From positions 1 to 64,000 of IMG/VR virus record IMGVR_UViG_3300033073_000980: a stretch of 64,000 bases of DNA, one strand, 5' to 3'. The notes beneath the pieces were generated by a model, which saw only the letters and a list, made by a program, of their open reading frames with translations, did not search any database and was not told the origin of the DNA. How positions within the stretch are numbered: the first letter of the stretch is position 1; each line of letters begins with the position of its first letter. Made by a program: the position numbers and the translations under genes. Origin of the DNA: a virus. Lineage: Duplodnaviria; Caudoviricetes. This document shows, in pieces, positions 1 to 64,000 of this stretch.

Positions 1-45
1 CTGCTCTTCAGTGAGCGTGTCTGTAAATCTTGGAACTGATATCAT
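1..45 (-). CDS. hypothetical early protein, truncated by window edge (MISVPRFTDTLTEEQ...)
   Basis: ATG at 45 preceded by AATAAAGGTT leader and promoter motif at 64-77; frame open to position 1. Confidence 0.6.
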   Translation of the reverse strand, partial: MISVPRFTDTLTEEQ

Positions 46-63
46 AACCTTTATTTTTCTATA

Positions 64-100
64 CCTAAATATACGAACTTTGACCTTAGGAGGCAACTTT
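64..100 (-). promoter_or_regulatory. class-1 promoter (GTTGC ... TTCGTATATTTAGG), representative of the repeated motif
   Basis: Minus strand reads aaaGTTGCctcctaaggtcaaagTTCGTATATTTAGGtat; resembles the Bacteroidota TTG / TAnnTTTG housekeeping promoter. Near copies at ~287, 682, 1188, 1611, 1814, 2284, 3168, 4829, 7181, 9574, 9808, 12338, 37048, 42380, 45827, 47990, 50228, 61909, 62971. Confidence 0.8.
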
Positions 101-284
101 AATTTTCATTCAGTAAAAAATCACCTATTTCAAGAATCAATTCTTCTTCATTGAATGAGTGACCCTCTTGAGTTAACGTCTCCATTGTAAAGACTACTTT
201 ACACATTGCTTCCAAAGCTTGCTCTAGAGTCATCACTTTCCCGTAAGCTTTCTCTAACTGAAATAAAATTCGTAGTTCTGTCAT
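99..284 (-). CDS. small acidic hypothetical protein
   Basis: ORF with its own promoter motif at 287-300 and GTT-ATG start. Confidence 0.7.
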   Translation of the reverse strand: MTELRILFQLEKAYGKVMTLEQALEAMCKVVFTMETLTQEGHSFNEEELILEIGDFLLNEN

Positions 285-311
285 AACCTAAATATATGAA
301 CCCTGATTCAA

Positions 312-410
312 TCAAGCAACTCTTTGTCCGCAATCTCTGCATTTTCTCAAAACTAATCCACTGATGTGTCTAACAACAACGGAAGTATTTTTATGCTCAC
401 AGGCTTTCAT
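312..410 (-). CDS. 32-aa Zn-ribbon-like microprotein (MKACEHKNTSVVVRHISGLVLRKCRDCGQRVA)
   Basis: Hand-translated; fills the gap between neighbours; GTT-ATG start; CxH...CxxC pattern. Confidence 0.55.
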   Translation of the reverse strand: MKACEHKNTSVVVRHISGLVLRKCRDCGQRVA

Positions 411-416
411 AACTAA

Positions 417-668
417 TCAAAATTTATCTTGATAAGCAAACTCTCCATGCTCAACAAAAGCATCGACCATAGATTCAATTCTTTGAACATCGTCATCATC
501 TAAATTAAGAATGATTGAGCGATTATCTTCATCAACGATGTCAACATCAACGACTCTTTCTCCTGCCGGGTCCATAATCTCCTTGTACCAGACATGCCGT
601 CCATCATCCATCATAATGTAGTAAGTCTGGACGATGATTTGTTCTTTGTGATTCTCTAATATTTTCAT
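417..668 (-). CDS. small acidic hypothetical protein
   Basis: ORF, own promoter at 682-695, D/E-rich C-terminal half. Confidence 0.7.
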   Translation of the reverse strand: MKILENHKEQIIVQTYYIMMDDGRHVWYKEIMDPAGERVVDVDIVDEDNRSIILNLDDDDVQRIESMVDAFVEHGEFAYQDKF

Positions 669-696
669 AACCTTTATTGTACCTAAATATAAGAAA

Positions 697-915
697 TTAG
701 TTTGTTAATTCCAACTCCATAGTAGAATTATCCATGAACCGAACTTTCGTTCCTGCAAGCTGCTTATAGGTATAGAGAGTGCAATCAATATCTTGATAGA
801 TAGTCTCCTCCCTGTAAGGGCCTGATAATTCAAATTTCAATTTATCTGAAGAAGCAATTTCAAGCTTCCTGCCTTCATCCGTGATGGGTCTATACCCGGC
901 AACTAATTTTATCAT
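697..915 (-). CDS. hypothetical protein
   Basis: ORF overlapping the stop of the upstream gene (ATGA-type). Confidence 0.6.
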   Translation of the reverse strand: MIKLVAGYRPITDEGRKLEIASSDKLKFELSGPYREETIYQDIDCTLYTYKQLAGTKVRFMDNSTMELELTN

Positions 916-1187
916 GGCACTAACTCCCCGTCCTTAAAAATGTAAACTTTTTTGTCTGCCTTAATCTCATGAATGGTATTGGCATTAATCATTCTGAATG
1001 CTTGCTTCTGCATATCAAAAACAACAACCAATCCTTTCTCAGAAGGAGTGTAAGACATCCCAACCCCTTTAACTCCTTTTGTAACTCCTCTGCGGGCATT
1101 CATCAGTCGGAGTGAGCCATCCTTCTTTGTGAAGGAAACTGTGAAGATCTTATCTCCCAGCAATTCTATAACCTTGTTTACTTCCAT
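912..1187 (-). CDS. SH3 beta-barrel / WYL_2 (DUF2693)-like protein
   Basis: FTVSFTKKDGSLRLMNA...VVFDMQKQAFRMIN pattern; start reassigned to MEVNK (1187) directly after the promoter motif. Confidence 0.6.
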   Translation of the reverse strand: MEVNKVIELLGDKIFTVSFTKKDGSLRLMNARRGVTKGVKGVGMSYTPSEKGLVVVFDMQKQAFRMINANTIHEIKADKKVYIFKDGELVP

Positions 1188-1238
1188 ACCTAAAGATAAG
1201 AAGAGGAGGGGAAGTTTCCAACCCCTCCCCAAGTTTTT

Positions 1239-1589
1239 TTAATCTTCTTCGCTTGCTGCTTCCATTAAAGAATCCCAAGAAGCTTCCAAAGCATCTACTG
1301 CAGAGCTTATTATCTCATCTTCGTCGATTGGAACATTCTCAATTTCAATTCTGTTATTGTAGCTCAAAGAAAGCTCAATATCATCCGTATTCACAACATT
1401 CTTAAAATCTTTATCTGAGAATGTTTCCCGGAAGATGTCTATCAAAGCATCTTTTTCGATTACCAATTGAGGACCGCTTTGCATTTCTGCATTTAAGTCT
1501 GTTAACAGTTTGATTACATCCTCTCTTGAGAATAGCGAAGGGAAACTGTTTGAAACCTGTTCGATTGTGTTTTTGATGTGTTTATTCAT
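1239..1589 (-). CDS. hypothetical acidic protein
   Basis: Start reassigned to MNKHIK (1589), after AATAAAGGTT leader and promoter at 1611-1625. Confidence 0.7.
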   Translation of the reverse strand: MNKHIKNTIEQVSNSFPSLFSREDVIKLLTDLNAEMQSGPQLVIEKDALIDIFRETFSDKDFKNVVNTDDIELSLSYNNRIEIENVPIDEDEIISSAVDALEASWDSLMEAASEED

Positions 1590-1632
1590 AACCTTTATTT
1601 TTTTATTATACCTAAATATACGAAACTTCCTC

Positions 1633-1812
1633 TTATGAGGCAACTTTTTGTTTATTTATTTCCTCAACATATATTTTCAATATGTTAGAAGCTCCATAGA
1701 AATTACCGCTGGTCAACATCATTTCTGATATTGCCAAAATTCTAGCCAAGTCTCTCTCCTTTGGAGACCTGCTTGTGTCGTCTGCAATAGCTTGTAGTTC
1801 TTTATTTCCCAT
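1633..1812 (-). CDS. hypothetical protein (MGNKELQAIADD...)
   Basis: Start reassigned to 1812, 3 nt downstream of the TATATTTA box. Confidence 0.65.
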   Translation of the reverse strand: MGNKELQAIADDTSRSPKERDLARILAISEMMLTSGNFYGASNILKIYVEEINKQKVAS

Positions 1813-1883
1813 ACCTAAATATACGAAACAGCCTCTCAACAAACAACTAAAATATTTTTTCTTTTGTTGGATATTAAAATTGT

Positions 1884-1956
1884 TCTTCGTATCTTTAGGA
1901 TGTCGGAAAGATGGAGTACGAAGGGCGGGGTCAAAACCTGAAGAAATCAGACGTAA
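1884..1956 (+). ncRNA. putative antisense-oriented structured small RNA, copy 1
   Basis: Plus-strand class-1 promoter followed by ATGTCGGAA..AGTACGAAGGGCGG-[hairpin]-GAAGAAATCAGACGTA, shared with copy 2 at 3398-3468. Confidence 0.45.
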
Positions 1957-1981
1957 GCTGTTCTTTAAAAAAAAATGGTTC

Positions 1982-2012
1982 AAAAAAAGAACCACCCCCT
2001 TTCGGAGGCAGT
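1982..2012 (-). terminator. intrinsic terminator
   Basis: Minus strand ACTGCCTCC-GAAA-GGGGGTGGT 9-bp stem with GNRA loop followed by a U-rich tract, just after the 2035-2259 gene. Confidence 0.8.
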
Positions 2013-2034
2013 CCCTTACTAACTTTAACTAAAT

Positions 2035-2259
2035 CTATTGCTCGGTAAATTCTTCCACCTTCTGATTGTAAAGCTCAACCATATCGATGAGAAGTTGGAT
2101 GCTCTGGACTCTTGCTTTTGAGCTGTAGCCTAATGTTTGCTTGGCTGCGTCTCTGGCTGAGAATCTAGACATCTTCATGCCTGTCTTCATTTCTAATTCA
2201 AGACCTCTGATGATTGTTTTCAGTCTGAATAGTTCGATGTTGTTTCCTGTGATTGTCAT
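2035..2259 (-). CDS. hypothetical early protein
   Basis: ORF with own promoter (2284-2297) and terminator. Confidence 0.75.
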   Translation of the reverse strand: MTITGNNIELFRLKTIIRGLELEMKTGMKMSRFSARDAAKQTLGYSSKARVQSIQLLIDMVELYNQKVEEFTEQ

Positions 2260-2323
2260 AACCTTTATTTCTTATTTCCTATACCTAAATATACGAAATA
2301 GCCTCTAAGGGACCAACTAAAAT

Positions 2324-2350
2324 AAAAAAAAAATGGGCCCGAAGGCCCAC
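2324..2350 (-). terminator. intrinsic terminator
   Basis: GTGGGCC-TTCG-GGCCCAT followed by a run of T on the minus strand, right after the DUF932 stop. Confidence 0.85.
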
Positions 2351-2353
2351 TCT

Positions 2354-3145
2354 TTAGATGTATGATTCTGCTAGCTCGTAAAGCTTCTCATTCAATTCAA
2401 TATCCCTATTGAAGTTCTTGATTGAACGAGCTGTCTTATTTCGGCCGGTAGAGGCTTTGTATTTAAAACCACCACGAACCATCTTCTCCTGAATCACATT
2501 GAAGACTGTCCAAAGATCATTACCCTCATCCTCTTTACGGACAGGCTTAAGAATCTCCTCAGCGGTAACCTCAGCTCCACCCTCTCCGAATCTGATTCCC
2601 AAAGCAGCTAAAGCCATCTCAGCCTTCTGCTCCTCAGTCAAAGTAACCTCTCTAAATTTGTTCAAGGTCTCAACAGTCACCGGCAAAGCTTCAACCAACC
2701 CCATAACTGTCTTCTTCAACTCATCGAAAGAATAACCCTTATGACGAATGCTCATAGAACCGAAATCTTTGGTTGCAATAACCAACCCGTTAGAACAAAT
2801 CAATCGGAACAAACCGGCACGGAACTGGAATGAAGAAAGACCATCGTGAGAGTTGCTCAAAAGGATCTGAGGATAAACCGTCTCACCATCCTCGGCCTTG
2901 ATAACCACATTGTCGTTTCTGAACACAACCATATGCTTACCAAAACTACCACCAACAGATTCTCCCTTGCGAGTCTTTCTCTGTTTAACATCAACAACGT
3001 TCCAGCCTAATGTAGCCATATCATCAATTAGATCGGCAGTAGGTACATGAACGTACTTAGAAGATACCTTGGCAGATACGCCAGTTTCAAGGACTGCAGG
3101 AGCCATCTTGGCAATCTGCTCACGGGTTAAAAATGTGTTTGTCAT
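2354..3145 (-). CDS. DUF932/DUF945 (YubP/YfjQ-like) family protein
   Basis: S.KY..VPT..LID....LGW, KHMVVFR, PQILLSNSHDGLSSFQFRAGLFRLICSNGLV motifs; start reassigned to MTNTFL (3145). Confidence 0.8.
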   Translation of the reverse strand: MTNTFLTREQIAKMAPAVLETGVSAKVSSKYVHVPTADLIDDMATLGWNVVDVKQRKTRKGESVGGSFGKHMVVFRNDNVVIKAEDGETVYPQILLSNSHDGLSSFQFRAGLFRLICSNGLVIATKDFGSMSIRHKGYSFDELKKTVMGLVEALPVTVETLNKFREVTLTEEQKAEMALAALGIRFGEGGAEVTAEEILKPVRKEDEGNDLWTVFNVIQEKMVRGGFKYKASTGRNKTARSIKNFNRDIELNEKLYELAESYI

Positions 3146-3397
3146 AACTATTATTTCTTTATTGTACCCTAAATATACGAATAAGAGGCTTATGAGGCAA
3201 CAGTTAAACAAAAAAAAATAACGACCATCCAAAGTATTTTTGTGGCCATATATACGGTATGTGGTAGACTCTAGAAGGTTTTGATTGTTAGTTTATTGTG
3301 TGCCCTAAGCTCGTTTCCTTATGTAACGTCAATGTCTCTGAAGACTACATTGATAAATATCAAAAAAAATAAAATAACTGTTGGCCCCCTGAACTAA

Positions 3398-3468
3398 TGT
3401 TCGTATCTTTAGGATGTCGGAAGATAGTACGAAGGGCGGCTCCAAAGGGGTTGAAGAAATCAGACGTA
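3398..3468 (+). ncRNA. putative antisense-oriented structured small RNA, copy 2
   Basis: Same promoter and conserved blocks as 1884-1956; the middle hairpin differs in sequence but can still pair. Confidence 0.45.
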
Positions 3469-3469
3469 G

Positions 3470-3712
3470 TTTGGGCCCTGGAAAAAGTGGTACTCTCGGC
3501 GGTACCTTACCACTCCCCTCCCCGGTACCTCCAGCGGCCGGCCCCCGGCAGGTTCCCCCAGACCTCCCCCCAACACCCGGTTGGCCGCCTGCGGCGGGAC
3601 CTCCCCCCCTCCCCCCAAGCTCTCCGTGGGGTTCCGGCAGGTATCGACTCGATCGACTCGAGCGGTACTAAGAAAGTCACCGGAGGGGTACACAGGCCGG
3701 TAAACTCTCCCT
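3470..3712. other. GC-rich, C-tract-rich non-coding island including C7TC6 (G6AG7 on minus strand)
   Basis: Abrupt GC-rich segment with many C-runs in an otherwise AT-rich genome; C7TC6 at 3603-3616. Confidence 0.7.
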
Positions 3713-3910
3713 AAAATATCTTACACATATTCTTCTCTATTTCTACACACCATACCTTATTTTTATTATAGTACTATGTAATACCAACTACTATAGACTA
3801 CACATTACCTTTCATTACACACTTCCCATATCATACCCAACCCTATCATTCATATGTTTTTTCATAGTATCTTAGTGTTATCTTACGTCTATATTCTTCT
3901 ATAATATACT

Positions 3911-4082
3911 CTACAGTTTACTAGCTACGGTTGTCTAATCCTACGATTTTCTCTACGGTTTACTCCGTACGGTTTACTCTACAATTTTCTCTACAGTTGT
4001 CTTGCTACGGTTATCTCTATACGGTTTACTCTATGGCCGTAGACGTCTATCTTTTTATCCTACGGTTTACTATCTACGGTTT
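3911..4082. repeat. array of ~11 degenerate CTACGGTT(T) direct repeats (iteron-like)
   Basis: Copies near 3911, 3925, 3941, 3953, 3967, 3979, 3991, 4005, 4019, 4060 and 4074, mostly 12-16 bp apart, in non-coding DNA. Confidence 0.8.
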
Positions 4083-4125
4083 TCTATATAGTGTTTATAA
4101 CCTGAATTACTCTACTCCTACTCCT

Positions 4126-4665
4126 TTATAGGTTAGGGTAATTTTCTTTCATAGATTCTTTCAGTAATTGTCTTGCTTTATGCAATTGTGATCTTACCGT
4201 TCCCGGATGTATGTTTAACATCTCTGCTACATCTTTTCCGGTCATATCTTCCAAGCAATGCAATTCAATCATTTTCCTATACCCCGGCGATAACCTTTCT
4301 ATATGTTTTATAACTGTCTGCAGATCTAAACTAGCGGTATTGTCGTTATACGATCCTTTATTTAGTTCTACTACATCTTTATCATACCTTTGAGTTCTTA
4401 CATGGTTTAACGACAAAGTTATAACTACTCTAAGACACCACGGTATTAAGAAGCTATCGTCTTTTAATTGATGTACACACCTAAAGATCTTCTCAAAACT
4501 ATCACACATTAGATCCTCGGCATCATCCTTATTCTTCACATACTTGTATGCAGTTCTAAAAAAGTGTTCTTTCTTATGTGTATATAGATGAACTTTAGCT
4601 TCATCTGAACCTTCTCTTAACTGCTTGGCTAATATCTCTACCGGTATTCCTCCTATCTCGCTCAT
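4126..4665 (-). CDS. ECF-type sigma-70 RNA polymerase sigma factor
   Basis: Region 2 (AYKYVKNKDDAEDLMCDSFEKIF...W..RV..LSLNHVR) and region 4 HTH (VAEMLNIHPGTVRSQLHKARQLL). Confidence 0.9.
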   Translation of the reverse strand: MSEIGGIPVEILAKQLREGSDEAKVHLYTHKKEHFFRTAYKYVKNKDDAEDLMCDSFEKIFRCVHQLKDDSFLIPWCLRVVITLSLNHVRTQRYDKDVVELNKGSYNDNTASLDLQTVIKHIERLSPGYRKMIELHCLEDMTGKDVAEMLNIHPGTVRSQLHKARQLLKESMKENYPNL

Positions 4666-4808
4666 TAGATCTGCTCTCTTACTTTACCGGCCCATACGGT
4701 TGTATAGTCCTCTTCTTCTAGAAAATTCGCGATCCATTCTTCACGAGTCATTCCTATTCTCTCGAGCTCTTCATCGCTCATTAATGCACCGATTTGTTCT
4801 TGTGTCAT
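4665..4808 (-). CDS. 47-aa acidic microprotein (MTQEQIGALMSDEELERIGMTREEWIANFLEEEDY...)
   Basis: Hand-translated; promoter at 4829-4842, GTT-ATG start, TAATG coupling to the sigma gene. Confidence 0.65.
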   Translation of the reverse strand: MTQEQIGALMSDEELERIGMTREEWIANFLEEEDYTTVWAGKVREQI

Positions 4809-4866
4809 AACCTATGTCTTTTTTACTATATAAAGATACGAATAAAGCTTTATATAAACAACTAAA

Positions 4867-5376
4867 CTAAAAGGGCTGAAAGTCTTTACCTACCGTCTCG
4901 ATAAGTTCTATAGCTTCTAGAACCGATACTGTAAAAAATTCTCTATCTTTTCTGTACCTATATGTTGCTAATCTTAAATGGAGTAATTGTTCTAAATCAT
5001 AAGGACGTTCGCATCTAAATGAGTAGATAACATCCCAATCTATAACTACACCTGCATTATTGATCTGTCGGATCCTGGTTGAAGGGTTTGTAGATGTGAA
5101 ACCTATTTTACATAACCCAGGAAAGGATTCATTTGTCAGTATATAGACAAATCCTCCTGCTCCATTTTTTGGTGAGACTTCATCCTTCTTAGGAGCAATT
5201 CTCCTAAGGTAAATAACATCTTCCCAATCTTCTTCGTCAGCTACTAAAGGGTTTTGGGAGGGCACTCTCGTGTAGTGAGTTGCTCCTTTAAAGCTATGCC
5301 CTCCATCCCCTGATGTACTCAACGCAACTTTTACAAACCTCCACCAGTCTATTTCATCTGGGTGGATGTATTTCAT
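4867..5376 (-). CDS. GIY-YIG superfamily T5orf172-domain protein
   Basis: GFVYILTN...KIGFT...RIRQIN...LEQLLH...REFF. Confidence 0.8.
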   Translation of the reverse strand: MKYIHPDEIDWWRFVKVALSTSGDGGHSFKGATHYTRVPSQNPLVADEEDWEDVIYLRRIAPKKDEVSPKNGAGGFVYILTNESFPGLCKIGFTSTNPSTRIRQINNAGVVIDWDVIYSFRCERPYDLEQLLHLRLATYRYRKDREFFTVSVLEAIELIETVGKDFQPF

Positions 5377-5379
5377 TAC

Positions 5380-5721
5380 TTAGTTTTGAGTAGGTTTCTT
5401 TTTAGCAGGACGCTTACGTTTTGGTTTGGTAGCTGCAGATTCTTGAGTTGCAATTAACTCTTTAACTTCTGCTTTTACTGCTTTGATTTCTGCCTTCGTA
5501 GCTTCAACCTCTGCTTTAGCAATTTCAACGATAGCTTCTACTGCTTCTTTTACTTCAGCTACAACCGGAGCGGGTTGCTCAACAGGAGCTGGTTCATTGG
5601 AAAGAATCTCTTCTTTCATTTCAGCGATCAACTCTTGACGAGTTTTCTTTGACTTGCGGTAGGCGACGATTACCAATACTAGGAAGCCGACTACGATGAT
5701 GGGTGCGATTACGTTTACCAT
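5380..5721 (-). CDS. membrane-anchored hypothetical protein with E/A/K-rich helix and basic tail
   Basis: N-terminal hydrophobic helix; C-terminal KPKRKRPAKKKP. Confidence 0.7.
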   Translation of the reverse strand: MVNVIAPIIVVGFLVLVIVAYRKSKKTRQELIAEMKEEILSNEPAPVEQPAPVVAEVKEAVEAIVEIAKAEVEATKAEIKAVKAEVKELIATQESAATKPKRKRPAKKKPTQN

Positions 5722-5722
5722 A

Positions 5723-6646
5723 TTATTGTCTTAGTGTTTTTTTGTTTCTATAATTTACATCAGTGAACATTGTAGGAATCATATCTCTATGAGTTGCTCT
5801 GATAGGATTGATATCCAAACCTCCTCTACGGGTGTACAGACAAGCTACCATTAAACGGGTAGGTTGGTAAGCTTCTGTTAAATGCGTAAATACCATCTCG
5901 CAGATCTCTTCGTGGAAGTGAGACACCTCTCTATGAGATACAATATACTTTGCCAATGATGCGAAGTCAGGAGCATTAACTCCGTTAGTTTCAATCTCAA
6001 TATAAACATCACCCCAATCCGGCTGATTGGTTACTCGGCAGTTACTTCTCAAAAGATTAGAAGTTACCTTAGTTACTACTGTGATTTCTTCCGGACCTGC
6101 TATTGTAGTCTTCAACTGAGAAGCATCTGAATGGAATGTATCGAAAGTTAGTTCGTCTAGATTAACTGCTGAATCCAAAGCTATAAAATCTGCTCCAAAT
6201 TCTACCTCAGGGCTAAACTCGTTCGTAAAGAACTTAGCTGTTACCTGAGTCTGTAGCAATTCAGACAAATCCTTCGCAACAGTCTCTTCAACTAACTTAA
6301 CGCATTCTTCTCCTGTCTTACCTAAACGGGTCATGTTGAATGAGTTTAAGTAAAGCTTGATTGATTTAGACTCTACGTGAGCAGGACTATCTGCCGGGCA
6401 GTAGATCTTCATCATACCGTTTACTGGCCTACCGTTTTCTGTGATTGCAGAAACTTCATAAGCATTCCAAACATCTCCACCTATAAAAGGTAGATCGCCT
6501 TCTTTAATGCCGTAACTCTCTCGGTTAAAATGACGAGGTACTGCAACTAATAGCTCAGGAGCATAAGTTGCTTTGTAACCTTCTCCGCCTACCTTACCAA
6601 GGTGCTTACCGGCAATTTCAATTACTGTATTTTGATTCTTATCCAT
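5723..6646 (-). CDS. queF: NADPH-dependent 7-cyano-7-deazaguanine reductase (bimodular QueF)
   Basis: QueF motif VESKSIKLYLNSFN, catalytic SNCRVTNQPD, FHEEICE, YTRRGGLDINP. Confidence 0.93.
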   Translation of the reverse strand: MDKNQNTVIEIAGKHLGKVGGEGYKATYAPELLVAVPRHFNRESYGIKEGDLPFIGGDVWNAYEVSAITENGRPVNGMMKIYCPADSPAHVESKSIKLYLNSFNMTRLGKTGEECVKLVEETVAKDLSELLQTQVTAKFFTNEFSPEVEFGADFIALDSAVNLDELTFDTFHSDASQLKTTIAGPEEITVVTKVTSNLLRSNCRVTNQPDWGDVYIEIETNGVNAPDFASLAKYIVSHREVSHFHEEICEMVFTHLTEAYQPTRLMVACLYTRRGGLDINPIRATHRDMIPTMFTDVNYRNKKTLRQ

Positions 6647-7175
6647 GGTTCTTAATTGTACTGTAAAACTTCTCTAATCTTTCTTCTACTGAGCCTGTTA
6701 GCTGAATAACAGGTACGTTTACTTTCTTAATATAGGTTTCAAATAGATCTACTATCTCATCTCTGAACTTAGTGTTGACGCTTCTGGTTCCGTCTGCAAC
6801 GATATCGAACTCAGGTTTAAGGTAGAAGATGTAATCATAACGATCCTTGTAGTAGTTAAATACATTCTCAGCATAATTTAACACCCATCTTTCAACCTTA
6901 CCTTCTCTCCAAAGCCACTCAGTATAAACTACTCCGTCGATAATGCATCGGTCCATAATAGCATCAGTATACAAAGTGTTTTTGATATGCTCGTTAACGA
7001 TTAGTAACTGAGTAGTATTACCTCCGTCTTCGTTAATCTTCAATCCCTTCTTAATCATCCGGCGAGTAATCTCGTCGATGAATTCATACTTATATCGAAA
7101 CTCTTCGTTCTGCTTGATAGCTTCTAACAGAGTAGTCTTACCTGTTGATTGAGCTCCTGTGAATGATACTTTCAT
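6639..7175 (-). CDS. P-loop NTPase / nucleotide kinase (AAA_28, NadR-like)
   Basis: GAQSTGKTT Walker A, DRCIIDG..Y, YDYIFYL.PEF. Confidence 0.75.
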   Translation of the reverse strand: MKVSFTGAQSTGKTTLLEAIKQNEEFRYKYEFIDEITRRMIKKGLKINEDGGNTTQLLIVNEHIKNTLYTDAIMDRCIIDGVVYTEWLWREGKVERWVLNYAENVFNYYKDRYDYIFYLKPEFDIVADGTRSVNTKFRDEIVDLFETYIKKVNVPVIQLTGSVEERLEKFYSTIKNHG

Positions 7176-7202
7176 TAGTATTAATATACGAAGTTAGTTT
7201 GA

Positions 7203-7748
7203 CTAAAGCCAATTTCTTCTCAAAAAGTTTGTCCATTGCTTGATAGATAGATCATGAAGCTTCTCAAACATCTCATCCATATCTAGATTCCTGATAGAGA
7301 TTTCATCTGAACGCATAATTGATCCTCCATCTACTTCCTCAGTTACTCTGTGAATAACACAGCCGGAAGTCGGTAAGTCTAAATCCCAAGCCTTCTTCTG
7401 AGGATCTTTTCCTTTTAGCTCAGGGTACTTAGTTATCAAACCAGGATGTCCGTTGTACATGACTGGATACTCTTTAATGATCTCTGTAGGCATAATTCTC
7501 AACCATCCATGTAAACTAATTACGTAGTCCTTTCCGTAGATTGTTTCTGAAAGAACCTTCCTGTAATCTTCGACTAAAGGCTTGTTAGGAAGCATGATAA
7601 TGTTATGAGATAGAACATCTCTGTTGATTGTTCTGAGATGAGAAGGCCTTTCGTTTGTAATAATCAAATCAGGCCAACGACCAAGCTGCTTACTCAGTTC
7701 AGCAATCTCATTACCGGTCTGCGAGAAGAAAGTTACCCATTTAGCCAT
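7203..7748 (-). CDS. dpdN: PurN-like formyltransferase; likely dPreQ1 formyltransferase (DpdN-like)
   Basis: FSQTG loop, LHGWLRIMP, NGHPGL, GCVIHRVTEEVDGG formyltransferase motifs; sits between queF and the dpdA-like gene. Confidence 0.75.
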   Translation of the reverse strand: MAKWVTFFSQTGNEIAELSKQLGRWPDLIITNERPSHLRTINRDVLSHNIIMLPNKPLVEDYRKVLSETIYGKDYVISLHGWLRIMPTEIIKEYPVMYNGHPGLITKYPELKGKDPQKKAWDLDLPTSGCVIHRVTEEVDGGSIMRSDEISIRNLDMDEMFEKLHDLSIKQWTNFLRRNWL

Positions 7749-8532
7749 TCCACCATTTTTTAAATGTTTCGATATTCCAATTCAAAGCACCTTTATCAAC
7801 TGTAGAAGCTGGATGACTAATCAGCTCATAAAGCTTTTGAGATTCTTTAGTCATCAACCCGCTGCTAGGATACATAACTTCTTTAATAGCATGTACTACC
7901 GGGTTGGATGTATCCATTGAGTAGATCCAGTCATAACCTCTGTAGAACTGACCTTCTTGAGGTAATGCACAGCCGAGTAAGTGATGAGGCTTCTGCTTAT
8001 TAATAATGCCGTCTTTTTCTAATCTCCCTAGTAAAGCAACTCGGCCCAACATCCAACTTACAAGCTTGTTCGGATGAGGAACCAGCTCTTCATATAGAGA
8101 GTAGTCAAACGAGATAGCAATCATATCAACATCCAACTTACTATCTAGAGTCTGATAGCATTCAACAATCTCTTCATAGGTCTTTCCTTGAACTACTGCA
8201 ATGCTTTTTCCTTTAGCGGTTGGTCTATGAAACTGATTCCAAACATAAGCATTAAAGATTGTTCTCTTAGCATCTTCCAAAGCATCTGGAATGATATACC
8301 AGGTAGGTTCGAGCTTGTTATTCCATTCAAAGAACTTCTTCATATCAAAAGCTTCTCCTAATTCGAAGATTGAGTTATCCAAAATAACTTCTCGCTCTTT
8401 GCAAGCTTTTGTGAATAACTCTTTGTAAGTTTCATCTTCTTCAAGCAAATGCACCAAGCAATAATCATAATCAGTCTTTGACTGAACAAAGTAGAAAAGC
8501 CCGGTAGGTGATTCGTGTGCTATCTTGATCAT
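7741..8532 (-). CDS. dpdA: TGT-like DNA 7-deazaguanine transglycosylase (DpdA, plausibly DpdA3 type)
   Basis: ILDNS.FE, IIPD.L.D, AVVQG, HHLLG, SMDTS TGT-fold motifs; clustered with folE and queF. Confidence 0.78.
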   Translation of the reverse strand: MIKIAHESPTGLFYFVQSKTDYDYCLVHLLEEDETYKELFTKACKEREVILDNSIFELGEAFDMKKFFEWNNKLEPTWYIIPDALEDAKRTIFNAYVWNQFHRPTAKGKSIAVVQGKTYEEIVECYQTLDSKLDVDMIAISFDYSLYEELVPHPNKLVSWMLGRVALLGRLEKDGIINKQKPHHLLGCALPQEGQFYRGYDWIYSMDTSNPVVHAIKEVMYPSSGLMTKESQKLYELISHPASTVDKGALNWNIETFKKWWNG

Positions 8533-9209
8533 TACTTACAGCTATAACCTTTTACAAATTCGTAAAACTCTGCTCTTGCTGAATCTTCTTCTAAGAAGCA
8601 TCCTGAAAGCTTTGAGGTCTTCATAGAAGCTCCTGAATGCTTTACTCCTCGGCAAGATACGCAGTTATGAGTTGCTTCTACCATTACAGCTACTCCCTGG
8701 TTACCTTCACAAATCCTATTAACTGCATTATGTACTGCAACTGTATACTGTTCCTGAATTGTTCCTCGACGACCGAAGTATTCAACAATCCTATTCAGCT
8801 TTGACAAGCCAACAACCTTACCCTCTTTAGAAGGAATGTAACCGATATGAACTCGGCCTTGGATTGTTTGATGGTGATGCGAACACATAGAGGTAATAGG
8901 AATATTGCCTTCAAATACCATTCCGTCGTATCCGTCTGAAGGGAATGCAGTGATGTTGTCCATCATGTCATAACGTCCTTTCCACAAGTCAAATACGTAT
9001 GCTTTTGCTACCCTGCGAGGAGTATCAGAAGAGTTAGGATCATTCCTCCAATCGCAACCTAGTGCGTCTAAAAACTGACCGTAAGCTTCTGCTGCTTCAT
9101 CTACCATCTTCCATTTCTCTTTCTCGGTGAATGGATAACCGGGTGCCTTGCCGTTAGCAAAGCCTAAGCCTGCTAATTCAAGACCGTCTGAAAATTCTTT
9201 TAAATCCAT
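8532..9209 (-). CDS. folE: GTP cyclohydrolase I
   Basis: DTPRRVAK, SMCSHHHQ, GLSKLNRIV, QEQYT, HNCVSCRGV. Confidence 0.95.
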   Translation of the reverse strand: MDLKEFSDGLELAGLGFANGKAPGYPFTEKEKWKMVDEAAEAYGQFLDALGCDWRNDPNSSDTPRRVAKAYVFDLWKGRYDMMDNITAFPSDGYDGMVFEGNIPITSMCSHHHQTIQGRVHIGYIPSKEGKVVGLSKLNRIVEYFGRRGTIQEQYTVAVHNAVNRICEGNQGVAVMVEATHNCVSCRGVKHSGASMKTSKLSGCFLEEDSARAEFYEFVKGYSCK

Positions 9210-9245
9210 AAATATAATATACTAACTTTTGTCTTAATATGCAAC

Positions 9246-9572
9246 TTATAATCCAGCAACAGAAGTTCTTTCTGCCTCCACTCTTGTCTGTCCTTCACTG
9301 TAAATGATCTTTCCTTTCTCATGCTCATTAGGATTGTATCGGATATTAGTCTTATAATAGTACAAAGGACCTTCGTAATCGAAAGTCTCAGTCCCTAATT
9401 GCTTACCTAATTCAATCGCTTTTGGCCCAGTTATTCTTCTAGGTCCGTTGAATGATCTAAAATCGATATCTAATACACGATACCACTTACCGTTGTTCAT
9501 TTGAACTTCACACGCCCAAGCAGTATTAAAATCGAATACTAATTTACCAGTATTGCCTCTTTTTTCTCCCAT
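9246..9572 (-). CDS. hypothetical protein
   Basis: ORF; promoter motif 3 nt upstream of the ATG. Confidence 0.7.
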   Translation of the reverse strand: MGEKRGNTGKLVFDFNTAWACEVQMNNGKWYRVLDIDFRSFNGPRRITGPKAIELGKQLGTETFDYEGPLYYYKTNIRYNPNEHEKGKIIYSEGQTRVEAERTSVAGL

Positions 9573-9587
9573 GCCTAAATATACGAA

Positions 9588-9794
9588 TTAATCTGGAAGT
9601 AAGCCAGCTTTTTCTACTGCTGTCCAAACTCTAGTTTTCCATAGATTAATATCTACTCCTTCAATTTCTTTAGCACCGTTAATGGTCTCTTTTGAAAGCT
9701 GAACAATGCATAGATCAAACATTCTATCTGCCTGTGCTAAATTTCCTTGTTTTGCAAACTTTCTACCTAGTTTAAATTTTTCCTTTAATGTCAT
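9588..9794 (-). CDS. hypothetical protein
   Basis: Start reassigned to MTLKEK; promoter at 9808-9821. Confidence 0.6.
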   Translation of the reverse strand: MTLKEKFKLGRKFAKQGNLAQADRMFDLCIVQLSKETINGAKEIEGVDINLWKTRVWTAVEKAGLLPD

Positions 9795-9822
9795 AACTAC
9801 TACTTGTCTTAATATACAAACT

Positions 9823-10026
9823 TTAATTCGAATAAGCAACTGCTGTATGCTCTAATTCTTCTTTAGCTAATTGGTGATCCAAGGTCAGAAATAAACAAAG
9901 GTCTCGGAGCTGCTGGGGATAGTACAAAGCCATTTCCACCAGCAGTTCGTCCTCCATCGAGTCAAAGACCTGGCTGAAGTTTGGTACTTCTTCAGCAAGT
10001 TGTTGTTTCTTTTTACTCTTCTTCAT
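9823..10026 (-). CDS. hypothetical protein
   Basis: ORF in tightly packed operon. Confidence 0.6.
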   Translation of the reverse strand: MKKSKKKQQLAEEVPNFSQVFDSMEDELLVEMALYYPQQLRDLCLFLTLDHQLAKEELEHTAVAYSN

Positions 10027-10132
10027 CAGCTACATAAGTCTTTTTCATAACTGGTTTTGGTTTCCTTGCTTTCAAAGAATCCAACCATACTTTCAAAACG
10101 TGTAGCTTTTGTAAATTTGATGTCTTGCTCAT
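10013..10132 (-). CDS. 39-aa basic microprotein (MSKTSNLQKLHVLKVWLDSLKARKPKPVMKKTYVADEEE)
   Basis: Hand-translated; ATGA overlap with the SLT stop; fills the gap. Confidence 0.55.
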   Translation of the reverse strand: MSKTSNLQKLHVLKVWLDSLKARKPKPVMKKTYVADEEE

Positions 10133-10656
10133 AATTTAGTCCATTTATTTTTATAATCTTTATTCGATGTTGCGTACTGGGCGTAAGCGTTTCTGATAGG
10201 TTGACCGGAGTTATAAGCACCGCATGCTAATGTCCAGTCTCCATGAATTGAATACCACTTACGAAGCATCTGCATACTAATCTTAACATTCAGATCAATA
10301 TTAGTCTTCAATTCTTTCTCGTTGATGTGCCGTCTAACAAAAGGTCTAGCCCAACGGGTAATAATCTGCATCGGTCCAACTGCTCCTGCAAATGACTTCT
10401 GATAAGGATTATAATCAAAATCAAAAGGGCCTTGGTATCGAGTTTCTAGATAAGCAACATTGTAAGCAATATGCTTTGGAATGTCGAAACTATCACTCCA
10501 GTGCTCAATCGACTCATACATCTGGAGTGAGATAGTTCCGTTAGCTAAATCTAAACGCTCTTCGAAGTAATCCATCCGACGATCAATATTGAAGTACATT
10601 GCTCCAATAATTCCGAGGATGATAACCAAATACCAGTTTTTTAATTTAGCAAACAT
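10129..10656 (-). CDS. lytic transglycosylase (SLT domain) with N-terminal TM anchor
   Basis: Catalytic ..AYLETR.., GAVGPMQI, N.DLNVKI, WTLACGAYNSG. Confidence 0.85.
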   Translation of the reverse strand: MFAKLKNWYLVIILGIIGAMYFNIDRRMDYFEERLDLANGTISLQMYESIEHWSDSFDIPKHIAYNVAYLETRYQGPFDFDYNPYQKSFAGAVGPMQIITRWARPFVRRHINEKELKTNIDLNVKISMQMLRKWYSIHGDWTLACGAYNSGQPIRNAYAQYATSNKDYKNKWTKL

Positions 10657-10664
10657 AATTAGTC

Positions 10665-10982
10665 TTATTTAGTTACTACAGGGGCAGCAATCTTAGAAGC
10701 ATACATCTTAAAGATGATTCGACCTACTGAGTCACTATAAATAGTATAGCTTCCAGTCTTGCGATCCATCATTATTAATTTGTCTTCTGAATCGATTGCA
10801 ATTCGAACTTCCTTATTGAGGATAGTTTCGTTAACTGCTTTTGGCTTCATCTTCAATTCATTGAAGTAGTAGCCCAAACCAAAGCCGGCAATCAAAGTTG
10901 CTGCAACGATGGTGATGTTCATGAATCGGTTGAAGGTAGTCTTCAACTTTGCTTTTTGTTCTGGTGTGATTAGGTTTTTCAT
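10665..10982 (-). CDS. single-pass membrane hypothetical protein
   Basis: TM helix ITIVAATLIAGFGLGYYF. Confidence 0.7.
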   Translation of the reverse strand: MKNLITPEQKAKLKTTFNRFMNITIVAATLIAGFGLGYYFNELKMKPKAVNETILNKEVRIAIDSEDKLIMMDRKTGSYTIYSDSVGRIIFKMYASKIAAPVVTK

Positions 10983-10988
10983 AACTTA

Positions 10989-11285
10989 TTATTTTTCTTT
11001 TAGGTATTTTATTGCATTTACAACTTCCTGGCAAAGCTCATATACTTCGTTCTCTACTAGGATTTCTAAATTCTTCTCTAAAGTTACGATAAATTCTTCA
11101 GGATTGCAAGTCAAATCATAAAATTCATCTTCTTCTTCCATCTCTACTGAGATGATATACACATTTTTTTTAGTAGCATCTAAATTTGCCAGTATTGCAT
11201 TGCATATAATAGCTGCAAGGTTAGCATCTCGTTGTTTAACTTTCTCTATGAAGTCAGCCTCTGATTTAACTCTATAGGTTCTCAT
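10989..11285 (-). CDS. hypothetical protein
   Basis: ORF. Confidence 0.65.
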   Translation of the reverse strand: MRTYRVKSEADFIEKVKQRDANLAAIICNAILANLDATKKNVYIISVEMEEEDEFYDLTCNPEEFIVTLEKNLEILVENEVYELCQEVVNAIKYLKEK

Positions 11286-11286
11286 A

Positions 11287-11442
11287 TTAGAAAAGATCTA
11301 GAGGGTTTCTTTTAAGTTTGTAGCCTTTCATCTTAGTTGCTTTCTCATCTGCTTTTAAAAGGTCAGTTGCCATTCTCTCAAGATGTTTCTTTTTTTCCCG
11401 TTCCTTGTTTTCAAGGATCTTTTCATGCTTTGTCTTTTTCAT
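11287..11442 (-). CDS. 51-aa K/E-rich microprotein (MKKTKHEKILENKEREKKKH...)
   Basis: Hand-translated; ATGA overlap with the upstream gene; fills the gap. Confidence 0.55.
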   Translation of the reverse strand: MKKTKHEKILENKEREKKKHLERMATDLLKADEKATKMKGYKLKRNPLDLF

Positions 11443-12071
11443 AAGCGGCTAATAAAATCATCCTCCTCAGGCTCTTGATCGACTAATCCTAATTCTTTTA
11501 ATCTCTGGAGTTGGTATTCGTCAAGTTCCCAATCAGGCTCTTCTTGCTTATAAATAGTTACGTGATCTTCAAGTCCTTGAATTTGCCTGTTATCAAACAC
11601 ATCACCTACTGTTAGGAAAAAGCAATTGTAGCAAAGCAATTCTAGATTTTCTATCCTGTAATTTTTTTTATTTTTGTCTTTGAAATTCATAATCAAAGGC
11701 ATTTTGTAATCAAGAACTCTCCTCTCTTGCATATGGCAAACACAACACTCCTCTAATAAGTAGCCTTCTGTTATCAACCTATCTTTGATCTTCTGAGGGG
11801 TGAATGAATGAGGTGATGCAAGACCTTCTGTAATATCTTTCAGCGATGGTTCATCTGACCTACCTACTAGAAATTTTGGAATACCTGCTCCGGATTGATT
11901 CTTATGCTTCTCCCAAAGACTTAAACCTGTTGCTTCGTCCTTATATTCTTTAGCGTATTTTTTATAATGAACAAAAGATACTGAAAGGTACCTAGCTGCT
12001 GCTCGGTTAGATCTAGTTCGGCTCATCGCCGACAATATCATATCTTTAGAAAGAAACTTAGTCTTGGTCAT
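11439..12071 (-). CDS. HTH-like plus degenerate HNH/Zn-finger protein
   Basis: SNRAAARYLSVSF helix pair; CCVC...NFKDKNKKNYRIENLELLCYNC resembles HNH but lacks the catalytic His. Confidence 0.6.
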   Translation of the reverse strand: MTKTKFLSKDMILSAMSRTRSNRAAARYLSVSFVHYKKYAKEYKDEATGLSLWEKHKNQSGAGIPKFLVGRSDEPSLKDITEGLASPHSFTPQKIKDRLITEGYLLEECCVCHMQERRVLDYKMPLIMNFKDKNKKNYRIENLELLCYNCFFLTVGDVFDNRQIQGLEDHVTIYKQEEPDWELDEYQLQRLKELGLVDQEPEEDDFISRL

Positions 12072-12315
12072 TATTTCCAGGTTCATCATCCCGGAAGCCG
12101 GAAGATGTTTTTACGTCTTTACCGAAGATGTCTACATAAACTTCATGGTCCATAATAACTATATCGTTATAAGTATCTTCTCCTTCTCCTTTAGTAACAG
12201 TTACTGCTCTTTTCATTTTAGAGGAAGAACATTTCACACACGTGGTAGCTCCTGGTAATGCTTTTAAACGCCCTGCTGGGATCTCTTCTTTACATTTAGT
12301 ACATAAAACTGTCAT
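12058..12315 (-). CDS. DksA/TraR-type C4 zinc-finger protein
   Basis: CTKCKEEIPAGRLKALPGATTCVKC. Confidence 0.85.
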   Translation of the reverse strand: MTVLCTKCKEEIPAGRLKALPGATTCVKCSSSKMKRAVTVTKGEGEDTYNDIVIMDHEVYVDIFGKDVKTSSGFRDDEPGNNDQD

Positions 12316-12370
12316 AACTTACTTTTTTAATTATTACTTAAATATATGAAAATCTTTTGAATAAATCAAC

Positions 12371-12769
12371 TTAAAGGTCGAATTTGTATACTATAAGTTC
12401 ATATAAATCTCCCGGTGTCTTGAAAAAGTACTCTGTTCCATCTTCATCCTCCCAGGCAATAATTTCTCCTGCTGCGTTCTTTCTTTCGTAAACATACCAC
12501 CATACAATACTTGCAACCTCTTCATTAAAGGTAAACTGTAAGATTTCTTCCATCATAGTCCAGTATGGAGAAACAATAGTAGAAGTATCAATACCTGTAG
12601 TAGTGAAAATTTTATGTTCGTGAGCAACTAATTTTTCTAGATGAGTAATCATCTTAGTAAATAGTTTCTTCTCTTCTTCTAATCCAGAATCTTCTACTAT
12701 ATCAACAACTTTAAACCTAACCCCAAGAGCTTTTTCTAAAGTCTTTTTTATATTTTCAAAACCTTCCAT
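12371..12769 (-). CDS. hypothetical protein
   Basis: ORF. Confidence 0.7.
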   Translation of the reverse strand: MEGFENIKKTLEKALGVRFKVVDIVEDSGLEEEKKLFTKMITHLEKLVAHEHKIFTTTGIDTSTIVSPYWTMMEEILQFTFNEEVASIVWWYVYERKNAAGEIIAWEDEDGTEYFFKTPGDLYELIVYKFDL

Positions 12770-12773
12770 AAAA

Positions 12774-12935
12774 TTATAACACTATTGTTGTTATTTCAAA
12801 AAGAGATAAAAATGTCTCTATATCTAACCCTTTTAATGCTGCAAAGAACATAGCTGCATCTTTAGAGTTTTGGAATACTCCGGAATTAATAATTTCTCTC
12901 GTTGAGTCGTTTTTGCTGTAAAATCCAAATCTCAT
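12774..12935 (-). CDS. 53-aa hypothetical protein (MRFGFYSKNDSTREII...)
   Basis: Hand-translated; ATGA overlap; fills the gap. Confidence 0.55.
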   Translation of the reverse strand: MRFGFYSKNDSTREIINSGVFQNSKDAAMFFAALKGLDIETFLSLFEITTIVL

Positions 12936-13249
12936 ATTTTTTCAATTATTGTTTTAATCTCTACACACTTTAGGTAATCCTCTTCCTCTTGATAAATAGT
13001 TAGGATAGTATTTAGTAATTTCTTGAACTCTTTCCGCACCAGGCAGAGATCTAATCCGTAGTAAACCATTCTGAATAATACTAGTTCTTCTTTGTGGTTA
13101 ATAACAGCATCAGCAACTCTATCGTACACTCTTGTTTTTAATATTTCTTTAAACTCCGGAGTTCTAAGAGTTTCTAAGAAGCTTTGTTCTATATCTTCTT
13201 CGTCCTCAAAATAGACTTCGAGGTATATCGGTTCATCTAATTTGTTCAT
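12932..13249 (-). CDS. hypothetical protein, UVR-like C-terminal helix pair
   Basis: EEEDYLKCVEIK motif. Confidence 0.6.
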   Translation of the reverse strand: MNKLDEPIYLEVYFEDEEDIEQSFLETLRTPEFKEILKTRVYDRVADAVINHKEELVLFRMVYYGLDLCLVRKEFKKLLNTILTIYQEEEDYLKCVEIKTIIEKI

Positions 13250-14013
13250 AGTAGTTTTGAATTATTAATTGGATTATGTTTTGCATACTGTCCCCACTTA
13301 TACCTAAAGTATTCGTGACAGGCTTGTTCTTTAACTGCTTTGTTTTGTTTTTCTTCTGGTGTAGCTTCTGTTCCAACCGAAACAAAATGGTAGAAGTTGC
13401 ATTTGTAGCTTCTAATCATTTTCATTCCTGATAGTTCACATTTGAGAAAGAATTCCCAATCCACTACCCAAGCACCTGGGTAAGATTCATCCCAACCACC
13501 TACTCGTAAATAGTCTACCTTTGACATAAAGATTGGTAATGTTGATCCTGTCTCCTCTACTTTATCTTCAAGGACAGAGCACTCATAATCCCAGAATGCC
13601 TGTAGGTCAAATGTTTTAGGATCTCTTCCTAAGTTCTTAATGTAGAACTGTCTAAACATAGAAGGGATAGGTTCTATCTGGTTTGGAGCTACTACAGAGT
13701 TTGGTTGATAACTTTCAGCTAATTTAAGATCCCAGTTGCAGGGAAAGACATTATCATCATTTACAATCAGAATCTTATTGAATTCAGCATTGTATACTCC
13801 TAAGTTAGTTGCACGGCAAAGTCCAACGTTCTCTTCTAAATTTAGAATCTCAATAGAGTCTTTATACTTGTCAAGAACCTCTTTATTAACCTCGTAGAAC
13901 CCATCTACCACTACTATAATTTGATTGTTACAGGCTTGACCTTCGATTGCTGATCTTAAGCAAACATCAAGCACTTCAGGTTCTTTGTATGTAGGAATAA
14001 TTACTGAGATCAT
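13246..14013 (-). CDS. family 2 glycosyltransferase
   Basis: ISVIIPTY, IIVVVDG, N.GLCRATNLG, VNDD, VGGWDESY...DWEF. Confidence 0.9.
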   Translation of the reverse strand: MISVIIPTYKEPEVLDVCLRSAIEGQACNNQIIVVVDGFYEVNKEVLDKYKDSIEILNLEENVGLCRATNLGVYNAEFNKILIVNDDNVFPCNWDLKLAESYQPNSVVAPNQIEPIPSMFRQFYIKNLGRDPKTFDLQAFWDYECSVLEDKVEETGSTLPIFMSKVDYLRVGGWDESYPGAWVVDWEFFLKCELSGMKMIRSYKCNFYHFVSVGTEATPEEKQNKAVKEQACHEYFRYKWGQYAKHNPINNSKLL

Positions 14014-14660
14014 TTGGTTGTCTTTTTAGGGAGTAGTAGGTACTGGTTAGTATCTCCGTGGATATACCCTATTCCGTTCAAGTGTATCAGTTCATAGTTT
14101 AAACTCTGTATAAAGGTATACAATTCTTCCTTGTCACATAGATCCCAATGGTGTTCTAGGTAGATAGCTGGTTTGTTAGCTTTTATAGTCTCCACAGCTC
14201 CTTTAAGCATCAAAAGCTCTGCTCCTTCAATATCAACTTTTATCAGCGAAAGACCTTTTAAATTAAAGGAATCTAATGTACGTACAGGTACTGGTATGTG
14301 ATCAACATCTGCCTGTAGTCGATAGACCGGACTACCTCCTTCCATAACTCTCAAATGCCCTTCACCATTGTAATCAGCAATAGCATACTCATACACTTCA
14401 GCTTGTAAACTATTCAGCTGTAGATTTTCCTTTAATATTTCTGCATTACCCGAATGTGCTTCAAAGCAGATAATACCTGTATTGTTAAAATTGTCATTTA
14501 GGATCAAAGTCATTGTTCCATAATGTGCTCCAATATCTACTATCTTACCTTTTTTAATAGTATGTGTTTTTATAATATCGATATAGGAATCAAAAACATC
14601 TCCCTGGTCTTGGTTATGTTTGAATGGGTAGGGTTTACCTTGTAAATTTATTTCTGTCAT
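14010..14660 (-). CDS. FkbM-family methyltransferase
   Basis: VDIGAHYG, CFEA, IKVDIEGAEL.MLKGA. Confidence 0.9.
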   Translation of the reverse strand: MTEINLQGKPYPFKHNQDQGDVFDSYIDIIKTHTIKKGKIVDIGAHYGTMTLILNDNFNNTGIICFEAHSGNAEILKENLQLNSLQAEVYEYAIADYNGEGHLRVMEGGSPVYRLQADVDHIPVPVRTLDSFNLKGLSLIKVDIEGAELLMLKGAVETIKANKPAIYLEHHWDLCDKEELYTFIQSLNYELIHLNGIGYIHGDTNQYLLLPKKTTK

Positions 14661-15352
14661 ATTATACTCCAATCTGTTAAGGGTGATAACCAAGCTGTCT
14701 CTCCGTGAGTTGAATATCCTGGAATAGAAGTTATTAGTAATTCTCCTTGTTCTCTCAAATCTAAGAACATTTTAAAGTCTTCTGGGTAGCTTCCTTGAGT
14801 ATATTTTCGAAGGGTTGGTTCTGTTTTTTTCAAAGTCTCTACTGTGGCTGCAAATGTCATTGTTGTTGAGTTAGTTATCTTCCAGTGGGTTGATTTTGTT
14901 AAGTAGACTCTAGTATCTTCTGCTCCTCCTTCGCAGTATGGATTTCCTCCTTGGCTTGGAGGAAGGTACTTATCAGGATGGTCGTATAAAGATACAAAAG
15001 AAGCTCCTAATTCCAAACCTTCTAAAATAATTTTATCTGAATTTGGTTTATGTAGGTAATCATTTTCTAAAAAGTAAATAACTTGATCGTCCGCTCCTTC
15101 TAAAGCTTCATTTAAAGCTAAGTTGAAAGTTCCAGCACCATGGCCAACAGAGACATACTCAATATAATTTCTAGGAATATGTTTCTGAATCATGTCATTA
15201 GTCTCTTCTGAGATGTTATCTGCCAAGATTGTCCAATCGTGATCAAACCAAGGGAAGGTTTGAATAGCATTCTTTAGACAAGCTTCGTTATTTATGTAGA
15301 CCGGTTTAACCTTATTATAACCTGAGTCGGATATTCTATAGATTATTTTCAT
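14657..15352 (-). CDS. GT-A fold glycosyltransferase-like protein
   Basis: ILADN, TFNLAL, IYFLENDYLH; position in the glycan island. Confidence 0.65.
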   Translation of the reverse strand: MKIIYRISDSGYNKVKPVYINNEACLKNAIQTFPWFDHDWTILADNISEETNDMIQKHIPRNYIEYVSVGHGAGTFNLALNEALEGADDQVIYFLENDYLHKPNSDKIILEGLELGASFVSLYDHPDKYLPPSQGGNPYCEGGAEDTRVYLTKSTHWKITNSTTMTFAATVETLKKTEPTLRKYTQGSYPEDFKMFLDLREQGELLITSIPGYSTHGETAWLSPLTDWSII

Positions 15353-15355
15353 ACT

Positions 15356-16243
15356 CTAAGATAGTACTTTTATTATGTGGTTTGCAACTTCTTTATCAGT
15401 TAAGTATGGATCTAATACTACATGGGGATCTCCAAAATACTCTCTAGGTCCTAATCTGGGTTGCTTAATTTTTTTCAATACCCCATTCCATCCATACAGC
15501 TGTAAATTAAAATCACCTGTGATGACCGTCTTAGTTCCTACTCCTGCAGCAATCGTAGCTAACCCTCCATCAGTTCCTACAAAGGCATCGCAGTATTTCA
15601 TCACAGATGCTTCAAACAAAAGTGACTTTTGATCATCATCAGGTAGGTGAATAGTTTGCTGTTGATTTGCATCACCGACTCCGATTGGATATAAAGTAAA
15701 ATGCTTCTGCAATTCATCTACGATGTACTGAATATCTCTATGTGCTCCTCCGTATCCTAAATTAGGAACATCAATACCTGCTTCATATTGCTCAGGAGTG
15801 AATAGGTAAGTCTTTGGTTGCCAATTAGTCATCAAAGCAATAACCGGTTTATTATAAGTTACTTTAAGTTCTTCAACCACTTGTTCAGCAACTGCATCAT
15901 ATTCAGGTGTCGTATAGATTTTATACTCTGAAGATACTTTCTCCAATCCGGCTTGTTGTTGATACTGCTCACAAGGAGTAACTTGGTAGTCTAAAGATCC
16001 TAACTCAATAACCTTCCCATATTTACTTGTATCTACAGAGCAGTAAGGTTTAGGACCTGGATACTCAGATACAAATACATTATCAATACTTGGATTGTTT
16101 TGGACCAATTGAGCTACTTGTGGAAAACCAATTAAGTAATCTACTGTTGAGTATTCTTTCTTTAACTTCTCAGCTAGAGATGTTGCAAAGATAATATCTC
16201 CAAAGAAGCCAAAAGTAATTACTAAACAGTTAGTATTGCTCAT
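15356..16243 (-). CDS. GT9 / heptosyltransferase-like glycosyltransferase
   Basis: FGDIIFATSLAEKLKK...VDYL; CDAFVGTDGGLATIAAGVG. Confidence 0.75.
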   Translation of the reverse strand: MSNTNCLVITFGFFGDIIFATSLAEKLKKEYSTVDYLIGFPQVAQLVQNNPSIDNVFVSEYPGPKPYCSVDTSKYGKVIELGSLDYQVTPCEQYQQQAGLEKVSSEYKIYTTPEYDAVAEQVVEELKVTYNKPVIALMTNWQPKTYLFTPEQYEAGIDVPNLGYGGAHRDIQYIVDELQKHFTLYPIGVGDANQQQTIHLPDDDQKSLLFEASVMKYCDAFVGTDGGLATIAAGVGTKTVITGDFNLQLYGWNGVLKKIKQPRLGPREYFGDPHVVLDPYLTDKEVANHIIKVLS

Positions 16244-16607
16244 AAGACTTCTCTTCAACAAACAAGGAACCGGTTAGTAGATTAATTTCTTTTTTAACCT
16301 CTGCTCTCTTATCATTCGTCCGGTAAATTTCTCTAGCTAACCTAATAAACTCTTCGTCAAATAATTTAGCTTTTTCCTTCATTCGAATATCATCTTCTAG
16401 ATCCCATAGAGCTTCGTTAACCTCTTTGACTTTGCTGTAAAGAGCAAACACCTGACTGTCTTCTAAAAGTTTAGAACCTATTTTAGTAAGCTCTTGATAC
16501 TCTGTTCGAATGTTTTTTAGTTTACTTTCATCCGCAATACGTTCTGATTTAATTTGTAAGATGCTAATCTTATCTAACAACTCTCCATCTGATATTTCTA
16601 CTTTCAT
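16230..16607 (-). CDS. DUF6165-like protein
   Basis: VEISDGELLDKISILQIK...VNEALWDLEDDIR...AR.IY.TND.RA..K..IN. Confidence 0.75.
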   Translation of the reverse strand: MKVEISDGELLDKISILQIKSERIADESKLKNIRTEYQELTKIGSKLLEDSQVFALYSKVKEVNEALWDLEDDIRMKEKAKLFDEEFIRLAREIYRTNDKRAEVKKEINLLTGSLFVEEKSYEQY

Positions 16608-17332
16608 AAGTTTATTTTGTAATTATTTGATTTAATCCATTTTATGTTTTCTAACTCTGTTGAGATTTCCTCTAGAGTGTACTCGATATTATTATAACCA
16701 ATATGCCTGTATTCATAAGCCTTGTGGTAAAGCACTTTACCTTCATAGAAGTCTTTCTGATCTTGTTCTGGTTTAAGATGTATCGCTCCATTATCATCAT
16801 GATACAGGCAAAAATAAGTACCTTCAGACTGTCTCACTACTGGAATGCCAGCCCATCTTAGTCTTTCTCTTAGGTCCTCATCTTCGTTACCCCATCCTTT
16901 ATATAGAGGATTCAAACCGTTAATAACCTCAAACTGTTCTCTTGACATCATCACAACTCCTCCGTAGAAGTTAGGATCGATTGCTTGAGAGAAGCTTCTA
17001 TAACCTCCCGGAATGTCATGTTCAGGTCTTAAGCTTGCATTATCCTTATCTAAGAAAAATGCCTTTGCTCCCATCAACGTAACAGTCCCGGTAAAGGTAT
17101 AATCTAAATCATCTGCAGGATAGTAATCTACTTGATGTAAGATAATAACATCGCCAGTTGCTTCTCTAAAGCCAATATTATTTACAATAGCAATCTGAAA
17201 GTTATCCTGGTTGCCTTGCTCTGAGATTATTATCTCATAATCTTTATCTGCGAACTTGTCTTGAAGTCTTGGAAGTAGAACTTCAAGATGTTCCTCTCTA
17301 TTGCGGTAAGGTATAATAATTGAGTATTTCAT
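16604..17332 (-). CDS. GT7-like (galactosyltransferase) glycosyltransferase
   Basis: IIIPYRNREEHL, N.GF.EA, FYGGVV...F..INGL...Y.GWGNEDEDL. Confidence 0.85.
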   Translation of the reverse strand: MKYSIIIPYRNREEHLEVLLPRLQDKFADKDYEIIISEQGNQDNFQIAIVNNIGFREATGDVIILHQVDYYPADDLDYTFTGTVTLMGAKAFFLDKDNASLRPEHDIPGGYRSFSQAIDPNFYGGVVMMSREQFEVINGLNPLYKGWGNEDEDLRERLRWAGIPVVRQSEGTYFCLYHDDNGAIHLKPEQDQKDFYEGKVLYHKAYEYRHIGYNNIEYTLEEISTELENIKWIKSNNYKINL

Positions 17333-18098
17333 CTCCAAATCTATCGTACTGGTGTATGATTGTATAATCTTTTAAATTGTTCAAATCAAACTTAACTACC
17401 CCTTCTTTAATAACATGAAGATGAATAGCAAACTTATCCTCCAGGCTTGTAAAGGTTGTTTTGTGTTTGTAAGAATTTCTTGTAAGATAATTAAAAGAAG
17501 TCTGATCGGCAACTTTAAATTTACCACAAGACATTAAATAAATATCCTTACATAAAGCCTCAACATCTTCTTTACCTCCTCCAAAGACTCCAACATTTAA
17601 AACTTCCTCCTGTACCAAATCTAATCCTAAGAATCCTAAATTGGTATAGAGGTGCTCTAAGTTCCATCCATGATCTCTGTACTTAACAACCTCTCCTGTC
17701 GCTATAATTCCTTCTTTAGGTACTCTAGGGAAAGGTGATTGAGTAAATATAACATCTTTAACGTCTGTTATAAAAACTTTCTCGTAGTTAGAATCTCTAA
17801 GGAAATTAGCAATATGTAAAAACCGAACGTTATGTACTAGGTTGTAGGAACTCTCCGGAGTTACTCTTCCGGTATCTGTTAAAAACTCATCTTGTGATTC
17901 TCCGAAGAAGTTAACCTGTGGAAGATACACATCAACATTATTTTCGGCTAAGTACGGTACTAAGGGTGAATTTTCATCTCCGTTGTATAAGTAGAGTGCT
18001 CTCTTAGTATCTTCGAAGTTGGATGTCTTAACCCAGTTCTCAATATCCTTAACAGAATAATTTGCACTTATTGCTCCTATTAGTAGATTAGCTTTCAT
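17298..18098 (-). CDS. nucleotide-diphospho-sugar transferase-like protein
   Basis: VFITDVKDVIF DxD-type motif, LNVGVFGG, DQTSFNYL. Confidence 0.65.
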   Translation of the reverse strand: MKANLLIGAISANYSVKDIENWVKTSNFEDTKRALYLYNGDENSPLVPYLAENNVDVYLPQVNFFGESQDEFLTDTGRVTPESSYNLVHNVRFLHIANFLRDSNYEKVFITDVKDVIFTQSPFPRVPKEGIIATGEVVKYRDHGWNLEHLYTNLGFLGLDLVQEEVLNVGVFGGGKEDVEALCKDIYLMSCGKFKVADQTSFNYLTRNSYKHKTTFTSLEDKFAIHLHVIKEGVVKFDLNNLKDYTIIHQYDRFGDEILNYYTLPQ

Positions 18099-18912
18099 TA
18101 AAGTTAATGTAGTTAATTTGTGGGTTAACGAACCATCCAATGTTCTTAGAATACTTCTCCTCACCTATCCAGTGATAAGCATCTCCAGTCATTGGTAGTT
18201 CGATAATTCTTTTCTTATCTAAAGCAGAAGCAATAGAAGAAGGTCCTGATAGGTTTCCTACATACAAAGCTGCTGAATTGATTACTGTAAACCAATTATT
18301 TACATCTCCTATCTGATAGAACTCACATTGATCTCTGAATGGAAATAGATCGTAATCTTTCTTCTCAGTACCAATAAACACAACCTGTCCTGGGTAAGCT
18401 TCCATAATGCTCTGATAAGGAAAATCATTATTGATTCTAGAATGGCTGTACCTTCTGTTAATAATAACCTTATCAGCGAAGTAAGGATCGATCTTATCAA
18501 ACTTTATCCATTGAGCTGGTCCTTTAAGTTCAAAGTTAAAAGTTAAACTCAAAATCTCAGACCAACAAGTCTTGTATAGGTGAGGAGATCTCATAAAGTC
18601 TTCTAAGTGTATAAATCCTTCTTGGATTAGTTTAGGTTCATAGACTTCAATAGGTCCGCTAATTACATTAGGATTAGTAGGAACTATCTTAAAGTTCTCA
18701 AGCATTTGAAAGGAATTAACGAACGGCTGATTCATTACTATGTCAAGTAACTCCTTGTATGCCGTATCAGTTCCTAATTCAAATCCTCCTTCAACATGGT
18801 AGAGGTAAATATCTGCCTGCGTATTATTCTTCTCACATATGTGTTTCATAGCAAACATCATATGCACAAAGTCTCCAAGCTTACCGCAGATAGTAAAGTT
18901 TTGAGTTCTCAT
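18088..18912 (-). CDS. GT9-like GT-B glycosyltransferase
   Basis: GKLGDFVHMM, INSAALYVGNLSGPSSIASAL. Confidence 0.65.
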   Translation of the reverse strand: MRTQNFTICGKLGDFVHMMFAMKHICEKNNTQADIYLYHVEGGFELGTDTAYKELLDIVMNQPFVNSFQMLENFKIVPTNPNVISGPIEVYEPKLIQEGFIHLEDFMRSPHLYKTCWSEILSLTFNFELKGPAQWIKFDKIDPYFADKVIINRRYSHSRINNDFPYQSIMEAYPGQVVFIGTEKKDYDLFPFRDQCEFYQIGDVNNWFTVINSAALYVGNLSGPSSIASALDKKRIIELPMTGDAYHWIGEEKYSKNIGWFVNPQINYINFNES

Positions 18913-19541
18913 TAAATTCTTTTCTTAAAGCAACCTGTTAAGATGTTTGGTGATAATGTTTTATCAACTCGAACCTTATCTTCAAGATTGCAATAATTAA
19001 TCATATCAAAGCCTTGTCTGTTCATAAATGCTTCTAAGCTCTTTTCTGTAAAATGATATAGATGTTCATCAGGCTTTCTATGCTTCCAGGTTTCAAACCA
19101 AATATCATCTAACCCATTAACACACCAAGGCAAGCTGATAACAGCATACTTACATTGTAGATTCTTAACAAATTCAATATCACTGAAATGTTCTAAGCTA
19201 TCAAAGAAGGTAATAACATCAGCATACTGACTGGTAATATCTTCAACAAAATCGATACCTGGGTTTAATGGGTAGGCTGGTTGAATATCATTTCCGTAGA
19301 GTTCTGGGATAAATCCGCGACAAGACTCTAAAAAGTCTCCATTGCCGTATCCTACATCCATAAGCGACTTAGGAACCTCTCCAGTAGCACCGATGATGTA
19401 ACCTAATCGCAGGTTTAAAATATTCCCCCTATCGCTAAAATGAGAATACCTACTGTCGGAATAATCGATATCGTAGTTGTAGGGTTTGTGTTCGATTTGC
19501 TTGATAACACCGTCTTGTGTTAATTCATAATTGTTTAACAT
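18912..19541 (-). CDS. class I SAM-dependent methyltransferase
   Basis: MDVGYGNGDFL, DVITFFDSLEHF, PDEHLYHFT..SL. Confidence 0.85.
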   Translation of the reverse strand: MLNNYELTQDGVIKQIEHKPYNYDIDYSDSRYSHFSDRGNILNLRLGYIIGATGEVPKSLMDVGYGNGDFLESCRGFIPELYGNDIQPAYPLNPGIDFVEDITSQYADVITFFDSLEHFSDIEFVKNLQCKYAVISLPWCVNGLDDIWFETWKHRKPDEHLYHFTEKSLEAFMNRQGFDMINYCNLEDKVRVDKTLSPNILTGCFKKRI

Positions 19542-19584
19542 AGTATTTTATTATAAGAATTAATTTAGTAAAAAACAACTTCTT

Positions 19585-20412
19585 TTATGAAAAGTCATCA
19601 TCTGTTGCCCAATATGCATGACCGCCTCTTTCTGTCTCCATAACATCGTAGTGGTATTGCGGCATTCCATTTTTAGGCCACTGCATTTGTATTTTGGGAA
19701 AAAGTAAAAACAGCTCCTCCATAACTTCTTGACTTGTCTGTAAAGCTTCTGATACTTTAGGTGCTTTGTCTTTTAAATATGTATCAGGATCGGTAAGGTG
19801 TTTTGCTGCTTCTTGATTATACTTTGCAACATAAGGAGTAGTCAAATACACTTCTGATCTTGTGTAGAGTTCTTCATAAGGTCTTTGTAGAGCTACTTCA
19901 TCGTACCAAGAGTTATCATACTCAATATTAAATAATGTTAGGAGATCTTCTTTCCTTCCCCAAAAGATATGATCAATAGGATGGTAAGGATAATCTCTAC
20001 ACATACCCATAATACCAATCTTTGCGAAAGGTTTCGGACCTTCTTGAAAGTATTGTGAATTAATTTCGTTCTTACTAAAGTAGTAATCGTAAAGTCTTAA
20101 CATGCTCTCTAAAGATACTATTTGATCTGCTCGCATCTTTATTACGTAATCAGCAGCTGTTGCTTTGATACCTTCGTAAGAAGATTTGATTAGCCGGTTA
20201 CGATTCCAGCTTCCAGGAAATTCAACATCTTTATTTTTAAGAACATAAATTTTTGGATTTTCCCAATCAATCATACTATCATCAATATCCGGACAGGTTT
20301 CCCAGCAAGATATAACAACAGCATTTACATAAGGTAGCTTAGTATAATGATCAGCAATTCTAGCTGTGTATGGCTGTAGAGGGCCTTGCAGTACAATATC
20401 CACAGGTATCAT
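19585..20412 (-). CDS. WavE lipopolysaccharide-synthesis-like protein
   Basis: IVLQGP, VISCW, YVIKMRAD, YHPIDHIFWG...L..LF. Confidence 0.7.
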   Translation of the reverse strand: MIPVDIVLQGPLQPYTARIADHYTKLPYVNAVVISCWETCPDIDDSMIDWENPKIYVLKNKDVEFPGSWNRNRLIKSSYEGIKATAADYVIKMRADQIVSLESMLRLYDYYFSKNEINSQYFQEGPKPFAKIGIMGMCRDYPYHPIDHIFWGRKEDLLTLFNIEYDNSWYDEVALQRPYEELYTRSEVYLTTPYVAKYNQEAAKHLTDPDTYLKDKAPKVSEALQTSQEVMEELFLLFPKIQMQWPKNGMPQYHYDVMETERGGHAYWATDDDFS

Positions 20413-20867
20413 ATCATCTGCCTAAGTACGTTTAGGTGATCTGAACATACACCGTAAGTTTGTTCAGCTAAGTAACCATACCCTTCAATGCTCTCCAAGT
20501 CTAGTAACGGTATAATAGATCTGTTACTGGTAGAAGTTAAATCGTGAGACCAGATTAGATTAGTATTGTTAATAATGCTCTGGCTTTCTTGTTCGTGAAA
20601 GAATACTCTCAGTCCTGTCTCAATCAAGGAATTTAAACTTTCAAAATCTTTAGCATGTATCCAAAGGTCATTTTTCCTTTCTAACAGCCATTCTAACTCT
20701 ACCCTATATTGAGGGAAATCATGCCCAAGATACAGCTGCCCTTCTTTTGTTCGAACATCAATCTCAACATTATACCCTAAAGTAATAGTATCCTGGATGT
20801 AGCTAGGTCGGTTTTCGGACTCAGGTATCCTACCTGTAATGTTTCCTCTATGTGAAATTAAAATCAT
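20409..20867 (-). CDS. PLC-like / GDPD phosphodiesterase
   Basis: ISHRGN, EN, VEIDVR, LGHD, LWIHAKD. Confidence 0.8.
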   Translation of the reverse strand: MILISHRGNITGRIPESENRPSYIQDTITLGYNVEIDVRTKEGQLYLGHDFPQYRVELEWLLERKNDLWIHAKDFESLNSLIETGLRVFFHEQESQSIINNTNLIWSHDLTSTSNRSIIPLLDLESIEGYGYLAEQTYGVCSDHLNVLRQMI

Positions 20868-21214
20868 AATTCTTCTATTCGTTTTGCTTTATCATCAATA
20901 ACTAAATCGTAAAGAGGTTTCTTATCACCAACCTCTAGCTTATGGAACTTTGCTCCCCAATCTGTTAATTGTTTGAGAGTTAATGCTCGATACTCTTCCA
21001 TACGTTCTTTGTTAGTCGGATCAGAACTTCCTCTTGCTGTCCAATAAGTAATAATCCACCCTTCGTCGTAAAGCTTATTTACCTTTTCAATATTCTCCTG
21101 ATTTGGTATGGCTAGTTCATAAATTCTATCTCCTTCATAAAAGCAGATTGTTTCATCTATATCAACAAAAGCTATAGGAGTAGCGTTGTTTTTACTGTGT
21201 ATCTCCTTGTTCAT
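20864..21214 (-). CDS. HAD-superfamily phosphatase (capsule-biosynthesis type)
   Basis: VDIDETI, YWTARG, KP.YDLVIDDKA. Confidence 0.85.
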   Translation of the reverse strand: MNKEIHSKNNATPIAFVDIDETICFYEGDRIYELAIPNQENIEKVNKLYDEGWIITYWTARGSSDPTNKERMEEYRALTLKQLTDWGAKFHKLEVGDKKPLYDLVIDDKAKRIEEL

Positions 21215-22022
21215 TATACTTCCTCCAGTACTTATAAGTTCTAACTAAATCCTCTTCGTTCCTAATCTGCAAACCTTTTAAGATTGTTTGCCATGCTTCG
21301 AAGTTCTCAACTTCTTCCGGAGTACCGAACACAGTAACGAAATCAGTTGGGTAACAAGTTACTTTTAAATTATCTTGAATCAGAAGATTATAGACTAAGG
21401 TAACGTAATATTCTCCGTTGTAGTTTATATCTAAGTCCATCAGCTTCTGAAAGTATTTCTTAATGTATGCTCCTTTTTTAAAATAATAGGTACCTGTAGA
21501 GGCATGTTCCTGCATTGGATCTTCCGTGTAAGGCTCTTTCTCTTTTATTTCAGAAACTACTAAGTTACTTTCTTTCATATAAGCCATAAAAGTAGAACTT
21601 AGTCGATGAGGATGAAAACCAACATGACTTAAGATACAACCATCACTTTCACTTTCTCTAACCCATTTTTTAAAATCTACGTAGTTCCATAGGTAGGGAT
21701 TGTCGCAGTAGCAAACGATAACTTCTTCATTATCATCAATATACTTCTCCATCCCAATCATAGTATAAACCGGACCTTTCTTATGTGAAGGTACTAAAGC
21801 AATAGTTGCACCAGGTCTAATTTGATTTATGATCTCCCTCATAGGGGTTGTTGCTAAATGGTAGTCGTTACATATAAAAATCAACTCATCTTCAGCATCG
21901 AACATTCCACAGATGTACTCAAGGATTCTTTTTCCATTAACTGTGATAAGTGGTTTTGGATCTGAGTAACCTGCTGCAACAAATCGATTGCCAAACCCGG
22001 CCATTGGTATAATTACTTTCAT
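21192..22022 (-). CDS. sugar-phosphate nucleotidyltransferase
   Basis: IIPMAGFGNRF...PKPLI, VSEIKEK, STGTYYF, GEYYV, FGTPEE. Confidence 0.85.
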   Translation of the reverse strand: MKVIIPMAGFGNRFVAAGYSDPKPLITVNGKRILEYICGMFDAEDELIFICNDYHLATTPMREIINQIRPGATIALVPSHKKGPVYTMIGMEKYIDDNEEVIVCYCDNPYLWNYVDFKKWVRESESDGCILSHVGFHPHRLSSTFMAYMKESNLVVSEIKEKEPYTEDPMQEHASTGTYYFKKGAYIKKYFQKLMDLDINYNGEYYVTLVYNLLIQDNLKVTCYPTDFVTVFGTPEEVENFEAWQTILKGLQIRNEEDLVRTYKYWRKYNEQGDTQ

Positions 22023-23491
22023 AAACTTTTTCTATATTTTTCTGATTCTAAACTTAAAAGCTCAAACATATTTTCGCTTGATAGTATATGTCGGGACTGT
22101 AAAGTTTCTGTAATGTAATGAATATAATTGTTAAAAGCAAGCACTTCTTGATTTTGTTTCTTATCCGAAAAGATAACAGCATCAGGGAAGTAGAAATAAG
22201 GACTTTTTTTCTCCTTGGCAAAATCTAAAGTAAAGCTTCTAAAGTTTGGTATTTGTTCTTGTAAGTACTTCTGTGCTTGACCTACTACATCAATAGTAGT
22301 TAATAAAGCTTCTTGTTTTGAATCTGAACTTATAACCACTCCGTGATTTTGTAGAAATATAATATCTGACTTAGCATCTAGGTTTTCTAAGTCTTTAAAT
22401 AAAGAATAACCGGGAGTTGTATAAGGAAGGTAGTTATACTTATACCCTTTATAAAGTTCTTTAATAATTTCTTCTGAGTTGCCTAAGCAAAGTAAAGCTG
22501 TTAAATAAACCGGGTGTAAGTGTATAGTATACTTTTTTAATAAAGCATGTAGCCCCACTTCCATAGAAGGTCTCTTACCTGTATAAAACAGTTCGGATTC
22601 GAATAAAGCATCATACCCCTCAGAAGATGTAATGTTACTCATTGTGTTTGGACGAACAATTGAATAGCCATCCACTCTACTAACATTCTTCATATGTGTT
22701 CCTGAAGCTTTTATAAGCATATAATCTCCGGCTTTAACTGAAATATTTCCTCCTGTATGTTGACATAGGTTAATGTCCGATCCAAGGTTATTAGAAAGTT
22801 CAATAAAGTCTTTTATACTCTGGTTATAGTCCTTAACGAAGGAAAATAAAAGCTCATTGGAAGATTTAACAAACCGGTATGTTATAACAACATCAACTAT
22901 CTCATTTTTATCCCCAATGTTGTTGATTGGCTTTTCCGGAACCATATCAACAATGACATCTGCAACAGCGATCTGCTTTTCATTTATCTTAACAGCGTCA
23001 GGCTTTCTCCTATTAATTGCATCTATAACAGCACTATACTTATAACCTCTTTTTTCAGTATCTCTAATTATCTTCCAGTGAGTACGTAATGTTTCATCTG
23101 TATTAATAAAGATTTTAAGATCGGTCAACTCTTGAGCTTTCTCGGTATAGAATGCATGAAGTCCTTGGTTAATAATAATTCTACTAGGTTTGATCTTTAC
23201 CGGTGCTTTAAACGTTCCTGTATTGTGATCATAAGTAGATCGGTATATAGAATTACCATTAGTTAGTTCCTCAAGTTGTAAATCTCCCAACTCCAAGTTA
23301 TTAGCTTCTGGGTTTAGGTGGGTGAACTTATCCCAATTAGGGCTTGTTCTTTCCCACCTATGTAAGTCATCCGTACTAAGACTAATCGTATTTTCAGCTC
23401 CAAAAAATAAGCGAACAATATTAGTCATTGTAGATTTACCTACTCCAGACTCTCCAGCAATACCTATTATATAAGGTTTTACTAAACTCAT
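22019..23491 (-). CDS. fusion of uridine kinase/phosphoribulokinase-type P-loop domain and class II aldolase-like domain
   Basis: IGIAGESGVGKST, STDDLHR, QGLHAF in the N-half; GGNISVK, IKASG, RPSMEV.LH, HLHP, FLQNHGV in the C-half. Confidence 0.8.
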   Translation of the reverse strand: MSLVKPYIIGIAGESGVGKSTMTNIVRLFFGAENTISLSTDDLHRWERTSPNWDKFTHLNPEANNLELGDLQLEELTNGNSIYRSTYDHNTGTFKAPVKIKPSRIIINQGLHAFYTEKAQELTDLKIFINTDETLRTHWKIIRDTEKRGYKYSAVIDAINRRKPDAVKINEKQIAVADVIVDMVPEKPINNIGDKNEIVDVVITYRFVKSSNELLFSFVKDYNQSIKDFIELSNNLGSDINLCQHTGGNISVKAGDYMLIKASGTHMKNVSRVDGYSIVRPNTMSNITSSEGYDALFESELFYTGKRPSMEVGLHALLKKYTIHLHPVYLTALLCLGNSEEIIKELYKGYKYNYLPYTTPGYSLFKDLENLDAKSDIIFLQNHGVVISSDSKQEALLTTIDVVGQAQKYLQEQIPNFRSFTLDFAKEKKSPYFYFPDAVIFSDKKQNQEVLAFNNYIHYITETLQSRHILSSENMFELLSLESEKYRKSL

Positions 23492-24717
23492 TACTTACCA
23501 ATAATCTCAAATTTAGGACAGGGTACAATAAACTTACCGCCTTCATTTAAGAAGTCTTGCTCTCTTGAAACAAATTCACTGATAAAATGCCAAGGTAGTA
23601 CCAATAAGTAATCAGGCTTAGCTGCTCTCATTTCATCTTCTGAGATGATTGGAATGTTTGTTCCGATTGTTTTTAATCCAAACTTATAAGGACTGCGTTC
23701 GGCAATAGCTGTAATTAAAGTATGATCTAATTCAAAGTACTGAAGTAATGTATTTCCTTTTGTTGATGCTCCATAACCGTAAACAGTCTTTCCTTTGGCA
23801 ACTTCTTCTTTGATAAAAGAAACTGTTTGCTCTTTTAAAGCATCAATCTGTTTTTGATATTCTGCCCATACTTCTGGAGATTCGATATTGATCTTTTCTT
23901 CTAAAGAAAGAATAGATTGAATGCGATAATTACAAACATCTCTAAGTGGTGAAGTTCCAAACGATGTAAGTTCAGCATTATTCTTCTGTACGTAGATGCG
24001 GAAGCTTCCTCCGTTAACGTCATTTAGTTCACAGTCAACAATCTTCAAGCCATGGTTGGCGAATAGATTCATAACTGTTTTTAGTGAGTAGTAATAACGA
24101 TGCTCATGGCAAATGTTATCAAATGCAAGTTGTTGAATCATTAATGGAGTATAACTCAATTGTAATACCCAAACCCCATTATCATCTAAGATTCTAGTAA
24201 CATCATTTACAAAAGGATTTGGATCAGATAAGTCGTAAAACATTGCAATAGTTGTAATTATTTTTGCTTTCTTATCTCCATGACCTGTTCTCTGATAAGC
24301 ATCATAAGAAAAATAGTCTTGAATAACTGTTCCATACTTAGAAGACTCTTGGTAAAAAGAATCATCGCAGGGATCGATTCCTAGCTTAATAAACTCACCA
24401 GGTATCTGTTTAAGTAAAGTACCATCATTGCAAGCAATGTCTAACCAGACATCTCCTTCTTTGTATTTAACTCTGGAGGTAATCTCATTAACGATATTAC
24501 CTAACTCTTTTGTCATAGTAGCATTAATACCAGAACGGTACCAGTACTTACCCCACATTGTCTCGTTAGGAGCATCTTCTACTAACCTGACAGCACCAGT
24601 GCTTTCTTCTATTTGTAGATCCAAACTGTATTTGTTTCTACCTTCGTAATCTGTTTCATCTTTAATAAAATCTGAAACGTAGTGTGAATTTAATTTTAAT
24701 ACTGTATTTGTTCTCAT
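23491..24717 (-). CDS. NDP-sugar C-methyltransferase
   Basis: YWYRSG, LDIACNDGTLL, FDNICHEH..YYS, YGYGASTKGNTLL, LVLPWHF..E. Confidence 0.85.
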   Translation of the reverse strand: MRTNTVLKLNSHYVSDFIKDETDYEGRNKYSLDLQIEESTGAVRLVEDAPNETMWGKYWYRSGINATMTKELGNIVNEITSRVKYKEGDVWLDIACNDGTLLKQIPGEFIKLGIDPCDDSFYQESSKYGTVIQDYFSYDAYQRTGHGDKKAKIITTIAMFYDLSDPNPFVNDVTRILDDNGVWVLQLSYTPLMIQQLAFDNICHEHRYYYSLKTVMNLFANHGLKIVDCELNDVNGGSFRIYVQKNNAELTSFGTSPLRDVCNYRIQSILSLEEKINIESPEVWAEYQKQIDALKEQTVSFIKEEVAKGKTVYGYGASTKGNTLLQYFELDHTLITAIAERSPYKFGLKTIGTNIPIISEDEMRAAKPDYLLVLPWHFISEFVSREQDFLNEGGKFIVPCPKFEIIGK

Positions 24718-25670
24718 TTGTTTAAATCATGGTTAACCATTTTTGTAATCATCTCTTCGAATGAGGTCTTAGGAGCCCACCCTAAATGATTGTTTATTTT
24801 ACTGTAATCTCCTTTTAGGTCCTGTATGTCGTTATTACGGACAAACTTCGGATTAATTGTAATATAAGTACTGTAGTCAGTTATTCCAACTGCTTTGAAA
24901 GCAACTTCCAACAAATACCTTAAAGAATGAGATTGATTGGTTGATATCACAAAATCTTCCGGAGTATCATTCTGCAACATTAGCCACATAGCTTCAACGA
25001 AGTCAGGAGCATATCCCCAGTCTCTTGTAATATCTAAGTTTCCTAATTCAATAGTATCTATTTCTCCTTTAGCTATTTTAGCTACCCCATTAGTAATCTT
25101 TCTAGTAACAAATTCCAAACCTCTTCTTTCTGATTCGTGGTTGAAACTAATTCCATTACAAGCAAATAGTCCGTACGACTCTCTATAGTTTCTAATAATC
25201 CATTGAGCGTATAGTTTAGCTACTCCGTAAGGGGATTTTGGATAAGGAATAGTCTGCTCGTTAGCTGTAGTGTATTTTAAGTTACCAAAAATTTCGCTAG
25301 TGCCAGCTTGATAGAACTTAATCTCAGGATTGACTTGTTTAATTGCTTCCAGGAATCTCAATACGCCAACACCATTTACGTTAGCGGTATACTCTGGAGT
25401 AATCCAGCTATTCGGTGCAAAAGATACTGCACCAAAGTTATAAATTTCATCTGGGTTAGCTTGTGTAACTGCTTTATATAAGGATGCTTGGTCATTTATG
25501 TCGACTTGTAGAAAGTTTATTTTATCTTGAATATCTGAAATATTATCTTTCTTAGACGTGTTTATATCTCTAGTTGTTCCGTAGACAGTATAACCTTTCT
25601 CTAAAAGGAAATCTGCCATATGGCTTCCAACCATTCCAGTAACTCCTGTTATAAGTGCTGTCTTTGTCAT
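24714..25670 (-). CDS. gmd: GDP-mannose 4,6-dehydratase
   Basis: ALITGVTG..GS, EIYN.GA.S, YQAGTSE.FG, P.SPYGVAKLY, FNHES.RRG..FVTRKI, RDWGYA.D. Confidence 0.92.
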   Translation of the reverse strand: MTKTALITGVTGMVGSHMADFLLEKGYTVYGTTRDINTSKKDNISDIQDKINFLQVDINDQASLYKAVTQANPDEIYNFGAVSFAPNSWITPEYTANVNGVGVLRFLEAIKQVNPEIKFYQAGTSEIFGNLKYTTANEQTIPYPKSPYGVAKLYAQWIIRNYRESYGLFACNGISFNHESERRGLEFVTRKITNGVAKIAKGEIDTIELGNLDITRDWGYAPDFVEAMWLMLQNDTPEDFVISTNQSHSLRYLLEVAFKAVGITDYSTYITINPKFVRNNDIQDLKGDYSKINNHLGWAPKTSFEEMITKMVNHDLNK

Positions 25671-25672
25671 AA

Positions 25673-26296
25673 TTAACCTACATACTTAAAAAGATAGTGA
25701 TCCTCGAAGGATACTTTTTCCCACTCGTACCCAGGTAGCAATGCCTGCACAGCTTGTACTGTAACTCCTAAATGTATCTCAACCATAACATCAGGATGAC
25801 TTGCTGCAATCAGTTCTTGAGCTCCTTTTAGTACTTCCAATTCTAATCCTTCAACATCAATCTTAATAAAAGTTACATCTTTAAAAGCATAACTATCTAA
25901 CGTTTTTATCTGTATTGGATGTCCAGAATCTCCTAATTTAGAGGTTCCTGAGTTGTGATTTACATCCCCAGCTGTATCTAAAAACCCCTCTTTATTTGTA
26001 GATGAGATACCTACTTCGTAAATTTCGCAAGTAGGGCAGTTCTTATAGAGTAGGGGTAGGTTATCCGGATGTGGTTCAAAGCAAACAACCCTTTTAGCTT
26101 CACAGACTTCTTTAAAGAAAAAAGCATGATTTCCTATATTAGCTCCAACATCTATAACAAAGTCAAAAGACTTTACTTTTTCATGCAACGGAGTTAACAG
26201 CCACTCTTCAAAGAAGGTATTTTTTTCCGAGGCTATTCTACCTATTAAGTCGGGATGGTAATGTACTGCGTATTCTTTATCTTTGTATTTGATCAT
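25673..26296 (-). CDS. FkbM-family methyltransferase
   Basis: IDVGANIGNH, FEPHP.N, FIKIDVEGLELEVLKGA. Confidence 0.9.
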   Translation of the reverse strand: MIKYKDKEYAVHYHPDLIGRIASEKNTFFEEWLLTPLHEKVKSFDFVIDVGANIGNHAFFFKEVCEAKRVVCFEPHPDNLPLLYKNCPTCEIYEVGISSTNKEGFLDTAGDVNHNSGTSKLGDSGHPIQIKTLDSYAFKDVTFIKIDVEGLELEVLKGAQELIAASHPDVMVEIHLGVTVQAVQALLPGYEWEKVSFEDHYLFKYVG

Positions 26297-26301
26297 AGTA
26301 A

Positions 26302-26910
26302 TTATAATGTATCGTAGTAAGCGTTTTGTTTTTCCTGTCTTTCGATTGTCTTAGGGTGAATTAAAGATAGAACATCTACCTCAGGAAGTACTGTAAAGTG
26401 CCTATAGCCTTCAATAACTTCGTGAACTTTATTCCTCCATTTAATATCTGAATTGTTTCTATAAATTCTAGTTTGGTAGTCAGGGTAGTTTACTCTTCCG
26501 TTCTTAACTCTCCAACCCCATTTTTGTATATGCTCCTCGGTGAGACCACTTACGGTATTAATCCGAGGAACATAATACAAATCTACTTCCGGATTTGCTT
26601 CAAGTATTTGATGAAGCAGTTCAATAAATTCGTCCGGAAGATACTCATCAGCATCAATCTGGAATATAAAATCTCCAGTGCAGAGGCTGCTCAGTTTGTT
26701 TTTCCAGTCAGCAAAATGTCCATCAAAGTTATCCCAAACTAATTTAATTCCTTCTACTGATTGTAGGTAATCAAATACTTCCTTTGTGCCATTGTTATCG
26801 TACAGGACAACTATTTCATCTTCGGAATGCTTTTGAGTAATTAACTGAGAGAGTAATCTTTCAATCTCTGTAAGTTCGTTACAGACTGTGACGGCATAGC
26901 TAACTTTCAT
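26302..26910 (-). CDS. family 2 glycosyltransferase
   Basis: SYAVTVCNE, FADWKN, FQIDADE, PDYQTRIY, VHE. Confidence 0.85.
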   Translation of the reverse strand: MKVSYAVTVCNELTEIERLLSQLITQKHSEDEIVVLYDNNGTKEVFDYLQSVEGIKLVWDNFDGHFADWKNKLSSLCTGDFIFQIDADEYLPDEFIELLHQILEANPEVDLYYVPRINTVSGLTEEHIQKWGWRVKNGRVNYPDYQTRIYRNNSDIKWRNKVHEVIEGYRHFTVLPEVDVLSLIHPKTIERQEKQNAYYDTL

Positions 26911-26926
26911 AATAGTAATATATGAA

Positions 26927-27382
26927 TTAAGACTGGAACATGCCAATGTATTCTAGAGCTTCTATGAAGTCTTTTTCTCCAAAGTACTTAGCTGTAGACA
27001 TATCCATTCTGTATTCATAATATTCGTTTTTCTTACCTGGCTTAGGATACTTCTTCTTCTCTTCTTCTGTTACTTTAACTGCCTTCACTCCAGTCCAGCG
27101 CCAGTTGTCTCGGTTGTTTCCTTGAGCAAACACCATTCCTTTATCAGGATGATTAACCATATTTGGCATCCAAACCTTTCCATGCTGATCAGTGATCATA
27201 AGGTCTTTGTAAAGCTCAGGAAGGATTTCAGCCTGCTGGGCTAGGAATTCACTCCCTTCAGTCATAAGACTGTTAGAGAGGAATCCACAACCGTAGCAAA
27301 GGTAGTTAGTAATTTCAGGAGATACTTCCTGAGTATAGCAGGCATCAGAGCCGCATCTATCACAAATTGTTAAATTGTCCAT
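26927..27382 (-). CDS. hypothetical protein with Zn-ribbon
   Basis: CDRC...C...CYGCG. Confidence 0.7.
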   Translation of the reverse strand: MDNLTICDRCGSDACYTQEVSPEITNYLCYGCGFLSNSLMTEGSEFLAQQAEILPELYKDLMITDQHGKVWMPNMVNHPDKGMVFAQGNNRDNWRWTGVKAVKVTEEEKKKYPKPGKKNEYYEYRMDMSTAKYFGEKDFIEALEYIGMFQS

Positions 27383-28683
27383 TATAACTTCTTCAATTTA
27401 GGTAATTCAATTTTCTTTAGAGTAGGTAGTTGTAACTTAACTTCTTTTGGAAACTCTGGGATATGCTTTTCAAAATAGCTTCCTAGTTTCTCTTTCATCT
27501 TCTCGTAAGAGAATTCTGATTTAGATCTAAAGGCCTGTCTCTTTGCATTCTCAGAATACTTTTTATAGTTCTCAAATACATCCTTCAAGTAATGCCCTAC
27601 ATAACCTAAGTCGGGTGAGAACCAAGAAGATTCAGCCAAGATCATATTAGGCACTACTGCACTTGCATGTACTGGTTTAACCTCTCCTCCTACCATAGGA
27701 ATAAGCTCTGGATCTAAATAATCAGTATGTCCAGACCAATTAGTAGTTATGATTGGTTTCTTTACTAGAGAGAATTCAAGCAAAGGTCTTCCAAAGCCTT
27801 CTCCTTTAGTCAAGTTAACCATCGCTTTTACTTTAGGATGATTGTAGAGCTGGTTAATTTCATTATCTGAGAATTCACCATGAAGTAGATAAACGTTAGG
27901 TACATTAACAGAATTAACTGTGCTTCTAATCATTGCAATCCTTTTCAAGATCTCTTCCCGGTCCATATAAGATGTTCCTGTGATTGATGTTTTTAAGATC
28001 AATGCAGGCTTCTTCATCTTATTCTTGAACGTTTCGTAGAATGCTTTTACTAGTAACCCAACGTTCTTTCTATCCTCTCCAACATCACCTTGCAGCCAAT
28101 GACCTACAAACAGGTAAGCAAAGTCTTCTTTAATGTTAGAAAGGTCTATAGAGGTTATCTCTTTAGTTTCAATCGGCTTGTATACATCAATGTTAGCTCC
28201 TTCAAACAACACCTCAACCGGTTTTTCTAATTTAACCATTTTAACTATTTGATTAGTCTGTTGGTCTCTCTGTTCGAAAGTAGAATCCTCAAATACCTTC
28301 TTTGCATGCTCTGAAGATACATAAGTAATGTTCATTCTGTTAACTCCTTCAACCCATTCCGGAGCACACATCGTAGTTTCAATACCGGCTGTGAATCCGA
28401 TATTGTACTTACCAACTGGTTGGAACTCATTAGGAACTGTAACTTGGGCCCAGATCTCCGGCTGCTTTGGCAGCTGAGGCTGTCTCAACATATGCTCTTC
28501 AAGGAAGCCCCAACTCTCCTGATGGTCTTGAATAAAGTTCCAAGGAGTGTTTCCCCATCGTTGAGGAAGAATTTTAACATCGTACTTATCTAATTCGATG
28601 ATTGCTTTGACCAAGTCTCTTGATCTTGATCCATACCCAGAGTAGGTATCAATAGGACAACTTATTACAAATAACGGCTTCAT
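27382..28683 (-). CDS. GT-B fold (GT4-like) glycosyltransferase
   Basis: SGYG..SRD, FLFVGHW, DRKNVGLL, KGEGFGRPLLEF, NWSGH.D. Confidence 0.85.
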   Translation of the reverse strand: MKPLFVISCPIDTYSGYGSRSRDLVKAIIELDKYDVKILPQRWGNTPWNFIQDHQESWGFLEEHMLRQPQLPKQPEIWAQVTVPNEFQPVGKYNIGFTAGIETTMCAPEWVEGVNRMNITYVSSEHAKKVFEDSTFEQRDQQTNQIVKMVKLEKPVEVLFEGANIDVYKPIETKEITSIDLSNIKEDFAYLFVGHWLQGDVGEDRKNVGLLVKAFYETFKNKMKKPALILKTSITGTSYMDREEILKRIAMIRSTVNSVNVPNVYLLHGEFSDNEINQLYNHPKVKAMVNLTKGEGFGRPLLEFSLVKKPIITTNWSGHTDYLDPELIPMVGGEVKPVHASAVVPNMILAESSWFSPDLGYVGHYLKDVFENYKKYSENAKRQAFRSKSEFSYEKMKEKLGSYFEKHIPEFPKEVKLQLPTLKKIELPKLKKL

Positions 28684-30119
28684 TAATAAACTAATTTATG
28701 AACTAACTTCTTTTTAGCAACTTCTCCTGCAAGGACTAATTCGTATTTCTCTCTTGGCTTCCAAGTTTCAAATAGAACATCCATATGCTTAATAATTTTA
28801 TCACTCATCTTCTGAGAAGTGAATCCTGCTTCATCTCCTGTAGCCCATACCCGGCCTGCTTCTCCTCTTGCCTTTCTTTCTTCAGCACCAAGTTCATAAA
28901 CGGCCTGGATTTGTTTTGCAGCATCCTCTGCCTCACATCGATCATCGTAGATGTATGGAGTCGGAATTGATCCTACTATCGATCTTGAAGTTGGGAATAC
29001 TGGGAAGGCCCACTCTCCACACTCCTTATAAGTACCTCTGTGGTTACTTGGAAAGTCTGCATCAAAGTCCAACCACTTACCATCTTTAACAAATCGCATC
29101 TGATCCTGCATACCGCCGGTAACGTTTGCAATAATGGGCGTTGCTGAAAGCAATGCTTCGGTCAAACTCAAACCCCATCCCTCATTCGAAGTTAATAGAA
29201 TGCAAGTATCAGCCAGGTTATACAACCAGTTCATCCTAATTGAATCGAACATACCTCCTGTGAAATGAACATTGCAATAATCCTCCGGACATAACAATTC
29301 AATAACTGCATTCAAGTCTGTACCATGCTCATCGGCCGGCTGGGTATGAAGAAGTAGTAAGCACTTCTGTGCTTTCTCTTTCGGTAAGGTATCCACAAAA
29401 TGCCTGAATGCCAAGATTGTATCCGGGATCTGTTTCCGGCGAATGTTACGCGAATTAAATAGAACGACGAAGTCGATCTCCTTTCCTTGAAACATCTGCT
29501 TTTTAAACTCTTTAAACTCTTTTGAGTCTAATTCACTTTCAGTCAAAGGTCTAAAATTGTTTTCATTAACTCCGTGAGGTACATACTCAATCATTTTATA
29601 TTGAGCCTTCTCTCCTAAGACGAGTTTGTTGATATTAACCGTCTGTTTTGAAATACCGAACAATGCATCACAAGACTCATAGAACTCCTTGTTGTAGAGA
29701 GGTGCAGGATAGTCATCCCAAATATTCAAATACACAATCGGGATGTGCTTTCTAATTTCATTCTCCATTTGGAACAACCAAGTCCAATAACGTGGATCGG
29801 TAATGATAAAGATTGCATCTGGCTTTTCAATTGCAATCAATTGACGTACTAGATCGGGACTACCGTACCCGTCGGTTGGGTAGAGCATGACAGAGGCATC
29901 TTGGATGCCGATCTGTTTGCCGGTATCGTCGGAGAGGTCAAAGCGTTGACCGGCTTCCGGGTGCTTAATAGCACCTCCAACGTTTACCCAATTGTAGTGG
30001 TGGGCGGTGTTAATTACTAACTCCCTTCCCATGTGCGCGATTCCGGAATGAACGCGAATGTCATCGCACATCAATAAAATTTTCTTTCGTTTGTCTTTTG
30101 GTATATAACCGTCTTTCAT
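28683..30119 (-). CDS. GT4-family glycosyltransferase
   Basis: DDIRVHSG, PHG, NSRNIRRK, NEGWGLSLTEA, NVTGGMQDQ. Confidence 0.88.
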   Translation of the reverse strand: MKDGYIPKDKRKKILLMCDDIRVHSGIAHMGRELVINTAHHYNWVNVGGAIKHPEAGQRFDLSDDTGKQIGIQDASVMLYPTDGYGSPDLVRQLIAIEKPDAIFIITDPRYWTWLFQMENEIRKHIPIVYLNIWDDYPAPLYNKEFYESCDALFGISKQTVNINKLVLGEKAQYKMIEYVPHGVNENNFRPLTESELDSKEFKEFKKQMFQGKEIDFVVLFNSRNIRRKQIPDTILAFRHFVDTLPKEKAQKCLLLLHTQPADEHGTDLNAVIELLCPEDYCNVHFTGGMFDSIRMNWLYNLADTCILLTSNEGWGLSLTEALLSATPIIANVTGGMQDQMRFVKDGKWLDFDADFPSNHRGTYKECGEWAFPVFPTSRSIVGSIPTPYIYDDRCEAEDAAKQIQAVYELGAEERKARGEAGRVWATGDEAGFTSQKMSDKIIKHMDVLFETWKPREKYELVLAGEVAKKKLVHKLVY

Positions 30120-30161
30120 AATATAACTTTAAAATAACTAATTAATTGTAAAAGGGCAAGC

Positions 30162-30350
30162 TCAATCCTCTTGGTGGTTGAGAATAGCCCGGCGGAAGTC
30201 TTGGTCGTTCAAATAAAGGTCCATGCATCGATTAACCAAGTTCGTGAGTGTGAACCTGTCGCGTACGCATTCTACTTTGAAGTCATTGAAGCGGTCTTGC
30301 TCTACCTTCACGGAGGTCAAAACCATTTTCTTTTCTGTAACTTTTGTCAT
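30162..30350 (-). CDS. small ribbon-helix-helix-like protein
   Basis: LTSVKVEQD.F..FK beta-alpha-alpha pattern. Confidence 0.55.
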   Translation of the reverse strand: MTKVTEKKMVLTSVKVEQDRFNDFKVECVRDRFTLTNLVNRCMDLYLNDQDFRRAILNHQED

Positions 30351-30362
30351 AATATATTTTAT

Positions 30363-30370
30363 TATAAATA
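30363..30370 (-). promoter_or_regulatory. class-2 motif TATTTATA (candidate late promoter)
   Basis: Same 8-mer lies 4-12 nt upstream of ATG at 30363, 37714, 38754, 52858 and 58534, always intergenic. Confidence 0.55.
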
Positions 30371-30399
30371 TATATGGTAGAAAAATCGCGGTCCAAATC

Positions 30400-31353
30400 T
30401 TACTTTATTTTTGCCCCTGCGTACTCGCAATGCTGCGGCTGTTCGTAAAACGGACAAAACTTACAAGCACTTGCCGAAGGAGTTCTTGGATACACTCTCT
30501 CTTTTATCTCCCCTGTCGGTTCGAAACATTCTCTAATAAACTCTTCCATTTTCCCCACAGCTTTCTTTGTCTTTATTGGACCGGAAGCCGGAATAAACTC
30601 CTGCACTCTCTTTTGGACGAAGTCCGACTGTTCCCAAATCTTTCTCTTAACAATAAAGAACTTGATGTGGATCTTCTCCGGATCAATTCCAAACTGTTTA
30701 TTAAAGAAATTCTTATAGAGAATCAATTGAGATTGTTTCATCTCATCTTTCTTTTCTTTATCACCCCATCCCCGAGTCGAAGTCTTGATATCAAAAATAT
30801 GATACTCATCCGAAGGTTCATGGTATAGAACTAAATCGATAAATCCTTTAAATAGTACTCCCGAGTAGTCTTCCACTGGTTGAACCATTAGAGGGATTTC
30901 AACTCCAACTAAATGCCAGCCTTGCTTACCAAAGTAAGCTGCTCTATTCTTTTTAATGTACTTAAGGATAGTGCAGCCGTCTTCGTAAAACTCTTTTAAG
31001 TCTTTGGCCTCAACAAAATGCTCATCGTTATTATTCTTCTTCTCGTCTGAGTAATGGAAGATTAATCCTTGGTAAAGTTTATCTTCTAAGTCCATTGCAT
31101 CAGCTGCCACTCCAGATACTTCATACAAGGTTGTTAACCACTCCTGAACCGTTTCATGAAATGCTTTTCCGAATACTGTATGAACGGAAGGCTTATAGAC
31201 TTTGATCTTATCTTTATAAGTTAACTTCCAACGATGAGGACATTGGTTATAGACCTGCATCTGAGAATAAGAAATATTCTTCTGAGTCTCTTTATTGATC
31301 TCTAGAAGTTTATGCTCCCGGATCTCTTTAATTACTTTCGGTAGCTTGGTCAT
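30400..31353 (-). CDS. PD-(D/E)XK nuclease (RecB/Cas4-like exonuclease)
   Basis: ISYSQ...CP, G.AFH, VE, GFIDLV, IFDIKT, QL.LY, CKFCPF. Confidence 0.85.
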   Translation of the reverse strand: MTKLPKVIKEIREHKLLEINKETQKNISYSQMQVYNQCPHRWKLTYKDKIKVYKPSVHTVFGKAFHETVQEWLTTLYEVSGVAADAMDLEDKLYQGLIFHYSDEKKNNNDEHFVEAKDLKEFYEDGCTILKYIKKNRAAYFGKQGWHLVGVEIPLMVQPVEDYSGVLFKGFIDLVLYHEPSDEYHIFDIKTSTRGWGDKEKKDEMKQSQLILYKNFFNKQFGIDPEKIHIKFFIVKRKIWEQSDFVQKRVQEFIPASGPIKTKKAVGKMEEFIRECFEPTGEIKERVYPRTPSASACKFCPFYEQPQHCEYAGAKIK

Positions 31354-31564
31354 TGATCTCCTGTTTGAGTCTTTCCAAATAGAGAATACCATCCATAAGT
31401 TCTTCTTGGGCGTGGTTGATCCATTCTACTTTAGAAAGATCTTTTCTATCGAGAGTGTTGTTGTACTTAGTAAAGCCCATCTCAGCTCTATCAACAAACT
31501 TGTTTAGGATAGCGTCCACTACCGAATCGGGAACAAAGGAAGTATAATTAATCTTCTTGCTCAT
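31328..31564 (-). CDS. small all-alpha protein, possible NTP pyrophosphohydrolase-like
   Basis: KY..TLDR.DL...W..HAQEELMD..LY acidic helix. Confidence 0.5.
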   Translation of the reverse strand: MSKKINYTSFVPDSVVDAILNKFVDRAEMGFTKYNNTLDRKDLSKVEWINHAQEELMDGILYLERLKQEINDQATESN

Positions 31565-31793
31565 CAGCGTATTCCTCTCTCAAGTCTTTAGGTAAAGTAT
31601 CTAACAGAATCTTTCCTGTTTGAACGTCGTAGAATACCGGCACAGGCATCACTGCATCTTCACTAGTACCTGCAACAAAGCGGGAAATCTTTCTTAGGAC
31701 AACACCTTCTGCAAAGACGTGATTGCCTTCAGGTGAAGTTACCGGTTGGGTGTTTTTAAGGTCAATGTTAATTTTTAAGTCTTGATTCTTCAT
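31548..31793 (-). CDS. hypothetical protein
   Basis: ORF. Confidence 0.7.
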   Translation of the reverse strand: MKNQDLKINIDLKNTQPVTSPEGNHVFAEGVVLRKISRFVAGTSEDAVMPVPVFYDVQTGKILLDTLPKDLREEYADEQED

Positions 31794-31986
31794 GTTCTTG
31801 TTTATGTTTTTTCCAATCTAAGTAAAAGCCAGCAGCAACTAAAATATTCATTCCAAACGAAGCAATTATCTCGTAGATGTCTTCATACACGTTCATTGTT
31901 AAGTGAACATGGCCAACCATCCAGAATGGAATAGATAAGTTACCTGATATCCAAGATAAGGTATATCTCAGAAAAAGCCACCTCAT
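31768..31986 (-). CDS. two-TM membrane hypothetical protein
   Basis: Two hydrophobic segments. Confidence 0.6.
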   Translation of the reverse strand: MRWLFLRYTLSWISGNLSIPFWMVGHVHLTMNVYEDIYEIIASFGMNILVAAGFYLDWKKHKQEHEESRLKN

Positions 31987-32249
31987 ACTATATAATCTCC
32001 GTAAATAGAGTATTGCTTTGGTTTCTCTTCTTCAATTTCTACTTCACTGGTTCTGATTGCAAATAGCTTTCCTTGAATAGGTTCCAGGCGATAGGCAATC
32101 GGCTTATTACTTGCTTTCTGGTAATAAGCTTCCAAAGCATCAGTTATGCTCTTCCTGATCTCTGTCTCCCCCTCCAAGGTCCATCTGTCCCCCGGTGGTG
32201 TCCTCTGAGCTATCAGCTGTAAGCTCTCCTTGATTTCTGTCTTGTTCAT
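31983..32249 (-). CDS. hypothetical protein
   Basis: ORF. Confidence 0.65.
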   Translation of the reverse strand: MNKTEIKESLQLIAQRTPPGDRWTLEGETEIRKSITDALEAYYQKASNKPIAYRLEPIQGKLFAIRTSEVEIEEEKPKQYSIYGDYIV

Positions 32250-32448
32250 CTTCTATTGGTTCAATTACTTGTACTTCGTTAACAAAATAATATTCGTCTC
32301 CGTGTTTGAATACTTTCTCGGCATGCCAAGCATCTTTCATTTCGTTAGTTGATTCGGTCGGGAGAACAGCTCCCATTTTGACCTTTAGTATCCTAACGAT
32401 CTCATACATGGTATCCTGTATATAAACTGTTCTCCCTAACCCAACCAT
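32140..32448 (-). CDS. hypothetical protein
   Basis: ORF coupled to the groEL stop (TAATG). Confidence 0.6.
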   Translation of the reverse strand: MVGLGRTVYIQDTMYEIVRILKVKMGAVLPTESTNEMKDAWHAEKVFKHGDEYYFVNEVQVIEPIEDEQDRNQGELTADSSEDTTGGQMDLGGGDRDQEEHN

Positions 32449-34073
32449 TATCCTAACATTAACTGCTTGGTCATATCATCCATGTCGTTAGAACCGTTCT
32501 GAGAAGGTTCGTCTGCAACGACACATTCGGTCAATAGGATTGTTCCTGCTACTGATGCTGCATTCTCCAAAGCCGTTCTAGTTACTTTGAATGGATCAAT
32601 AATCCCGGCATCTTTCATATTATCGAGGTTCTCTTCTTTAATATTCCAGCCTGTCCACATATCAGGAGTAGCGTTAATCTTAGCAACAATATAACTCACC
32701 TCCATAGAATCATAACCGGCATTGGTTAAGATCTTATGAAAAGGCATTAGACATGCTGCTGAGATGATCTGATAACCGGTGCTTGTATTCTTATTAACGG
32801 CACGTGAACTTTGTAACAAAGCAATACCACCACCGGGAACAATTCCTTCTGCAATAGCAGCTCTAGTTGCATGCAAGGCATCCTCTACTCGGTCCTTCTT
32901 CTCTTTCATTTCAAGTTCTGAATTACCTCCAACGTGGATGATTGATACACCGCCTGTAAACTTAGCTAAACGCTCTTGAAGCTTCTCCATCTCAAAAGGA
33001 CTCTTTGCATTATCGATCTGAGCTTTCAAGTCTTCAATACGAGAAGTAATAGCATCCATATCACCTTTACCGTCAATGATGGTAGTTGATTCTTTTTGGA
33101 TGTTTGCTTTACGAGCTTGACCCAACCATGCTTTATCTACCCGGCTCAACTTCATTCCTTTCTCAGGAGAGATTACTTGACCGCCGGTCAATACTGCGAT
33201 GTCTTCCATGATAAGCTTTCTCCTATCACCGAAGTCAGGAGCTTTAACTGCACATACTTTGATAGTACCCCGCATCTTATTTACAATCAAGGTAGCCAAA
33301 GCTTCGTTGTCAATATCTTCGCAGATGATCAACAATGATTTATTATCAGATGAAACTGATTCAAGAATAGGAAGAAGGTCTTTAGCCTGTGAAAGCTTCC
33401 CATCATAAATTAAAACTAAAGGACTGTCTAGTACTGCTGACATAGTTGCATTGTCAGTAACGAAGTGAGGAGATTTAAATCCTCGATCGAACTGAATACC
33501 CTCAACTGTTTCTAGATAAGTTTCACCTGTTCTAGATTCTTCAATAGTAACAATCCCGTCTCTGCCTACTGCAGCCAAAGCCGAAGTAATTAGAGAGCCT
33601 ACTTCAGGGTCGTTGTTTGCGGACACAGTTGCGATCTGGTCTAACTGCCCCTCTGAAGTAATATCTTCAACGATATTTTCTTTGATGTAAGCAATTACTT
33701 CTTTAACTGCTTTATCAATATCGCGTTTAATTTGTACTGCATTACCTCCTTCATCCAAAGCTTTCAATCCTTGGTTAGTAATGAATTGAGCTAGCAAAGT
33801 TGAGGTTGTAGTTCCATCACCGGCAATGTTTGCAGTCTTGATTGCTGCTTGCTTAAGCATATCAACGGCGATTGAATGTACGGGGTCTTTCAAAGAGATA
33901 ATCTTTGCAACCGTAACTCCGTCCTTGGTAGAACGAACTTCACCTGTCTCATTTCTATAAACAACATTTCGGCCATTAGGACCTAAAGTGGATGTAACTG
34001 CGTTAGCTAGCTTATCAATTCCTTCTGATAACTGCTTACGTGCTTGGTTTGAATATTCTATCTGCTTACTCAT
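32448..34073 (-). CDS. groEL: group I chaperonin large subunit
   Basis: TLGPNGRNV, TKDGVTVA, AGDGTTT, EGIQFDRG..SP.F, KAPDFGDRRK, GIVPGGG. Confidence 0.97.
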   Translation of the reverse strand: MSKQIEYSNQARKQLSEGIDKLANAVTSTLGPNGRNVVYRNETGEVRSTKDGVTVAKIISLKDPVHSIAVDMLKQAAIKTANIAGDGTTTSTLLAQFITNQGLKALDEGGNAVQIKRDIDKAVKEVIAYIKENIVEDITSEGQLDQIATVSANNDPEVGSLITSALAAVGRDGIVTIEESRTGETYLETVEGIQFDRGFKSPHFVTDNATMSAVLDSPLVLIYDGKLSQAKDLLPILESVSSDNKSLLIICEDIDNEALATLIVNKMRGTIKVCAVKAPDFGDRRKLIMEDIAVLTGGQVISPEKGMKLSRVDKAWLGQARKANIQKESTTIIDGKGDMDAITSRIEDLKAQIDNAKSPFEMEKLQERLAKFTGGVSIIHVGGNSELEMKEKKDRVEDALHATRAAIAEGIVPGGGIALLQSSRAVNKNTSTGYQIISAACLMPFHKILTNAGYDSMEVSYIVAKINATPDMWTGWNIKEENLDNMKDAGIIDPFKVTRTALENAASVAGTILLTECVVADEPSQNGSNDMDDMTKQLMLG

Positions 34074-34075
34074 AT

Positions 34076-34366
34076 TTAGTCTTCGATGATTGCTAGTATT
34101 TGATTCTCAGGACCGATGTAGTAATCTTCTCCTTTAAATTCGAATTTAGTAAAGCCCATAGTAGGAAGCACTGCAATGTCTCCAACCTTGGCTGTAGTTT
34201 CTACAAAACCAACCCCGGCAATAGTAATACCTTCTCCAACAGATACTACTTTTCCAATTTTGTTCTTTTCGTTACCCAAATCGGGAACGATAATGTTTCC
34301 ATGTAACTCTTCCTCAAACTCGTAAGGCTTAAGAATAACTGCGTTATAAATTGCTTTTAATTTCAT
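34076..34366 (-). CDS. groES: co-chaperonin
   Basis: GNIIVPD, G.VVSVG.G, VGD.., F.GEDY.I..E..IL. Confidence 0.92.
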   Translation of the reverse strand: MKLKAIYNAVILKPYEFEEELHGNIIVPDLGNEKNKIGKVVSVGEGITIAGVGFVETTAKVGDIAVLPTMGFTKFEFKGEDYYIGPENQILAIIED

Positions 34367-34650
34367 TTTATTGTGATTTGTTTTAGTTCTTGTAAACGTG
34401 CTTTGTGGTTAGAAATAAACTCCTGCAAGGAAGTGTAGTCTTGATTCTTAATTGAATCTTCCGCAATAACATCTAAGCATCTTTCTAGATCAGAATAATA
34501 ACCAATTGTCTGGTCTCTTTCTCTTCCAGAGGTTCCAGCAACAACTTTTTTAATAGCTGTGTAGCAATACTGATCGTATTGAATGTAATAAGGTTCTAAT
34601 GACGGATCGGTAATCGTGTAAATACTCGAGTTTTTCTCTTTTTTATCCAT
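34363..34650 (-). CDS. hypothetical protein
   Basis: ORF. Confidence 0.65.
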   Translation of the reverse strand: MDKKEKNSSIYTITDPSLEPYYIQYDQYCYTAIKKVVAGTSGRERDQTIGYYSDLERCLDVIAEDSIKNQDYTSLQEFISNHKARLQELKQITIK

Positions 34651-34708
34651 AACTTTACTTTAATTTATTAACTTTTATTGTAAAATGCAACTTGTTTGTT
34701 TATTATAA

Positions 34709-37045
34709 TTAGTGACCATCTCGGAAGTTCTTTGCAATTTCCGGTGGTGCTTTTAATGTTACTCCGGGTAATTGTGTAGTAGTTTCCATAATATGCTTGA
34801 CAACTCCTGCTGCTTCATGAGCTAGTTCTTCTTTAACCTTGATGATTAATTGGTCATGAATCTGAGCGATAACAATACCGTCCCAACCTCTTCTATTAAA
34901 CTCTCTGTTAATAGCTAAAGCTGCTCGGTTAACAACCGATGCTGCAAGAGACTGAATCTGAAAGTTCAAGCAGTTATTCAAAGCATTTTTATAATCACCA
35001 TAGAGCTTCTTAACATTATCTCCTCCAATCTCTTTAGTCAAATCGTTTCTAAACTTCCAATCCATGATCTTCTCTCCAAAGGCATCATAAACAGCTTTAC
35101 CTCTCTCAAGGTGTCTGATTCGACCTACTTGGTTTCTGATAAAGCCGTCTCTTTTAAATAATGCTCTTGAGTTATCAACCCATTGAGCAACTCCAGGAAA
35201 CCCTGCCATGTAACCTTCGTGAAGTCTCTTTCCTTCTTCTTGAGATACTCCTAATGACATCGCTAGTGCATAAGGAGACATTCCGTAAGCAACTCCTAAT
35301 GAATAAGCCTTCGCTTGGTTTCGTTTAGGGGCATCAAGCTTCTTAAGGAAGTTAGGAGCTTTTTTATCTGCCGATACTCCATCAGGGTACTTGTCTCTCT
35401 GTTCATCAAGCTTCTCAGTTCGGATAGCAACTGTTGAGTAGAAGTCATGACCTTGGTTAAAGATCTCCTGCAAGTTTTCATCGTTGGAGATAGAAGCAAA
35501 GATGTGAGGCTCTAATGATTCGAAGTCATTATCAATCAATAAGTAACCCGGGTCGGTAATAAAGAAAGCTCTAATCTCGTTATTATACTTAACGATAATT
35601 GGATCTGCTTCTCCATCCTCTTTCGGCTTAGGTAACTGCTGAAGGTCGGATCCGTACCGGCCGGACACAGTTCCGTTCTGTTTGAAGTAGGGATAAAAAC
35701 GTCCATCCTCTGCTGAGTCATAGAATCGATCCACATAGGTAGATTTAATCTTTAGAAGCTTATTATAGATGCGAAGGTTTCTACACCATTCATATTTATC
35801 AGACAAAGCTTGAATCATATCATCATCGAATTGAGCTTGTCCTTTAGCTGTCTTCGATAATGGTTTCTCTTTTAAGTAATCAAAAGCAATCTCACCTAAC
35901 TGCTTCTTTGACTGAATGTTAATAAACTCACCGTCGTTGTTATCCTTCCACATCTTCATAGATACTCTAACAACAGTTTCTTCTGATAAATGGGATAAGT
36001 CTCCAGATAAAAGGTATTCACGAACTGGATGCTCTTCAAGCATTAAAACGTTTGCTTGCTTCAAAGAATAACCTCTAGATGTTTTCGGCATAGGTAGTCC
36101 ATAAAGGTCAACCAAAGTACCTGCCCACTTTCCTTTCTGAGAAGGTGGAAACTCTTTCAAGGCTGAATCAATAATCCATTCTTTAACTTTAGGTAACTTT
36201 AATAATTCATCAATAACAGCCCGGCGATACTTCTCCTGGTCAGCAACAATATCTTCTCGAGTCTTTTCTATCAAAGGTATATCAAGGGCTATGCCTTCTA
36301 TCTCCATTGGAATAGTAACCTCTCTATAAAGAGGCATCACTTCGTCTTCGAAAAAGAACTTAGTTAGTCCTTCTCCTTCTAAAACAGGTAAGAAGTAATT
36401 ACAGATACGTAGAGTTAAATCAGTATCGGCAGCAGCATACTCCCCTAGGAGGTTCATATCTGCTTTGTAGATCTCAAAGTTATCTTTCGTAACTGATCCT
36501 CCATTCTCTTTGATTGAGTTCTTAAGATTGATCTGTTCTTGGTTAGCTGCTTCTTCAACATTCAAACCAATCTTATCCTGAATCATAATAGCAATCGATT
36601 TCAATCCGAAAGGACTAGCACCGTATCCAAATGCTCCTTCCTCTTTTACTGTATGAACTAGCAAAGCAGTATCAACCCAGAGAGAAGGTAGTAGATCTAC
36701 TCCATAAAAGTTATTAGTATATCGGCAGTCAAAAGAAGCATTATGCATTACTAACTTCTTTCCAACTAGCATTGAGATTAGCTTCTTTGCTATTCGATGA
36801 CATCCAATGCCTTCAATCTGACATTCCTCTAAAGTTTCAGTCTGAGTATTCCAGGCCATGGTTGGCATATAGAAACCTAAACCTTCTTCGCCGGAAACAG
36901 AAAAACCAACTATCTTTCCTTTGCGAGGATTAAGAGAGTCTGTCTCCGTATCATAAGCAATGATTTCTTTTTCGTTAATATGTTGAATAAGAAGATCAAC
37001 TAGCTCTTTGCTGTTGACAAGGTAATACTTTTTTTCGATAACCAT
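34709..37045 (-). CDS. polA: family A DNA polymerase with 3'-5' exonuclease
   Basis: ExoI YDTET, ExoII HNASFD, ExoIII YAAAD; motif A DNDFESLE, motif B RNQAKAYSLGVAYG, motif C QIHDQ. Confidence 0.95.
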   Translation of the reverse strand: MVIEKKYYLVNSKELVDLLIQHINEKEIIAYDTETDSLNPRKGKIVGFSVSGEEGLGFYMPTMAWNTQTETLEECQIEGIGCHRIAKKLISMLVGKKLVMHNASFDCRYTNNFYGVDLLPSLWVDTALLVHTVKEEGAFGYGASPFGLKSIAIMIQDKIGLNVEEAANQEQINLKNSIKENGGSVTKDNFEIYKADMNLLGEYAAADTDLTLRICNYFLPVLEGEGLTKFFFEDEVMPLYREVTIPMEIEGIALDIPLIEKTREDIVADQEKYRRAVIDELLKLPKVKEWIIDSALKEFPPSQKGKWAGTLVDLYGLPMPKTSRGYSLKQANVLMLEEHPVREYLLSGDLSHLSEETVVRVSMKMWKDNNDGEFINIQSKKQLGEIAFDYLKEKPLSKTAKGQAQFDDDMIQALSDKYEWCRNLRIYNKLLKIKSTYVDRFYDSAEDGRFYPYFKQNGTVSGRYGSDLQQLPKPKEDGEADPIIVKYNNEIRAFFITDPGYLLIDNDFESLEPHIFASISNDENLQEIFNQGHDFYSTVAIRTEKLDEQRDKYPDGVSADKKAPNFLKKLDAPKRNQAKAYSLGVAYGMSPYALAMSLGVSQEEGKRLHEGYMAGFPGVAQWVDNSRALFKRDGFIRNQVGRIRHLERGKAVYDAFGEKIMDWKFRNDLTKEIGGDNVKKLYGDYKNALNNCLNFQIQSLAASVVNRAALAINREFNRRGWDGIVIAQIHDQLIIKVKEELAHEAAGVVKHIMETTTQLPGVTLKAPPEIAKNFRDGH

Positions 37046-37058
37046 TACTTAAATATAT

Positions 37059-37089
37059 GAAAAAAGCCCTTGGAATGCAAGGGCTCTTT
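37059..37089 (-). terminator. intrinsic terminator superimposed on the polA promoter
   Basis: GCCCTTG-CATTC-CAAGGGC plus T-run, directly followed by TATATTTA and the ATG. Confidence 0.75.
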
Positions 37090-37109
37090 AAAGTTTATTT
37101 TTGTTTTAA

Positions 37110-37709
37110 TTACTTCATCATGCTTGACAAGTAAGCAAGAACGTCGTGCTTAGCTTCTTCAACCATCTCAGGTTCAGTCATCGGTCCTTCTTTCCACTCA
37201 TCCCAAGCTTCAAGTATTTTTGCAACTCCTTCGTCGAAGGCAGGATTCATTTCAAGCAGTTCTAAATAACCACCGTGCATCTCTTCTTTGAGAGTTTGCT
37301 TTTGAGCCCATGCAGCAACAATCTTTTCTGCTTCAGCAAGAACATCATCCTGGTCAATTTTTGCTATAAGCTCTTGAATATACTTATCAGCTTCCATTTT
37401 AGAAACTACTCCGGAAAGGAATTCATTTGCCTTTGCATTCTCTTCTCCTCCTAGTTCATCTGCAAGCATCATAATCATACCCATCTGTTCGAAGGTAATC
37501 TTGTTAGATGGTCTGTTTAAGATAGCAGCTGCTTTACTAGCTTCTTCTTCTAAACTAGGTTCTTCTTTTGGACCTACAGCGTATTTGTTTGCCTCTTCTT
37601 CTTCGTAGTCAGCAACCATCTTTTCTTCTTCAGGAGTCATTTCACCACCCTTGGGTGCTACTTCAAGCATTGACTTTTTAATAAGTTCTTTTAAGTCTGA
37701 ACGTTTCAT
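37110..37709 (-). CDS. acidic helical hypothetical protein
   Basis: ORF preceded by the class-2 motif. Confidence 0.75.
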   Translation of the reverse strand: MKRSDLKELIKKSMLEVAPKGGEMTPEEEKMVADYEEEEANKYAVGPKEEPSLEEEASKAAAILNRPSNKITFEQMGMIMMLADELGGEENAKANEFLSGVVSKMEADKYIQELIAKIDQDDVLAEAEKIVAAWAQKQTLKEEMHGGYLELLEMNPAFDEGVAKILEAWDEWKEGPMTEPEMVEEAKHDVLAYLSSMMK

Positions 37710-37723
37710 ATATTATAAATATG

Positions 37724-38233
37724 TTATTTTTTCTGTTCCCATGCATTAGTACCACCCTGCCACTGACCGTTGTAGAGTTCGTCTACAGGAGCGTTCTGAT
37801 GGAAGAACATTTGAGCTGCTCTTGCATTCTTTTCTAGGATCAAAAATACGCTAACAATCATAACCGTACCCATCTTTTCTGTTTCGTATCCTGAATCCCA
37901 TACCGGAGAAACGATTGAAGTTCCTGTACGGTACAAAGAAGATCTATGAAGAACAAACCCGGTTGCATCTGCAGGTATCTTACATCCTTCGTTGAAAGTA
38001 ATTGCATAACTACCCTTATCTAATCTCCAGCATTCCTTACCGTCAATCTTAACAGTATCAACTTCGATAAAGTTCATAGGATCTAAGATAGTTTTGTCTT
38101 TATAAACTACCGAACCTCCTAAGATTCTTTCTACTTTACATACTGAAAGGTCAATTCCAACTTGGGTTGGTTTTGAATACTCTGAAGGAATTACAATCCC
38201 TCTCTCTAATATTTCTTTGCTTGTTAGTAACAT
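37724..38233 (-). CDS. trimeric dUTPase / dCTP deaminase family protein
   Basis: GIDL, RSSL.R, VWDSGY, AAQM.F. Confidence 0.82.
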   Translation of the reverse strand: MLLTSKEILERGIVIPSEYSKPTQVGIDLSVCKVERILGGSVVYKDKTILDPMNFIEVDTVKIDGKECWRLDKGSYAITFNEGCKIPADATGFVLHRSSLYRTGTSIVSPVWDSGYETEKMGTVMIVSVFLILEKNARAAQMFFHQNAPVDELYNGQWQGGTNAWEQKK

Positions 38234-38234
38234 A

Positions 38235-38744
38235 TTATTCCTCTATTATTTGTCCGGTGATGAAGGGCTGGTTTCTTTTATGTCCGTTGGTTGCATCCAG
38301 GCCGTAACCTACCAACCAGGCTTCGTTATGCAATTCAAAGCCGTACATAAGACCATCCATGTAAGAATAGCTTCTCTTAAATAAAGTAACCGGAGTAATC
38401 GACCTAGGTCCTTTAGTTTGAAGATGGGCTATCAAGCGTTTCATAGTATTACCCGAATCATAAATATCATCTACTAAGAAGATATCTTTGCCCTTAATAT
38501 CAATTGAGATATCCTTTGTAATGTCAACTCGGTCTTGAACTTGACCTAGGTAAGATTTTGCTTGCATGAAATCGATTTCACAATCAACCTCTAAATTACG
38601 AACTAAGTCTGCAAAGAACATAAATGCTCCATTCAGAACTCCAATCATTACCCGTGAGTTATTTTCGGGATTGTTTTTGTAACTTACCTCTGTAGCAAGA
38701 CTTTTAACTCTTGTTTGAATTTCTTCTTCTGTAAATAAAACCAT
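38235..38744 (-). CDS. hpt: hypoxanthine/guanine phosphoribosyltransferase
   Basis: GVLNGAFMFFADL, KSY, LVDDIYDSGNT, LVGYGLD. Confidence 0.9.
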   Translation of the reverse strand: MVLFTEEEIQTRVKSLATEVSYKNNPENNSRVMIGVLNGAFMFFADLVRNLEVDCEIDFMQAKSYLGQVQDRVDITKDISIDIKGKDIFLVDDIYDSGNTMKRLIAHLQTKGPRSITPVTLFKRSYSYMDGLMYGFELHNEAWLVGYGLDATNGHKRNQPFITGQIIEE

Positions 38745-38769
38745 AATCTATAATATAAATATAGGAACT

Positions 38770-39078
38770 TTACTCAGTGATTCCAACTGGTTTTATCTTT
38801 TCTAGATATTCCCAAAGTGTTTCATGACTATAACAGATTGGATTTTTATTCTCATCCCATGCCTCTAATCCTTTAGTTCCAAAATCATTTTCATAACAGA
38901 ACCAGTTAAACCAATCAACTCCTTCCTCGCCGTATATTTCTTTCATGAGAGTTTGTACAATGCCGTGGTAAGGATCTACAAACTCAATCAAGTCAACTTT
39001 ATTTTTATAGAGGTTATCTATAATTCTGTCCTGTTTTTGTAATTGTAAAATTACTTTTAAAAAATTTTCGTACATCAT
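38770..39078 (-). CDS. hypothetical protein
   Basis: ORF. Confidence 0.65.
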   Translation of the reverse strand: MMYENFLKVILQLQKQDRIIDNLYKNKVDLIEFVDPYHGIVQTLMKEIYGEEGVDWFNWFCYENDFGTKGLEAWDENKNPICYSHETLWEYLEKIKPVGITE

Positions 39079-39080
39079 AA

Positions 39081-40199
39081 CTAATTGCTTAACGGTGCTT
39101 TGATTGCCGGATGTGACTGGTAATTAATTAACTGCAAGTCTTCTTCAAGTAAGCATTTACAGAAATTATCATCCTTAAACGAATTAAGGATTGCTGTAGC
39201 ATCTAAAGGACCTACTCCGCATTCGCCTGATTCTGTTGGCCAGAACTCTGTATTGATGTTTAAGGTAGGTAGTAGATCAAACGACTCTCTTTCTATCTGC
39301 TCTTTAGCCTGCTCAATATGATTCAAATATAAATGAGTATCTCCTAAATTACCAATCAATTCATCAGGAACCATATTAACCATCTTAGCAATAATCTCAA
39401 GTAATAAACCATAAGAAGCAATGTTGAATGGTAAACCTAAAAATGTATCTACTGAACGTTGATTCCACATTAGAGAGATTGCTCTAGTTGGTATGTTTAA
39501 CTTATCTACTCGTTCTAAGTTATCTTCATGGGTTCTTATTTTTTCTTCTCCTATTATTGTACTAACTAAGTTTAATCGTTCTTCCAAACTCAACTCTCTT
39601 GTATAAACTTGAAATCCATAATGACAAGGTGGAAGAACCATTTGGTCTAATTCACCTACATTCCAAGCTGAAACCATTAATCGTCTTGAGTCTGGGTTTG
39701 TTTTAAGGTCGTTGATTAGGTTTGATATTTGGTCTACTGGTGTTGGGTCAATATCGTATTTATTATGAGCATCCCAACTTCTCCATTGTTTACCGTAAAT
39801 TGGTCCTAATACACCCCACTTCTTAGCAAACTCATCATCTGTTTTAATTTTGTTAATGAATTCTTCTTGTGTTAGAATAGCTTTACCATCAATATATTCA
39901 ATATTTGGTTCCCAATACTTAACATACGCTTTATAAGCATCACCATCCCAAATATGACAACCATTATCAACTAAGTACTTAATATTTGTATCACCTCTTA
40001 AGAACCATAGTAACTCAGTTACCATTGTTTTCCAAGCCATTTTTTTAGTAGTAAGCAAAGGAAACCCCCAACTCATTTTATGTCTGATAGTATAACCAAA
40101 TATTGATTTAGTACCTGTGCCGGTCCTGTCTTTCTTTTCTACTCCATAGTCTAAAATAGCCTGAAGTAATTCTTGGTATTGTGCATCTAAACTATTCAT
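39081..40199 (-). CDS. thyA: thymidylate synthase
   Basis: DRTGTGT, ELLWFLRG.TN, LGPIYGKQWR, LPPCH, QRSVD.FLG.PFN, DTHLY.NH. Confidence 0.97.
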   Translation of the reverse strand: MNSLDAQYQELLQAILDYGVEKKDRTGTGTKSIFGYTIRHKMSWGFPLLTTKKMAWKTMVTELLWFLRGDTNIKYLVDNGCHIWDGDAYKAYVKYWEPNIEYIDGKAILTQEEFINKIKTDDEFAKKWGVLGPIYGKQWRSWDAHNKYDIDPTPVDQISNLINDLKTNPDSRRLMVSAWNVGELDQMVLPPCHYGFQVYTRELSLEERLNLVSTIIGEEKIRTHEDNLERVDKLNIPTRAISLMWNQRSVDTFLGLPFNIASYGLLLEIIAKMVNMVPDELIGNLGDTHLYLNHIEQAKEQIERESFDLLPTLNINTEFWPTESGECGVGPLDATAILNSFKDDNFCKCLLEEDLQLINYQSHPAIKAPLSN

Positions 40200-40422
40200 T
40201 TCCTAATTGTTTTAAAACCATTTGTTTAATCTCTTCAATTTCTTTATCGGTAGCATTAATAGCATTGTAACATTCAAACTCTACTTTCTCAGTGTGGTTT
40301 TCAATCAGCGGTAAAACGTGATAGTCGGGTAATTTATTTTCTAACCATCTAGTTGTATGTTCAAAAGATTCCTTGAGATTAGACGAGTGTGGAAATCTAA
40401 TTATAAAAATTGGTTTGCTCAT
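40192..40422 (-). CDS. hypothetical protein
   Basis: ORF. Confidence 0.6.
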   Translation of the reverse strand: MSKPIFIIRFPHSSNLKESFEHTTRWLENKLPDYHVLPLIENHTEKVEFECYNAINATDKEIEEIKQMVLKQLGNE

Positions 40423-40820
40423 AACTTTGATGGTGGTGTATTGAAGACTCTCTTAACTTGTTCTGAAATTGGAATGGGAATCCCTTCTTCGTCTACTCGA
40501 ACAAACGTCATTGTGGTTGCAAGTAGAACTACTTCATCGCCTCTGAAGACATTATATCCTCTTGCTTCAACTGCAAAGGTTGCCGAAGTATTTCCGATCT
40601 TTGTCATCTGAGCATAGATCTTTACTAGCTGCTTTTCTTTAGCAGGTTTCCTAAAAACACACTGGTCAAGAGCAATCGTGATCATATTTTGTGATCTGCA
40701 TTTCTCCATTGCATAAGCTGCTAAGGCAGCATCTACCCAAGAGAGTAACTTGCCTCCAAATAAATTACCGTGGAAGCCTAAATCTGATTTCTTGACCGGG
40801 TGTGTTGATAGTAAGTCCAT
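40419..40820 (-). CDS. acyl-CoA thioesterase (hot-dog fold, YciA-like)
   Basis: D....GNLFGG.LLSWVD.A, F..P, IG.TS...VE, TFVRVD..G.P. Confidence 0.85.
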   Translation of the reverse strand: MDLLSTHPVKKSDLGFHGNLFGGKLLSWVDAALAAYAMEKCRSQNMITIALDQCVFRKPAKEKQLVKIYAQMTKIGNTSATFAVEARGYNVFRGDEVVLLATTMTFVRVDEEGIPIPISEQVKRVFNTPPSKL

Positions 40821-41044
40821 TAATTCTCTTTTAAATAATCTCTAATTTCAGCAGCTCTTTCATACTCCTCTACCTCAGGTAAGATAGCATAATCCATTAT
40901 ATCCTGAAGTAATGCTTTAAGGTTTCCTTTATGTTTCCAATCCAGGATGTCTTGTAGCCGGATTTTCTCTTCAAAAGGAATATTTGAATTATAAATTTCC
41001 GGATGCATTTTGTCTTTATAAAGGAGTTGAATGCTGTAGTCCAT
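40820..41044 (-). CDS. hypothetical protein with UVR-like C-terminus
   Basis: EEYERAAEIRD. Confidence 0.6.
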   Translation of the reverse strand: MDYSIQLLYKDKMHPEIYNSNIPFEEKIRLQDILDWKHKGNLKALLQDIMDYAILPEVEEYERAAEIRDYLKEN

Positions 41045-41841
41045 TAAACTGCTCTTTTAGTATCGTAGCTAATAATATGATCTCGGCCAGTCCAATTGTA
41101 TCCCATTTCAAATGCTTTCTCTAATGAGATTGGATATTGCTTGATCAATTCTTCTCTGTTATCACCGGCAGGCATCAACCAAGTCTTGTTCTTAGGAATG
41201 TTGTGCTTTACTCTGAATTCTTCAATCTCTTGAATATTTTCTTCAGTTCCATCATACACTGGTTTATAATGGTAATCCGAATGGTATGCAAGGGTCTGTG
41301 CAATTGCTTCATGATTCAAACGTAAACTGTTATGTTTATCAATCATTTTTTGGTCCACCAACTTACCCATTGGAGTAGTAACATCAAGCTTAGGCACACT
41401 ATTACTAAACTTAGGTGATAAGGAAATAAGACCAATCGGATAATCAGTTTCAACAAAATGTGAACCTTCTGTCTCAATAGTTATGAATATTCCTCTTTCG
41501 TTAGCAAAGTGAGTCAATTCATTCACCAAATCCGGCTGCATGGTAGGCGAACCTCCTGTTAACATCATTTCAGTAATGCCTGGATTCTCATCGTAGATCT
41601 TAATGATGTCGTTAAACGTATAAGTTCCTTTACCTGGATGGATAGAAGTATACCAGCTATCACACCAACCACCTGCTCCAAACCAGCAACGGTGAGTACA
41701 TCCTGTTGTTCTAACTGCAACTGTTGGTCTACCTTGTCTTGAACCTTCTGATTGAATACAGGTATAAAGTTCAAGGATAGGTAATGTCTTATCGTAATCG
41801 GTAATCCTACCTGGCTTCTTATTTATCTTTTCTGTCGTCAT
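41044..41841 (-). CDS. queE: 7-carboxy-7-deazaguanine synthase (radical SAM)
   Basis: QSEG...G.P.V.VR..GCTHRC..CDS, TGGSP, IETEG, SLSPK. Confidence 0.9.
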   Translation of the reverse strand: MTTEKINKKPGRITDYDKTLPILELYTCIQSEGSRQGRPTVAVRTTGCTHRCWFGAGGWCDSWYTSIHPGKGTYTFNDIIKIYDENPGITEMMLTGGSPTMQPDLVNELTHFANERGIFITIETEGSHFVETDYPIGLISLSPKFSNSVPKLDVTTPMGKLVDQKMIDKHNSLRLNHEAIAQTLAYHSDYHYKPVYDGTEENIQEIEEFRVKHNIPKNKTWLMPAGDNREELIKQYPISLEKAFEMGYNWTGRDHIISYDTKRAV

Positions 41842-42376
41842 AATTCATAACTCCTTTATCTTGAGCATAATTGTTTACTGCAACGTAGTTTGCTTCCATC
41901 CAATTAGAAGCTTCGCTATTTGAGATTGAATCCTTAAAACAGGTAGTCCAGCAGTTTGGAGTCTCCCAAAGGGTTATCTTGTGTATGCGAAGGTCTTTGT
42001 AGGATTGAAATAGAACGGTCATTGCAAGGAAGATCTCTTTGGCAATATTCTCTGCTGAAGGATTACAATACTCACCTCCACCATTAAGACTCATGTACCA
42101 AATCTTTGAACCGGTCTTAAGTGCTGCTTCAATAACTGCTTCATCTTTTGGGTTAACCAACACTCCATGATCCATCAAGTCATCAATCCACTGGCATCCA
42201 ACTCGCTTCAATTCTTTGAAGTCGATTGCATATCCGATAGATTCCATTTCGTTAAATTCGAATTCCAATTCACAATGGTAAGTATGACCATGTAGGTTAA
42301 AGCACTTCATCTTCTCGTTCATCACTCGATGCCCGGAATCGAAAGTACATTTGCGGGTAATATATTGCTTCTTCAT
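41819..42376 (-). CDS. queD: 6-carboxy-5,6,7,8-tetrahydropterin synthase
   Basis: FDSGHR, C.NLHGHTY, IDF.ELK, DH, PSAENIA, LWETP. Confidence 0.9.
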   Translation of the reverse strand: MKKQYITRKCTFDSGHRVMNEKMKCFNLHGHTYHCELEFEFNEMESIGYAIDFKELKRVGCQWIDDLMDHGVLVNPKDEAVIEAALKTGSKIWYMSLNGGGEYCNPSAENIAKEIFLAMTVLFQSYKDLRIHKITLWETPNCWTTCFKDSISNSEASNWMEANYVAVNNYAQDKGVMNYDDRKDK

Positions 42377-42413
42377 TATTCTAATATACGAAACTTACTC
42401 ATTAGAGGCAAGC

Positions 42414-42662
42414 TTAAGCATTATTATATGCACTCATAACCTTAGCTGGGTCTTGTACTCCAACCATTCGATTAACTGCTTGACCGTCTTTCAAAATAAC
42501 AATTGTTGGTACACTGCGTACTGAGTAAGCATTTGCTAAATCAGGTTGTTCGTCAACGTTAATCTTCTGAACAGGATAAGCTCTTCCTACCTGCTCCATT
42601 ACTGGTCCAAATTGCTTGCAAGGACCGCACCAAGGTGCACTAAAATATAAAATCTTTTTCAT
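42414..42662 (-). CDS. thioredoxin
   Basis: WCGPC, VPT cis-Pro motif. Confidence 0.92.
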   Translation of the reverse strand: MKKILYFSAPWCGPCKQFGPVMEQVGRAYPVQKINVDEQPDLANAYSVRSVPTIVILKDGQAVNRMVGVQDPAKVMSAYNNA

Positions 42663-42814
42663 ACTAATTCTTCTATAATACCTATTAGTTCGCTAATAAT
42701 TAAGATAACTGCTCCAAGGCTAACGCTCCAGAATAGAGCAACGTAACCGGAGATTCTAACAGCTGATTTCAAAAAGCTGACTAATTGATGTAATTTTGGG
42801 TCTGGGTGATTCAT
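42659..42814 (-). CDS. 51-aa membrane microprotein (MNHPDPKLHQLVSFLKSAVRISGY...)
   Basis: Hand-translated; ATGA overlaps at both ends. Confidence 0.6.
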   Translation of the reverse strand: MNHPDPKLHQLVSFLKSAVRISGYVALFWSVSLGAVILIISELIGIIEELV

Positions 42815-42981
42815 AGTTCTAATAATTCTGTTCCTGGGTTTAATTTTAATATTCGTGATGTATTCTCTTTATGCAAAAGTTTTCCTTCAGACCAATCGTG
42901 AGTCCAGACAAGGGAGCCTTGTACCATACCGGCATAGGCTTCCCCTTCTCTGTTCACTATCAGATAATACTTATCCTTCAT
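42811..42981 (-). CDS. 56-aa hypothetical protein (MKDKYYLIVNREGEAYAGM...)
   Basis: Hand-translated; fills the gap after queC. Confidence 0.55.
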   Translation of the reverse strand: MKDKYYLIVNREGEAYAGMVQGSLVWTHDWSEGKLLHKENTSRILKLNPGTELLEL

Positions 42982-43828
42982 GCTTACTTAGAATGTTTTT
43001 AACATGTTCAACTACTTGCTCCCAAGTAACTGGACCTCCTTCGTCGGCATATTGAACTGGATCTTTTCTTCCTAGTTTAATAAATGCTTCTACTCGTTCT
43101 ACTGAAGATGCTGATTTGTAATCAGAGTACCATTGACCTCTGGCTCCAAACATTGCTGTCTCAGGTTTGCCATTAAACGGCCAAAAGATTGGCTTGTATG
43201 AGGTATTAGTCTTTTCATAAACAGAATCAAAGTCAATATGCATTCTATCACAGCACTTCTCTCCATCTTTTAAGATTCCAAACTTATTACTATTCAAGTA
43301 AGGAGTATACAAACTTACTTTCTCAGCACCCCAGTTGCCTGATTTAAATGCTTCGAAGTCTACATCTCTAAACTCCTGCCTGCAGTCTGGATAGATAGCA
43401 TGATCACCTGCGTGGATGCCCATTGCAATAACTGCTTCAGTATTCTTTTGTTCAGCAACTGATAATGCAACTGCTTGAATAATAGAACTAAAGATTTTAT
43501 TCCTATTCGGAACAACCGTTGCTTTCATATTCTCTTCAGCATAATGCCCTTCAGGAACGTCTGCACCGCCTGTAACTAAGGCCGAGTTAAGCAATTGGGT
43601 CAATCCGTCAAGCTTAATTACCTGATAACGAATCAAAGGATAACCTAATGCAGGTAGTTGATTGTTTAAATACTGAACCAAAGATTGAGCTCTTTCAAGT
43701 TCTACTTTGTGTTTCTGTCCATAATCAAAGGACAATGCTGTAACTTCGTAGCCATCGGCAAGTAGACGAAGCAGTAGGGTAGAACTATCCATTCCACCGC
43801 TCAACGATAATACTGCTTGTTTTGCCAT
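42971..43828 (-). CDS. queC: 7-cyano-7-deazaguanine synthase
   Basis: LSLSGGMDS, FDYGQKH..E, VPNRN.IF, HAGDHAIYPDCR.EF. Confidence 0.95.
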   Translation of the reverse strand: MAKQAVLSLSGGMDSSTLLLRLLADGYEVTALSFDYGQKHKVELERAQSLVQYLNNQLPALGYPLIRYQVIKLDGLTQLLNSALVTGGADVPEGHYAEENMKATVVPNRNKIFSSIIQAVALSVAEQKNTEAVIAMGIHAGDHAIYPDCRQEFRDVDFEAFKSGNWGAEKVSLYTPYLNSNKFGILKDGEKCCDRMHIDFDSVYEKTNTSYKPIFWPFNGKPETAMFGARGQWYSDYKSASSVERVEAFIKLGRKDPVQYADEGGPVTWEQVVEHVKNILSKHEG

Positions 43829-43829
43829 G

Positions 43830-44174
43830 TTAGAAAGATACTGTTAAGATTGTTCTAATAGAAAGATCAGACATTTCGTAATCAGCTAAATCTTTGTCTC
43901 TAGCTACTTGGAAATCTACTGATTGTCCGTTCCTGGTTTCTACCCAAAGTTCTTTAATGAACTCGGTCTTAATGATTCTCTCGTCTTCGTCTCTTGTGAC
44001 TTTAAAGACTGCTACTTTATTTTGCATAATCTGTTTTGATGTTGCTTGTGTAAAATTGATTGGTGTTGAAAATGATACTGTGTTGTTAGGACTAGTACTG
44101 ATTGTTGGGATGTAGGTTGTTCCACTGCTTATACATAACCCTGCTGTGGTTCCTGTTGATGTAAATGTTTCCAT
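43830..44174 (-). CDS. hypothetical protein
   Basis: ORF with S/T-rich N-terminus. Confidence 0.6.
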   Translation of the reverse strand: METFTSTGTTAGLCISSGTTYIPTISTSPNNTVSFSTPINFTQATSKQIMQNKVAVFKVTRDEDERIIKTEFIKELWVETRNGQSVDFQVARDKDLADYEMSDLSIRTILTVSF

Positions 44175-44175
44175 A

Positions 44176-44433
44176 TTAATATTTATTTGCTAAGTTAATT
44201 ATAAACTGTTCTTCTTCTAATGTAAGATAAATTCTCTTATGTTGCAACTTACTTAGAGCTTCTTTAAAAGAAATGTCCATTAAATTATCCCTGTCTGGTT
44301 CGGTAACAATTGGTTCGTCAATGTGACCATCGTCAATTAAAGCTTCAATTAGTTCTTGAATTTCCTGTCTGTCACAAGCATCTACAAACTCACTTGGATC
44401 GATGTCGATATCTTCTGAATAAAATGTAGGCAT
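44176..44433 (-). CDS. acidic hypothetical protein
   Basis: ORF. Confidence 0.65.
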   Translation of the reverse strand: MPTFYSEDIDIDPSEFVDACDRQEIQELIEALIDDGHIDEPIVTEPDRDNLMDISFKEALSKLQHKRIYLTLEEEQFIINLANKY

Positions 44434-44437
44434 AATT

Positions 44438-45151
44438 TTATAAATTTCTTCTTAGATCCCACTCAGATATTTCACCTATCAAAAATAAGTTCAAAGTTTC
44501 AGAAGCGGTGTTTACTTTTACTTGAAGTTCCTTAATGGCTTTATTCCACTCAGACACATACTTGTCTTGAAGTCTTTCCAAAGCTAACTTCTTTAATTCT
44601 TCCATAGGACGCAACTCATCAGCCCAACGAGCAATTAGATACTGATTAGTCTGAGTGTTTGTATCGTTGTAAGACCATCCCATAGTTTCAACATAATCCT
44701 TTGCTTGTTCTTTAGAAGTAAAGTCATACCCTGTGCTTTCTCTATTATAGTAACTGCCTTTTGCTTTTTCTTCTTCTGTCTTGTAGTAAGTGGCAGAGTA
44801 ACGAGTGCAAGTACCTACAGCGATAGGATCTGGGGTCTTATCGTCATACCAGATTTTAATGTCACTGAAGTAGTTTTCGGATTTACAAAATGCTAACTCC
44901 CTCATCACCTCCAAAGGCATAGGTGTCTTTGAATACTCTTTAAAGTCAATTTTAGTAGGGCATAAAGTACCAAAGATGTTTTGCATACTCTGGTTCATGT
45001 AGGGGTAGGGGAGTGGCGACTTTGCAGCTTGTACAAATTCCATCTGCTTGTTCAATCCCATTTCGGCAGCTAATTGCTTCCATTCGTCCTGGTCTCCTAT
45101 TTCAAGGATGACGTTGTCTAATTCTGCGTTTCTGAATGATTGTATTGTCAT
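44438..45151 (-). CDS. hypothetical protein
   Basis: Long ORF with no recognised motif. Confidence 0.75.
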   Translation of the reverse strand: MTIQSFRNAELDNVILEIGDQDEWKQLAAEMGLNKQMEFVQAAKSPLPYPYMNQSMQNIFGTLCPTKIDFKEYSKTPMPLEVMRELAFCKSENYFSDIKIWYDDKTPDPIAVGTCTRYSATYYKTEEEKAKGSYYNRESTGYDFTSKEQAKDYVETMGWSYNDTNTQTNQYLIARWADELRPMEELKKLALERLQDKYVSEWNKAIKELQVKVNTASETLNLFLIGEISEWDLRRNL

Positions 45152-45162
45152 AACTATTTTGT

Positions 45163-45414
45163 TTAAAAAAGTAGGTCGTCTGGTTCGTTGTAAAGGATTT
45201 CTGTGTCTGAAGTAGCTCCGGTATCAAAGTATCCTTCTAACCAGAATACAGGATACATTTTGATTTCTCCTTTATATTGTTTGTTTGAAACATTTTTTGT
45301 CTGTGTTGGAATTCCTTCTATCATAGCTGCTTTAGCTACTTCTTTTCCTAACTGAGGACCGGCAGCTTTGCCGAGGAAGTCAAAAAGTGATTTGTATTCA
45401 ATTTTATTGCTCAT
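45163..45414 (-). CDS. hypothetical protein
   Basis: ORF. Confidence 0.65.
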   Translation of the reverse strand: MSNKIEYKSLFDFLGKAAGPQLGKEVAKAAMIEGIPTQTKNVSNKQYKGEIKMYPVFWLEGYFDTGATSDTEILYNEPDDLLF

Positions 45415-45604
45415 CGTCTGAGTCCTCCTTTCCTTGTTCTAAAGTCTCTAGATAGATAAAGAGCATACTAATACCCAATGATGCATGACCAAGTGCTGTC
45501 CAGTAACTCTTTACATACATTGCTAATCCTACTCCAATAACGTTGCAGGACAAAGCGAAAAGGATCCATCCTTGCCATAATTTTTTTCGTGTAACTTTTT
45601 TCAT
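45404..45604 (-). CDS. two-TM membrane microprotein
   Basis: Two hydrophobic helices. Confidence 0.6.
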   Translation of the reverse strand: MKKVTRKKLWQGWILFALSCNVIGVGLAMYVKSYWTALGHASLGISMLFIYLETLEQGKEDSDDEQ

Positions 45605-45610
45605 AATAAC

Positions 45611-45811
45611 TTATTTAACGTATTTAACTTTTTTCTTTTTTTCCTTTAATGAGTCTAGATATTCTTTTGAGTATTTATGCTCTACCCGGTATGGGCCGGT
45701 AGTAGAAATGCTTTTATCATAGTACCAAGTCGATACTATGCCTGTTTCGTTAATATGCTCTCGGACATATTTATCTAAAGGAGCTGCAGGTGTTTTAGGT
45801 ACGTAAGCCAT
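45611..45811 (-). CDS. hypothetical protein
   Basis: ORF; promoter at 45827-45840. Confidence 0.65.
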   Translation of the reverse strand: MAYVPKTPAAPLDKYVREHINETGIVSTWYYDKSISTTGPYRVEHKYSKEYLDSLKEKKKKVKYVK

Positions 45812-45880
45812 AACTCTTATTTTACTTAAATATACGAACTAGTTAGAATAAAAGCAACTATCTCTAAACTATTTTCAATT

Positions 45881-46024
45881 TTAAAAATTAAAACTGTCAG
45901 TTAAATTCAAGCAAGTGTCTGGTGTATTCTGCTGATAATCTTGTATATCAATTGTTTTACTTGATACCCATACTATAATGCTGAATAGTAATATTAGAGC
46001 AACACTGTAAGGGTTTAGTTTCAT
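45881..46024 (-). CDS. 47-aa membrane/secreted microprotein (MKLNPYSVALILLFSIIVWVSS...)
   Basis: Hand-translated; TAATG coupling. Confidence 0.5.
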   Translation of the reverse strand: MKLNPYSVALILLFSIIVWVSSKTIDIQDYQQNTPDTCLNLTDSFNF

Positions 46025-46419
46025 TAAGGGAAGAAGTAGAAGCTTGTTCTATTAGTTTTATCAAACACAACAATACCTAACCCACCTTCAATCTGTTTAA
46101 CAACGATCTCCATATTCCTCTGGGCTTTGGTATTATAAACCTTAACATAAGCTGCATCACCTGCTCTTTTATACTCTAAGATATCATAATTAACAGTCCC
46201 GTTAGAAATCATTCCTGTATTATAATCAGTAATGTTGAATGTCCAATCTGTTACAAAGGTAGTAAGATCGTTGTTTGAAACAAAGTCCCATTCCTCTGTT
46301 TGGTAGTTGTAAATCATTTTGGAAGTACTTACTGTGTTAGTTCGTACTGTGGTTGTGGTGTATTGGGCTGAGGCTGTGCCTGAGATTAAAACCAATAATA
46401 TTAATAATAACCGTTTCAT
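46024..46419 (-). CDS. secreted beta-rich hypothetical protein
   Basis: Bacteroidota-style signal peptide MKRLLLILLVLISGTASA-Q. Confidence 0.7.
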   Translation of the reverse strand: MKRLLLILLVLISGTASAQYTTTTVRTNTVSTSKMIYNYQTEEWDFVSNNDLTTFVTDWTFNITDYNTGMISNGTVNYDILEYKRAGDAAYVKVYNTKAQRNMEIVVKQIEGGLGIVVFDKTNRTSFYFFP

Positions 46420-46492
46420 ATATTGTTAAAATAGCATGTATATTGTTTGTTCTTCTTTTTCGTCTACTTTACATAGCAATCTCCACCAAGCA

Positions 46493-47266
46493 TTACTTGA
46501 TAGTGATTTTGGAATTTTGGATGACCCGTAGTTCTTTTTCTTGGTGCTTTTTCTTTGGCGAGAGATTTTCATAGATTTTTAAGTTAAGTTTATCTATAAT
46601 ACATAGTGCCATCTTTCTGTGTCCTGAAGCTGTCATATGGCAAAGAAAATCTCCACAGTCGGTTCTTGAAATACAGTGTGTCTTAACGACTACTGCTCCT
46701 TTAATAGAATCAACAAGTAGCTGTTGGAACCTAGCATAGCGTTGAGGATAACCTTTATATGCACTCCTTCCTGTAATATCAATACAAGTCACCGGATCAA
46801 ACCCAGTAATAACAATTGGAGTAACATGAACCTTCTTGCATAGATTAACAATTGCTTGAATGTTCTTAACTGAATTCATAGCAGGTCGGTTACCGGCCAT
46901 GTCGTTAGCACCACCGTAAATGAAGCAGTAATCAAAGTAAGGAGTTACTTTATGCCTTGCTTCTTCCAACATCCATGCTGTTTGCTTTCCACCAACTGCT
47001 GTATTCAAATAAGTCATACCGGTCTTTTTACAAACCTGATGCTGCCATCCAAAGTCTGCCGCCGTATGAGAGTCTCCAATAAATAAAGCTTTCTTTCCTT
47101 TAACTGAAATGACTGTGTCTTGTTTGATAGTATCTTGTTTGGTAGTATCTACTTTAGGTAGTTCACCCCATGCTAAAGGATCTCTAACAGCAGGTTTAGA
47201 TTCTACTACTACATAACCTACTATGAAGCTTAGGGCCATTAAAAATACTCCGTCTTTAATTCTCAT
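46493..47266 (-). CDS. membrane-anchored SGNH/GDSL hydrolase
   Basis: FIGDSHT, GG, GGAND, D..CH blocks; N-terminal TM. Confidence 0.82.
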   Translation of the reverse strand: MRIKDGVFLMALSFIVGYVVVESKPAVRDPLAWGELPKVDTTKQDTIKQDTVISVKGKKALFIGDSHTAADFGWQHQVCKKTGMTYLNTAVGGKQTAWMLEEARHKVTPYFDYCFIYGGANDMAGNRPAMNSVKNIQAIVNLCKKVHVTPIVITGFDPVTCIDITGRSAYKGYPQRYARFQQLLVDSIKGAVVVKTHCISRTDCGDFLCHMTASGHRKMALCIIDKLNLKIYENLSPKKKHQEKELRVIQNSKITIK

Positions 47267-47679
47267 CCTATTATCATTTTATAACCTGTTTCAATTCGCT
47301 CAAAGCCGACAACCTTACCTTCCATCTTTGGGATAAACATAAGAGCTGGCATTCCAGTAGTTACGTAAGGTCCGCCTGAAGGGTCAATCATACCGATCTT
47401 ACTAGTATCTGAATAGACTAACGGTGCATATTTTTTAGACAAAGGAGAATATTCAAACGTTTCTTTATTAAATTCATGAACTGCTTCTTGAAACTCACCC
47501 ATAGTCATTCGTTCGTCAGTATCAACATCGGCACAATAAGCTTCGTAAGCCTTATCGTAAACGTTAGGCCAACTAAATCGACACCATTCGAATTTACCTT
47601 CCCAAAGGATATTCCCATCCTCAGTTTCTGTAAAGGTGAATTTATCACCGTACCGGTTAGTATGTACTTTACTTCGCAT
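47263..47679 (-). CDS. hypothetical protein
   Basis: ORF. Confidence 0.7.
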   Translation of the reverse strand: MRSKVHTNRYGDKFTFTETEDGNILWEGKFEWCRFSWPNVYDKAYEAYCADVDTDERMTMGEFQEAVHEFNKETFEYSPLSKKYAPLVYSDTSKIGMIDPSGGPYVTTGMPALMFIPKMEGKVVGFERIETGYKMIIG

Positions 47680-47971
47680 TATACTCCTCCCAGTTACTGT
47701 AAGTTAATCCCCACTGAACGTTAAACCACATCATTTCTCTTTCTGCCTGAAATGCACGCATTCTTAAATTCTTCATAAGGTATTTCTTACCCCACTTAGT
47801 AAATTCTTCTGCTTGCTCAACAGTCATTGAATATTCTTGGTACCAGTTCTCTTTACCTAGAATATCATCGTAGGTAACATCATGACCGGCAATAATAAAC
47901 ATTTGATTGATCAGATCAACAACTGCTTTTTCTCGCTTTTCTTCTCTACTTAATCGTTTTTTAGTCTCCAT
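47669..47971 (-). CDS. hypothetical protein
   Basis: ORF; promoter at 47990. Confidence 0.7.
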   Translation of the reverse strand: METKKRLSREEKREKAVVDLINQMFIIAGHDVTYDDILGKENWYQEYSMTVEQAEEFTKWGKKYLMKNLRMRAFQAEREMMWFNVQWGLTYSNWEEYNAK

Positions 47972-48021
47972 AACTTTTATTTGATAACATTAATATACGA
48001 ATAATTTTTCTAAATTCCAGC

Positions 48022-48552
48022 TTAATTCCACCAATGTTCAATCTTTCTTTCAAGAATTTTAAACAATAATTTACGAGCTTTTAGATGCCGTTCAATACCT
48101 ACTGCTAAAGATAATCCTCTATCTGTTTTTCTATAATTCTTATATACTGGATTAGCTTTTACAAGTTTAATGGTATTTGGGTACTTAGCTAAATAATCTT
48201 TAATATCACCAATTGGTTTATTATTAAAATCATCTAGGTAGTTAAAATATTCTGATTGATAATAGTCGTCTTGGATTCTTTCAATTAATTTAACACAAAT
48301 TCTCATATCCCTAACATCCTCCTCTACACCAACATATCTAGGATTAGTCACAAAGTAATCAGCTGTATTCTTAATTTTGAATTTTAAAGCCTCAAAAATA
48401 AAGTGGTCATCCCAATCTCTATCCTTCCAAATAATAGGAAACCATTTCCAAAGATTTTTAATACCTTGAGATATATCTCTAGGAAGATGTTTGAATTCCC
48501 ATCTAAACCATCTGTAGAGTTTCCAGTACCATTTGTTATATTCTTCGCTCAT
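48022..48552 (-). CDS. hypothetical protein
   Basis: ORF, W-rich (NLWKWFPIIWKDRDWD). Confidence 0.7.
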   Translation of the reverse strand: MSEEYNKWYWKLYRWFRWEFKHLPRDISQGIKNLWKWFPIIWKDRDWDDHFIFEALKFKIKNTADYFVTNPRYVGVEEDVRDMRICVKLIERIQDDYYQSEYFNYLDDFNNKPIGDIKDYLAKYPNTIKLVKANPVYKNYRKTDRGLSLAVGIERHLKARKLLFKILERKIEHWWN

Positions 48553-48896
48553 AACTTAAATAATTCGTAATTACTATTTTGTGTTTTGAATTTAATATAG
48601 TCTTCTCGCTCTTCCACAATTTCTGTAATAGAAGTTGTTAGCCAAGTAAAGTTTATTCTTGGGTCTAAGATACAAGATAAACCGACAGCAGGCTTATCAT
48701 GCTTTGCTTTAAACCTACCATCTTCACCCCATTCAATCCAACCCATCTCTCTTCCATACTTTGTTAAACCGTCTCGTTCACGAACTAGCTTCCAATTCTT
48801 AATTCGGTTTTCCATTGCTTCTAGTTCTAGAGCAAGTCTTAAAATATCATCCTCAGTTAATTCTACTGGGATTTTGTCTTGTTTAATTTTACTCAT
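48549..48896 (-). CDS. hypothetical protein
   Basis: ORF. Confidence 0.7.
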   Translation of the reverse strand: MSKIKQDKIPVELTEDDILRLALELEAMENRIKNWKLVRERDGLTKYGREMGWIEWGEDGRFKAKHDKPAVGLSCILDPRINFTWLTTSITEIVEEREDYIKFKTQNSNYELFKL

Positions 48897-49147
48897 CGTC
48901 TTTTAATCATAAACTTAAAACATCCTTTCCAGATTAGCAACCGGCAGATCCATTTAGGTAACCAACCTGCCATAAACGGTTCGGTTTTAGCTAGTACATA
49001 ATAAGCTACTTCCGGTCCACCTTCTACTTTACTGAACTCGATAGTTGCACTCTCCCATCTGGATCTAAAGTAGAAGTAGTGACCTAAAAAGTATCCTTCA
49101 GCCTGTACCGGGCAGTTGCCTGAAGGTTTGTAAATCCATTTAATCAT
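48893..49147 (-). CDS. hypothetical protein
   Basis: ORF (CPVQAEG...FYFRSR). Confidence 0.65.
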   Translation of the reverse strand: MIKWIYKPSGNCPVQAEGYFLGHYFYFRSRWESATIEFSKVEGGPEVAYYVLAKTEPFMAGWLPKWICRLLIWKGCFKFMIKRR

Positions 49148-49158
49148 TTTGCTTTTTA

Positions 49159-49836
49159 TTATAAGTTTAATTCTTGAGCTTGTTCAGTTAGAAAGTCTAA
49201 TGCTTCTTCCTGTTTCTTTTTTGCCATTATTTCTTCTAGCTGCTTTTCTAAGCGTTCAATACTACCCCAAATGATTTGTGCCTCTGGATCTGCTTGTTTG
49301 ATGAAGTAAACTAATTCTTTTTGTTTACCTCTGGAATAGTATCCATGTTCTATGTCTTCTGCTAGATCTTGTAGGTGTTCAGGAGCATAAATAGAAATAC
49401 GTAGGTCATAATCTTGCCATTTAGTCTTATAATCTACAAACCTAATCCCCCTAGTTAACTTATTAAACAAGTTATGCAAAGTCCAGTTTCTTACTCTCAC
49501 TATAGACGAATCATTCCCAAATACATCTAGGAAGCGTAGAAACCATCTTGGGCAAAACTTAGGCTTAGCTTCATGGTCCATAGCTAAAACCAGAGGGTAG
49601 ATAGCCTGGAAGTAATTACTAGATTCGTTATAAGGTATAGATCCTAAATAACCATACTTCTCATGGAAATCTTTAGGAAAGAATATAGGTCTAATTTCTC
49701 TCCATCCTATATCTATAGTATGAACCATTCCTTTCTTTCTTCCTTTCCAGAACAGGATTGTGTATTTAAGATTTTCTAAACGCTGTTTAAACGTTGGCGG
49801 TTTATAAAATTTGCTATTTTTATTTACTTTGCTCAT
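49159..49836 (-). CDS. hypothetical protein
   Basis: ORF. Confidence 0.7.
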   Translation of the reverse strand: MSKVNKNSKFYKPPTFKQRLENLKYTILFWKGRKKGMVHTIDIGWREIRPIFFPKDFHEKYGYLGSIPYNESSNYFQAIYPLVLAMDHEAKPKFCPRWFLRFLDVFGNDSSIVRVRNWTLHNLFNKLTRGIRFVDYKTKWQDYDLRISIYAPEHLQDLAEDIEHGYYSRGKQKELVYFIKQADPEAQIIWGSIERLEKQLEEIMAKKKQEEALDFLTEQAQELNL

Positions 49837-49841
49837 AACTT

Positions 49842-50198
49842 TTATTTTCCATAAAATGTTTCGTAGAACCAGTTTGACCAGCTGCGTTTCATTTTAGTGA
49901 TCTTAATATCAACCCGGCGCTTGGCACAGGTAATCATATAAGTCTTCGGCTTTTCTTCTTGACTCTTAACATACTGCTTCAAGGCTTTGCCGAAATCCTT
50001 CTTGTAGATATTAAACAAGAAGAAGAATAACTTGCGTTGGTTGTAATCGTCAAAGCGCCACTTTCCATTTCTCATTTCAGCAATTTTAACCTCTGAAGAA
50101 GATTCATGCTTGCTGTAGATAGCAAAATGAGTTAAATAAGTCTTGAAGAATAGCGAATCGGTATCGCTCAAATGATAGGTAAATTCTGATGTGATCAT
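49842..50198 (-). CDS. hypothetical protein
   Basis: ORF; promoter at 50228. Confidence 0.65.
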   Translation of the reverse strand: MITSEFTYHLSDTDSLFFKTYLTHFAIYSKHESSSEVKIAEMRNGKWRFDDYNQRKLFFFLFNIYKKDFGKALKQYVKSQEEKPKTYMITCAKRRVDIKITKMKRSWSNWFYETFYGK

Positions 50199-50203
50199 AA
50201 CTT

Positions 50204-50341
50204 TTATTTGCGTCTTTTTAGTTTGTACTTAATATACGAGAGTCCTGGCAAGGAGGCAACCCCTCCTATTAGAAAAGTGAAAATATTTGGATGCCAGTGT
50301 TCACCACATAGTCCAAACATATGCTTTATTGCCTCTATCAT
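50204..50341 (-). CDS. 45-aa microprotein (MIEAIKHMFGLCGEHWHPNIFTFLIGG...)
   Basis: Hand-translated; promoter-like element at ~50345-50375. Confidence 0.55.
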   Translation of the reverse strand: MIEAIKHMFGLCGEHWHPNIFTFLIGGVASLPGLSYIKYKLKRRK

Positions 50342-50379
50342 ACCGTAAAGATATGAAGAATGTTTTAATAAAACAACTA

Positions 50380-50520
50380 CTAATTTTCTTCTTCTAGATC
50401 CTCTACCATTACATTTAATGCTAGATCTAGTGCATGGAGGTCATCCCACAAATCTTCTTCTCCTAAGTCGGCATCAAGCCACTCTCTGTCTTCGTCTGTT
50501 AATTCTTCCGGTGTAACCAT
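50380..50520 (-). CDS. 46-aa hyperacidic microprotein
   Basis: Hand-translated; TAATG-coupled to the holin; 19 D/E residues. Confidence 0.55.
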   Translation of the reverse strand: MVTPEELTDEDREWLDADLGEEDLWDDLHALDLALNVMVEDLEEEN

Positions 50521-50921
50521 TATTCTGATTTATGTCTGTCAATTTTATTTAGGATTGCTGCTAAGGCATCGTTCTTAATAAAGCCGGCTTGTTCTGCATT
50601 CTTTAATGCACTTATAACCTGGAATACTATTAATGGAATTAAAATCGTTTCTGATAACCATGATGTTCCTTTGAAACCTGCTTCAACCATTATTAGTGCC
50701 GTCAAAGTAATAATCCAGGCAACTAATGTTTTTAATATTCTTATTGCTTTGTAGGTCTTAAATCCTTCTCTTTTAGTTCCAGCAATAACGCCAAAGAAAC
50801 CATCCATAAAGATTACTGCAACAACGGCCAGATATTGGTCCGAGTTTTCCATTGCTAAGTTAAAAAAGTAGCTGCATACAAACGCAAATGCAGCCGTTGT
50901 TGTCAGTAGAGTCTCTTTCAT
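50520..50921 (-). CDS. phage holin (Phage_holin_4_1-like)
   Basis: Three hydrophobic segments, IFMDGFFGV, ISALKNA..AG; near the endolysin. Confidence 0.75.
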   Translation of the reverse strand: MKETLLTTTAAFAFVCSYFFNLAMENSDQYLAVVAVIFMDGFFGVIAGTKREGFKTYKAIRILKTLVAWIITLTALIMVEAGFKGTSWLSETILIPLIVFQVISALKNAEQAGFIKNDALAAILNKIDRHKSE

Positions 50922-50922
50922 G

Positions 50923-51303
50923 TTATCCTATTTCTTCGTCTAAGTGATCTGGTATTCCGTCTCCGTCAACGTCGCAAATTTCAACGTATCCGAATGCTTT
51001 CATGAATTTAGCAACCCTTTCCTTCAGGTCGTTATCACTATCCTCAAACCAATCTTCTTTTAGATTGTCGTGATCTAGAATATTAATTAGAGCATCGTAA
51101 AGCTTATCAACATCTTCTACTAAATAAATATCAGATGCTGCAAAGTCTAAACTAAAAGCATAGTCGTCAATTTGAGGAATTTTTAATAAATCATCAATCT
51201 TGCCGATCTTCTTTTCTTTTAAAGGCATTTCCTTTCCAAACTTGTGGAAGTACTCACCTACATAGATGTACCCTTGTCCTTCTTTTAATTGAAACTCACT
51301 CAT
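50923..51303 (-). CDS. hypothetical protein, degenerate T5orf172/GIY-YIG-like with C-terminal DxDxDG loop
   Basis: GYIYVG...KIG...EDWF; DVDGDGIPD. Confidence 0.55.
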   Translation of the reverse strand: MSEFQLKEGQGYIYVGEYFHKFGKEMPLKEKKIGKIDDLLKIPQIDDYAFSLDFAASDIYLVEDVDKLYDALINILDHDNLKEDWFEDSDNDLKERVAKFMKAFGYVEICDVDGDGIPDHLDEEIG

Positions 51304-52136
51304 TACTTTAATAAATTATAATATTCTCTGAAATGTTTAATTCTGTCTGCCAGGCCAATAGTACCTCCGTTAACTCTTTTAGTAACAGCCGTAACTGTTG
51401 CATCATCAGCTCCTCTGTCGCAGATACCCCAAAGTCTGTTTGTATCAAAGAACCAAGCAGCAGATGCTAAAGGATACTTTGTAGCTACTAAATCAGGATT
51501 GGCTGTTGTATCTTCAGGTACAAACTTATCAAAAGCCACGTAGTTTGCTTTTCCAGTTAATTGGATATAACCACGACCTCTATATTTGTAACCTTCTCCT
51601 GTTGCTTCAGGACCGTTACCCATTCTACCTCCGTAAACTCTTGAGGCAATCTTCTCTGGCTTACGAGCATAAGCTTCAGCTAAAGCCAAAGTTGGAAAGT
51701 ATCTTCCAAAAATACCCATCAAACCTTTTGAAGAATAGTTTAGATTCTCCTGAACAGCTTTGAAACCTCCTGATTCATGACCACATTGTGCCAAGAAATG
51801 GGCAAGTCTCAAAGGAGATGTTATATTAAATTTAGCAGCAGTCTCAGGAATCTGAGCAAGTACTGCATCGGGAACGTGTCCCTTTAGATTGTTTAACTTT
51901 AATGGACCTGATGAGATTGGAGCTGCAGCTGGTGCAGGGGCAGTACCTGGAGTTATCCCGAACATTTTATTCCATGTTCCGTCTCCTACTATACCGTCAG
52001 GAGTTAAGCCATTGGCTGCTTGCCAAGCCTTAACTGCCTCTTCAGTCTTAGGTCCAAAGTTTCCTATAGGCTCCACGCCTAATTTTACCTGGAGCTTTTT
52101 AACGTTTTCGTTATTATCACCTCTTTTTAGTAACAT
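51303..52136 (-). CDS. modular endolysin: PG_binding_1 plus GH19 domain
   Basis: G.FGPKTEEAVKAWQ..NGL.PDGIVG; AHFLAQCGHES, ENLNYS, YRGRGYIQLTGK.NY, INGG-like VNGG..GL.DR. Confidence 0.93.
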   Translation of the reverse strand: MLLKRGDNNENVKKLQVKLGVEPIGNFGPKTEEAVKAWQAANGLTPDGIVGDGTWNKMFGITPGTAPAPAAAPISSGPLKLNNLKGHVPDAVLAQIPETAAKFNITSPLRLAHFLAQCGHESGGFKAVQENLNYSSKGLMGIFGRYFPTLALAEAYARKPEKIASRVYGGRMGNGPEATGEGYKYRGRGYIQLTGKANYVAFDKFVPEDTTANPDLVATKYPLASAAWFFDTNRLWGICDRGADDATVTAVTKRVNGGTIGLADRIKHFREYYNLLK

Positions 52137-52138
52137 AA

Positions 52139-52399
52139 TTAACCTTCTTCTTCTGGGCTTTTGTTATCTTGTTTCTTGTTAATCCATTTATCTACTGATG
52201 CAATACCAAATGATCCTAGAACCATTACCATGAAACCATCAAAAATAATCTTGTTAAGAACAAACTCCTTACCAGAATAACCAGTGATGATGTCTACAAT
52301 AAATGCAATACATAGCATAAAGAATGCAACAAATCCTACAACACTTTTTTCATTAATGCTGTTGTTGTCGTCGAATAATTGTGAGAAAAATTTTTTCAT
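52139..52399 (-). CDS. two-TM membrane protein (holin-like / lysis accessory)
   Basis: Two TM helices; immediately upstream of the endolysin. Confidence 0.6.
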   Translation of the reverse strand: MKKFFSQLFDDNNSINEKSVVGFVAFFMLCIAFIVDIITGYSGKEFVLNKIIFDGFMVMVLGSFGIASVDKWINKKQDNKSPEEEG

Positions 52400-52400
52400 A

Positions 52401-52853
52401 TTAGAATTGTTTAGTTGTTTTAGTTAAACTTTCTTGTAACGCTTTAGAAAACGCCTTTCGGTTTAACGGAACTTCGTTGTTTTCAACGTTTAAAAACATT
52501 GCAAAAACAAACGTTCTTCTTTCACCAACTGATTTGAAACAACCTGAACCAATACAAATACTGGTCTCAACAATATAATCTTTTCTCAACCATTGGATTC
52601 CCATGATGTTTAGTATTTGCTGGGGTGAGTAAATACTATCTATCCCAACCTGAACATCAAAAGCAACTCCTGAATCAACAGGGGTGTATCCTTTATTGAT
52701 TAAAAGCTCTTCGACTTCTTCTTTAACTCCAAAAGTAACATTCCTACCCCCAATCGTTTCGATGTGCTGGTTGTTATTAACATGCACTTTAACGAAGGTA
52801 GTATCTTTAATTGGAGCTAATGCAAATAGTATAGAAGCGAGTGTGCTTAACAT
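52401..52853 (-). CDS. exported protein, probable second CsgG-fold subunit
   Basis: Signal-like N-terminus; RNVTFGVKEEVEELL and KAFSKALQESL parallel KNVGLGFAESVLDYL and STVGKATRKSL in 55158-55853. Confidence 0.5.
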   Translation of the reverse strand: MLSTLASILFALAPIKDTTFVKVHVNNNQHIETIGGRNVTFGVKEEVEELLINKGYTPVDSGVAFDVQVGIDSIYSPQQILNIMGIQWLRKDYIVETSICIGSGCFKSVGERRTFVFAMFLNVENNEVPLNRKAFSKALQESLTKTTKQF

Positions 52854-52865
52854 CTATTATAAATA

Positions 52866-53849
52866 TCAGTAAGTCACCTGTCCGGCATAGCCTGGAGCAA
52901 TAATATACAAACTTAATGTACCTCCTGAAGTTAAAGTTGAGGTTGTATATGTAGATACTCCCGGGTAAGTAGCTCTTGTGTTTATTTTTGCTGCTTTGAT
53001 AGCATTATATTCAGCAGTAGTGAAAATACGAACATCAGGAGCTGTTCTCCATCTAGAAAATAAGCCAGCCTTCCTCGCTGCCACGTAATATTTATCTGCT
53101 ATTGAAATCGCCCCGTCATCATTAACATCAAACATATGATAAGACAATCCATTCCTAACTGTCTTCCCTAATATTAAATTAGATACTCCTTGAATGTCTG
53201 TGTTGTTATAAGCTTGAACTCTGGTTGGGGCTGATATTTCAATATAATATTCTTTTGAAGGATCATAACTTTCCGAAATAGAGTAGTACCCTGATGAATT
53301 AGTGTAGATAGTTTTGTATAAAGTCCATGAAGAAGTTGTAACTAGGTATTCAAATTCCAATACATAAGCAAGGCTAGAAGTTCCATTTAAGTCATTCCAT
53401 CTTCCTCCAGATACAAATTGAACATAATCTTCATTACCTGAGTTATTTGGTTCTCCTGAGTTCCAGTTAGTGTAGGAATAAGTTTCTCCTGTGACCCATC
53501 TCCAAGTTCCCTCTGTTACTTCATCTGTAAGTCCGATCCACCCTGAGGGCCATAATCCGAATATGAACGATTGCTCTCCTGAGCTTGTAATTGTTACTAA
53601 ATGCCCGCCCATATTTGCACAATTAGACTTCGCTATTTGCCAGTTTGCCGTTCCTGTAGATCTATAATAAGAATGCCCGTTGTAGTTCTGCTGGTTAGTG
53701 AATCCAGTGATAGTTGAGTTTGTTCTTCTATAAAGTTTAACAGCAACGTTATTTGCTCCTGATCCGTTTGCATTATACAAATACCCTGAATAAGTAAATT
53801 GTCCTAGCAGAGAATTTGTTAATAGTAAAAATACAACAAGTAATCTCAT
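52866..53849 (-). CDS. secreted C-type lectin / prealbumin-like / dockerin-like protein
   Basis: Signal peptide; CTLD motifs W..A...C...GGHLVTI, WIGL, WNSGEPNN, WNDL; DVNDDGAISIAD. Confidence 0.85.
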   Translation of the reverse strand: MRLLVVFLLLTNSLLGQFTYSGYLYNANGSGANNVAVKLYRRTNSTITGFTNQQNYNGHSYYRSTGTANWQIAKSNCANMGGHLVTITSSGEQSFIFGLWPSGWIGLTDEVTEGTWRWVTGETYSYTNWNSGEPNNSGNEDYVQFVSGGRWNDLNGTSSLAYVLEFEYLVTTSSWTLYKTIYTNSSGYYSISESYDPSKEYYIEISAPTRVQAYNNTDIQGVSNLILGKTVRNGLSYHMFDVNDDGAISIADKYYVAARKAGLFSRWRTAPDVRIFTTAEYNAIKAAKINTRATYPGVSTYTTSTLTSGGTLSLYIIAPGYAGQVTY

Positions 53850-55174
53850 AATAGTAATTTAGCTCCCATTAATATTTGGTAGTTAAGTACACTCTGACTA
53901 GCAACATAAGTTCCACCTCCGGTTAATCCAACTCCAAACGTCTTAGTTAGTTTATAATTAAAGTTAAAGAAGGGAATGATGATTGGCTTTGCTTCAAAGA
54001 GAGACTCTGTGTAATACTTGGTATACGGTGAATATACACAGGCTGCTATTATAGTAGCATCCAAAGCTCTTGCTAACTTACCTTTGTACATAAACCCTCC
54101 AATAGCTAAAGTTGAAATCATTTCTTCTCCGTAAAGGTTTCCATAGGTTCCAGCTGCTCCGTAGAGTGCTGTAAAGTTTTTAACTGAGTTTACTCTGACT
54201 GCTAATGCTGTATTAGACCAAGATTTAGGTAAGATACCAAAAGCATCTGAAACTACATTGATGTGTTTGTTTCCTTTTTTGTTAACTCCAATCCAGGATC
54301 TCATTACTGAAAGGTTTCCAATCCGGGCATTAACCATGTAATCGGCTGAGAATCCTAATGAGGCTGTTCCGTCTCCTTTTACTCTAGTGAAGGACATAGT
54401 TCCTCTTGCATCCCTAGATCCATCATCTGCTTTTTGAACTCCAACAATATCTCCTGTAACTAAGATTGCAGGCTTGGCAACTTCTGCTTTTGCTTTAGAG
54501 GTTGACTTAGCTGTTGAGTTAGAAGACTCTTTCTGAGTTTCGGTCTTCTGTTCTTCTACTTGCTGTTCGGTTGGCTTGTCTTCTGTTTTCGGTTCTTCTG
54601 TTTGTCCTTGTCCAGACCCGGAACCGCCGCCATTGCCACTGCTACCAGAAGAGGACCCACTGCTACCACTAGAACTAGTATTGCCTGAAGTATTGCTTGC
54701 ATCGGAGTTCTGGTTCGTATTCGACTGAGGATTTCCATCTTCTTGTTTGTTATTTGAAGTACTTACCGATCCGGTACCTGTTGAAGTTGCACCTCCTACA
54801 TTTGTTCCTACTGATGTAAATGACCCAACGTTGGCAATAGAATTTAAGTTCATTACACTATTAACAACGTTTGAAGCCAAGTTACTCGATGTGGTCGTTG
54901 TAGTTGTTGCTACTGCCCCTTGACATGGAGAGGTTGACTTGTATTTATTATAAGTATCAAGCATCCATAAATCAAAGGTTCCATCTTGTAGTTCAACATA
55001 GCTAAACGTTCTAATCTGATTATAATAAACAACCACAATCGGGCTATTCATATCAGCGGTTATAAACTTGCTTTCTTTCGTACAAGGATCAATATACGAA
55101 TAAAGAAAGGACTGCCCGTTTAGAGACAGTCCTATCATAAATAAAAATAATAATATTTTAGTTTTTAAAGACAC
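53846..55174 (-). CDS. secreted protein with S/T/G/N-rich linker and putative C-terminal beta-barrel
   Basis: Signal peptide ending in G-Q; low-complexity middle; amphipathic beta-strands ending YQILMGAKLLL. Confidence 0.6.
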   Translation of the reverse strand: MSLKTKILLFLFMIGLSLNGQSFLYSYIDPCTKESKFITADMNSPIVVVYYNQIRTFSYVELQDGTFDLWMLDTYNKYKSTSPCQGAVATTTTTTSSNLASNVVNSVMNLNSIANVGSFTSVGTNVGGATSTGTGSVSTSNNKQEDGNPQSNTNQNSDASNTSGNTSSSGSSGSSSGSSGNGGGSGSGQGQTEEPKTEDKPTEQQVEEQKTETQKESSNSTAKSTSKAKAEVAKPAILVTGDIVGVQKADDGSRDARGTMSFTRVKGDGTASLGFSADYMVNARIGNLSVMRSWIGVNKKGNKHINVVSDAFGILPKSWSNTALAVRVNSVKNFTALYGAAGTYGNLYGEEMISTLAIGGFMYKGKLARALDATIIAACVYSPYTKYYTESLFEAKPIIIPFFNFNYKLTKTFGVGLTGGGTYVASQSVLNYQILMGAKLLL

Positions 55175-55853
55175 CGTTCCTGATTAAGCTTTCAATTACT
55201 TTAGTTGTAGCAGTCTCTAAAGACTTTCTAGTTGCTTTACCAACAGTGCTTTGTGAAAACTTCATATCAAGACTCTTCAGGAATGATTCTCCTACTTTAG
55301 TTGCTTCTCCCTCTCCTGAGCCGATGTATACTTGTCCGGTCATTGCATCCACGAACCGAACTTGGAGGCGTAAGAAAGTAGTAACGACAACTTTGCTCTT
55401 ACCTTTCTCAACAGTCTCGTCTTCATCAACAGCAAAATCGGCCACAGTAACATAAACAAAGTAACGAGCAGCTTTAATTTTACCCTTTCCATCAATGGGC
55501 TCTTCGAAGACTCCTTTCTTTGAGGCTTTGAATTGGGTAACCATCCGTTCTTTGATTTCGGACTTTTCTTCGGTGAATATAAATCTTCCTGTTTCATCTA
55601 AATAATCTAATACTGATTCTGCAAAACCTAAACCAACATTCTTTTCTTGAAGGTCTGGGTATAGAGCTAGAACCTTGGTCATATCAACGTTAATTACCTG
55701 AACAGCATATTTTAAACTGTCTGTGTAATTAGATACTGTTGAGATGTCTTTGGTCTCAATAACATCCTGCTCGGTGGTAGTCTTCATAGAACCACATCCG
55801 GCTAATGTCATAACCACCAAGGTCATAAACTTATTGAACCATTTTTTTACCAT
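55158..55853 (-). CDS. CsgG/HfaB-family lipoprotein
   Basis: Lipobox LAGC; GRFIFTEE, A.YFVYVTVADF, LRLQVRFVDAMTGQVY..SGEG pattern of CsgG-like proteins. Confidence 0.72.
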   Translation of the reverse strand: MVKKWFNKFMTLVVMTLAGCGSMKTTTEQDVIETKDISTVSNYTDSLKYAVQVINVDMTKVLALYPDLQEKNVGLGFAESVLDYLDETGRFIFTEEKSEIKERMVTQFKASKKGVFEEPIDGKGKIKAARYFVYVTVADFAVDEDETVEKGKSKVVVTTFLRLQVRFVDAMTGQVYIGSGEGEATKVGESFLKSLDMKFSQSTVGKATRKSLETATTKVIESLIRNGVFKN

Positions 55854-56173
55854 GGATCTTCTTCTTTAGCGGGTTCAGCTTTAGCAGGAGCAGCTGCTGG
55901 CTTTTCAACTACACGCTCTTTAATGATTGTGTTTGTTCCACCACCTTGCTTAACTTGCTGTTTGTTCTCTTGATTCTGTTGAACGTTAATTACAACAGGA
56001 GCAGCAGAACTAGCAGGAGCTGCTTGTTCAGTTTTAACTTCTTCTTTAGGCTCGTCACCACCGCCTAAGTGGGTTACAAACCAAGCACCGCCGGCTGTAA
56101 CTGCTGTAGTGATAGCACCAATGATTGCTTTCTTGGTAGCTGACATTACGCTTTCTTCTTTTTCTTCTGACAT
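55847..56173 (-). CDS. single-pass membrane protein with A/P/Q-rich tail
   Basis: TM AIIGAITTAVTAGGAWFV. Confidence 0.7.
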   Translation of the reverse strand: MSEEKEESVMSATKKAIIGAITTAVTAGGAWFVTHLGGGDEPKEEVKTEQAAPASSAAPVVINVQQNQENKQQVKQGGGTNTIIKERVVEKPAAAPAKAEPAKEEDPW

Positions 56174-56174
56174 A

Positions 56175-58067
56175 TTATTTATTTATAATTATTTTTGAAG
56201 TTGAGATTTTAGTATCTGTTTTTACAGACATTAAATAAAAGCCGTTATCTAAAGGAGTTAAATTTACTAAGTATTTGTATTCTCCAGCAGGCATTTTGGT
56301 ATTGATAACCTCCATTACCTCTCTTCCAATCAAATCACTAACAGATACTTCAGTTTGAGATTCTTGCTCAACTTTAAATTGAACCATTACCTCACCTTGG
56401 GTTGGGTTAGGAAAGATAATAACTTCTCCTAAGTCGGTCAACTTAACAGGCTTATTAATTCTTCTTACTTCAATTACTCCCATGGCTGGAGTGATGTTCA
56501 TATCTCTTGCATCATCACCTCCAACAAATTTAGGACCGGTCCAGATTGCAGCACTACCCCATTCTGATTGAGGCTTCTTAGCAATGAATTGCATAGTTAA
56601 GATCTGCTCACCATCGTTGATTAATTGATTACCTTTTAAGTCAGCAGCACCAAAAGCAACTACTCCGTTATCAGGGCTAGTGTATGAAGTCCAATTCATC
56701 ATCTTTTCAGTCAAGTCAATTTTCTTGAACTCAAGTAATGCTGTGTCGTACTTTAACTCTAATTGAACTGCACCTAACTGTTTTCCGTTAGTAAGCATCT
56801 TAACAGGAACGTTAACTAAGTTACCTTCATCAACTTTAACCTTAGGCATATTAACTTCAATAGTCTCAGTTACATCATCATACTGAACTGTGTTATCAAT
56901 AATGTAATTCTTAGCATTGGTTGGGTTGATAATCTTAATAGGAGTCAAACGAGCCATCTTAAAGCCAGTTGCGTTTGCATCTCCTTTAACTGCTACATAG
57001 TAAGTAATTGAATCCTTACCATCAATTGAGTAAGTCAAGTTATTAACAGTAGAGTAAGTAGAAGTTAAGTTAGTAGCTGCTCCATTGATTGCATTAAATT
57101 CGGCAACAGTGAAGAACATTACATCCTTTTTAGAATTAGGCCAAGCATTAAATCTACCTGCCAATCTTCCATATACTGAATAAACATCTACAATGCTGAT
57201 TGTTCCATCAGTTCCGTTAACGTCCATTGTGTAGTAATCAAATCCTGAAGGAGTGTATTGAGCTAAGACTGCTTGGTTGATCTTCTGTGCATCAGCAGTT
57301 GAGAATACTGAACCAGGAGTCATTGTATCTCCTTTGATTGCCATTCTAACATCCCAGTAGGTAGTATCTAAGAATTTTCTGAATACAACATGACCTAGTG
57401 AGTTAGTTGCTTTAGCTTCTACTTGAGTCCAGGTTGAAGAACCTTTTGCTCTTTTCTCTAAAGATACCCACAAGTTCTTAGCATCTGAACCTGTAACGTT
57501 CTTAAACTTAGCAGCAAATCTTAACACCTTCTGATTGAAACGACCACCGTAAGAATAAACTACCAAAGTAGTATCATTACCCCAGTTAGTAGCAGCTTTG
57601 TTTGCAAATGATTTAACTCCGGCTACTTTTAAAGTCTTAATAGAATCTAAGTTGTTCCAGATAGCTTCTCCGGCATGAGTGAAAGTTAAATCAAAGGTTG
57701 CTCCATCAGAATAATTGAAAGTTGAGTTAGTACCTGTGTAAACAACAGTAACTGTTAAGAACCCTTGAGCATTACTATCTACATACTGTAAGTACTGGTC
57801 TGTAGTAGAAATCTTCAATGTAGGAACAACTCCGGTGAATGCAGTGTTATCGTAGTAAATACGGTACTGCATACCTGTAATCTTCTCAGAAGTAGATGTG
57901 TTGTAAAAATAAAGAGGGGCAACAGTTTGTCCGACAGTAGTTGTAGCTACTTGATAACCAGAATCAATTACTACCCAGTGCCCTGTTCCAGGTGAGGTTG
58001 ATGCTGATTGTGCCGATACTCCGAAAACGGCTAAGGCCGTTAGAAGAAATGCGATGAGTTTTTTCAT
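56175..58067 (-). CDS. T9SS-type secreted cohesin / dockerin-like scaffold protein
   Basis: Signal peptide; two cohesin-like domains (ITGMQYRIYYD; LGAVQLELKYDTALLEF); DVNGTDGTISIVD; C-terminal T9SS type A tail IFPNP...DLIGR...L.NGFYL...TSKIII. Confidence 0.85.
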   Translation of the reverse strand: MKKLIAFLLTALAVFGVSAQSASTSPGTGHWVVIDSGYQVATTTVGQTVAPLYFYNTSTSEKITGMQYRIYYDNTAFTGVVPTLKISTTDQYLQYVDSNAQGFLTVTVVYTGTNSTFNYSDGATFDLTFTHAGEAIWNNLDSIKTLKVAGVKSFANKAATNWGNDTTLVVYSYGGRFNQKVLRFAAKFKNVTGSDAKNLWVSLEKRAKGSSTWTQVEAKATNSLGHVVFRKFLDTTYWDVRMAIKGDTMTPGSVFSTADAQKINQAVLAQYTPSGFDYYTMDVNGTDGTISIVDVYSVYGRLAGRFNAWPNSKKDVMFFTVAEFNAINGAATNLTSTYSTVNNLTYSIDGKDSITYYVAVKGDANATGFKMARLTPIKIINPTNAKNYIIDNTVQYDDVTETIEVNMPKVKVDEGNLVNVPVKMLTNGKQLGAVQLELKYDTALLEFKKIDLTEKMMNWTSYTSPDNGVVAFGAADLKGNQLINDGEQILTMQFIAKKPQSEWGSAAIWTGPKFVGGDDARDMNITPAMGVIEVRRINKPVKLTDLGEVIIFPNPTQGEVMVQFKVEQESQTEVSVSDLIGREVMEVINTKMPAGEYKYLVNLTPLDNGFYLMSVKTDTKISTSKIIINK

Positions 58068-58525
58068 TTTTGTATGTTAGTTAATTGAGTTATTGCATGC
58101 TGTTTTAACCAAGGTTCAGGATTGTCTAACTTGTCAATAAAGTCAAGCTCGTACCTGTAACACCATGCTTCCTCTTGCTCAGGAATTATGATGTACCCTT
58201 TCTGTAAAACATGCAAATGCAAACTCTCATGAACTAACACCACTGCAAGGTTGTTAATTGAATTTAACTGCACATCTTTTATGGCAACCAGTATCGTTCC
58301 TTTGTTTCCATAACTTCCTTCATTAGAAGAAAAACCGGAAGACCAGAACTCTACCCTCTCACAAACACTATCTAACAACTGATACTTTTCAATATCTGTT
58401 TTTTTAATTAACTGTAATGCTGAATCTATTTTTTGATCCCATCCGTCACCGGCTTTGTCTACTTTTATTTGAGCGTAAGCTAAGTTGGCTATAAGTAACA
58501 AACTAGTTAGAAATAGACCTTTCAT
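58064..58525 (-). CDS. secreted zincin-like metallopeptidase
   Basis: Signal peptide; LVHESLH (HExxH) with downstream EE.WCY..E. Confidence 0.7.
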   Translation of the reverse strand: MKGLFLTSLLLIANLAYAQIKVDKAGDGWDQKIDSALQLIKKTDIEKYQLLDSVCERVEFWSSGFSSNEGSYGNKGTILVAIKDVQLNSINNLAVVLVHESLHLHVLQKGYIIIPEQEEAWCYRYELDFIDKLDNPEPWLKQHAITQLTNIQK

Positions 58526-58542
58526 GATTCTGTTATAAATAG

Positions 58543-58569
58543 AAAAAGGCCTGCGTTAACAGGCCCTTT
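58543..58569 (-). terminator. intrinsic terminator after nrdJ
   Basis: GGGCCTG-TTAACG-CAGGCC followed by TTTTT on the minus strand. Confidence 0.8.
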
Positions 58570-58590
58570 CTCAAACTTTTTCGATTAAGT

Positions 58591-60447
58591 TTATTTGATC
58601 TCACAAGCACCGCCGGCACAAGCAGCTTCTCCTGCTAGATCGGTCATATCTTCCATCTCAACTACCTTAGTCAAATCAAGGTCTGCCAATACAGAAAGTA
58701 ACTTTTCGTAAGTCTCTTTATCGCAATCCTCAAAAGGTAACTGCGGGTAATTAGGATCACTGTAAGGAAGTACTGAAAGTCCATTGTAAGATTTTCTATT
58801 CTCCCACATCCATTCTCCAACTGCTTCCCATTCGTTATCTTTAATAGAGATTGTGGCAGAGACGTTGTGAGTATTGTTTCCTTTGCGGTGACCGGGCTTA
58901 ATCCACTCCTTAGTTACTCGTTTTACTCTTTCTAGAAGATCAAAAGGTGATTCTGTTCTTAGAATTGCTCCTTCTGGTGCTTTTTGAGGCACGGTAATGA
59001 TTGCAGTATCGTGAGGACGGTTCTCGCAATCCTCGATTAACTCTGGGTGATTGATTGAAAGGTAAGTGTAAATTGCTTCATTCTTACCTACTCTCATTCT
59101 TCTTAGATAGTAGTCGTTATGCCATGCATGAATTCCACTAGAAGTTCCAAGTGTTAGAGAGGTTGTACCTGCAGGCTTAACTGTAGTACATCTGGCGGCA
59201 CAATTGATTCCTAAGATACCGGCAACCCTTTCATTCTCTGCTTTTACTATCTCGGCAGCCTCTGTCATATCGTAATTCAAAACAACGCCTGAACCAATAC
59301 CGGTCATTGATACTCCAATCAAAGCTTCTTTCTCAGTTGTTCTTTTCCAAACCTCTCTCAAGTAATGGAAGTCAGAATAACCTGCTTGCAAAGTTCCGAT
59401 CAAGGTTGCTGCTTTAACTCTACTGTTAAAATCTTCCTGAGACTCGATATCAGAAACATTTACTTCGCATAAGTTACAGAATTGGAAAGGACGTAAAGCA
59501 ATCTCACAGCATGGGTTAGTTCCCCACTCTAAGTTATTGGTGAAGTAGATTCCTGGTTCACCTGCTCCTGAATGTTCGATTCTTTTCCAGATATCCAAGA
59601 ACTGTTCTTTCTCGGTTGTGCCTCTAAGCAAAACTGCTGAGTTGTTAGCTCTTCCACGTTGAGGGTTCAATTCATACCAAGCACCAGACTTGGCAGCGAT
59701 CATCTCATCGTCATCGGCTGAGAATAAAGAAATCAAAGCAGCTCTTCTAATACCGCCGGCCAATACTGCATCAGCAATATGACAAACCATATCGTGAACT
59801 TCGATAGTAGTTAATCTTTGACCGTCTTGTTTTGCCTCAAGCATACCTTCTAACTTTGCCAAACACTCTCTCAAAGGAGCAGGTCCGGGTGCTTTACCGC
59901 CGGCAGTAACCAACCTAGCACCTTTAGGTCTGATATCTGAAAAATCAAACTCAATAGTAGAAGTTCCTCTGAAATAGGATTTCATTAGAACCTTAACTGC
60001 ATCAGCCCATCCTTCAATAGAATCTCCAACTAAGAATCTTTTCTTTCTGTTTGGATTTGGTTTTCTGATTTCAGGTAGTTTTTCTACATGCTCGTATTGA
60101 ACTGAGTAACCAACTCCGGTTCCGCCTAGTAACAAGAACATTACTTCACCAAATGCTCTCCAATCATCGATTGGTAAGAAAGCACAGTTGTAAATACGGG
60201 CAGGATTCACTTCGATAGGACGGCCGGCAAACTGCATCGACCTCATCGAAGGTAAAACCTTCTTGTCGTAAACGTACTTATAAGCTGCCTCAATTTCTTC
60301 TGCCATCGCAGGGTACTTCTTTTGATGCATCTCCTTGTTTCTTGAAACCAACTCTTCCCATGTTTCTCTTCGGTTCAAATGCGGTTGGTATTTCGCATAT
60401 TTTAAAAAGACCGTAACGTCGCTTAAAATTTTCTGACTAATATTCAT
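58591..60447 (-). CDS. nrdJ: class II (B12-dependent, monomeric RTPR-type) ribonucleotide reductase
   Basis: PSMRS, YNCAF, GGIRRAA, TNPCCEI, TVKPAGT, C-terminal CAGGACE. Confidence 0.93.
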   Translation of the reverse strand: MNISQKILSDVTVFLKYAKYQPHLNRRETWEELVSRNKEMHQKKYPAMAEEIEAAYKYVYDKKVLPSMRSMQFAGRPIEVNPARIYNCAFLPIDDWRAFGEVMFLLLGGTGVGYSVQYEHVEKLPEIRKPNPNRKKRFLVGDSIEGWADAVKVLMKSYFRGTSTIEFDFSDIRPKGARLVTAGGKAPGPAPLRECLAKLEGMLEAKQDGQRLTTIEVHDMVCHIADAVLAGGIRRAALISLFSADDDEMIAAKSGAWYELNPQRGRANNSAVLLRGTTEKEQFLDIWKRIEHSGAGEPGIYFTNNLEWGTNPCCEIALRPFQFCNLCEVNVSDIESQEDFNSRVKAATLIGTLQAGYSDFHYLREVWKRTTEKEALIGVSMTGIGSGVVLNYDMTEAAEIVKAENERVAGILGINCAARCTTVKPAGTTSLTLGTSSGIHAWHNDYYLRRMRVGKNEAIYTYLSINHPELIEDCENRPHDTAIITVPQKAPEGAILRTESPFDLLERVKRVTKEWIKPGHRKGNNTHNVSATISIKDNEWEAVGEWMWENRKSYNGLSVLPYSDPNYPQLPFEDCDKETYEKLLSVLADLDLTKVVEMEDMTDLAGEAACAGGACEIK

Positions 60448-60509
60448 TGCTTTGTGTTTTGTAATGTATTTGATAAGTATCCAGTTTTTTTAAAAAATTC
60501 CCTGTTTTT

Positions 60510-61880
60510 TTAAGAAAAAGTTGAAAGTTGCATGAATTTTTTAGCTAATTCTCTTTTATCGAAGCTATCTACCTGAGAAAAGGTTGCGGGTGTGTTAGAA
60601 GTTCCATCTTCGTAGGTTGGCATATCTTCGGTAAGTTCGATATGACCATTGTTCGTATCGATCTTTGCTCCGTAAGTCATACCATCCATCCCGTAACGAT
60701 TCTTCATAACGTGTACTCGACCGGTACCATGAACCTTATCTTCTTTCTTTCTGGAAAGCGATAGGCAGAAATCGGCAACCATAATCTTATCATACGAACC
60801 TGCTGCCTTATCTCCTTCGATAATATCGTCTTTTGCACCCATTCGGTTAACCTGAGAAGGAGAAAGAACAGTTACTTTAAATTCTTTAGCAAGGCCCTTA
60901 CATGCAACATACATATCATCAATCTCATCTTTCCTTTCAGTAAACTTTTTGGAAGGTGGTCGGAGATAATCGATATAGTCAATCACAACCATATCGGGTT
61001 TAATATCTGCATCAATACATTTTTGAATATGGGCTTTCAAGGTTGCCACAGTGGCTGCCTTAGGAGGATATTCTTTTACTACTAGCTTACCAGCCAGGCC
61101 TTCAACTACCCTCTCAACCTCATCTCTGTGATGCTGGACTTGTTCGATAGAATGTCCGGTAAAGAAACAGTCAAAGCGTTTACCAACATAATCCTGACCT
61201 AATTCCAAAGTATAGTAAATTACGTTGTATCCCATTCTTACTGCATGAGCTGCCATAGCAACCATCATCCAAGATTTACCTCCACCCGGATTACCAAATA
61301 CAATACCTAAATCACCAGGACCAAATCCTCCTTGGGTTAATTGATTCAACATAGGCCAGGGAGTAGGAATAGTGGGGCGATAATCCTCCCGGTAACGGGT
61401 CTCAATATCTTTATTATATTCGTGCCCAATATTCCTATCCTGTCCAGCCTTTAACGCGTTATCAATCAAGTGACGAATTGAATCGTAGTCACCTGAGTTT
61501 AGAAGGTCAACTGAGTTTAGTAGTGCTGTTTTTAATTGCTGGTTCTTACAGAAGGCAGTAAATTCTTCTTCAACGTATTGGAGTTCGTCATCTGAATGTC
61601 GGTAAGCTTCTTTGATCTGCTCAACAATAGAGGTCTTAAGTACATCGTTATCAATCTTCTTAACTTCTACTTTGAGGGTATCCATTGAGATGACTGTGTG
61701 GTATTTATTCCAGTATCTTAGAATCTCATTAATAATCCATTTGTGAGCAGGGTTTGGAAAATGCTCATCAGATAAAATATCGTAAATGTTCTGAACGAAT
61801 TCTTTTCTGGTCAATAATGCTCCGATAGTCTTAACCTGGAAAGGAGCTCCGTAATCTACTAATGTCTTTAACGCTGCCAT
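60510..61880 (-). CDS. DnaB/T4 gp41-like replicative helicase
   Basis: GNPGGGKS Walker A, YYTLEL, VVIDYID, SPSQVNR, MKNRYG. Confidence 0.92.
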   Translation of the reverse strand: MAALKTLVDYGAPFQVKTIGALLTRKEFVQNIYDILSDEHFPNPAHKWIINEILRYWNKYHTVISMDTLKVEVKKIDNDVLKTSIVEQIKEAYRHSDDELQYVEEEFTAFCKNQQLKTALLNSVDLLNSGDYDSIRHLIDNALKAGQDRNIGHEYNKDIETRYREDYRPTIPTPWPMLNQLTQGGFGPGDLGIVFGNPGGGKSWMMVAMAAHAVRMGYNVIYYTLELGQDYVGKRFDCFFTGHSIEQVQHHRDEVERVVEGLAGKLVVKEYPPKAATVATLKAHIQKCIDADIKPDMVVIDYIDYLRPPSKKFTERKDEIDDMYVACKGLAKEFKVTVLSPSQVNRMGAKDDIIEGDKAAGSYDKIMVADFCLSLSRKKEDKVHGTGRVHVMKNRYGMDGMTYGAKIDTNNGHIELTEDMPTYEDGTSNTPATFSQVDSFDKRELAKKFMQLSTFS

Positions 61881-61920
61881 ATAACTTCTTTGTATAACTT
61901 ATTTTATGTAATATATGAAT

Positions 61921-62961
61921 TTATTTGAATTGAGACAACTTAAAAAAGGTATCTGTTGTCCAGTAATCAATGTTTTTAATAAAATGAGACAGTCCATCCA
62001 TCTCGTAAAGTTCAATAAAGTGCTTCTTGTGAAAACCGTTATTTTCCTCATTAATCAATTCGTTGATGTAATCAATCTGCCTATCGTCCAAAATTGGATT
62101 TTTAAGATCCATTAACTTATAGTGATTTAAAAGATTCTGTTTTGCAAACAATACCCGGGCATAGATCTGATGTTCCTTTAAGTGATCTTCGGCATGATCG
62201 AAGATATCTTTCATTGTTAGAGGTACATTAACAATGTCTGGGAATAGTTTTAAAAGCGTCTTTGGACCTAATCCTTTGATACCTTCAATCTTATCTGATT
62301 GGTCTCCAAGCATTGTTTTGTAGATAATAAAATTATCTGGATGTATTCCAAACTCTTTTTGAACATCCTTCGGTCCGTAGAATACTTTTGTGACTGGTCT
62401 GTAAAGGGTAACGTGGTCGTTTACCAGCTGAAGGTAATCCTTATCAGAAGAAACAATTACCATTTGAGTGTCGAACCTTCTTGGTAATTCTCTAGACATG
62501 AAAGCAATCATATCATCTGCCTCTGCTTTATCAATCATTCCAACTTTAACTGGAAGGCATTGTAGGTAATGAATGATTCTAGTAATTTGACCAACCTTTG
62601 CATCATTCTCATCTTCCAATGATTCAAAAGCATCCCAGTTTGTAATCCGGTTAATGCCTCGGTTTGATTTGTATTCAGGTAATAAATTCTTTCTGTTAGT
62701 AGAAGATCCTACTCCGTCAAAGATTACGTAAACGCCTGTTGGTTGTACCAGCTGAATTAACGAACCTAATGATCTAACGAATCCAGCTAGTCCTCCAATG
62801 TGAGCTCCATCCTGATTAACCATGTTAATGGTTGCAAAGTTTCTAAAGAATAGATTCAATGCATCGATTACTAATACTCGGGAGTGAAAATTTTCGTCTG
62901 TCGGTATTACTTCTTCTACTTCCTTGATGTTATCAAGCAAAGCTTTGTATTCTGCTTTCAT
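61921..62961 (-). CDS. 5'-3' exonuclease / RNase H (flap endonuclease)
   Basis: VIDALN.F.R, FDG, YKSNR, EADD, SSDKDYLQL, GDQSDKIEGIKGLGPKT. Confidence 0.92.
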   Translation of the reverse strand: MKAEYKALLDNIKEVEEVIPTDENFHSRVLVIDALNLFFRNFATINMVNQDGAHIGGLAGFVRSLGSLIQLVQPTGVYVIFDGVGSSTNRKNLLPEYKSNRGINRITNWDAFESLEDENDAKVGQITRIIHYLQCLPVKVGMIDKAEADDMIAFMSRELPRRFDTQMVIVSSDKDYLQLVNDHVTLYRPVTKVFYGPKDVQKEFGIHPDNFIIYKTMLGDQSDKIEGIKGLGPKTLLKLFPDIVNVPLTMKDIFDHAEDHLKEHQIYARVLFAKQNLLNHYKLMDLKNPILDDRQIDYINELINEENNGFHKKHFIELYEMDGLSHFIKNIDYWTTDTFFKLSQFK

Positions 62962-62980
62962 AAGTTACTATTAATATAAT

Positions 62981-63010
62981 AAAAAAGCCCTTGACTTGCA
63001 AGGGCTCTTT
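62981..63010 (-). terminator. intrinsic terminator superimposed on the exonuclease promoter
   Basis: GCCCTTG-CAAGT-CAAGGGC plus T-run; near-identical to 37059-37089. Confidence 0.75.
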
Positions 63011-63030
63011 AAGATTTATTTTTTGGAATC

Positions 63031-64000
63031 CTATTCCGGCTCTTCCTGGAAATAACCAGGTGTTGCATCCTCATAAGCTTCTTCTACTACATCGAAGTCT
63101 CCTCCTCCTAGAATAGCTGACCATTCTTTAGCATGAGCATCTTTGTACTTCTTAAGCTCTTTCTCATCATCGTTGATGAATCCGTGAGGTGTCATAATGA
63201 TTCTGCCTCGGGTTGTAATTCCATTGATATGATTCTTATCAATCTGGAGATTAGTTCTCTTGGCAAATTCTACCTGCTTACCATCCTTGATTGCTTTAAT
63301 CTTGGAAGTTCCTGCATTCATGATGTTACCAAACGTTACAACGAACGTTGCATCATACCACATAGCAAATCCGCCCTTATTCATAAGTTTGGGTTGACCC
63401 ATGGGTGATTCAGGCTTCTGAGTCCATACCTTATTAACTACTACGAGAGTGTTAGTGTAAGGAGAAGACTCTTTCCGAGACATAACAATGCGTTGGTTTA
63501 CACCGTTACCGAACTGAGTCGACATTGCACCTGCATTCCATTCGTTGTTATTCTTGTTAGAACGTACTGAAAGTTCACAGGGCACTGAACCGATTGAATC
63601 CCAGAGGAACAATAAGTCATGAGGTAGACTTCCTTTCTTCTGTTCGTCAATCAAGTCTAGAATAAATCCGGCAACGTCTTCGATTGTATTCAAGGTCTCT
63701 CTATCAACATAGATAAAGAATCCTCCGTAATCAACAACCTCACCGGTCTCTTCATCAACCGTTTGATCTACTTGCAGACCCATCTGAATAGCATGTTCCC
63801 AATTCCATTTCATCTCTGTAATGATGAATACTGGAAGGATGCCTGCTTTCTGGGCTGATACTGCAGCTTCAAGCAATGCTGTGGTCTTTCCTGTATCGGA
63901 ATGACCTCTCAGCATTACAATGTGGCCCATCGGGATTCCAGGGATTGAAGTTACTTCCTGGAAGGAAGGTGATAGAGGAATCCATTTCTGCTCTTTGAAC
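63031..64000 (-). CDS. RecA/UvsX-like recombinase, 5' end beyond the window
   Basis: GHSDTGKT Walker A, WDSIG, VNKVW, GG.AMWYDA; frame open to 64000. Confidence 0.88.
   Translation of the reverse strand, partial: FKEQKWIPLSPSFQEVTSIPGIPMGHIVMLRGHSDTGKTTALLEAAVSAQKAGILPVFIITEMKWNWEHAIQMGLQVDQTVDEETGEVVDYGGFFIYVDRETLNTIEDVAGFILDLIDEQKKGSLPHDLLFLWDSIGSVPCELSVRSNKNNNEWNAGAMSTQFGNGVNQRIVMSRKESSPYTNTLVVVNKVWTQKPESPMGQPKLMNKGGFAMWYDATFVVTFGNIMNAGTSKIKAIKDGKQVEFAKRTNLQIDKNHINGITTRGRIIMTPHGFINDDEKELKKYKDAHAKEWSAILGGGDFDVVEEAYEDATPGYFQEEPE

Follow-up and report, generated by a model that had tools for sequence, protein, structure and literature searches.

Why should the only two promoters that point against the genes of a large phage each be followed by the same short sequence, and does that sequence act as protein, as DNA or as RNA? 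The question was raised by an earlier note on a 64-kb stretch of viral DNA (hereafter the window, i.e., the first 64 kb of a 72-kb IMG/VR record that is 44% complete), which had described a duplicated, promoter-driven and antisense RNA-like element. The window has a GC content of 36-42%, its ORFs lie almost all on the minus strand, and their products include DNA polymerase, RNR, GroEL, GTP cyclohydrolase and an ECF-type sigma factor. Judged by the DUF932 protein adjoining the element, the closest cultured relative is Flavobacterium phage vB_FspM_immuto (43% identity), in which the iteron region is present and the repeated module absent; the phages that carry the module are all uncultured. One of them (G001) is a complete relative of 166 kb with a single gene strand throughout, and the phage of the window is a large (~166 kb) Flavobacterium-type phage. 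The papers that name immuto phages treat DNA modification and polymerases, and our literature search found no paper linking Flavobacterium phages with small RNAs.

The two units begin at copies of the dominant promoter of the phage. At up to one mismatch, the window contains 12 copies of its 14-nt box, TTCGTATMTTTAGG, versus 0.04 expected. Ten of these are on the minus (gene) strand, where they precede small gene cassettes and confirm early promoter cassettes here; the other two, on the plus strand (1886-1899 and 3400-3413), are the sole plus-strand promoters that the earlier note had pointed out. The promoter of copy 1 (1866-1899, plus strand) consists of GTTGG (1866-1870), a 15-nt spacer and TTCGTATCTTTAGG (1886-1899), a motif shared with the 10 minus-strand promoters. 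The promoter of copy 2 (3380-3413, plus strand) carries GTTGG at 3380-3384 (correcting a -35 start previously placed at ~3381), a spacer with a clade-conserved GGYCCCCTGA and TTCGTATCTTTAGG at 3400-3413. In G001, the strict promoter motif was matched 15 times on the gene strand, 14 of them within 88.8-96.2 kb, and exactly twice antisense, at 88.6 and 90.1 kb, where the two module copies lie; the element was thus both promoter-driven and antisense, as first described, for the two copies in the window and the two in G001. Among the distinct full-length members of the family assembled below, the promoter box was present in 49 of 49 (46 by strict regular expression and three as near-matches), and a TTG sat 14-19 nt upstream of it in every one. 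Of the 19 promoter-like sites listed for the gene strand of G001, nine have an ATG 1 nt past the box; therefore the RNA start is most likely directly after TTTAGG. The module would most likely form the extreme 5' end of the RNA.

Behind both promoters the same blocks recur, as had been noticed at the outset: an exact 23-nt repeat (1886-1908 = 3400-3422), AGTACGAAGGGCGG (beginning at 1915 and 3426) and GAAGAAATCAGACGTA (beginning at 1940 and 3453). The number of matches to GAAGAAATCAGACGTA at three or fewer mismatches was reached in 0 of 100 shuffles. The two repeats were confirmed as true copies of one module, far beyond chance. Copy 1 (1900-1960, plus strand) scored 78.7 bits (E 4e-15) with a covariance model of the family (R1) and comprises a 5' part (1900-1925), a hairpin termed H2 (1926-1929/1937-1940, loop GUCAAAA) and a box (1940-1960, GAAGAAATCAGACGTAAGCTG). 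Copy 2 (3414-3473, plus strand; 73.6 bits) has the same layout: a 5' part (3414-3436), H2 (3437-3443/3447-3453; 7 bp, three of them G-U, with the loop AAA) and the box (3453-3473). The segment X that precedes the box is 11 nt long in one copy and 13 nt in the other, its sequence is unlike between them, and it forms a hairpin in both. It had been argued that indels between the copies break the reading frame: this was true of X, whereas the first two indels (+1 and +2) sum to 3 and leave the frame intact until X is reached.

Members of the family were collected by relaxed-pattern scans of viral and metagenome collections combined with R1, which was built on 35 sequences. The combined search returned 80 matches, about 50 of them distinct, in contigs from uncultured phages of fresh and brackish water; the tally was 52 distinct alignment rows, 49 distinct full-length members and 61 loci, and the metagenomes were mostly from lakes and estuaries, judged by the names of the sample records. 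Thus the conservation in relatives that the earlier note had asked for was found, in ~50 distinct members. Three contigs with a 92%-identical DUF932 carried both copies nearly unchanged, and a 79% relative carried both in diverged form, while nhmmer and the covariance model found no module within 4 kb of the gene in ~50 more distant relatives (DUF932 identity of 55% or less). The 5' part of the module (~30 nt) was conserved inside subfamilies (UGUCGGAAAGAU..AGUACGAAGGG) and replaced in the types that we designate L066, L067 and L170. Hairpins of the copy-1 type and of the copy-2 type were both common to diverged phages; therefore the duplication is old and both copies were retained. Rfam 15 gave 0 matches in the 64-kb window at gathering thresholds, and a scan of 1800-4200 at E<=10 gave seven weak matches, none of them on the element and none on the plus strand, in keeping with the initial failure to recognise a known Rfam family.

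Could the units nevertheless encode short peptides? The case for leaderless micro-ORFs (13 aa in copy 1 and 85 aa in copy 2) draws on the ATG that so often follows the promoter box by one base in G001, and on the window itself, where both copies open with ATG and their frames agree over the first 10 or so codons. Comparison of the homologues spoke against it: i) the first triplet of the module among the 49 members was ATG in 23, TTG in 11, GTG in 7 and another triplet in 8; ii) the distance from this triplet to the box ranged over 34-47 nt, with all three phases occurring; iii) early stops were present in the L069, L075 and L125 copies; iv) the copy-2 ORF from ATG, 85 aa long in the window, stopped after 35 aa in L007, a 92% relative; and v) the box showed no synonymous-type variation. 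A protein-coding gene was rejected since start, phase and stops are not conserved across homologues, and the peptide reading is highly improbable. What is conserved is nucleic acid and no reading frame, in agreement with the first interpretation of the repeat.

Several features of H2 suggested that this nucleic acid acts as RNA. Among its 22 sequence variants the stem measures 4-7 bp and the loop 3-8 nt, and in 21 of them a stem of at least 4 bp closes precisely at the first G of the box, versus 4.3% of composition-matched shuffles. Pairs 34-46 and 35-45 alternate among GC, GU, CG and AU, and three pairs were changed on both sides, in an alignment that was fitted to the model and hence favours structure. 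The covariation score of H2 was 0.219 versus 0.104 in shuffles; none of 500 shuffles reached 0.219, and the score collapsed once the partners were slid. The mean folding energy was -4.4 kcal/mol for the sense RNA versus -1.6 kcal/mol for the complement, the sense strand being the more stable in 21 of the 22 variants. Because of its G-U pairs H2 is stable only in the promoter-sense RNA, and this sense-only stability speaks for a transcript started at the neighbouring promoter. The loops (AAA, CAA, UAAG, GGCAA, GACAA, GUAAAAA and AAUAGCAA among them) had nothing in common. Thus the compensatory change seen between two copies in the segment X extended to 22 variants from ~50 distinct members, and the covariation among relatives that had been named as the check on it was present: H2 appears to be conserved in predicted structure and free in sequence.

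The opposite pattern was found in the box. GAAGARAUCAGACGUAGUUUG (21 nt) is near-invariant and directly abuts H2, and its near-invariance persisted when no more than the first 5 nt were fixed in the scan. Its internal CAGAC/GUUUG pairing showed one-sided changes only, with no double compensations, and one pair was broken in 15 of 52 rows; the alignment therefore speaks for a box conserved as sequence and not demonstrably as helix. The degenerate 21-mer, scanned as an exact pattern against 185,579 species genomes, gave five single hits in unrelated high-GC taxa, about chance level by our own rough estimate; a CRISPR repeat or a mimic of host sequence was set aside on the same chance-level hits. 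Beyond H2, folding gave little. The energy of the whole element was no better than that of shuffles (z = +0.87, -0.56 and -0.41). The pairing of the two ends (AUGUCGGA with UCAGACGU) that had been proposed can be drawn, but it was absent from the RNAfold prediction, was matched by 452 of 500 column shuffles, and broke without compensation where the 5' end differs, on which ground an end-closing helix was rejected. With ordinary fold scores, an end helix like that of shuffles and a 3' block in which no helix covaries, the compact, closed, ribozyme-like fold once envisaged was not supported.

Past the box the members fall into two classes: a U-run of at least four is present in 14 distinct members and absent from the other 35. 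The U-run class includes the copy-1 type of most phages, in which the box is followed by UUC and the U-run. In relatives, the copy-1 tail has a run of U9-10, and RNAfold drew an 11-bp imperfect hairpin from the box and the U tract; this predicted hairpin with its U-run was not called by a simple consensus terminator scan, and the tail of copy 1 in the window is weak. There the tail (1961-2012, as read from the sequence) runs UUCUUU and then A9; its U-run is only 3 nt long, so termination of copy 1 is doubtful. Two terminator hairpins on the minus strand (GGTTC..GAACC and CCTCCGAAAGGGGG, a T-run on each) overlap the same tail; they belong to a 74-aa gene (2035-2259, minus strand) convergent to copy 1.

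The 35 members that lack a U-run, copy 2 of the window included, seem to read on, and in many contigs an iteron array lies 450-1300 nt downstream of them. In the window, the untranslated continuation of copy 2 (3474-3712, plus strand) holds a hairpin (GGTAC..GTACC, 3484-3501) and then a C-rich tract. Such a tract (37-50% C over 250 nt) also lies downstream in the L075, L125, L161 and L173 types; that of the window has 40% C over 250 nt and varies in sequence, with indels, among close relatives. An AT-rich, G-poor stretch (3713-3897) follows, and then an array of about 12 iterons of the form CTAC(G/A)GTTnnCT (3898-4090). This stretch and the iterons together (3713-4090) are likely a putative replication origin, with copy 2 pointing into it. 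The L070 type has the same read-on layout and an identical box with unlike iterons (TCGGGTTAC, 12-nt period).

The orientation of the units relative to the genes was less uniform. Copy 2 is divergent from the first promoter of the gene-strand promoter cluster, and in the window and in the L075 type it points through the iterons to a convergent gene for an ECF sigma factor. A gene-strand promoter stands head-on to copy 2 in the L069 and L064 types, about 117 nt away. The L067 type has one copy only; it is flanked by a terminator and the next promoter and reads in the same direction as its neighbours, and therefore cis-antisense pairing is not the conserved function. Antisense orientation, judged from the arrangement of these contigs, appears to be common and not defining. 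Both the split into U-run and read-on classes and the departures from antisense orientation had been overlooked by the earlier reader.

What, then, might the module do? One reading takes it for a processive antitermination or anti-Rho leader, comparable to lambda nut, HK022 put or rrn-like sites: hairpin and box would load onto RNA polymerase, directly or via Nus-type factors, and the untranslated transcripts would thereby get past the C-rich (rut-like) tract and the terminators and reach the origin. Both copies do come straight after the promoters of untranslated units; an invariant linear box follows a hairpin whose sequence is free, an order that we take to parallel boxB-boxA of rrn leaders; the C-rich, G-poor tract after read-on copies in several clades looks like a Rho-loading site; and among the 35 read-on members, 12 have GCUCWWW within 16 nt past the box, and the copy-1 tail reads UGUUCUUUAAAA, both of which are presumably boxA-like. 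The literature on boxA in Bacteroidetes yielded nothing usable. However, the H2 loops, at 3-8 nt, have no common GNRA-like pentaloop, so H2 is not a boxB-type protein site; a lambda-type nut site was rejected on this ground. The U-run class moreover seems to be terminated directly past the box, and copy 2 of the window has no GCUC motif. We regard antitermination as unlikely. A trans-acting phage sRNA, in which a ~75-nt copy-1 RNA (with a processed 5' end of copy 2) would pair via the box with a highly conserved host transcript, is a rather unlikely reading, if one with several points in its favour. The module has its own promoter, and 14 distinct members have a predicted hairpin with a U-run at the 3' end; in the L067 type the unit is free-standing and co-directional; an invariant stretch of 21 nt beside a stabilising hairpin would suit a seed; and the phage genomes themselves offer no conserved target. 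The scan for a complementary site in 185,579 species genomes found none, although an exact degenerate pattern would let short or mismatched seeds escape, and the copy that always faces the iterons, and has no U-run, is left unexplained by this reading. Targets in phage mRNAs were discarded as well: no conserved site complementary to the box was present in five phage genomes, and the best matches of 11-13 nt fell in non-orthologous genes.

The alternative of a DNA operator, already raised by the earlier note, would have the 21-bp box, or the inverted repeat formed by promoter box and TACGAA, bind an initiator or another phage regulator that represses the antisense promoters. The inverted repeat was indeed found in both copies of the window; it is missing from the L132, L066 and L067 subfamilies, which leaves that part of the proposal weak. 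Read on the other strand, the box includes CTACGTCT, a sequence similar to the CTACGGTT iterons, and a degenerate inverted copy of the box borders the iteron array (3884-3899 in the window; also in the L173 and L069 types). On the other side, phages of the L070 type combine an identical box with unrelated iterons and have no CTACGTCT site; with the box the same beside either CTACGGTT or TCGGGTTAC iterons, box and iterons do not co-vary, and an initiator operator of the iteron-plasmid type was rejected. A site in double-stranded DNA, moreover, cannot account for a hairpin that G-U pairs keep on one strand only. An operator is therefore very unlikely, and the module is probably a transcribed element that acts at the RNA level, as the behaviour of H2 and the promoters suggests.

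How such an RNA might work can be proposed more tentatively. Each unit starts at a copy of the dominant promoter, and the repeat would be the transcribed 5' module of two untranslated units. The box beside the hairpin may be a recognition site whose partner, since the box is invariant, must itself be invariant among these phages: the transcription or RNA machinery of the host, or else a conserved protein of the phage. Copy 2 would be the leader of a non-coding transcript that runs through the C-rich tract toward the iterons and the ECF-sigma gene, and copy 1 a short paralogue with the same 5' end, which in relatives would stop at the hairpin and U-run to give an RNA of ~75 nt. In cis, the module may make or keep the origin-directed untranslated transcription competent or regulated; in trans, the short copy may supply the same RNA as a regulator or competitor. 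A leader or small-RNA module of this kind, with copy 2 serving origin-directed untranslated transcription and copy 1 giving the same 5' RNA in trans, is our preferred reading; it overlaps the antitermination reading in elongation control, and we hold it to be plausible, if somewhat short of probable. The production of the RNA, its 3' ends, its partner and its role in replication or elongation are what we infer. A bolder form of the preferred reading is distinctly unlikely: a new RNA element that programs origin-directed untranslated transcription in large Bacteroidota phages, where the leader enables polymerase or transcript to get to the iteron origin and there activate or prime it, and the short sense paralogue titrates the same factor, setting the timing or level of replication. 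If true, the short copy would, as a sense decoy, be the counterpart to plasmid copy-control RNAs, which are antisense.

The module was compared with the known systems that come closest to it. Like putL/putR of HK022 and nutL/nutR of lambda, it consists of two paralogous copies at the 5' end of an early-type transcript, each with a stem-loop and a conserved sequence, and it too could act on the polymerase that makes it. It has no sequence relation to these sites, however, and differs in having a single covarying helix, an unconserved loop and one class with a U-run; both units in the window are non-coding and antisense to all genes, and antitermination by the module is only proposed. RNA II of ColE1, the R-loop transcripts of T4 oriF/oriG, the primary origin of T7 and ori activation from lambda pR share with it a promoter that fires untranslated RNA into an iteron-bearing or AT-rich, origin-like region. 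Unlike these, the RNA of the module would be C-rich, not G-rich, over a GC island, and its origin is a putative one; and while the ColE1-type regulator, RNA I, is antisense, the second RNA of the module pair would be a sense paralogue. Lambda OOP, P22 sar and P1/P7 c4 are likewise small promoter-driven RNAs opposite phage genes in an early region near the origin, but the first 57-75 nt of the module overlap no gene, its L067 member is co-directional, and its conserved part is complementary to no phage mRNA that we found. Rfam families (Bacteroidetes and phage motifs, small ribozymes) are similar in size and setting and gave no match. The module is thus previously undescribed and has the defining features of none of the systems compared.

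Regulatory RNAs of phages are barely known beyond a handful of model coliphages, and no such RNA has been described from phages of Flavobacterium or other Bacteroidota. The module family therefore offers a handle on the control of early transcription and replication in abundant freshwater phages, and the box with H2 is a candidate, open to testing, for a new site of RNA-protein or RNA-RNA recognition.

Many genes in the promoter cluster look leaderless from their sequence: in the complete 166-kb relative G001 (gene strand, 90.2-95.9 kb), an ATG lies 1 nt past the promoter box TTTAGG at nine of the 19 promoter-like sites listed, and the ATG of a 59-aa ORF on the minus strand of the window (1633-1812) is likewise placed. 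The remaining genes of the cluster carry a short A-rich leader with AAAGGTTATG as its 3' end. At 97568-97650 of G001, a stretch that the window does not cover, the sequence behind another promoter box is putatively tRNA-like by appearance. The dominant promoter box contains CGTA, a typical -10 core of ECF sigma factors, and the dominant promoters could therefore be read by either the host sigma or the phage's own ECF-type one. An ECF-type sigma factor gene (Sigma70_r2/r4, ECF) occupies 4126-4845 and adjoins the iterons of the putative origin; upstream of it lie a variant promoter (TTCGTATCTTTATA) and an ORF of 47 aa.

Origin-like regions of related phages (L070 10253-10430 and 10694-10765; L193 12100-12230 and 12540-12700; L127 3632-4100) differ in their iterons and retain the overall layout: the GAGTCGGGTTAC iterons have a 12-nt period, those of Flavobacterium phage vB_FspM_immuto read AACGGGT, and the L101/L127 type has AT-rich repeats with an 8-nt period. 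One metagenome contig, L165 (7253-8979), carries copy 1 of the plus-strand repeat, copy 2 and, after 130 nt, a second copy 1, with copy 2 joined to the sequence that usually precedes copy 1; this triple arrangement could reflect a genuine rearrangement or, alternatively, misassembly across the repeats.

An imperfect palindrome (TCAATGT-CTCTGAAGACT-ACATTGA with inner GTCT/AGAC; 3329-3353) precedes the -35 of copy 2 by approximately 30 nt; it lies in a 150-nt non-coding block highly conserved among the relatives at 92% DUF932 identity and could be a regulator site between divergent promoters. The GGYCCCCTGA in the copy-2 promoter spacer (3385-3394) is kept across diverged clades (L064, L069, L075 and L101), and copy-1 promoter spacers bear no relation to it, which hints at regulation specific to copy 2.

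On the other side of the copy-2 module, the predicted transcribed part behind the promoter, relatives and L075 keep a GGTAC..GTACC hairpin (3484-3506) whose loop has changed. Read on the minus strand, this hairpin has ACTTTTTCC after it and was called terminator-like; such a predicted terminator would halt gene-strand transcripts that cross the origin just short of the module. In the L069/L064 subclade, a gene-strand promoter stands head-on to the copy-2 promoter at a distance of ~117 nt (L069 6629-6760; L064 6072-6203). The two facing RNAs, if made, would be fully complementary across the entire module.

What the first reader, a model, noticed from the sequence alone, without database searches (positions are those of the whole stretch)
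52401..58569. Phage-encoded envelope secretion/adhesin operon: CsgG pore, T9SS cohesin-dockerin scaffold, lectin and protease
Seven consecutive genes, all with signal peptide, lipobox or TM anchor, are bounded by a terminator and a TATTTATA motif. In order: HExxH peptidase; cohesin-dockerin-cohesin protein with a T9SS C-terminal tail; membrane-anchored protein; CsgG/HfaB-family lipoprotein; S/G/N-rich putative beta-barrel protein; C-type lectin-dockerin protein; second CsgG-like protein. The lysis genes follow directly. None is a normal virion or replication gene. The set looks like a kit for building a modular, cellulosome-style glycan-binding structure on the infected cell surface or outer-membrane vesicles, using both the host T9SS and a phage-supplied outer-membrane channel. 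Possible functions are aggregating infected cells with new hosts, blocking superinfection, grazer evasion or assisting outer-membrane disruption. I know of no described phage system with this architecture.
Basis: partly seen in the sequence, partly recalled or inferred. Interest (0 to 1): 0.88.

Follow-up and report, generated by a model that had tools for sequence, protein, structure and literature searches.

The report
Phage-encoded cell-envelope lectin/cohesin module
A widespread group of large Flavobacterium phages carries a conserved block of six to seven exported proteins that probably re-equips the infected cell's envelope: a secretion-tagged cohesin scaffold, a sugar-binding lectin with a docking tail, a CsgG-fold lipoprotein, an outer-membrane barrel and others; its function is untested.

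Summary
Seven tightly packed minus-strand genes (58525-52401) all start with a signal peptide, lipobox or membrane anchor, follow a terminator and run straight into holin and endolysin genes.

Confirmed domains:
- A T9SS type-A C-terminal domain and a cohesin in the 630-aa protein.
- An EPN-type C-type lectin.
- A CsgG-fold lipoprotein (g4) and a small paralog (g7).
- A 12-stranded outer-membrane beta-barrel (g5).

Dockerins and the N-terminal cohesin get weaker support. The 'peptidase' is only a conserved HExxH...EE motif.

The 'CsgG pore' is not supported. The hairpin that forms the pore in CsgG is shorter and charged here, and bacteria use this domain fused to kinases and caspases. The barrel is the only channel candidate.

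Six of the genes keep their order in over 100 viral contigs and in the cultured Immutovirus phages. They are almost absent from bacterial genomes, so this is a phage core module, not a host operon. The lectin 'head' is swapped for PA14, GEVED or unknown domains in relatives.

Phage-encoded T9SS cargo has one precedent (Cryophage, 2020); the combined module has none that I found. Function is inferred only. Earlier scan notes I saw for this module are re-reads of this same stretch, not other DNA.

The parts
58543..58570 (-). Intrinsic-terminator-like hairpin plus T-run after the upstream 618-aa gene. It marks the upstream edge of the block.
   Evidence: 12-bp stem, 5 GC pairs, T-run; sequence read
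58064..58525 (-). g1, 153 aa. Signal peptide; invariant HESxH (99-103), EE (118-119) and two Cys (55, 122). Putative small periplasmic or secreted zinc peptidase. Present only in the window's own clade.
   Evidence: no family match beyond weak SprT-like in 2 of 14 homologs; absent from the Immutovirus clade
56175..58067 (-). g2, 630 aa scaffold. Order: signal peptide, cohesin-like N-domain, transthyretin/CarboxypepD_reg-like sandwich, dockerin-like double F-hand, cohesin, T9SS type-A C-terminal domain.
   Evidence: split into two genes (gp014 + gp015) in Immutovirus
57507..57941 (-). g2 residues 43-187: N-terminal cohesin-like domain (weak support).
   Evidence: profile of 13 homologs against PDB: Scaffoldin C cohesin 5lxv E 0.0067, ScaB cohesin 4ums E 0.018
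57132..57329 (-). g2 residues 247-312: dockerin-like pair of Ca-loop/helix repeats (GDTMTPGSVFSTADAQKI... and DVNGTDGTISIVDVYSVY...).
   Evidence: sequence; Dockerin_1 hits in 3 of 20 family members, best E 1.4e-5; the window protein itself has no Pfam hit
56547..56861 (-). g2 residues 403-507: cohesin domain.
   Evidence: PF00963 E 6.3e-11, 43.1 bits against cut-off 24.1
56184..56417 (-). g2 residues 551-628: T9SS type-A C-terminal sorting domain, at the very C-terminus.
   Evidence: PF18962 45.4 bits (cut-off 27), TIGR04183 43.1 bits (cut-off 23)
55847..56173 (-). g3, 108 aa. Acidic N-terminus (MSEE), one Gly/Ala/Thr-rich membrane helix, about 70 aa of disordered P/A/E/K/N/Q-rich tail ending in EEDPW. 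Its stop overlaps the g4 start codon, which suggests translational coupling.
   Evidence: present in 107 loci
55158..55853 (-). g4, 231 aa lipoprotein (LAGC) with a CsgG/PelC/LptE-type alpha/beta fold. It lacks an amphipathic transmembrane hairpin. It is the most conserved gene of the block (82-99% identity over 80 loci).
53846..55174 (-). g5, 442 aa. Order: signal peptide, about 70-aa N-domain with two invariant Cys (31, 84), length-variable S/G/T/N-rich linker (about 95-232), C-terminal 12-stranded outer-membrane beta-barrel.
53855..54469 (-). g5 residues 236-440: 12 predicted antiparallel strands forming an outer-membrane barrel. This part is 95-98% identical across the 120 best protein clusters. 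It ends in F in the Immutovirus clade (beta-signal-like).
   Evidence: AF2 pLDDT 70-83 in this part; Foldseek lists outer-membrane barrels plus some mitochondrial VDAC/porin barrels (TamA, NanC, KdgM, EspP, FapF among them); VIA Z 15-12 for CymA, PelB, PgaA, OmpG
52866..53849 (-). g6, 327 aa. Signal peptide, C-type lectin domain (68-163) with EPN (133) and WND (151), beta-sandwich, dockerin-like tail (about 215-262). No T9SS tail.
   Evidence: PF00059 65 bits; motifs; tail paralogous to g2 residues 210-364; head replaced by PA14, GEVED or unknown domains in relatives
52401..52853 (-). g7, 150 aa. Small paralog of the g4 CsgG-like fold. Most relatives have a signal peptide followed by Cys.
   Evidence: hhalign of the g7 family against the g4 family: probability 91.5%, E 8.5e-7, 120 columns; alignment
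50520..52399 (-). Adjacent lysis cassette, contiguous with the block. It holds an 86-aa two-TM holin-like protein (52139-52399), the endolysin (51303-52136), a 126-aa acidic protein (50923-51303) and a 133-aa four-TM holin-like protein (50520-50921).
   Evidence: An endolysin lies within 2.5 kb downstream of g7 in 39 of 61 window-clade loci and 10 of 32 Immutovirus-clade loci. It lies upstream of the module in L121.

Best explanation
This is a conserved accessory module of Immutovirus-like Flavobacterium myophages. Its products are all sent into the host envelope by host machinery (Sec, Lol, BAM, T9SS).

Inferred working model:
1. g2 (or its cohesin-CTD half in relatives) is carried across the outer membrane by the host type IX secretion system and fixed on the cell surface.
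2. Dockerin-like tails on g6 and on the N-half of g2 bind its cohesins. The infected cell, or material shed from it, then carries a Ca-dependent, mannose/GlcNAc-type lectin. In relatives a PA14, GEVED or other head takes its place.
3. g5 inserts as a 12-stranded outer-membrane barrel with a tethered N-domain. The CsgG-fold lipoprotein g4 and its mini-paralog g7 sit under it as periplasmic adaptors or plugs, as PelC does for PelB and LptE for LptD. The membrane-anchored, disordered g3 links this set to the inner membrane. g4 is not itself a pore.
4. The most likely purpose is to bind host-type surface glycans. That could mask receptors, limit superinfection or limit loss of progeny on debris. 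It could also stick infected cells to fresh hosts.

Shown here: gene order, export signals, domains and folds, conservation, phage restriction, head swapping. Inferred: every interaction, the localisation, the timing and the purpose.
For: - Export signals on all seven genes, clustered far beyond chance.
- CTD, cohesin and lectin score above the curated cut-offs. EPN and WND motifs are present.
- Dockerin_1, CarboxypepD_reg, PA14 and GEVED hits occur among homologs. The dockerin-bearing tail is shared by g2 and g6.
- In Immutovirus the anchor (cohesin-CTD) and the dockerin proteins are separate genes, as in anchoring scaffoldin systems.
- g4: 22 of 47 family representatives hit Pfam CsgG. The family profile hits E. 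coli CsgG at E 1.6e-6. Foldseek and VIA both rank CsgG first (Z 12.0), followed by PelC, FlgT and LptE.
- g5 barrel. PelB and PelC of one PDB entry (9h80) appear in the hit lists of g5 and g4 respectively.
- The six core genes stay syntenic in about 110 loci across clades that share only 23-45% identity.
- g4 (median 87%) and the g5 barrel (95-98%) are as conserved as the upstream 618-aa gene (median 88%, which I read as an RNR by eye only).
- The module is almost absent from bacterial genomes. Among isolates it occurs only in Immutovirus.
- Precedent for phage T9SS cargo: PMC7468147.
Against: - No experiment and no multimer model supports any of the proposed contacts.
- g6 and the dockerin half of g2 in relatives lack a T9SS tail, so their route across the outer membrane is unexplained. 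A 12-strand barrel is too narrow for folded proteins (established knowledge of such barrels).
- The window's own g2 and g6 do not reach Pfam's Dockerin threshold.
- The block abuts the lysis genes in about half of the loci. In this phage it looks co-transcribed with them (no room between genes), which fits a lysis role at least as well as early exclusion.
- The very high conservation of g4 and g5 is unusual for exclusion or 'moron' genes.
- The g5 model has low overall confidence (mean pLDDT 56).
Confidence: 0.42

Rival explanations
1. Lysis accessory complex. g3 (inner-membrane anchor), g4 (outer-membrane lipoprotein), g5 (barrel) and g7 form a periplasm-spanning set that weakens or breaks the outer membrane once the endolysin has cut the wall. 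This would be a Bacteroidota-specific functional counterpart of spanins. g2 and g6 would help by gripping surface glycans, or would be unrelated passengers.
For: - g3 and g4 have the layout of an overlapped two-component spanin: an N-terminal TM protein whose stop overlaps the start of a lipoprotein gene.
- No other TM + lipoprotein pair sits next to the holin and endolysin.
- The block runs into the lysis genes without a gap.
- An endolysin is adjacent in 49 of 93 informative loci, and on the other side of the module in L121.
- The strong conservation suggests an essential step.
Against: - g4 is a 231-aa globular CsgG-fold protein, not a short proline-rich o-spanin.
- g3's periplasmic part is low-complexity, without an evident coiled coil.
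- In cultured immuto the endolysin lies about 28 kb away. In other loci the neighbours are dCTP deaminase, PhoH, sugar epimerase or nuclease genes.
- A T9SS-tagged cohesin and swappable lectin heads have no obvious role in lysis.
- Small lipoprotein and TM ORFs elsewhere in the record could be the real spanins.
Confidence: 0.22
2. Trans-envelope sensor that tunes the infection programme or lysis timing. A surface lectin/cohesin complex reports glycan contact (other cells, adsorbing phages, particles). The signal passes through the barrel and the CsgG-like adaptor to the inner-membrane protein g3 and the neighbouring holin. RcsF threaded through OmpA-type barrels, or T4 RI-mediated lysis inhibition, would be loose analogies.
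For: - In bacteria the g4-type domain is the extracytoplasmic appendage of Ser/Thr kinases and caspase-like proteases.
- Both g3 and g5 carry long flexible periplasmic tethers.
- Holin-like genes lie next to the block.
- The ligand-binding heads vary between relatives.
Against: There is no signalling domain in any of the seven proteins, and g3 has only about 10 cytoplasmic residues. No precedent is known to me. The idea is built entirely on analogy.
Confidence: 0.1
3. Phage-supplied outer-membrane channel for uptake or export. g5, with g4/g7 as a periplasmic ring, would be a specific porin or a secretion gate. It would import nutrients such as nucleosides or sugars during infection, or export an unfolded protein or a polymer. 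g2 and g6 would be separate T9SS and periplasmic cargo.
For: - Language-model neighbours of the barrel include 12-strand specific channels (KdgM/OmpL, Tsx) and Pfam's Phage_OMP.
- Fold hits include NanC, KdgM, FapF, PgaA and PelB.
- g4 resembles PelC and CsgG, which serve export gates.
- The genomic neighbourhood is rich in nucleotide-metabolism genes.
Against: No sequence-level link to any porin family. Fold matches to barrels are generic (Z 12-15 for many unrelated barrels). The tethered N-domain and long linker are not porin features. No cargo is identified.
Confidence: 0.12
4. There is no joint function. The block would be a collection point for independent exported accessory genes ('morons') that travel together only because of linkage.
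For: g1 is clade-specific and the lectin gene changes position between clades. g6 heads and g7 types recombine independently.
Against: Six genes keep their order and co-occur in about 110 loci across deep divergence. Start/stop overlaps suggest coupled translation. Paralogous domains (g4/g7, and the g2/g6 tails) plus a matching cohesin and dockerin argue for one system.
Confidence: 0.1

Closest known systems
Phage-encoded T9SS cargo of 'Cryophage' (Bellas et al. 2020, PMC7468147)
   Same: A Bacteroidota phage encodes proteins that end in a T9SS type-A sorting domain, one of them a PA14-domain protein. They vary between phage variants, and the authors proposed secretion via the host system, with possible exclusion or competition roles.
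   Different: Cryophage is an unrelated 76-kb phage with single cargo enzymes (endoglucanase, GH39, PA14). It has no cohesin/dockerin pairing, CsgG-fold lipoprotein, barrel or membrane anchor. Here the CTD protein itself is conserved, and the variable head sits on a partner that has no CTD.
Cohesin-dockerin systems (cellulosomal anchoring scaffoldins; non-cellulosomal cohesin/dockerin modules)
   Same: A surface-anchored cohesin carrier plus separate proteins with Ca-loop dockerin-like tails that carry exchangeable functional heads. Profile hits go to ScaC and ScaB cohesins.
   Different: Anchoring is by a T9SS CTD rather than SLH or sortase. The heads are lectin-type binders, not enzymes. The system is encoded by a lytic phage. 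Binding is not shown, and the dockerins fall below Pfam's threshold in this window.
CsgG (curli secretion channel) / HfaB family, PF03783
   Same: Lipoprotein with the same alpha/beta fold. CsgG is the best structural match (Z 12.0, Foldseek E 6e-7) and there is a family-level Pfam link.
   Different: The TM1 hairpin equivalent is shorter and charged. No CsgE, CsgF or curlin partner is present. The domain is used in bacteria as a soluble appendage of kinases and caspases. g4 is therefore probably not a pore.
PelC-PelB and LptE-LptD outer-membrane pairs
   Same: A small lipoprotein of the same fold class works under or inside a beta-barrel encoded nearby. PelC/PelB (9h80) and LptE appear in the hit lists of g4 and g5.
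   Different: The g5 barrel has 12 predicted strands, compared with 16 for PelB and 26 for LptD (strand numbers from my own knowledge, not checked here). g5 has no TPR domain. No polysaccharide or LPS pathway is attached. The association is inferred from gene adjacency only.
Two-component spanins (lambda Rz/Rz1, T4 PseT.3/PseT.2)
   Same: An inner-membrane protein with an N-terminal anchor is followed by an overlapping gene for an outer-membrane lipoprotein, close to holin and endolysin genes.
   Different: g4 is large, globular and highly conserved. g3 lacks coiled coils. Extra barrel and paralog genes are present. The cassette is not always next to the lysis genes.
FapF and type Va autotransporter translocators
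   Same: An N-terminal domain, a long linker and a C-terminal 12-stranded outer-membrane barrel.
   Different: No plug or linker helix is predicted before the barrel. There is no amyloid or passenger domain, and no sequence similarity.
Phage and plasmid exclusion lipoproteins (T5 Llp, F-plasmid TraT)
   Same: Envelope lipoproteins made by a mobile element to block re-entry or mask receptors. TraT shows a weak fold match to g4 (Z 6.5).
   Different: Those are single proteins with known targets. Here there is a multi-protein set with lectin heads, and no phenotype is known.

Membership tests
CsgG/HfaB family (PF03783), curli-type secretion pore | N-terminal lipobox (lipoprotein) | tested here: met
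   g4 has LAGC at residues 17-20. The family consensus is L-x-G-C.
CsgG/HfaB family (PF03783), curli-type secretion pore | Sequence or profile homology to the family | tested here: inconclusive
   g4 itself has no Pfam hit. However, 22 of 47 family representatives hit CsgG (best E 3.7e-23) and 9 hit LpoB. The family profile hits E. coli CsgG at E 1.6e-6.
CsgG/HfaB family (PF03783), curli-type secretion pore | CsgG alpha/beta fold | tested here: met
   AF2 model with pLDDT 84. The top Foldseek hit is CsgG 6l7a, E 6.4e-7. The top VIA hit is CsgG 6lqh, Z 12.0, rmsd 3.3, 155 residues aligned.
CsgG/HfaB family (PF03783), curli-type secretion pore | Two amphipathic transmembrane beta-hairpins that build the 36-strand barrel | tested here: not met
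   The segment aligned to TM1 (g4 about 140-160, AVDEDETVEKGKSKVVV) is 6-8 residues shorter than in E. coli CsgG. It carries 8 charged residues and no hydrophobic face. All 47 family members are similar in this respect. TM2 was not aligned.
CsgG/HfaB family (PF03783), curli-type secretion pore | Ring oligomer and partner genes (CsgE/CsgF, curlin or holdfast subunits) | not testable with these tools
   No multimer prediction was available. No neighbour gave a Pfam or NCBIfam hit to curli or holdfast proteins.
T9SS type-A cargo (PF18962 / TIGR04183) | C-terminal sorting domain at the extreme C-terminus, above the curated cut-offs | tested here: met
   g2 residues 551-628 of 630: 45.4 bits against cut-off 27, and 43.1 bits against cut-off 23.
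T9SS type-A cargo (PF18962 / TIGR04183) | Sec signal peptide | tested here: met
   MKKLIAFLLTALAVFGVSAQ|S, conserved in 13 homologs. Read by eye and by hydropathy, not by a trained predictor.
T9SS type-A cargo (PF18962 / TIGR04183) | Host has a T9SS and secretion depends on it | not testable with these tools
   The host is inferred as Flavobacterium from the nearest isolate. That Flavobacterium has a T9SS is established knowledge.
Cohesin (PF00963) | Domain hit above the gathering score | tested here: met
   g2 residues 403-507: 43.1 bits against cut-off 24.1. The N-terminal domain (43-187) gives only weak hits to ScaC and ScaB cohesins, E 0.007-0.018.
Dockerin type I (PF00404) | Two Ca-binding loop/helix repeats recognised by the family model | tested here: inconclusive
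   The window's g2 and g6 give no hit at E <= 0.1. Three of 20 homologs hit, best E 1.4e-5. One listed hit scores 17 bits, below the cut-off of 22.9. D-x-N-x-D-G-x-I-x-x-x-D-type loops are visible in both proteins.
Dockerin type I (PF00404) | Binding to a cognate cohesin | not testable with these tools
   No complex prediction or assay was available.
C-type lectin domain (PF00059) | Domain hit and Ca/carbohydrate motifs | tested here: met
   65 bits against cut-off 22.6. EPN at residue 133 and WND at residue 151.
C-type lectin domain (PF00059) | Canonical disulfide pairs | tested here: not met
   g6 has a single Cys, at position 77.
Outer-membrane beta-barrel protein | Even number of antiparallel strands closing a barrel, with fold matches to OMPs | tested here: met
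   12 strands over residues 236-440, pLDDT 70-83. Foldseek and VIA list beta-barrels only, nearly all bacterial outer-membrane proteins plus a few mitochondrial VDAC/SAM barrels, with Z up to 15.0.
Outer-membrane beta-barrel protein | C-terminal beta-signal ending in an aromatic residue | tested here: inconclusive
   The barrel ends in ...GGKLNF or ...GGKIRF in most of the Immutovirus clade, but in ...GAKLLL or ...KLKI in the window's clade.
Two-component spanin | Type-II inner-membrane protein plus an overlapping outer-membrane lipoprotein gene near holin and endolysin | tested here: met
   g3 has a TM segment and g4 a lipobox. The genes overlap by 7 nt. The holin-like gene lies about 2.8 kb downstream.
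Two-component spanin | Short, unstructured, proline-rich o-spanin and coiled-coil i-spanin | tested here: not met
   g4 is a 231-aa folded domain. The g3 tail is low-complexity P/A/E/K/N/Q. No coiled-coil predictor was run.
Zinc metallopeptidase (gluzincin-like) | HExxH plus a downstream Glu ligand | tested here: inconclusive
   HESLH and EE are invariant in 14 homologs. No family or structure match was found beyond weak SprT-like hits (E 0.008, 2 of 14 homologs).

The most novel reading that the evidence does not exclude
A lytic phage builds its own multi-protein envelope machine in the host. It would be a cellulosome-style, T9SS-anchored cohesin platform carrying exchangeable glycan-binding heads. 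This platform would be physically coupled to a phage-made outer-membrane barrel, a CsgG-fold adaptor and an inner-membrane tether sitting next to the holin. The phage could then read or mask the cell surface and tie that to the end of infection: receptor masking, kin or host capture, or lysis timing. That would be a new class of phage-host interface in Bacteroidota, without a described equivalent.
Probability: 0.25. Interest if true: 0.9.

Novelty: new variant of a known kind. Interest (0 to 1): 0.66.

Why it matters
These phages are abundant in aquatic metagenomes: more than 1,000 protein clusters were found for g4 and for g5. One member, vB_FspM_immuto on Flavobacterium sp. LMO8, is in culture, so the module can be tested directly.

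If the model holds, it would show three things:
- Phages of Bacteroidota routinely use the host T9SS to redecorate the infected cell.
- Cohesin-dockerin assembly is used outside polysaccharide degradation.
- The CsgG fold serves as a periplasmic adaptor in a viral system.

It also bears on an open question: how phages of Bacteroidota deal with the outer membrane at lysis, given that canonical spanins are rarely recognised in them.

Tried and rejected
- **Host chromosomal operon: rejected.** g5 relatives occur in only 3 of 185,579 species genomes, all on phage-like or short contigs. g4 relatives occur in 2 of 201 sampled Flavobacteriaceae.
- **Virion or replication genes: no support.** No PHROG hits, and all the proteins carry export signals.
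- **g4 as a CsgG-type pore: rejected on the hairpin** and on the domain fusions.
- **g4-g5 fusion proteins as a Rosetta stone: none.** The long relatives are caspase or kinase fusions.
- **DGR mutagenesis of the lectin: no support.** No repeat family touches 52866-53849.
- **TATTTATA as a boundary signal: not enriched**.
- **Paralogs of the module elsewhere in the 72-kb record: none**.
- **g5 sequence links to porin families: none.** Pfam and PDB profile searches returned only low-complexity noise.
- **Literature:** searches for phage + CsgG/cohesin/dockerin, for the lysis cassette with barrel and lipoprotein, and for Immutovirus found no description of the module.
- **A wasted search:** my last protein search was run on 'longer' lengths and found nothing.
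- **Tools unavailable:** PADLOC was not run. The structure-prediction cap (2 jobs) left g1, g2, g6 and g7 unfolded and no complexes modelled.

Full report
**1. What is there**

The window is the first 64 kb of a 72,079-base IMG/VR virus record that CheckV estimates to be about 44% complete. Nearly all of the larger ORFs lie on the minus strand.

Between a terminator-like hairpin at 58570-58543 and the lysis genes lie seven ORFs with gaps or overlaps of 17 nt or less:

| Gene | Coordinates | Length |
|---|---|---|
| g1 | 58064-58525 | 153 aa |
| g2 | 56175-58067 | 630 aa |
| g3 | 55847-56173 | 108 aa |
| g4 | 55158-55853 | 231 aa |
| g5 | 53846-55174 | 442 aa |
| g6 | 52866-53849 | 327 aa |
| g7 | 52401-52853 | 150 aa |

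They run on without a break into an 86-aa two-TM protein, an endolysin (PG_binding_1 + GH19, phrog_181), a 126-aa acidic protein and a four-TM holin-like protein. The 11 genes from 58525 to 50520 therefore look like one transcription unit in this phage. That is an inference from spacing alone.

All seven genes begin with a signal peptide, a lipobox (g4, LAGC) or a membrane anchor (g3). A crude hydropathy scan flags only 22 of 128 ORFs in the whole record, so seven in a row is not chance.

**2. Domain checks**

*g2.*
- It carries a cohesin (residues 403-507, 43 bits) and a T9SS type-A sorting domain at its very end (551-628; 45 bits for Pfam, 43 bits for TIGR04183). All are above the curated cut-offs.
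- A profile of 13 homologs gives weak hits of the N-terminal domain (43-187) to ScaC and ScaB cohesins (E 0.007-0.018). Residues 182-222 hit transthyretin-like sandwiches.
- Residues 247-312 show two Ca-loop/helix repeats of dockerin type.

*g6.*
- It has a C-type lectin domain (65 bits) with EPN and WND motifs but only one cysteine.
- Its C-terminal half is paralogous to g2 residues 210-364.

*The g2/g6 family.* Among 20 members, Pfam finds CarboxypepD_reg (7), SdrD_B (6), Por_Secre_tail (5), Cohesin (5), Lectin_C (3), Dockerin_1 (3, best E 1.4e-5), GEVED (2) and PA14 (2). So 'cohesin-dockerin-cohesin-CTD' and 'lectin-dockerin' are reasonable readings. The dockerins and the first cohesin are less secure than the rest.

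*g1.* It keeps an invariant HESxH, an EE pair and two cysteines in 14 homologs, but matches no peptidase family.

**3. The two 'CsgG-like' proteins**

g4 itself has no Pfam hit. An exhaustive search found 160 relatives at 50% clustering.
- Of 47 full-length relatives, 22 hit Pfam CsgG (best E 3.7e-23) and 9 hit LpoB.
- Their profile hits E. coli CsgG in the PDB at E 1.6e-6.
- The language-model atlas also points to CsgG/LpoB clusters.
- The AF2 model (pLDDT 84) is closest to CsgG by Foldseek (E 6e-7) and by VIA-align (Z 12.0, rmsd 3.3 over 155 residues).
- Next come PelC, CT253, FlgT, LptE and PqiC, and more weakly TraT.

The g7 family aligns to the g4 family over 120 columns at 91.5% probability. 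It is a pared-down paralog.

The pore claim does not survive, for two reasons:
- The stretch aligned with CsgG's first transmembrane hairpin is 6-8 residues shorter. In g4 it reads AVDEDETVEKGKSKVVV, with no hydrophobic face, and the same holds across all 47 family members.
- In bacteria the same domain is found fused to caspase-like proteases and to Ser/Thr kinases. That is the behaviour of a periplasmic binding or adaptor domain, not of a channel.

**4. The barrel**

g5 has four parts:
- a signal peptide;
- a small N-domain with two invariant cysteines;
- a length-variable linker of about 140 residues, rich in S, G, T and N;
- a C-terminal part that is 95-98% identical among the 120 best protein clusters.

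AF2 predicts 12 antiparallel strands for residues 236-440, with pLDDT 70-83 there but only 56 overall. Foldseek and VIA-align return beta-barrels only, nearly all of them bacterial outer-membrane proteins (TamA, NanC, KdgM, EspP, FapF; CymA Z 15.0, PelB 14.6, PgaA 14.3). In most of the Immutovirus clade the protein ends in an aromatic residue, like a beta-signal. No sequence family is matched. The barrel, not g4, is the only channel candidate in the block.

**5. Distribution**

- Among 50,697 phage records, only the Immutovirus isolates (Flavobacterium sp. LMO8, Baltic Sea) carry g4 and g5.
- In immuto the order is lectin (gp013), dockerin protein (gp014), cohesin-CTD (gp015), then the g3, g4, g5 and g7 equivalents (gp016-gp019). 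They are annotated as lectin, cohesin-domain or hypothetical proteins.
- IMG/VR holds well over 100 contigs with the same order, many from genomes of 105-176 kb.
- Median identity to the window over these loci:

| Gene | Median identity |
|---|---|
| upstream 618-aa gene | 88% |
| g4 | 87% |
| g3 | 77% |
| endolysin | 77% |
| g2 | 76% |
| g5 | 76% |
| g6 | 70% |
| g7 | 68% |
| g1 | 55% |

- g1 is confined to the window's clade.
- The g6 slot carries Lectin_C, PA14, GEVED or unrecognised heads on the same tail.
- Bacterial genomes almost never carry the module. g5 relatives turned up in 3 of 185,579 species genomes. One is a 16.5-kb contig, one a 2.2-kb contig, and one a 248-kb contig in a Flavobacteriaceae MAG. 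On that last contig the flanks are a ClpB-like ATPase, Hsp20 and unknowns, and the holin-like gene and endolysin lie just upstream of the module.
- g4 relatives were found in 2 of 201 sampled Flavobacteriaceae.

**6. Link to lysis**

An endolysin lies within 2.5 kb downstream of g7 in 39 of 61 window-clade loci and in 10 of 32 Immutovirus-clade loci. Elsewhere the neighbours are dCTP deaminase, PhoH, a cytidylyltransferase with a sugar epimerase, or a nuclease. In cultured immuto the endolysin is about 28 kb away. The association is therefore frequent but not obligatory.

**7. Reading**

The best-supported picture is a phage core module whose products are all delivered to the host envelope. 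It has two parts: a T9SS-anchored cohesin platform with dockerin-tailed, head-variable glycan binders, and an outer-membrane set (barrel plus CsgG-fold lipoprotein and paralog) tied to an inner-membrane protein.

Which biological end this serves cannot be decided from sequence. I put the candidates as follows:

| Explanation | Confidence |
|---|---|
| Surface re-decoration that binds host-type glycans (receptor masking, exclusion, aggregation) | 0.42 |
| Lysis / outer-membrane-disruption role for g3-g4-g5-g7 | 0.22 |
| Uptake or export channel | 0.12 |
| Trans-envelope sensor | 0.10 |
| No joint function | 0.10 |

The main gaps are these:
- How the CTD-less dockerin proteins would cross the outer membrane.
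- Whether the proposed cohesin-dockerin and g4-g5 contacts exist.
- When the genes are expressed.

**8. Novelty**

- Phage-encoded T9SS cargo was reported once, for the unrelated 76-kb Cryophage, and it included a PA14 protein. The authors proposed secretion by hijack of the host system (PMC7468147).
- 'CsgG' is an automatic name on at least one uncultured-phage protein in BFVD.
- I found no description of the combined, conserved module in the paper library.
- I therefore class it as a new variant of a known kind (phage-encoded envelope-directed accessory proteins). There is a real chance that it is a new kind of machine.
- The earlier scan notes I saw for this module are first-stage re-reads of this same stretch. 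One gave the EPN/WND lead, which I verified.

Noticed in passing
window 52-104, 286-327, 1599-1651, 1802-1854, 2272-2324, 4817-4869, 9562-9614, 12336-12377, 50343-50384: A repeated motif, ACCTAAATATA(C/T)GAA on the + strand, occurs at these sites. On the coding strand it reads TTCGTATATTTAGGT and sits in front of small genes. It looks like a phage promoter family resembling the Bacteroidota -7 box. There is no copy inside the envelope block. One copy lies just after the lysis cassette.
   Followed up: no
window 37052-37102 and 62973-63023: Two copies (86% identical) of a 51-nt element holding a GC-rich hairpin (AAAAAGCCCTTG...CAAGGGCTCTTT). It is probably a shared terminator.
   Followed up: no
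window 37714-37721, 38754-38761, 52858-52865, 58534-58541 (minus strand): TATTTATA is not enriched overall. However, four of its seven minus-strand copies lie 5-10 nt upstream of start codons, including those of g1 and g7. It may be part of a start-site context or a promoter for nearly leaderless mRNAs.
   Followed up: partly
G000 beyond the window: 66710-66970, 67127-67396, 70782-71039 (minus strand): Small ORFs with lipoboxes (86 aa with ...VVLGSC, 85 aa with ...MISSC) and an 89-aa N-terminal TM protein lie here. They are alternative candidates for spanin-like or exclusion proteins.
   Followed up: no
window 46024-46419 (minus strand): A 131-aa ORF has a textbook signal peptide (MKRLLLILLVLISGTASAQ) and a Thr-rich start. 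It is another exported protein outside the block.
   Followed up: no
proteins P0168, P0190, P0205, P0234, P0235, P0238 (relatives of g4): The short CsgG/LpoB-like domain is fused to caspase (Peptidase_C14) domains and to Ser/Thr protein kinases in other organisms. This suggests a widespread role as an extracytoplasmic binding or sensor domain.
   Followed up: partly
L111:8864-10254 (viral contig IMGVR_UViG_3300023109_000032): In this divergent clade the module is followed directly by a cytidylyltransferase and an NAD-dependent sugar epimerase/dehydratase. These are sugar-nucleotide enzymes sitting next to glycan-binding proteins.
   Followed up: no
window 58591-60447 compared with L001 gp010: The 618-aa gene upstream of the block looks like a ribonucleotide reductase by eye only (TNPCCEI-type motif). 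It has no BLAST similarity to the NrdA gene that lies near the corresponding place in phage immuto. This may be a non-orthologous replacement.
   Followed up: no
L120 (RFPL01000028.1, a 16.5-kb contig binned as a Sphingomonadaceae MAG): This contig carries the phage module at 60% identity with the same gene order. It is probably a phage contig mis-binned into an alphaproteobacterial MAG.
   Followed up: partly
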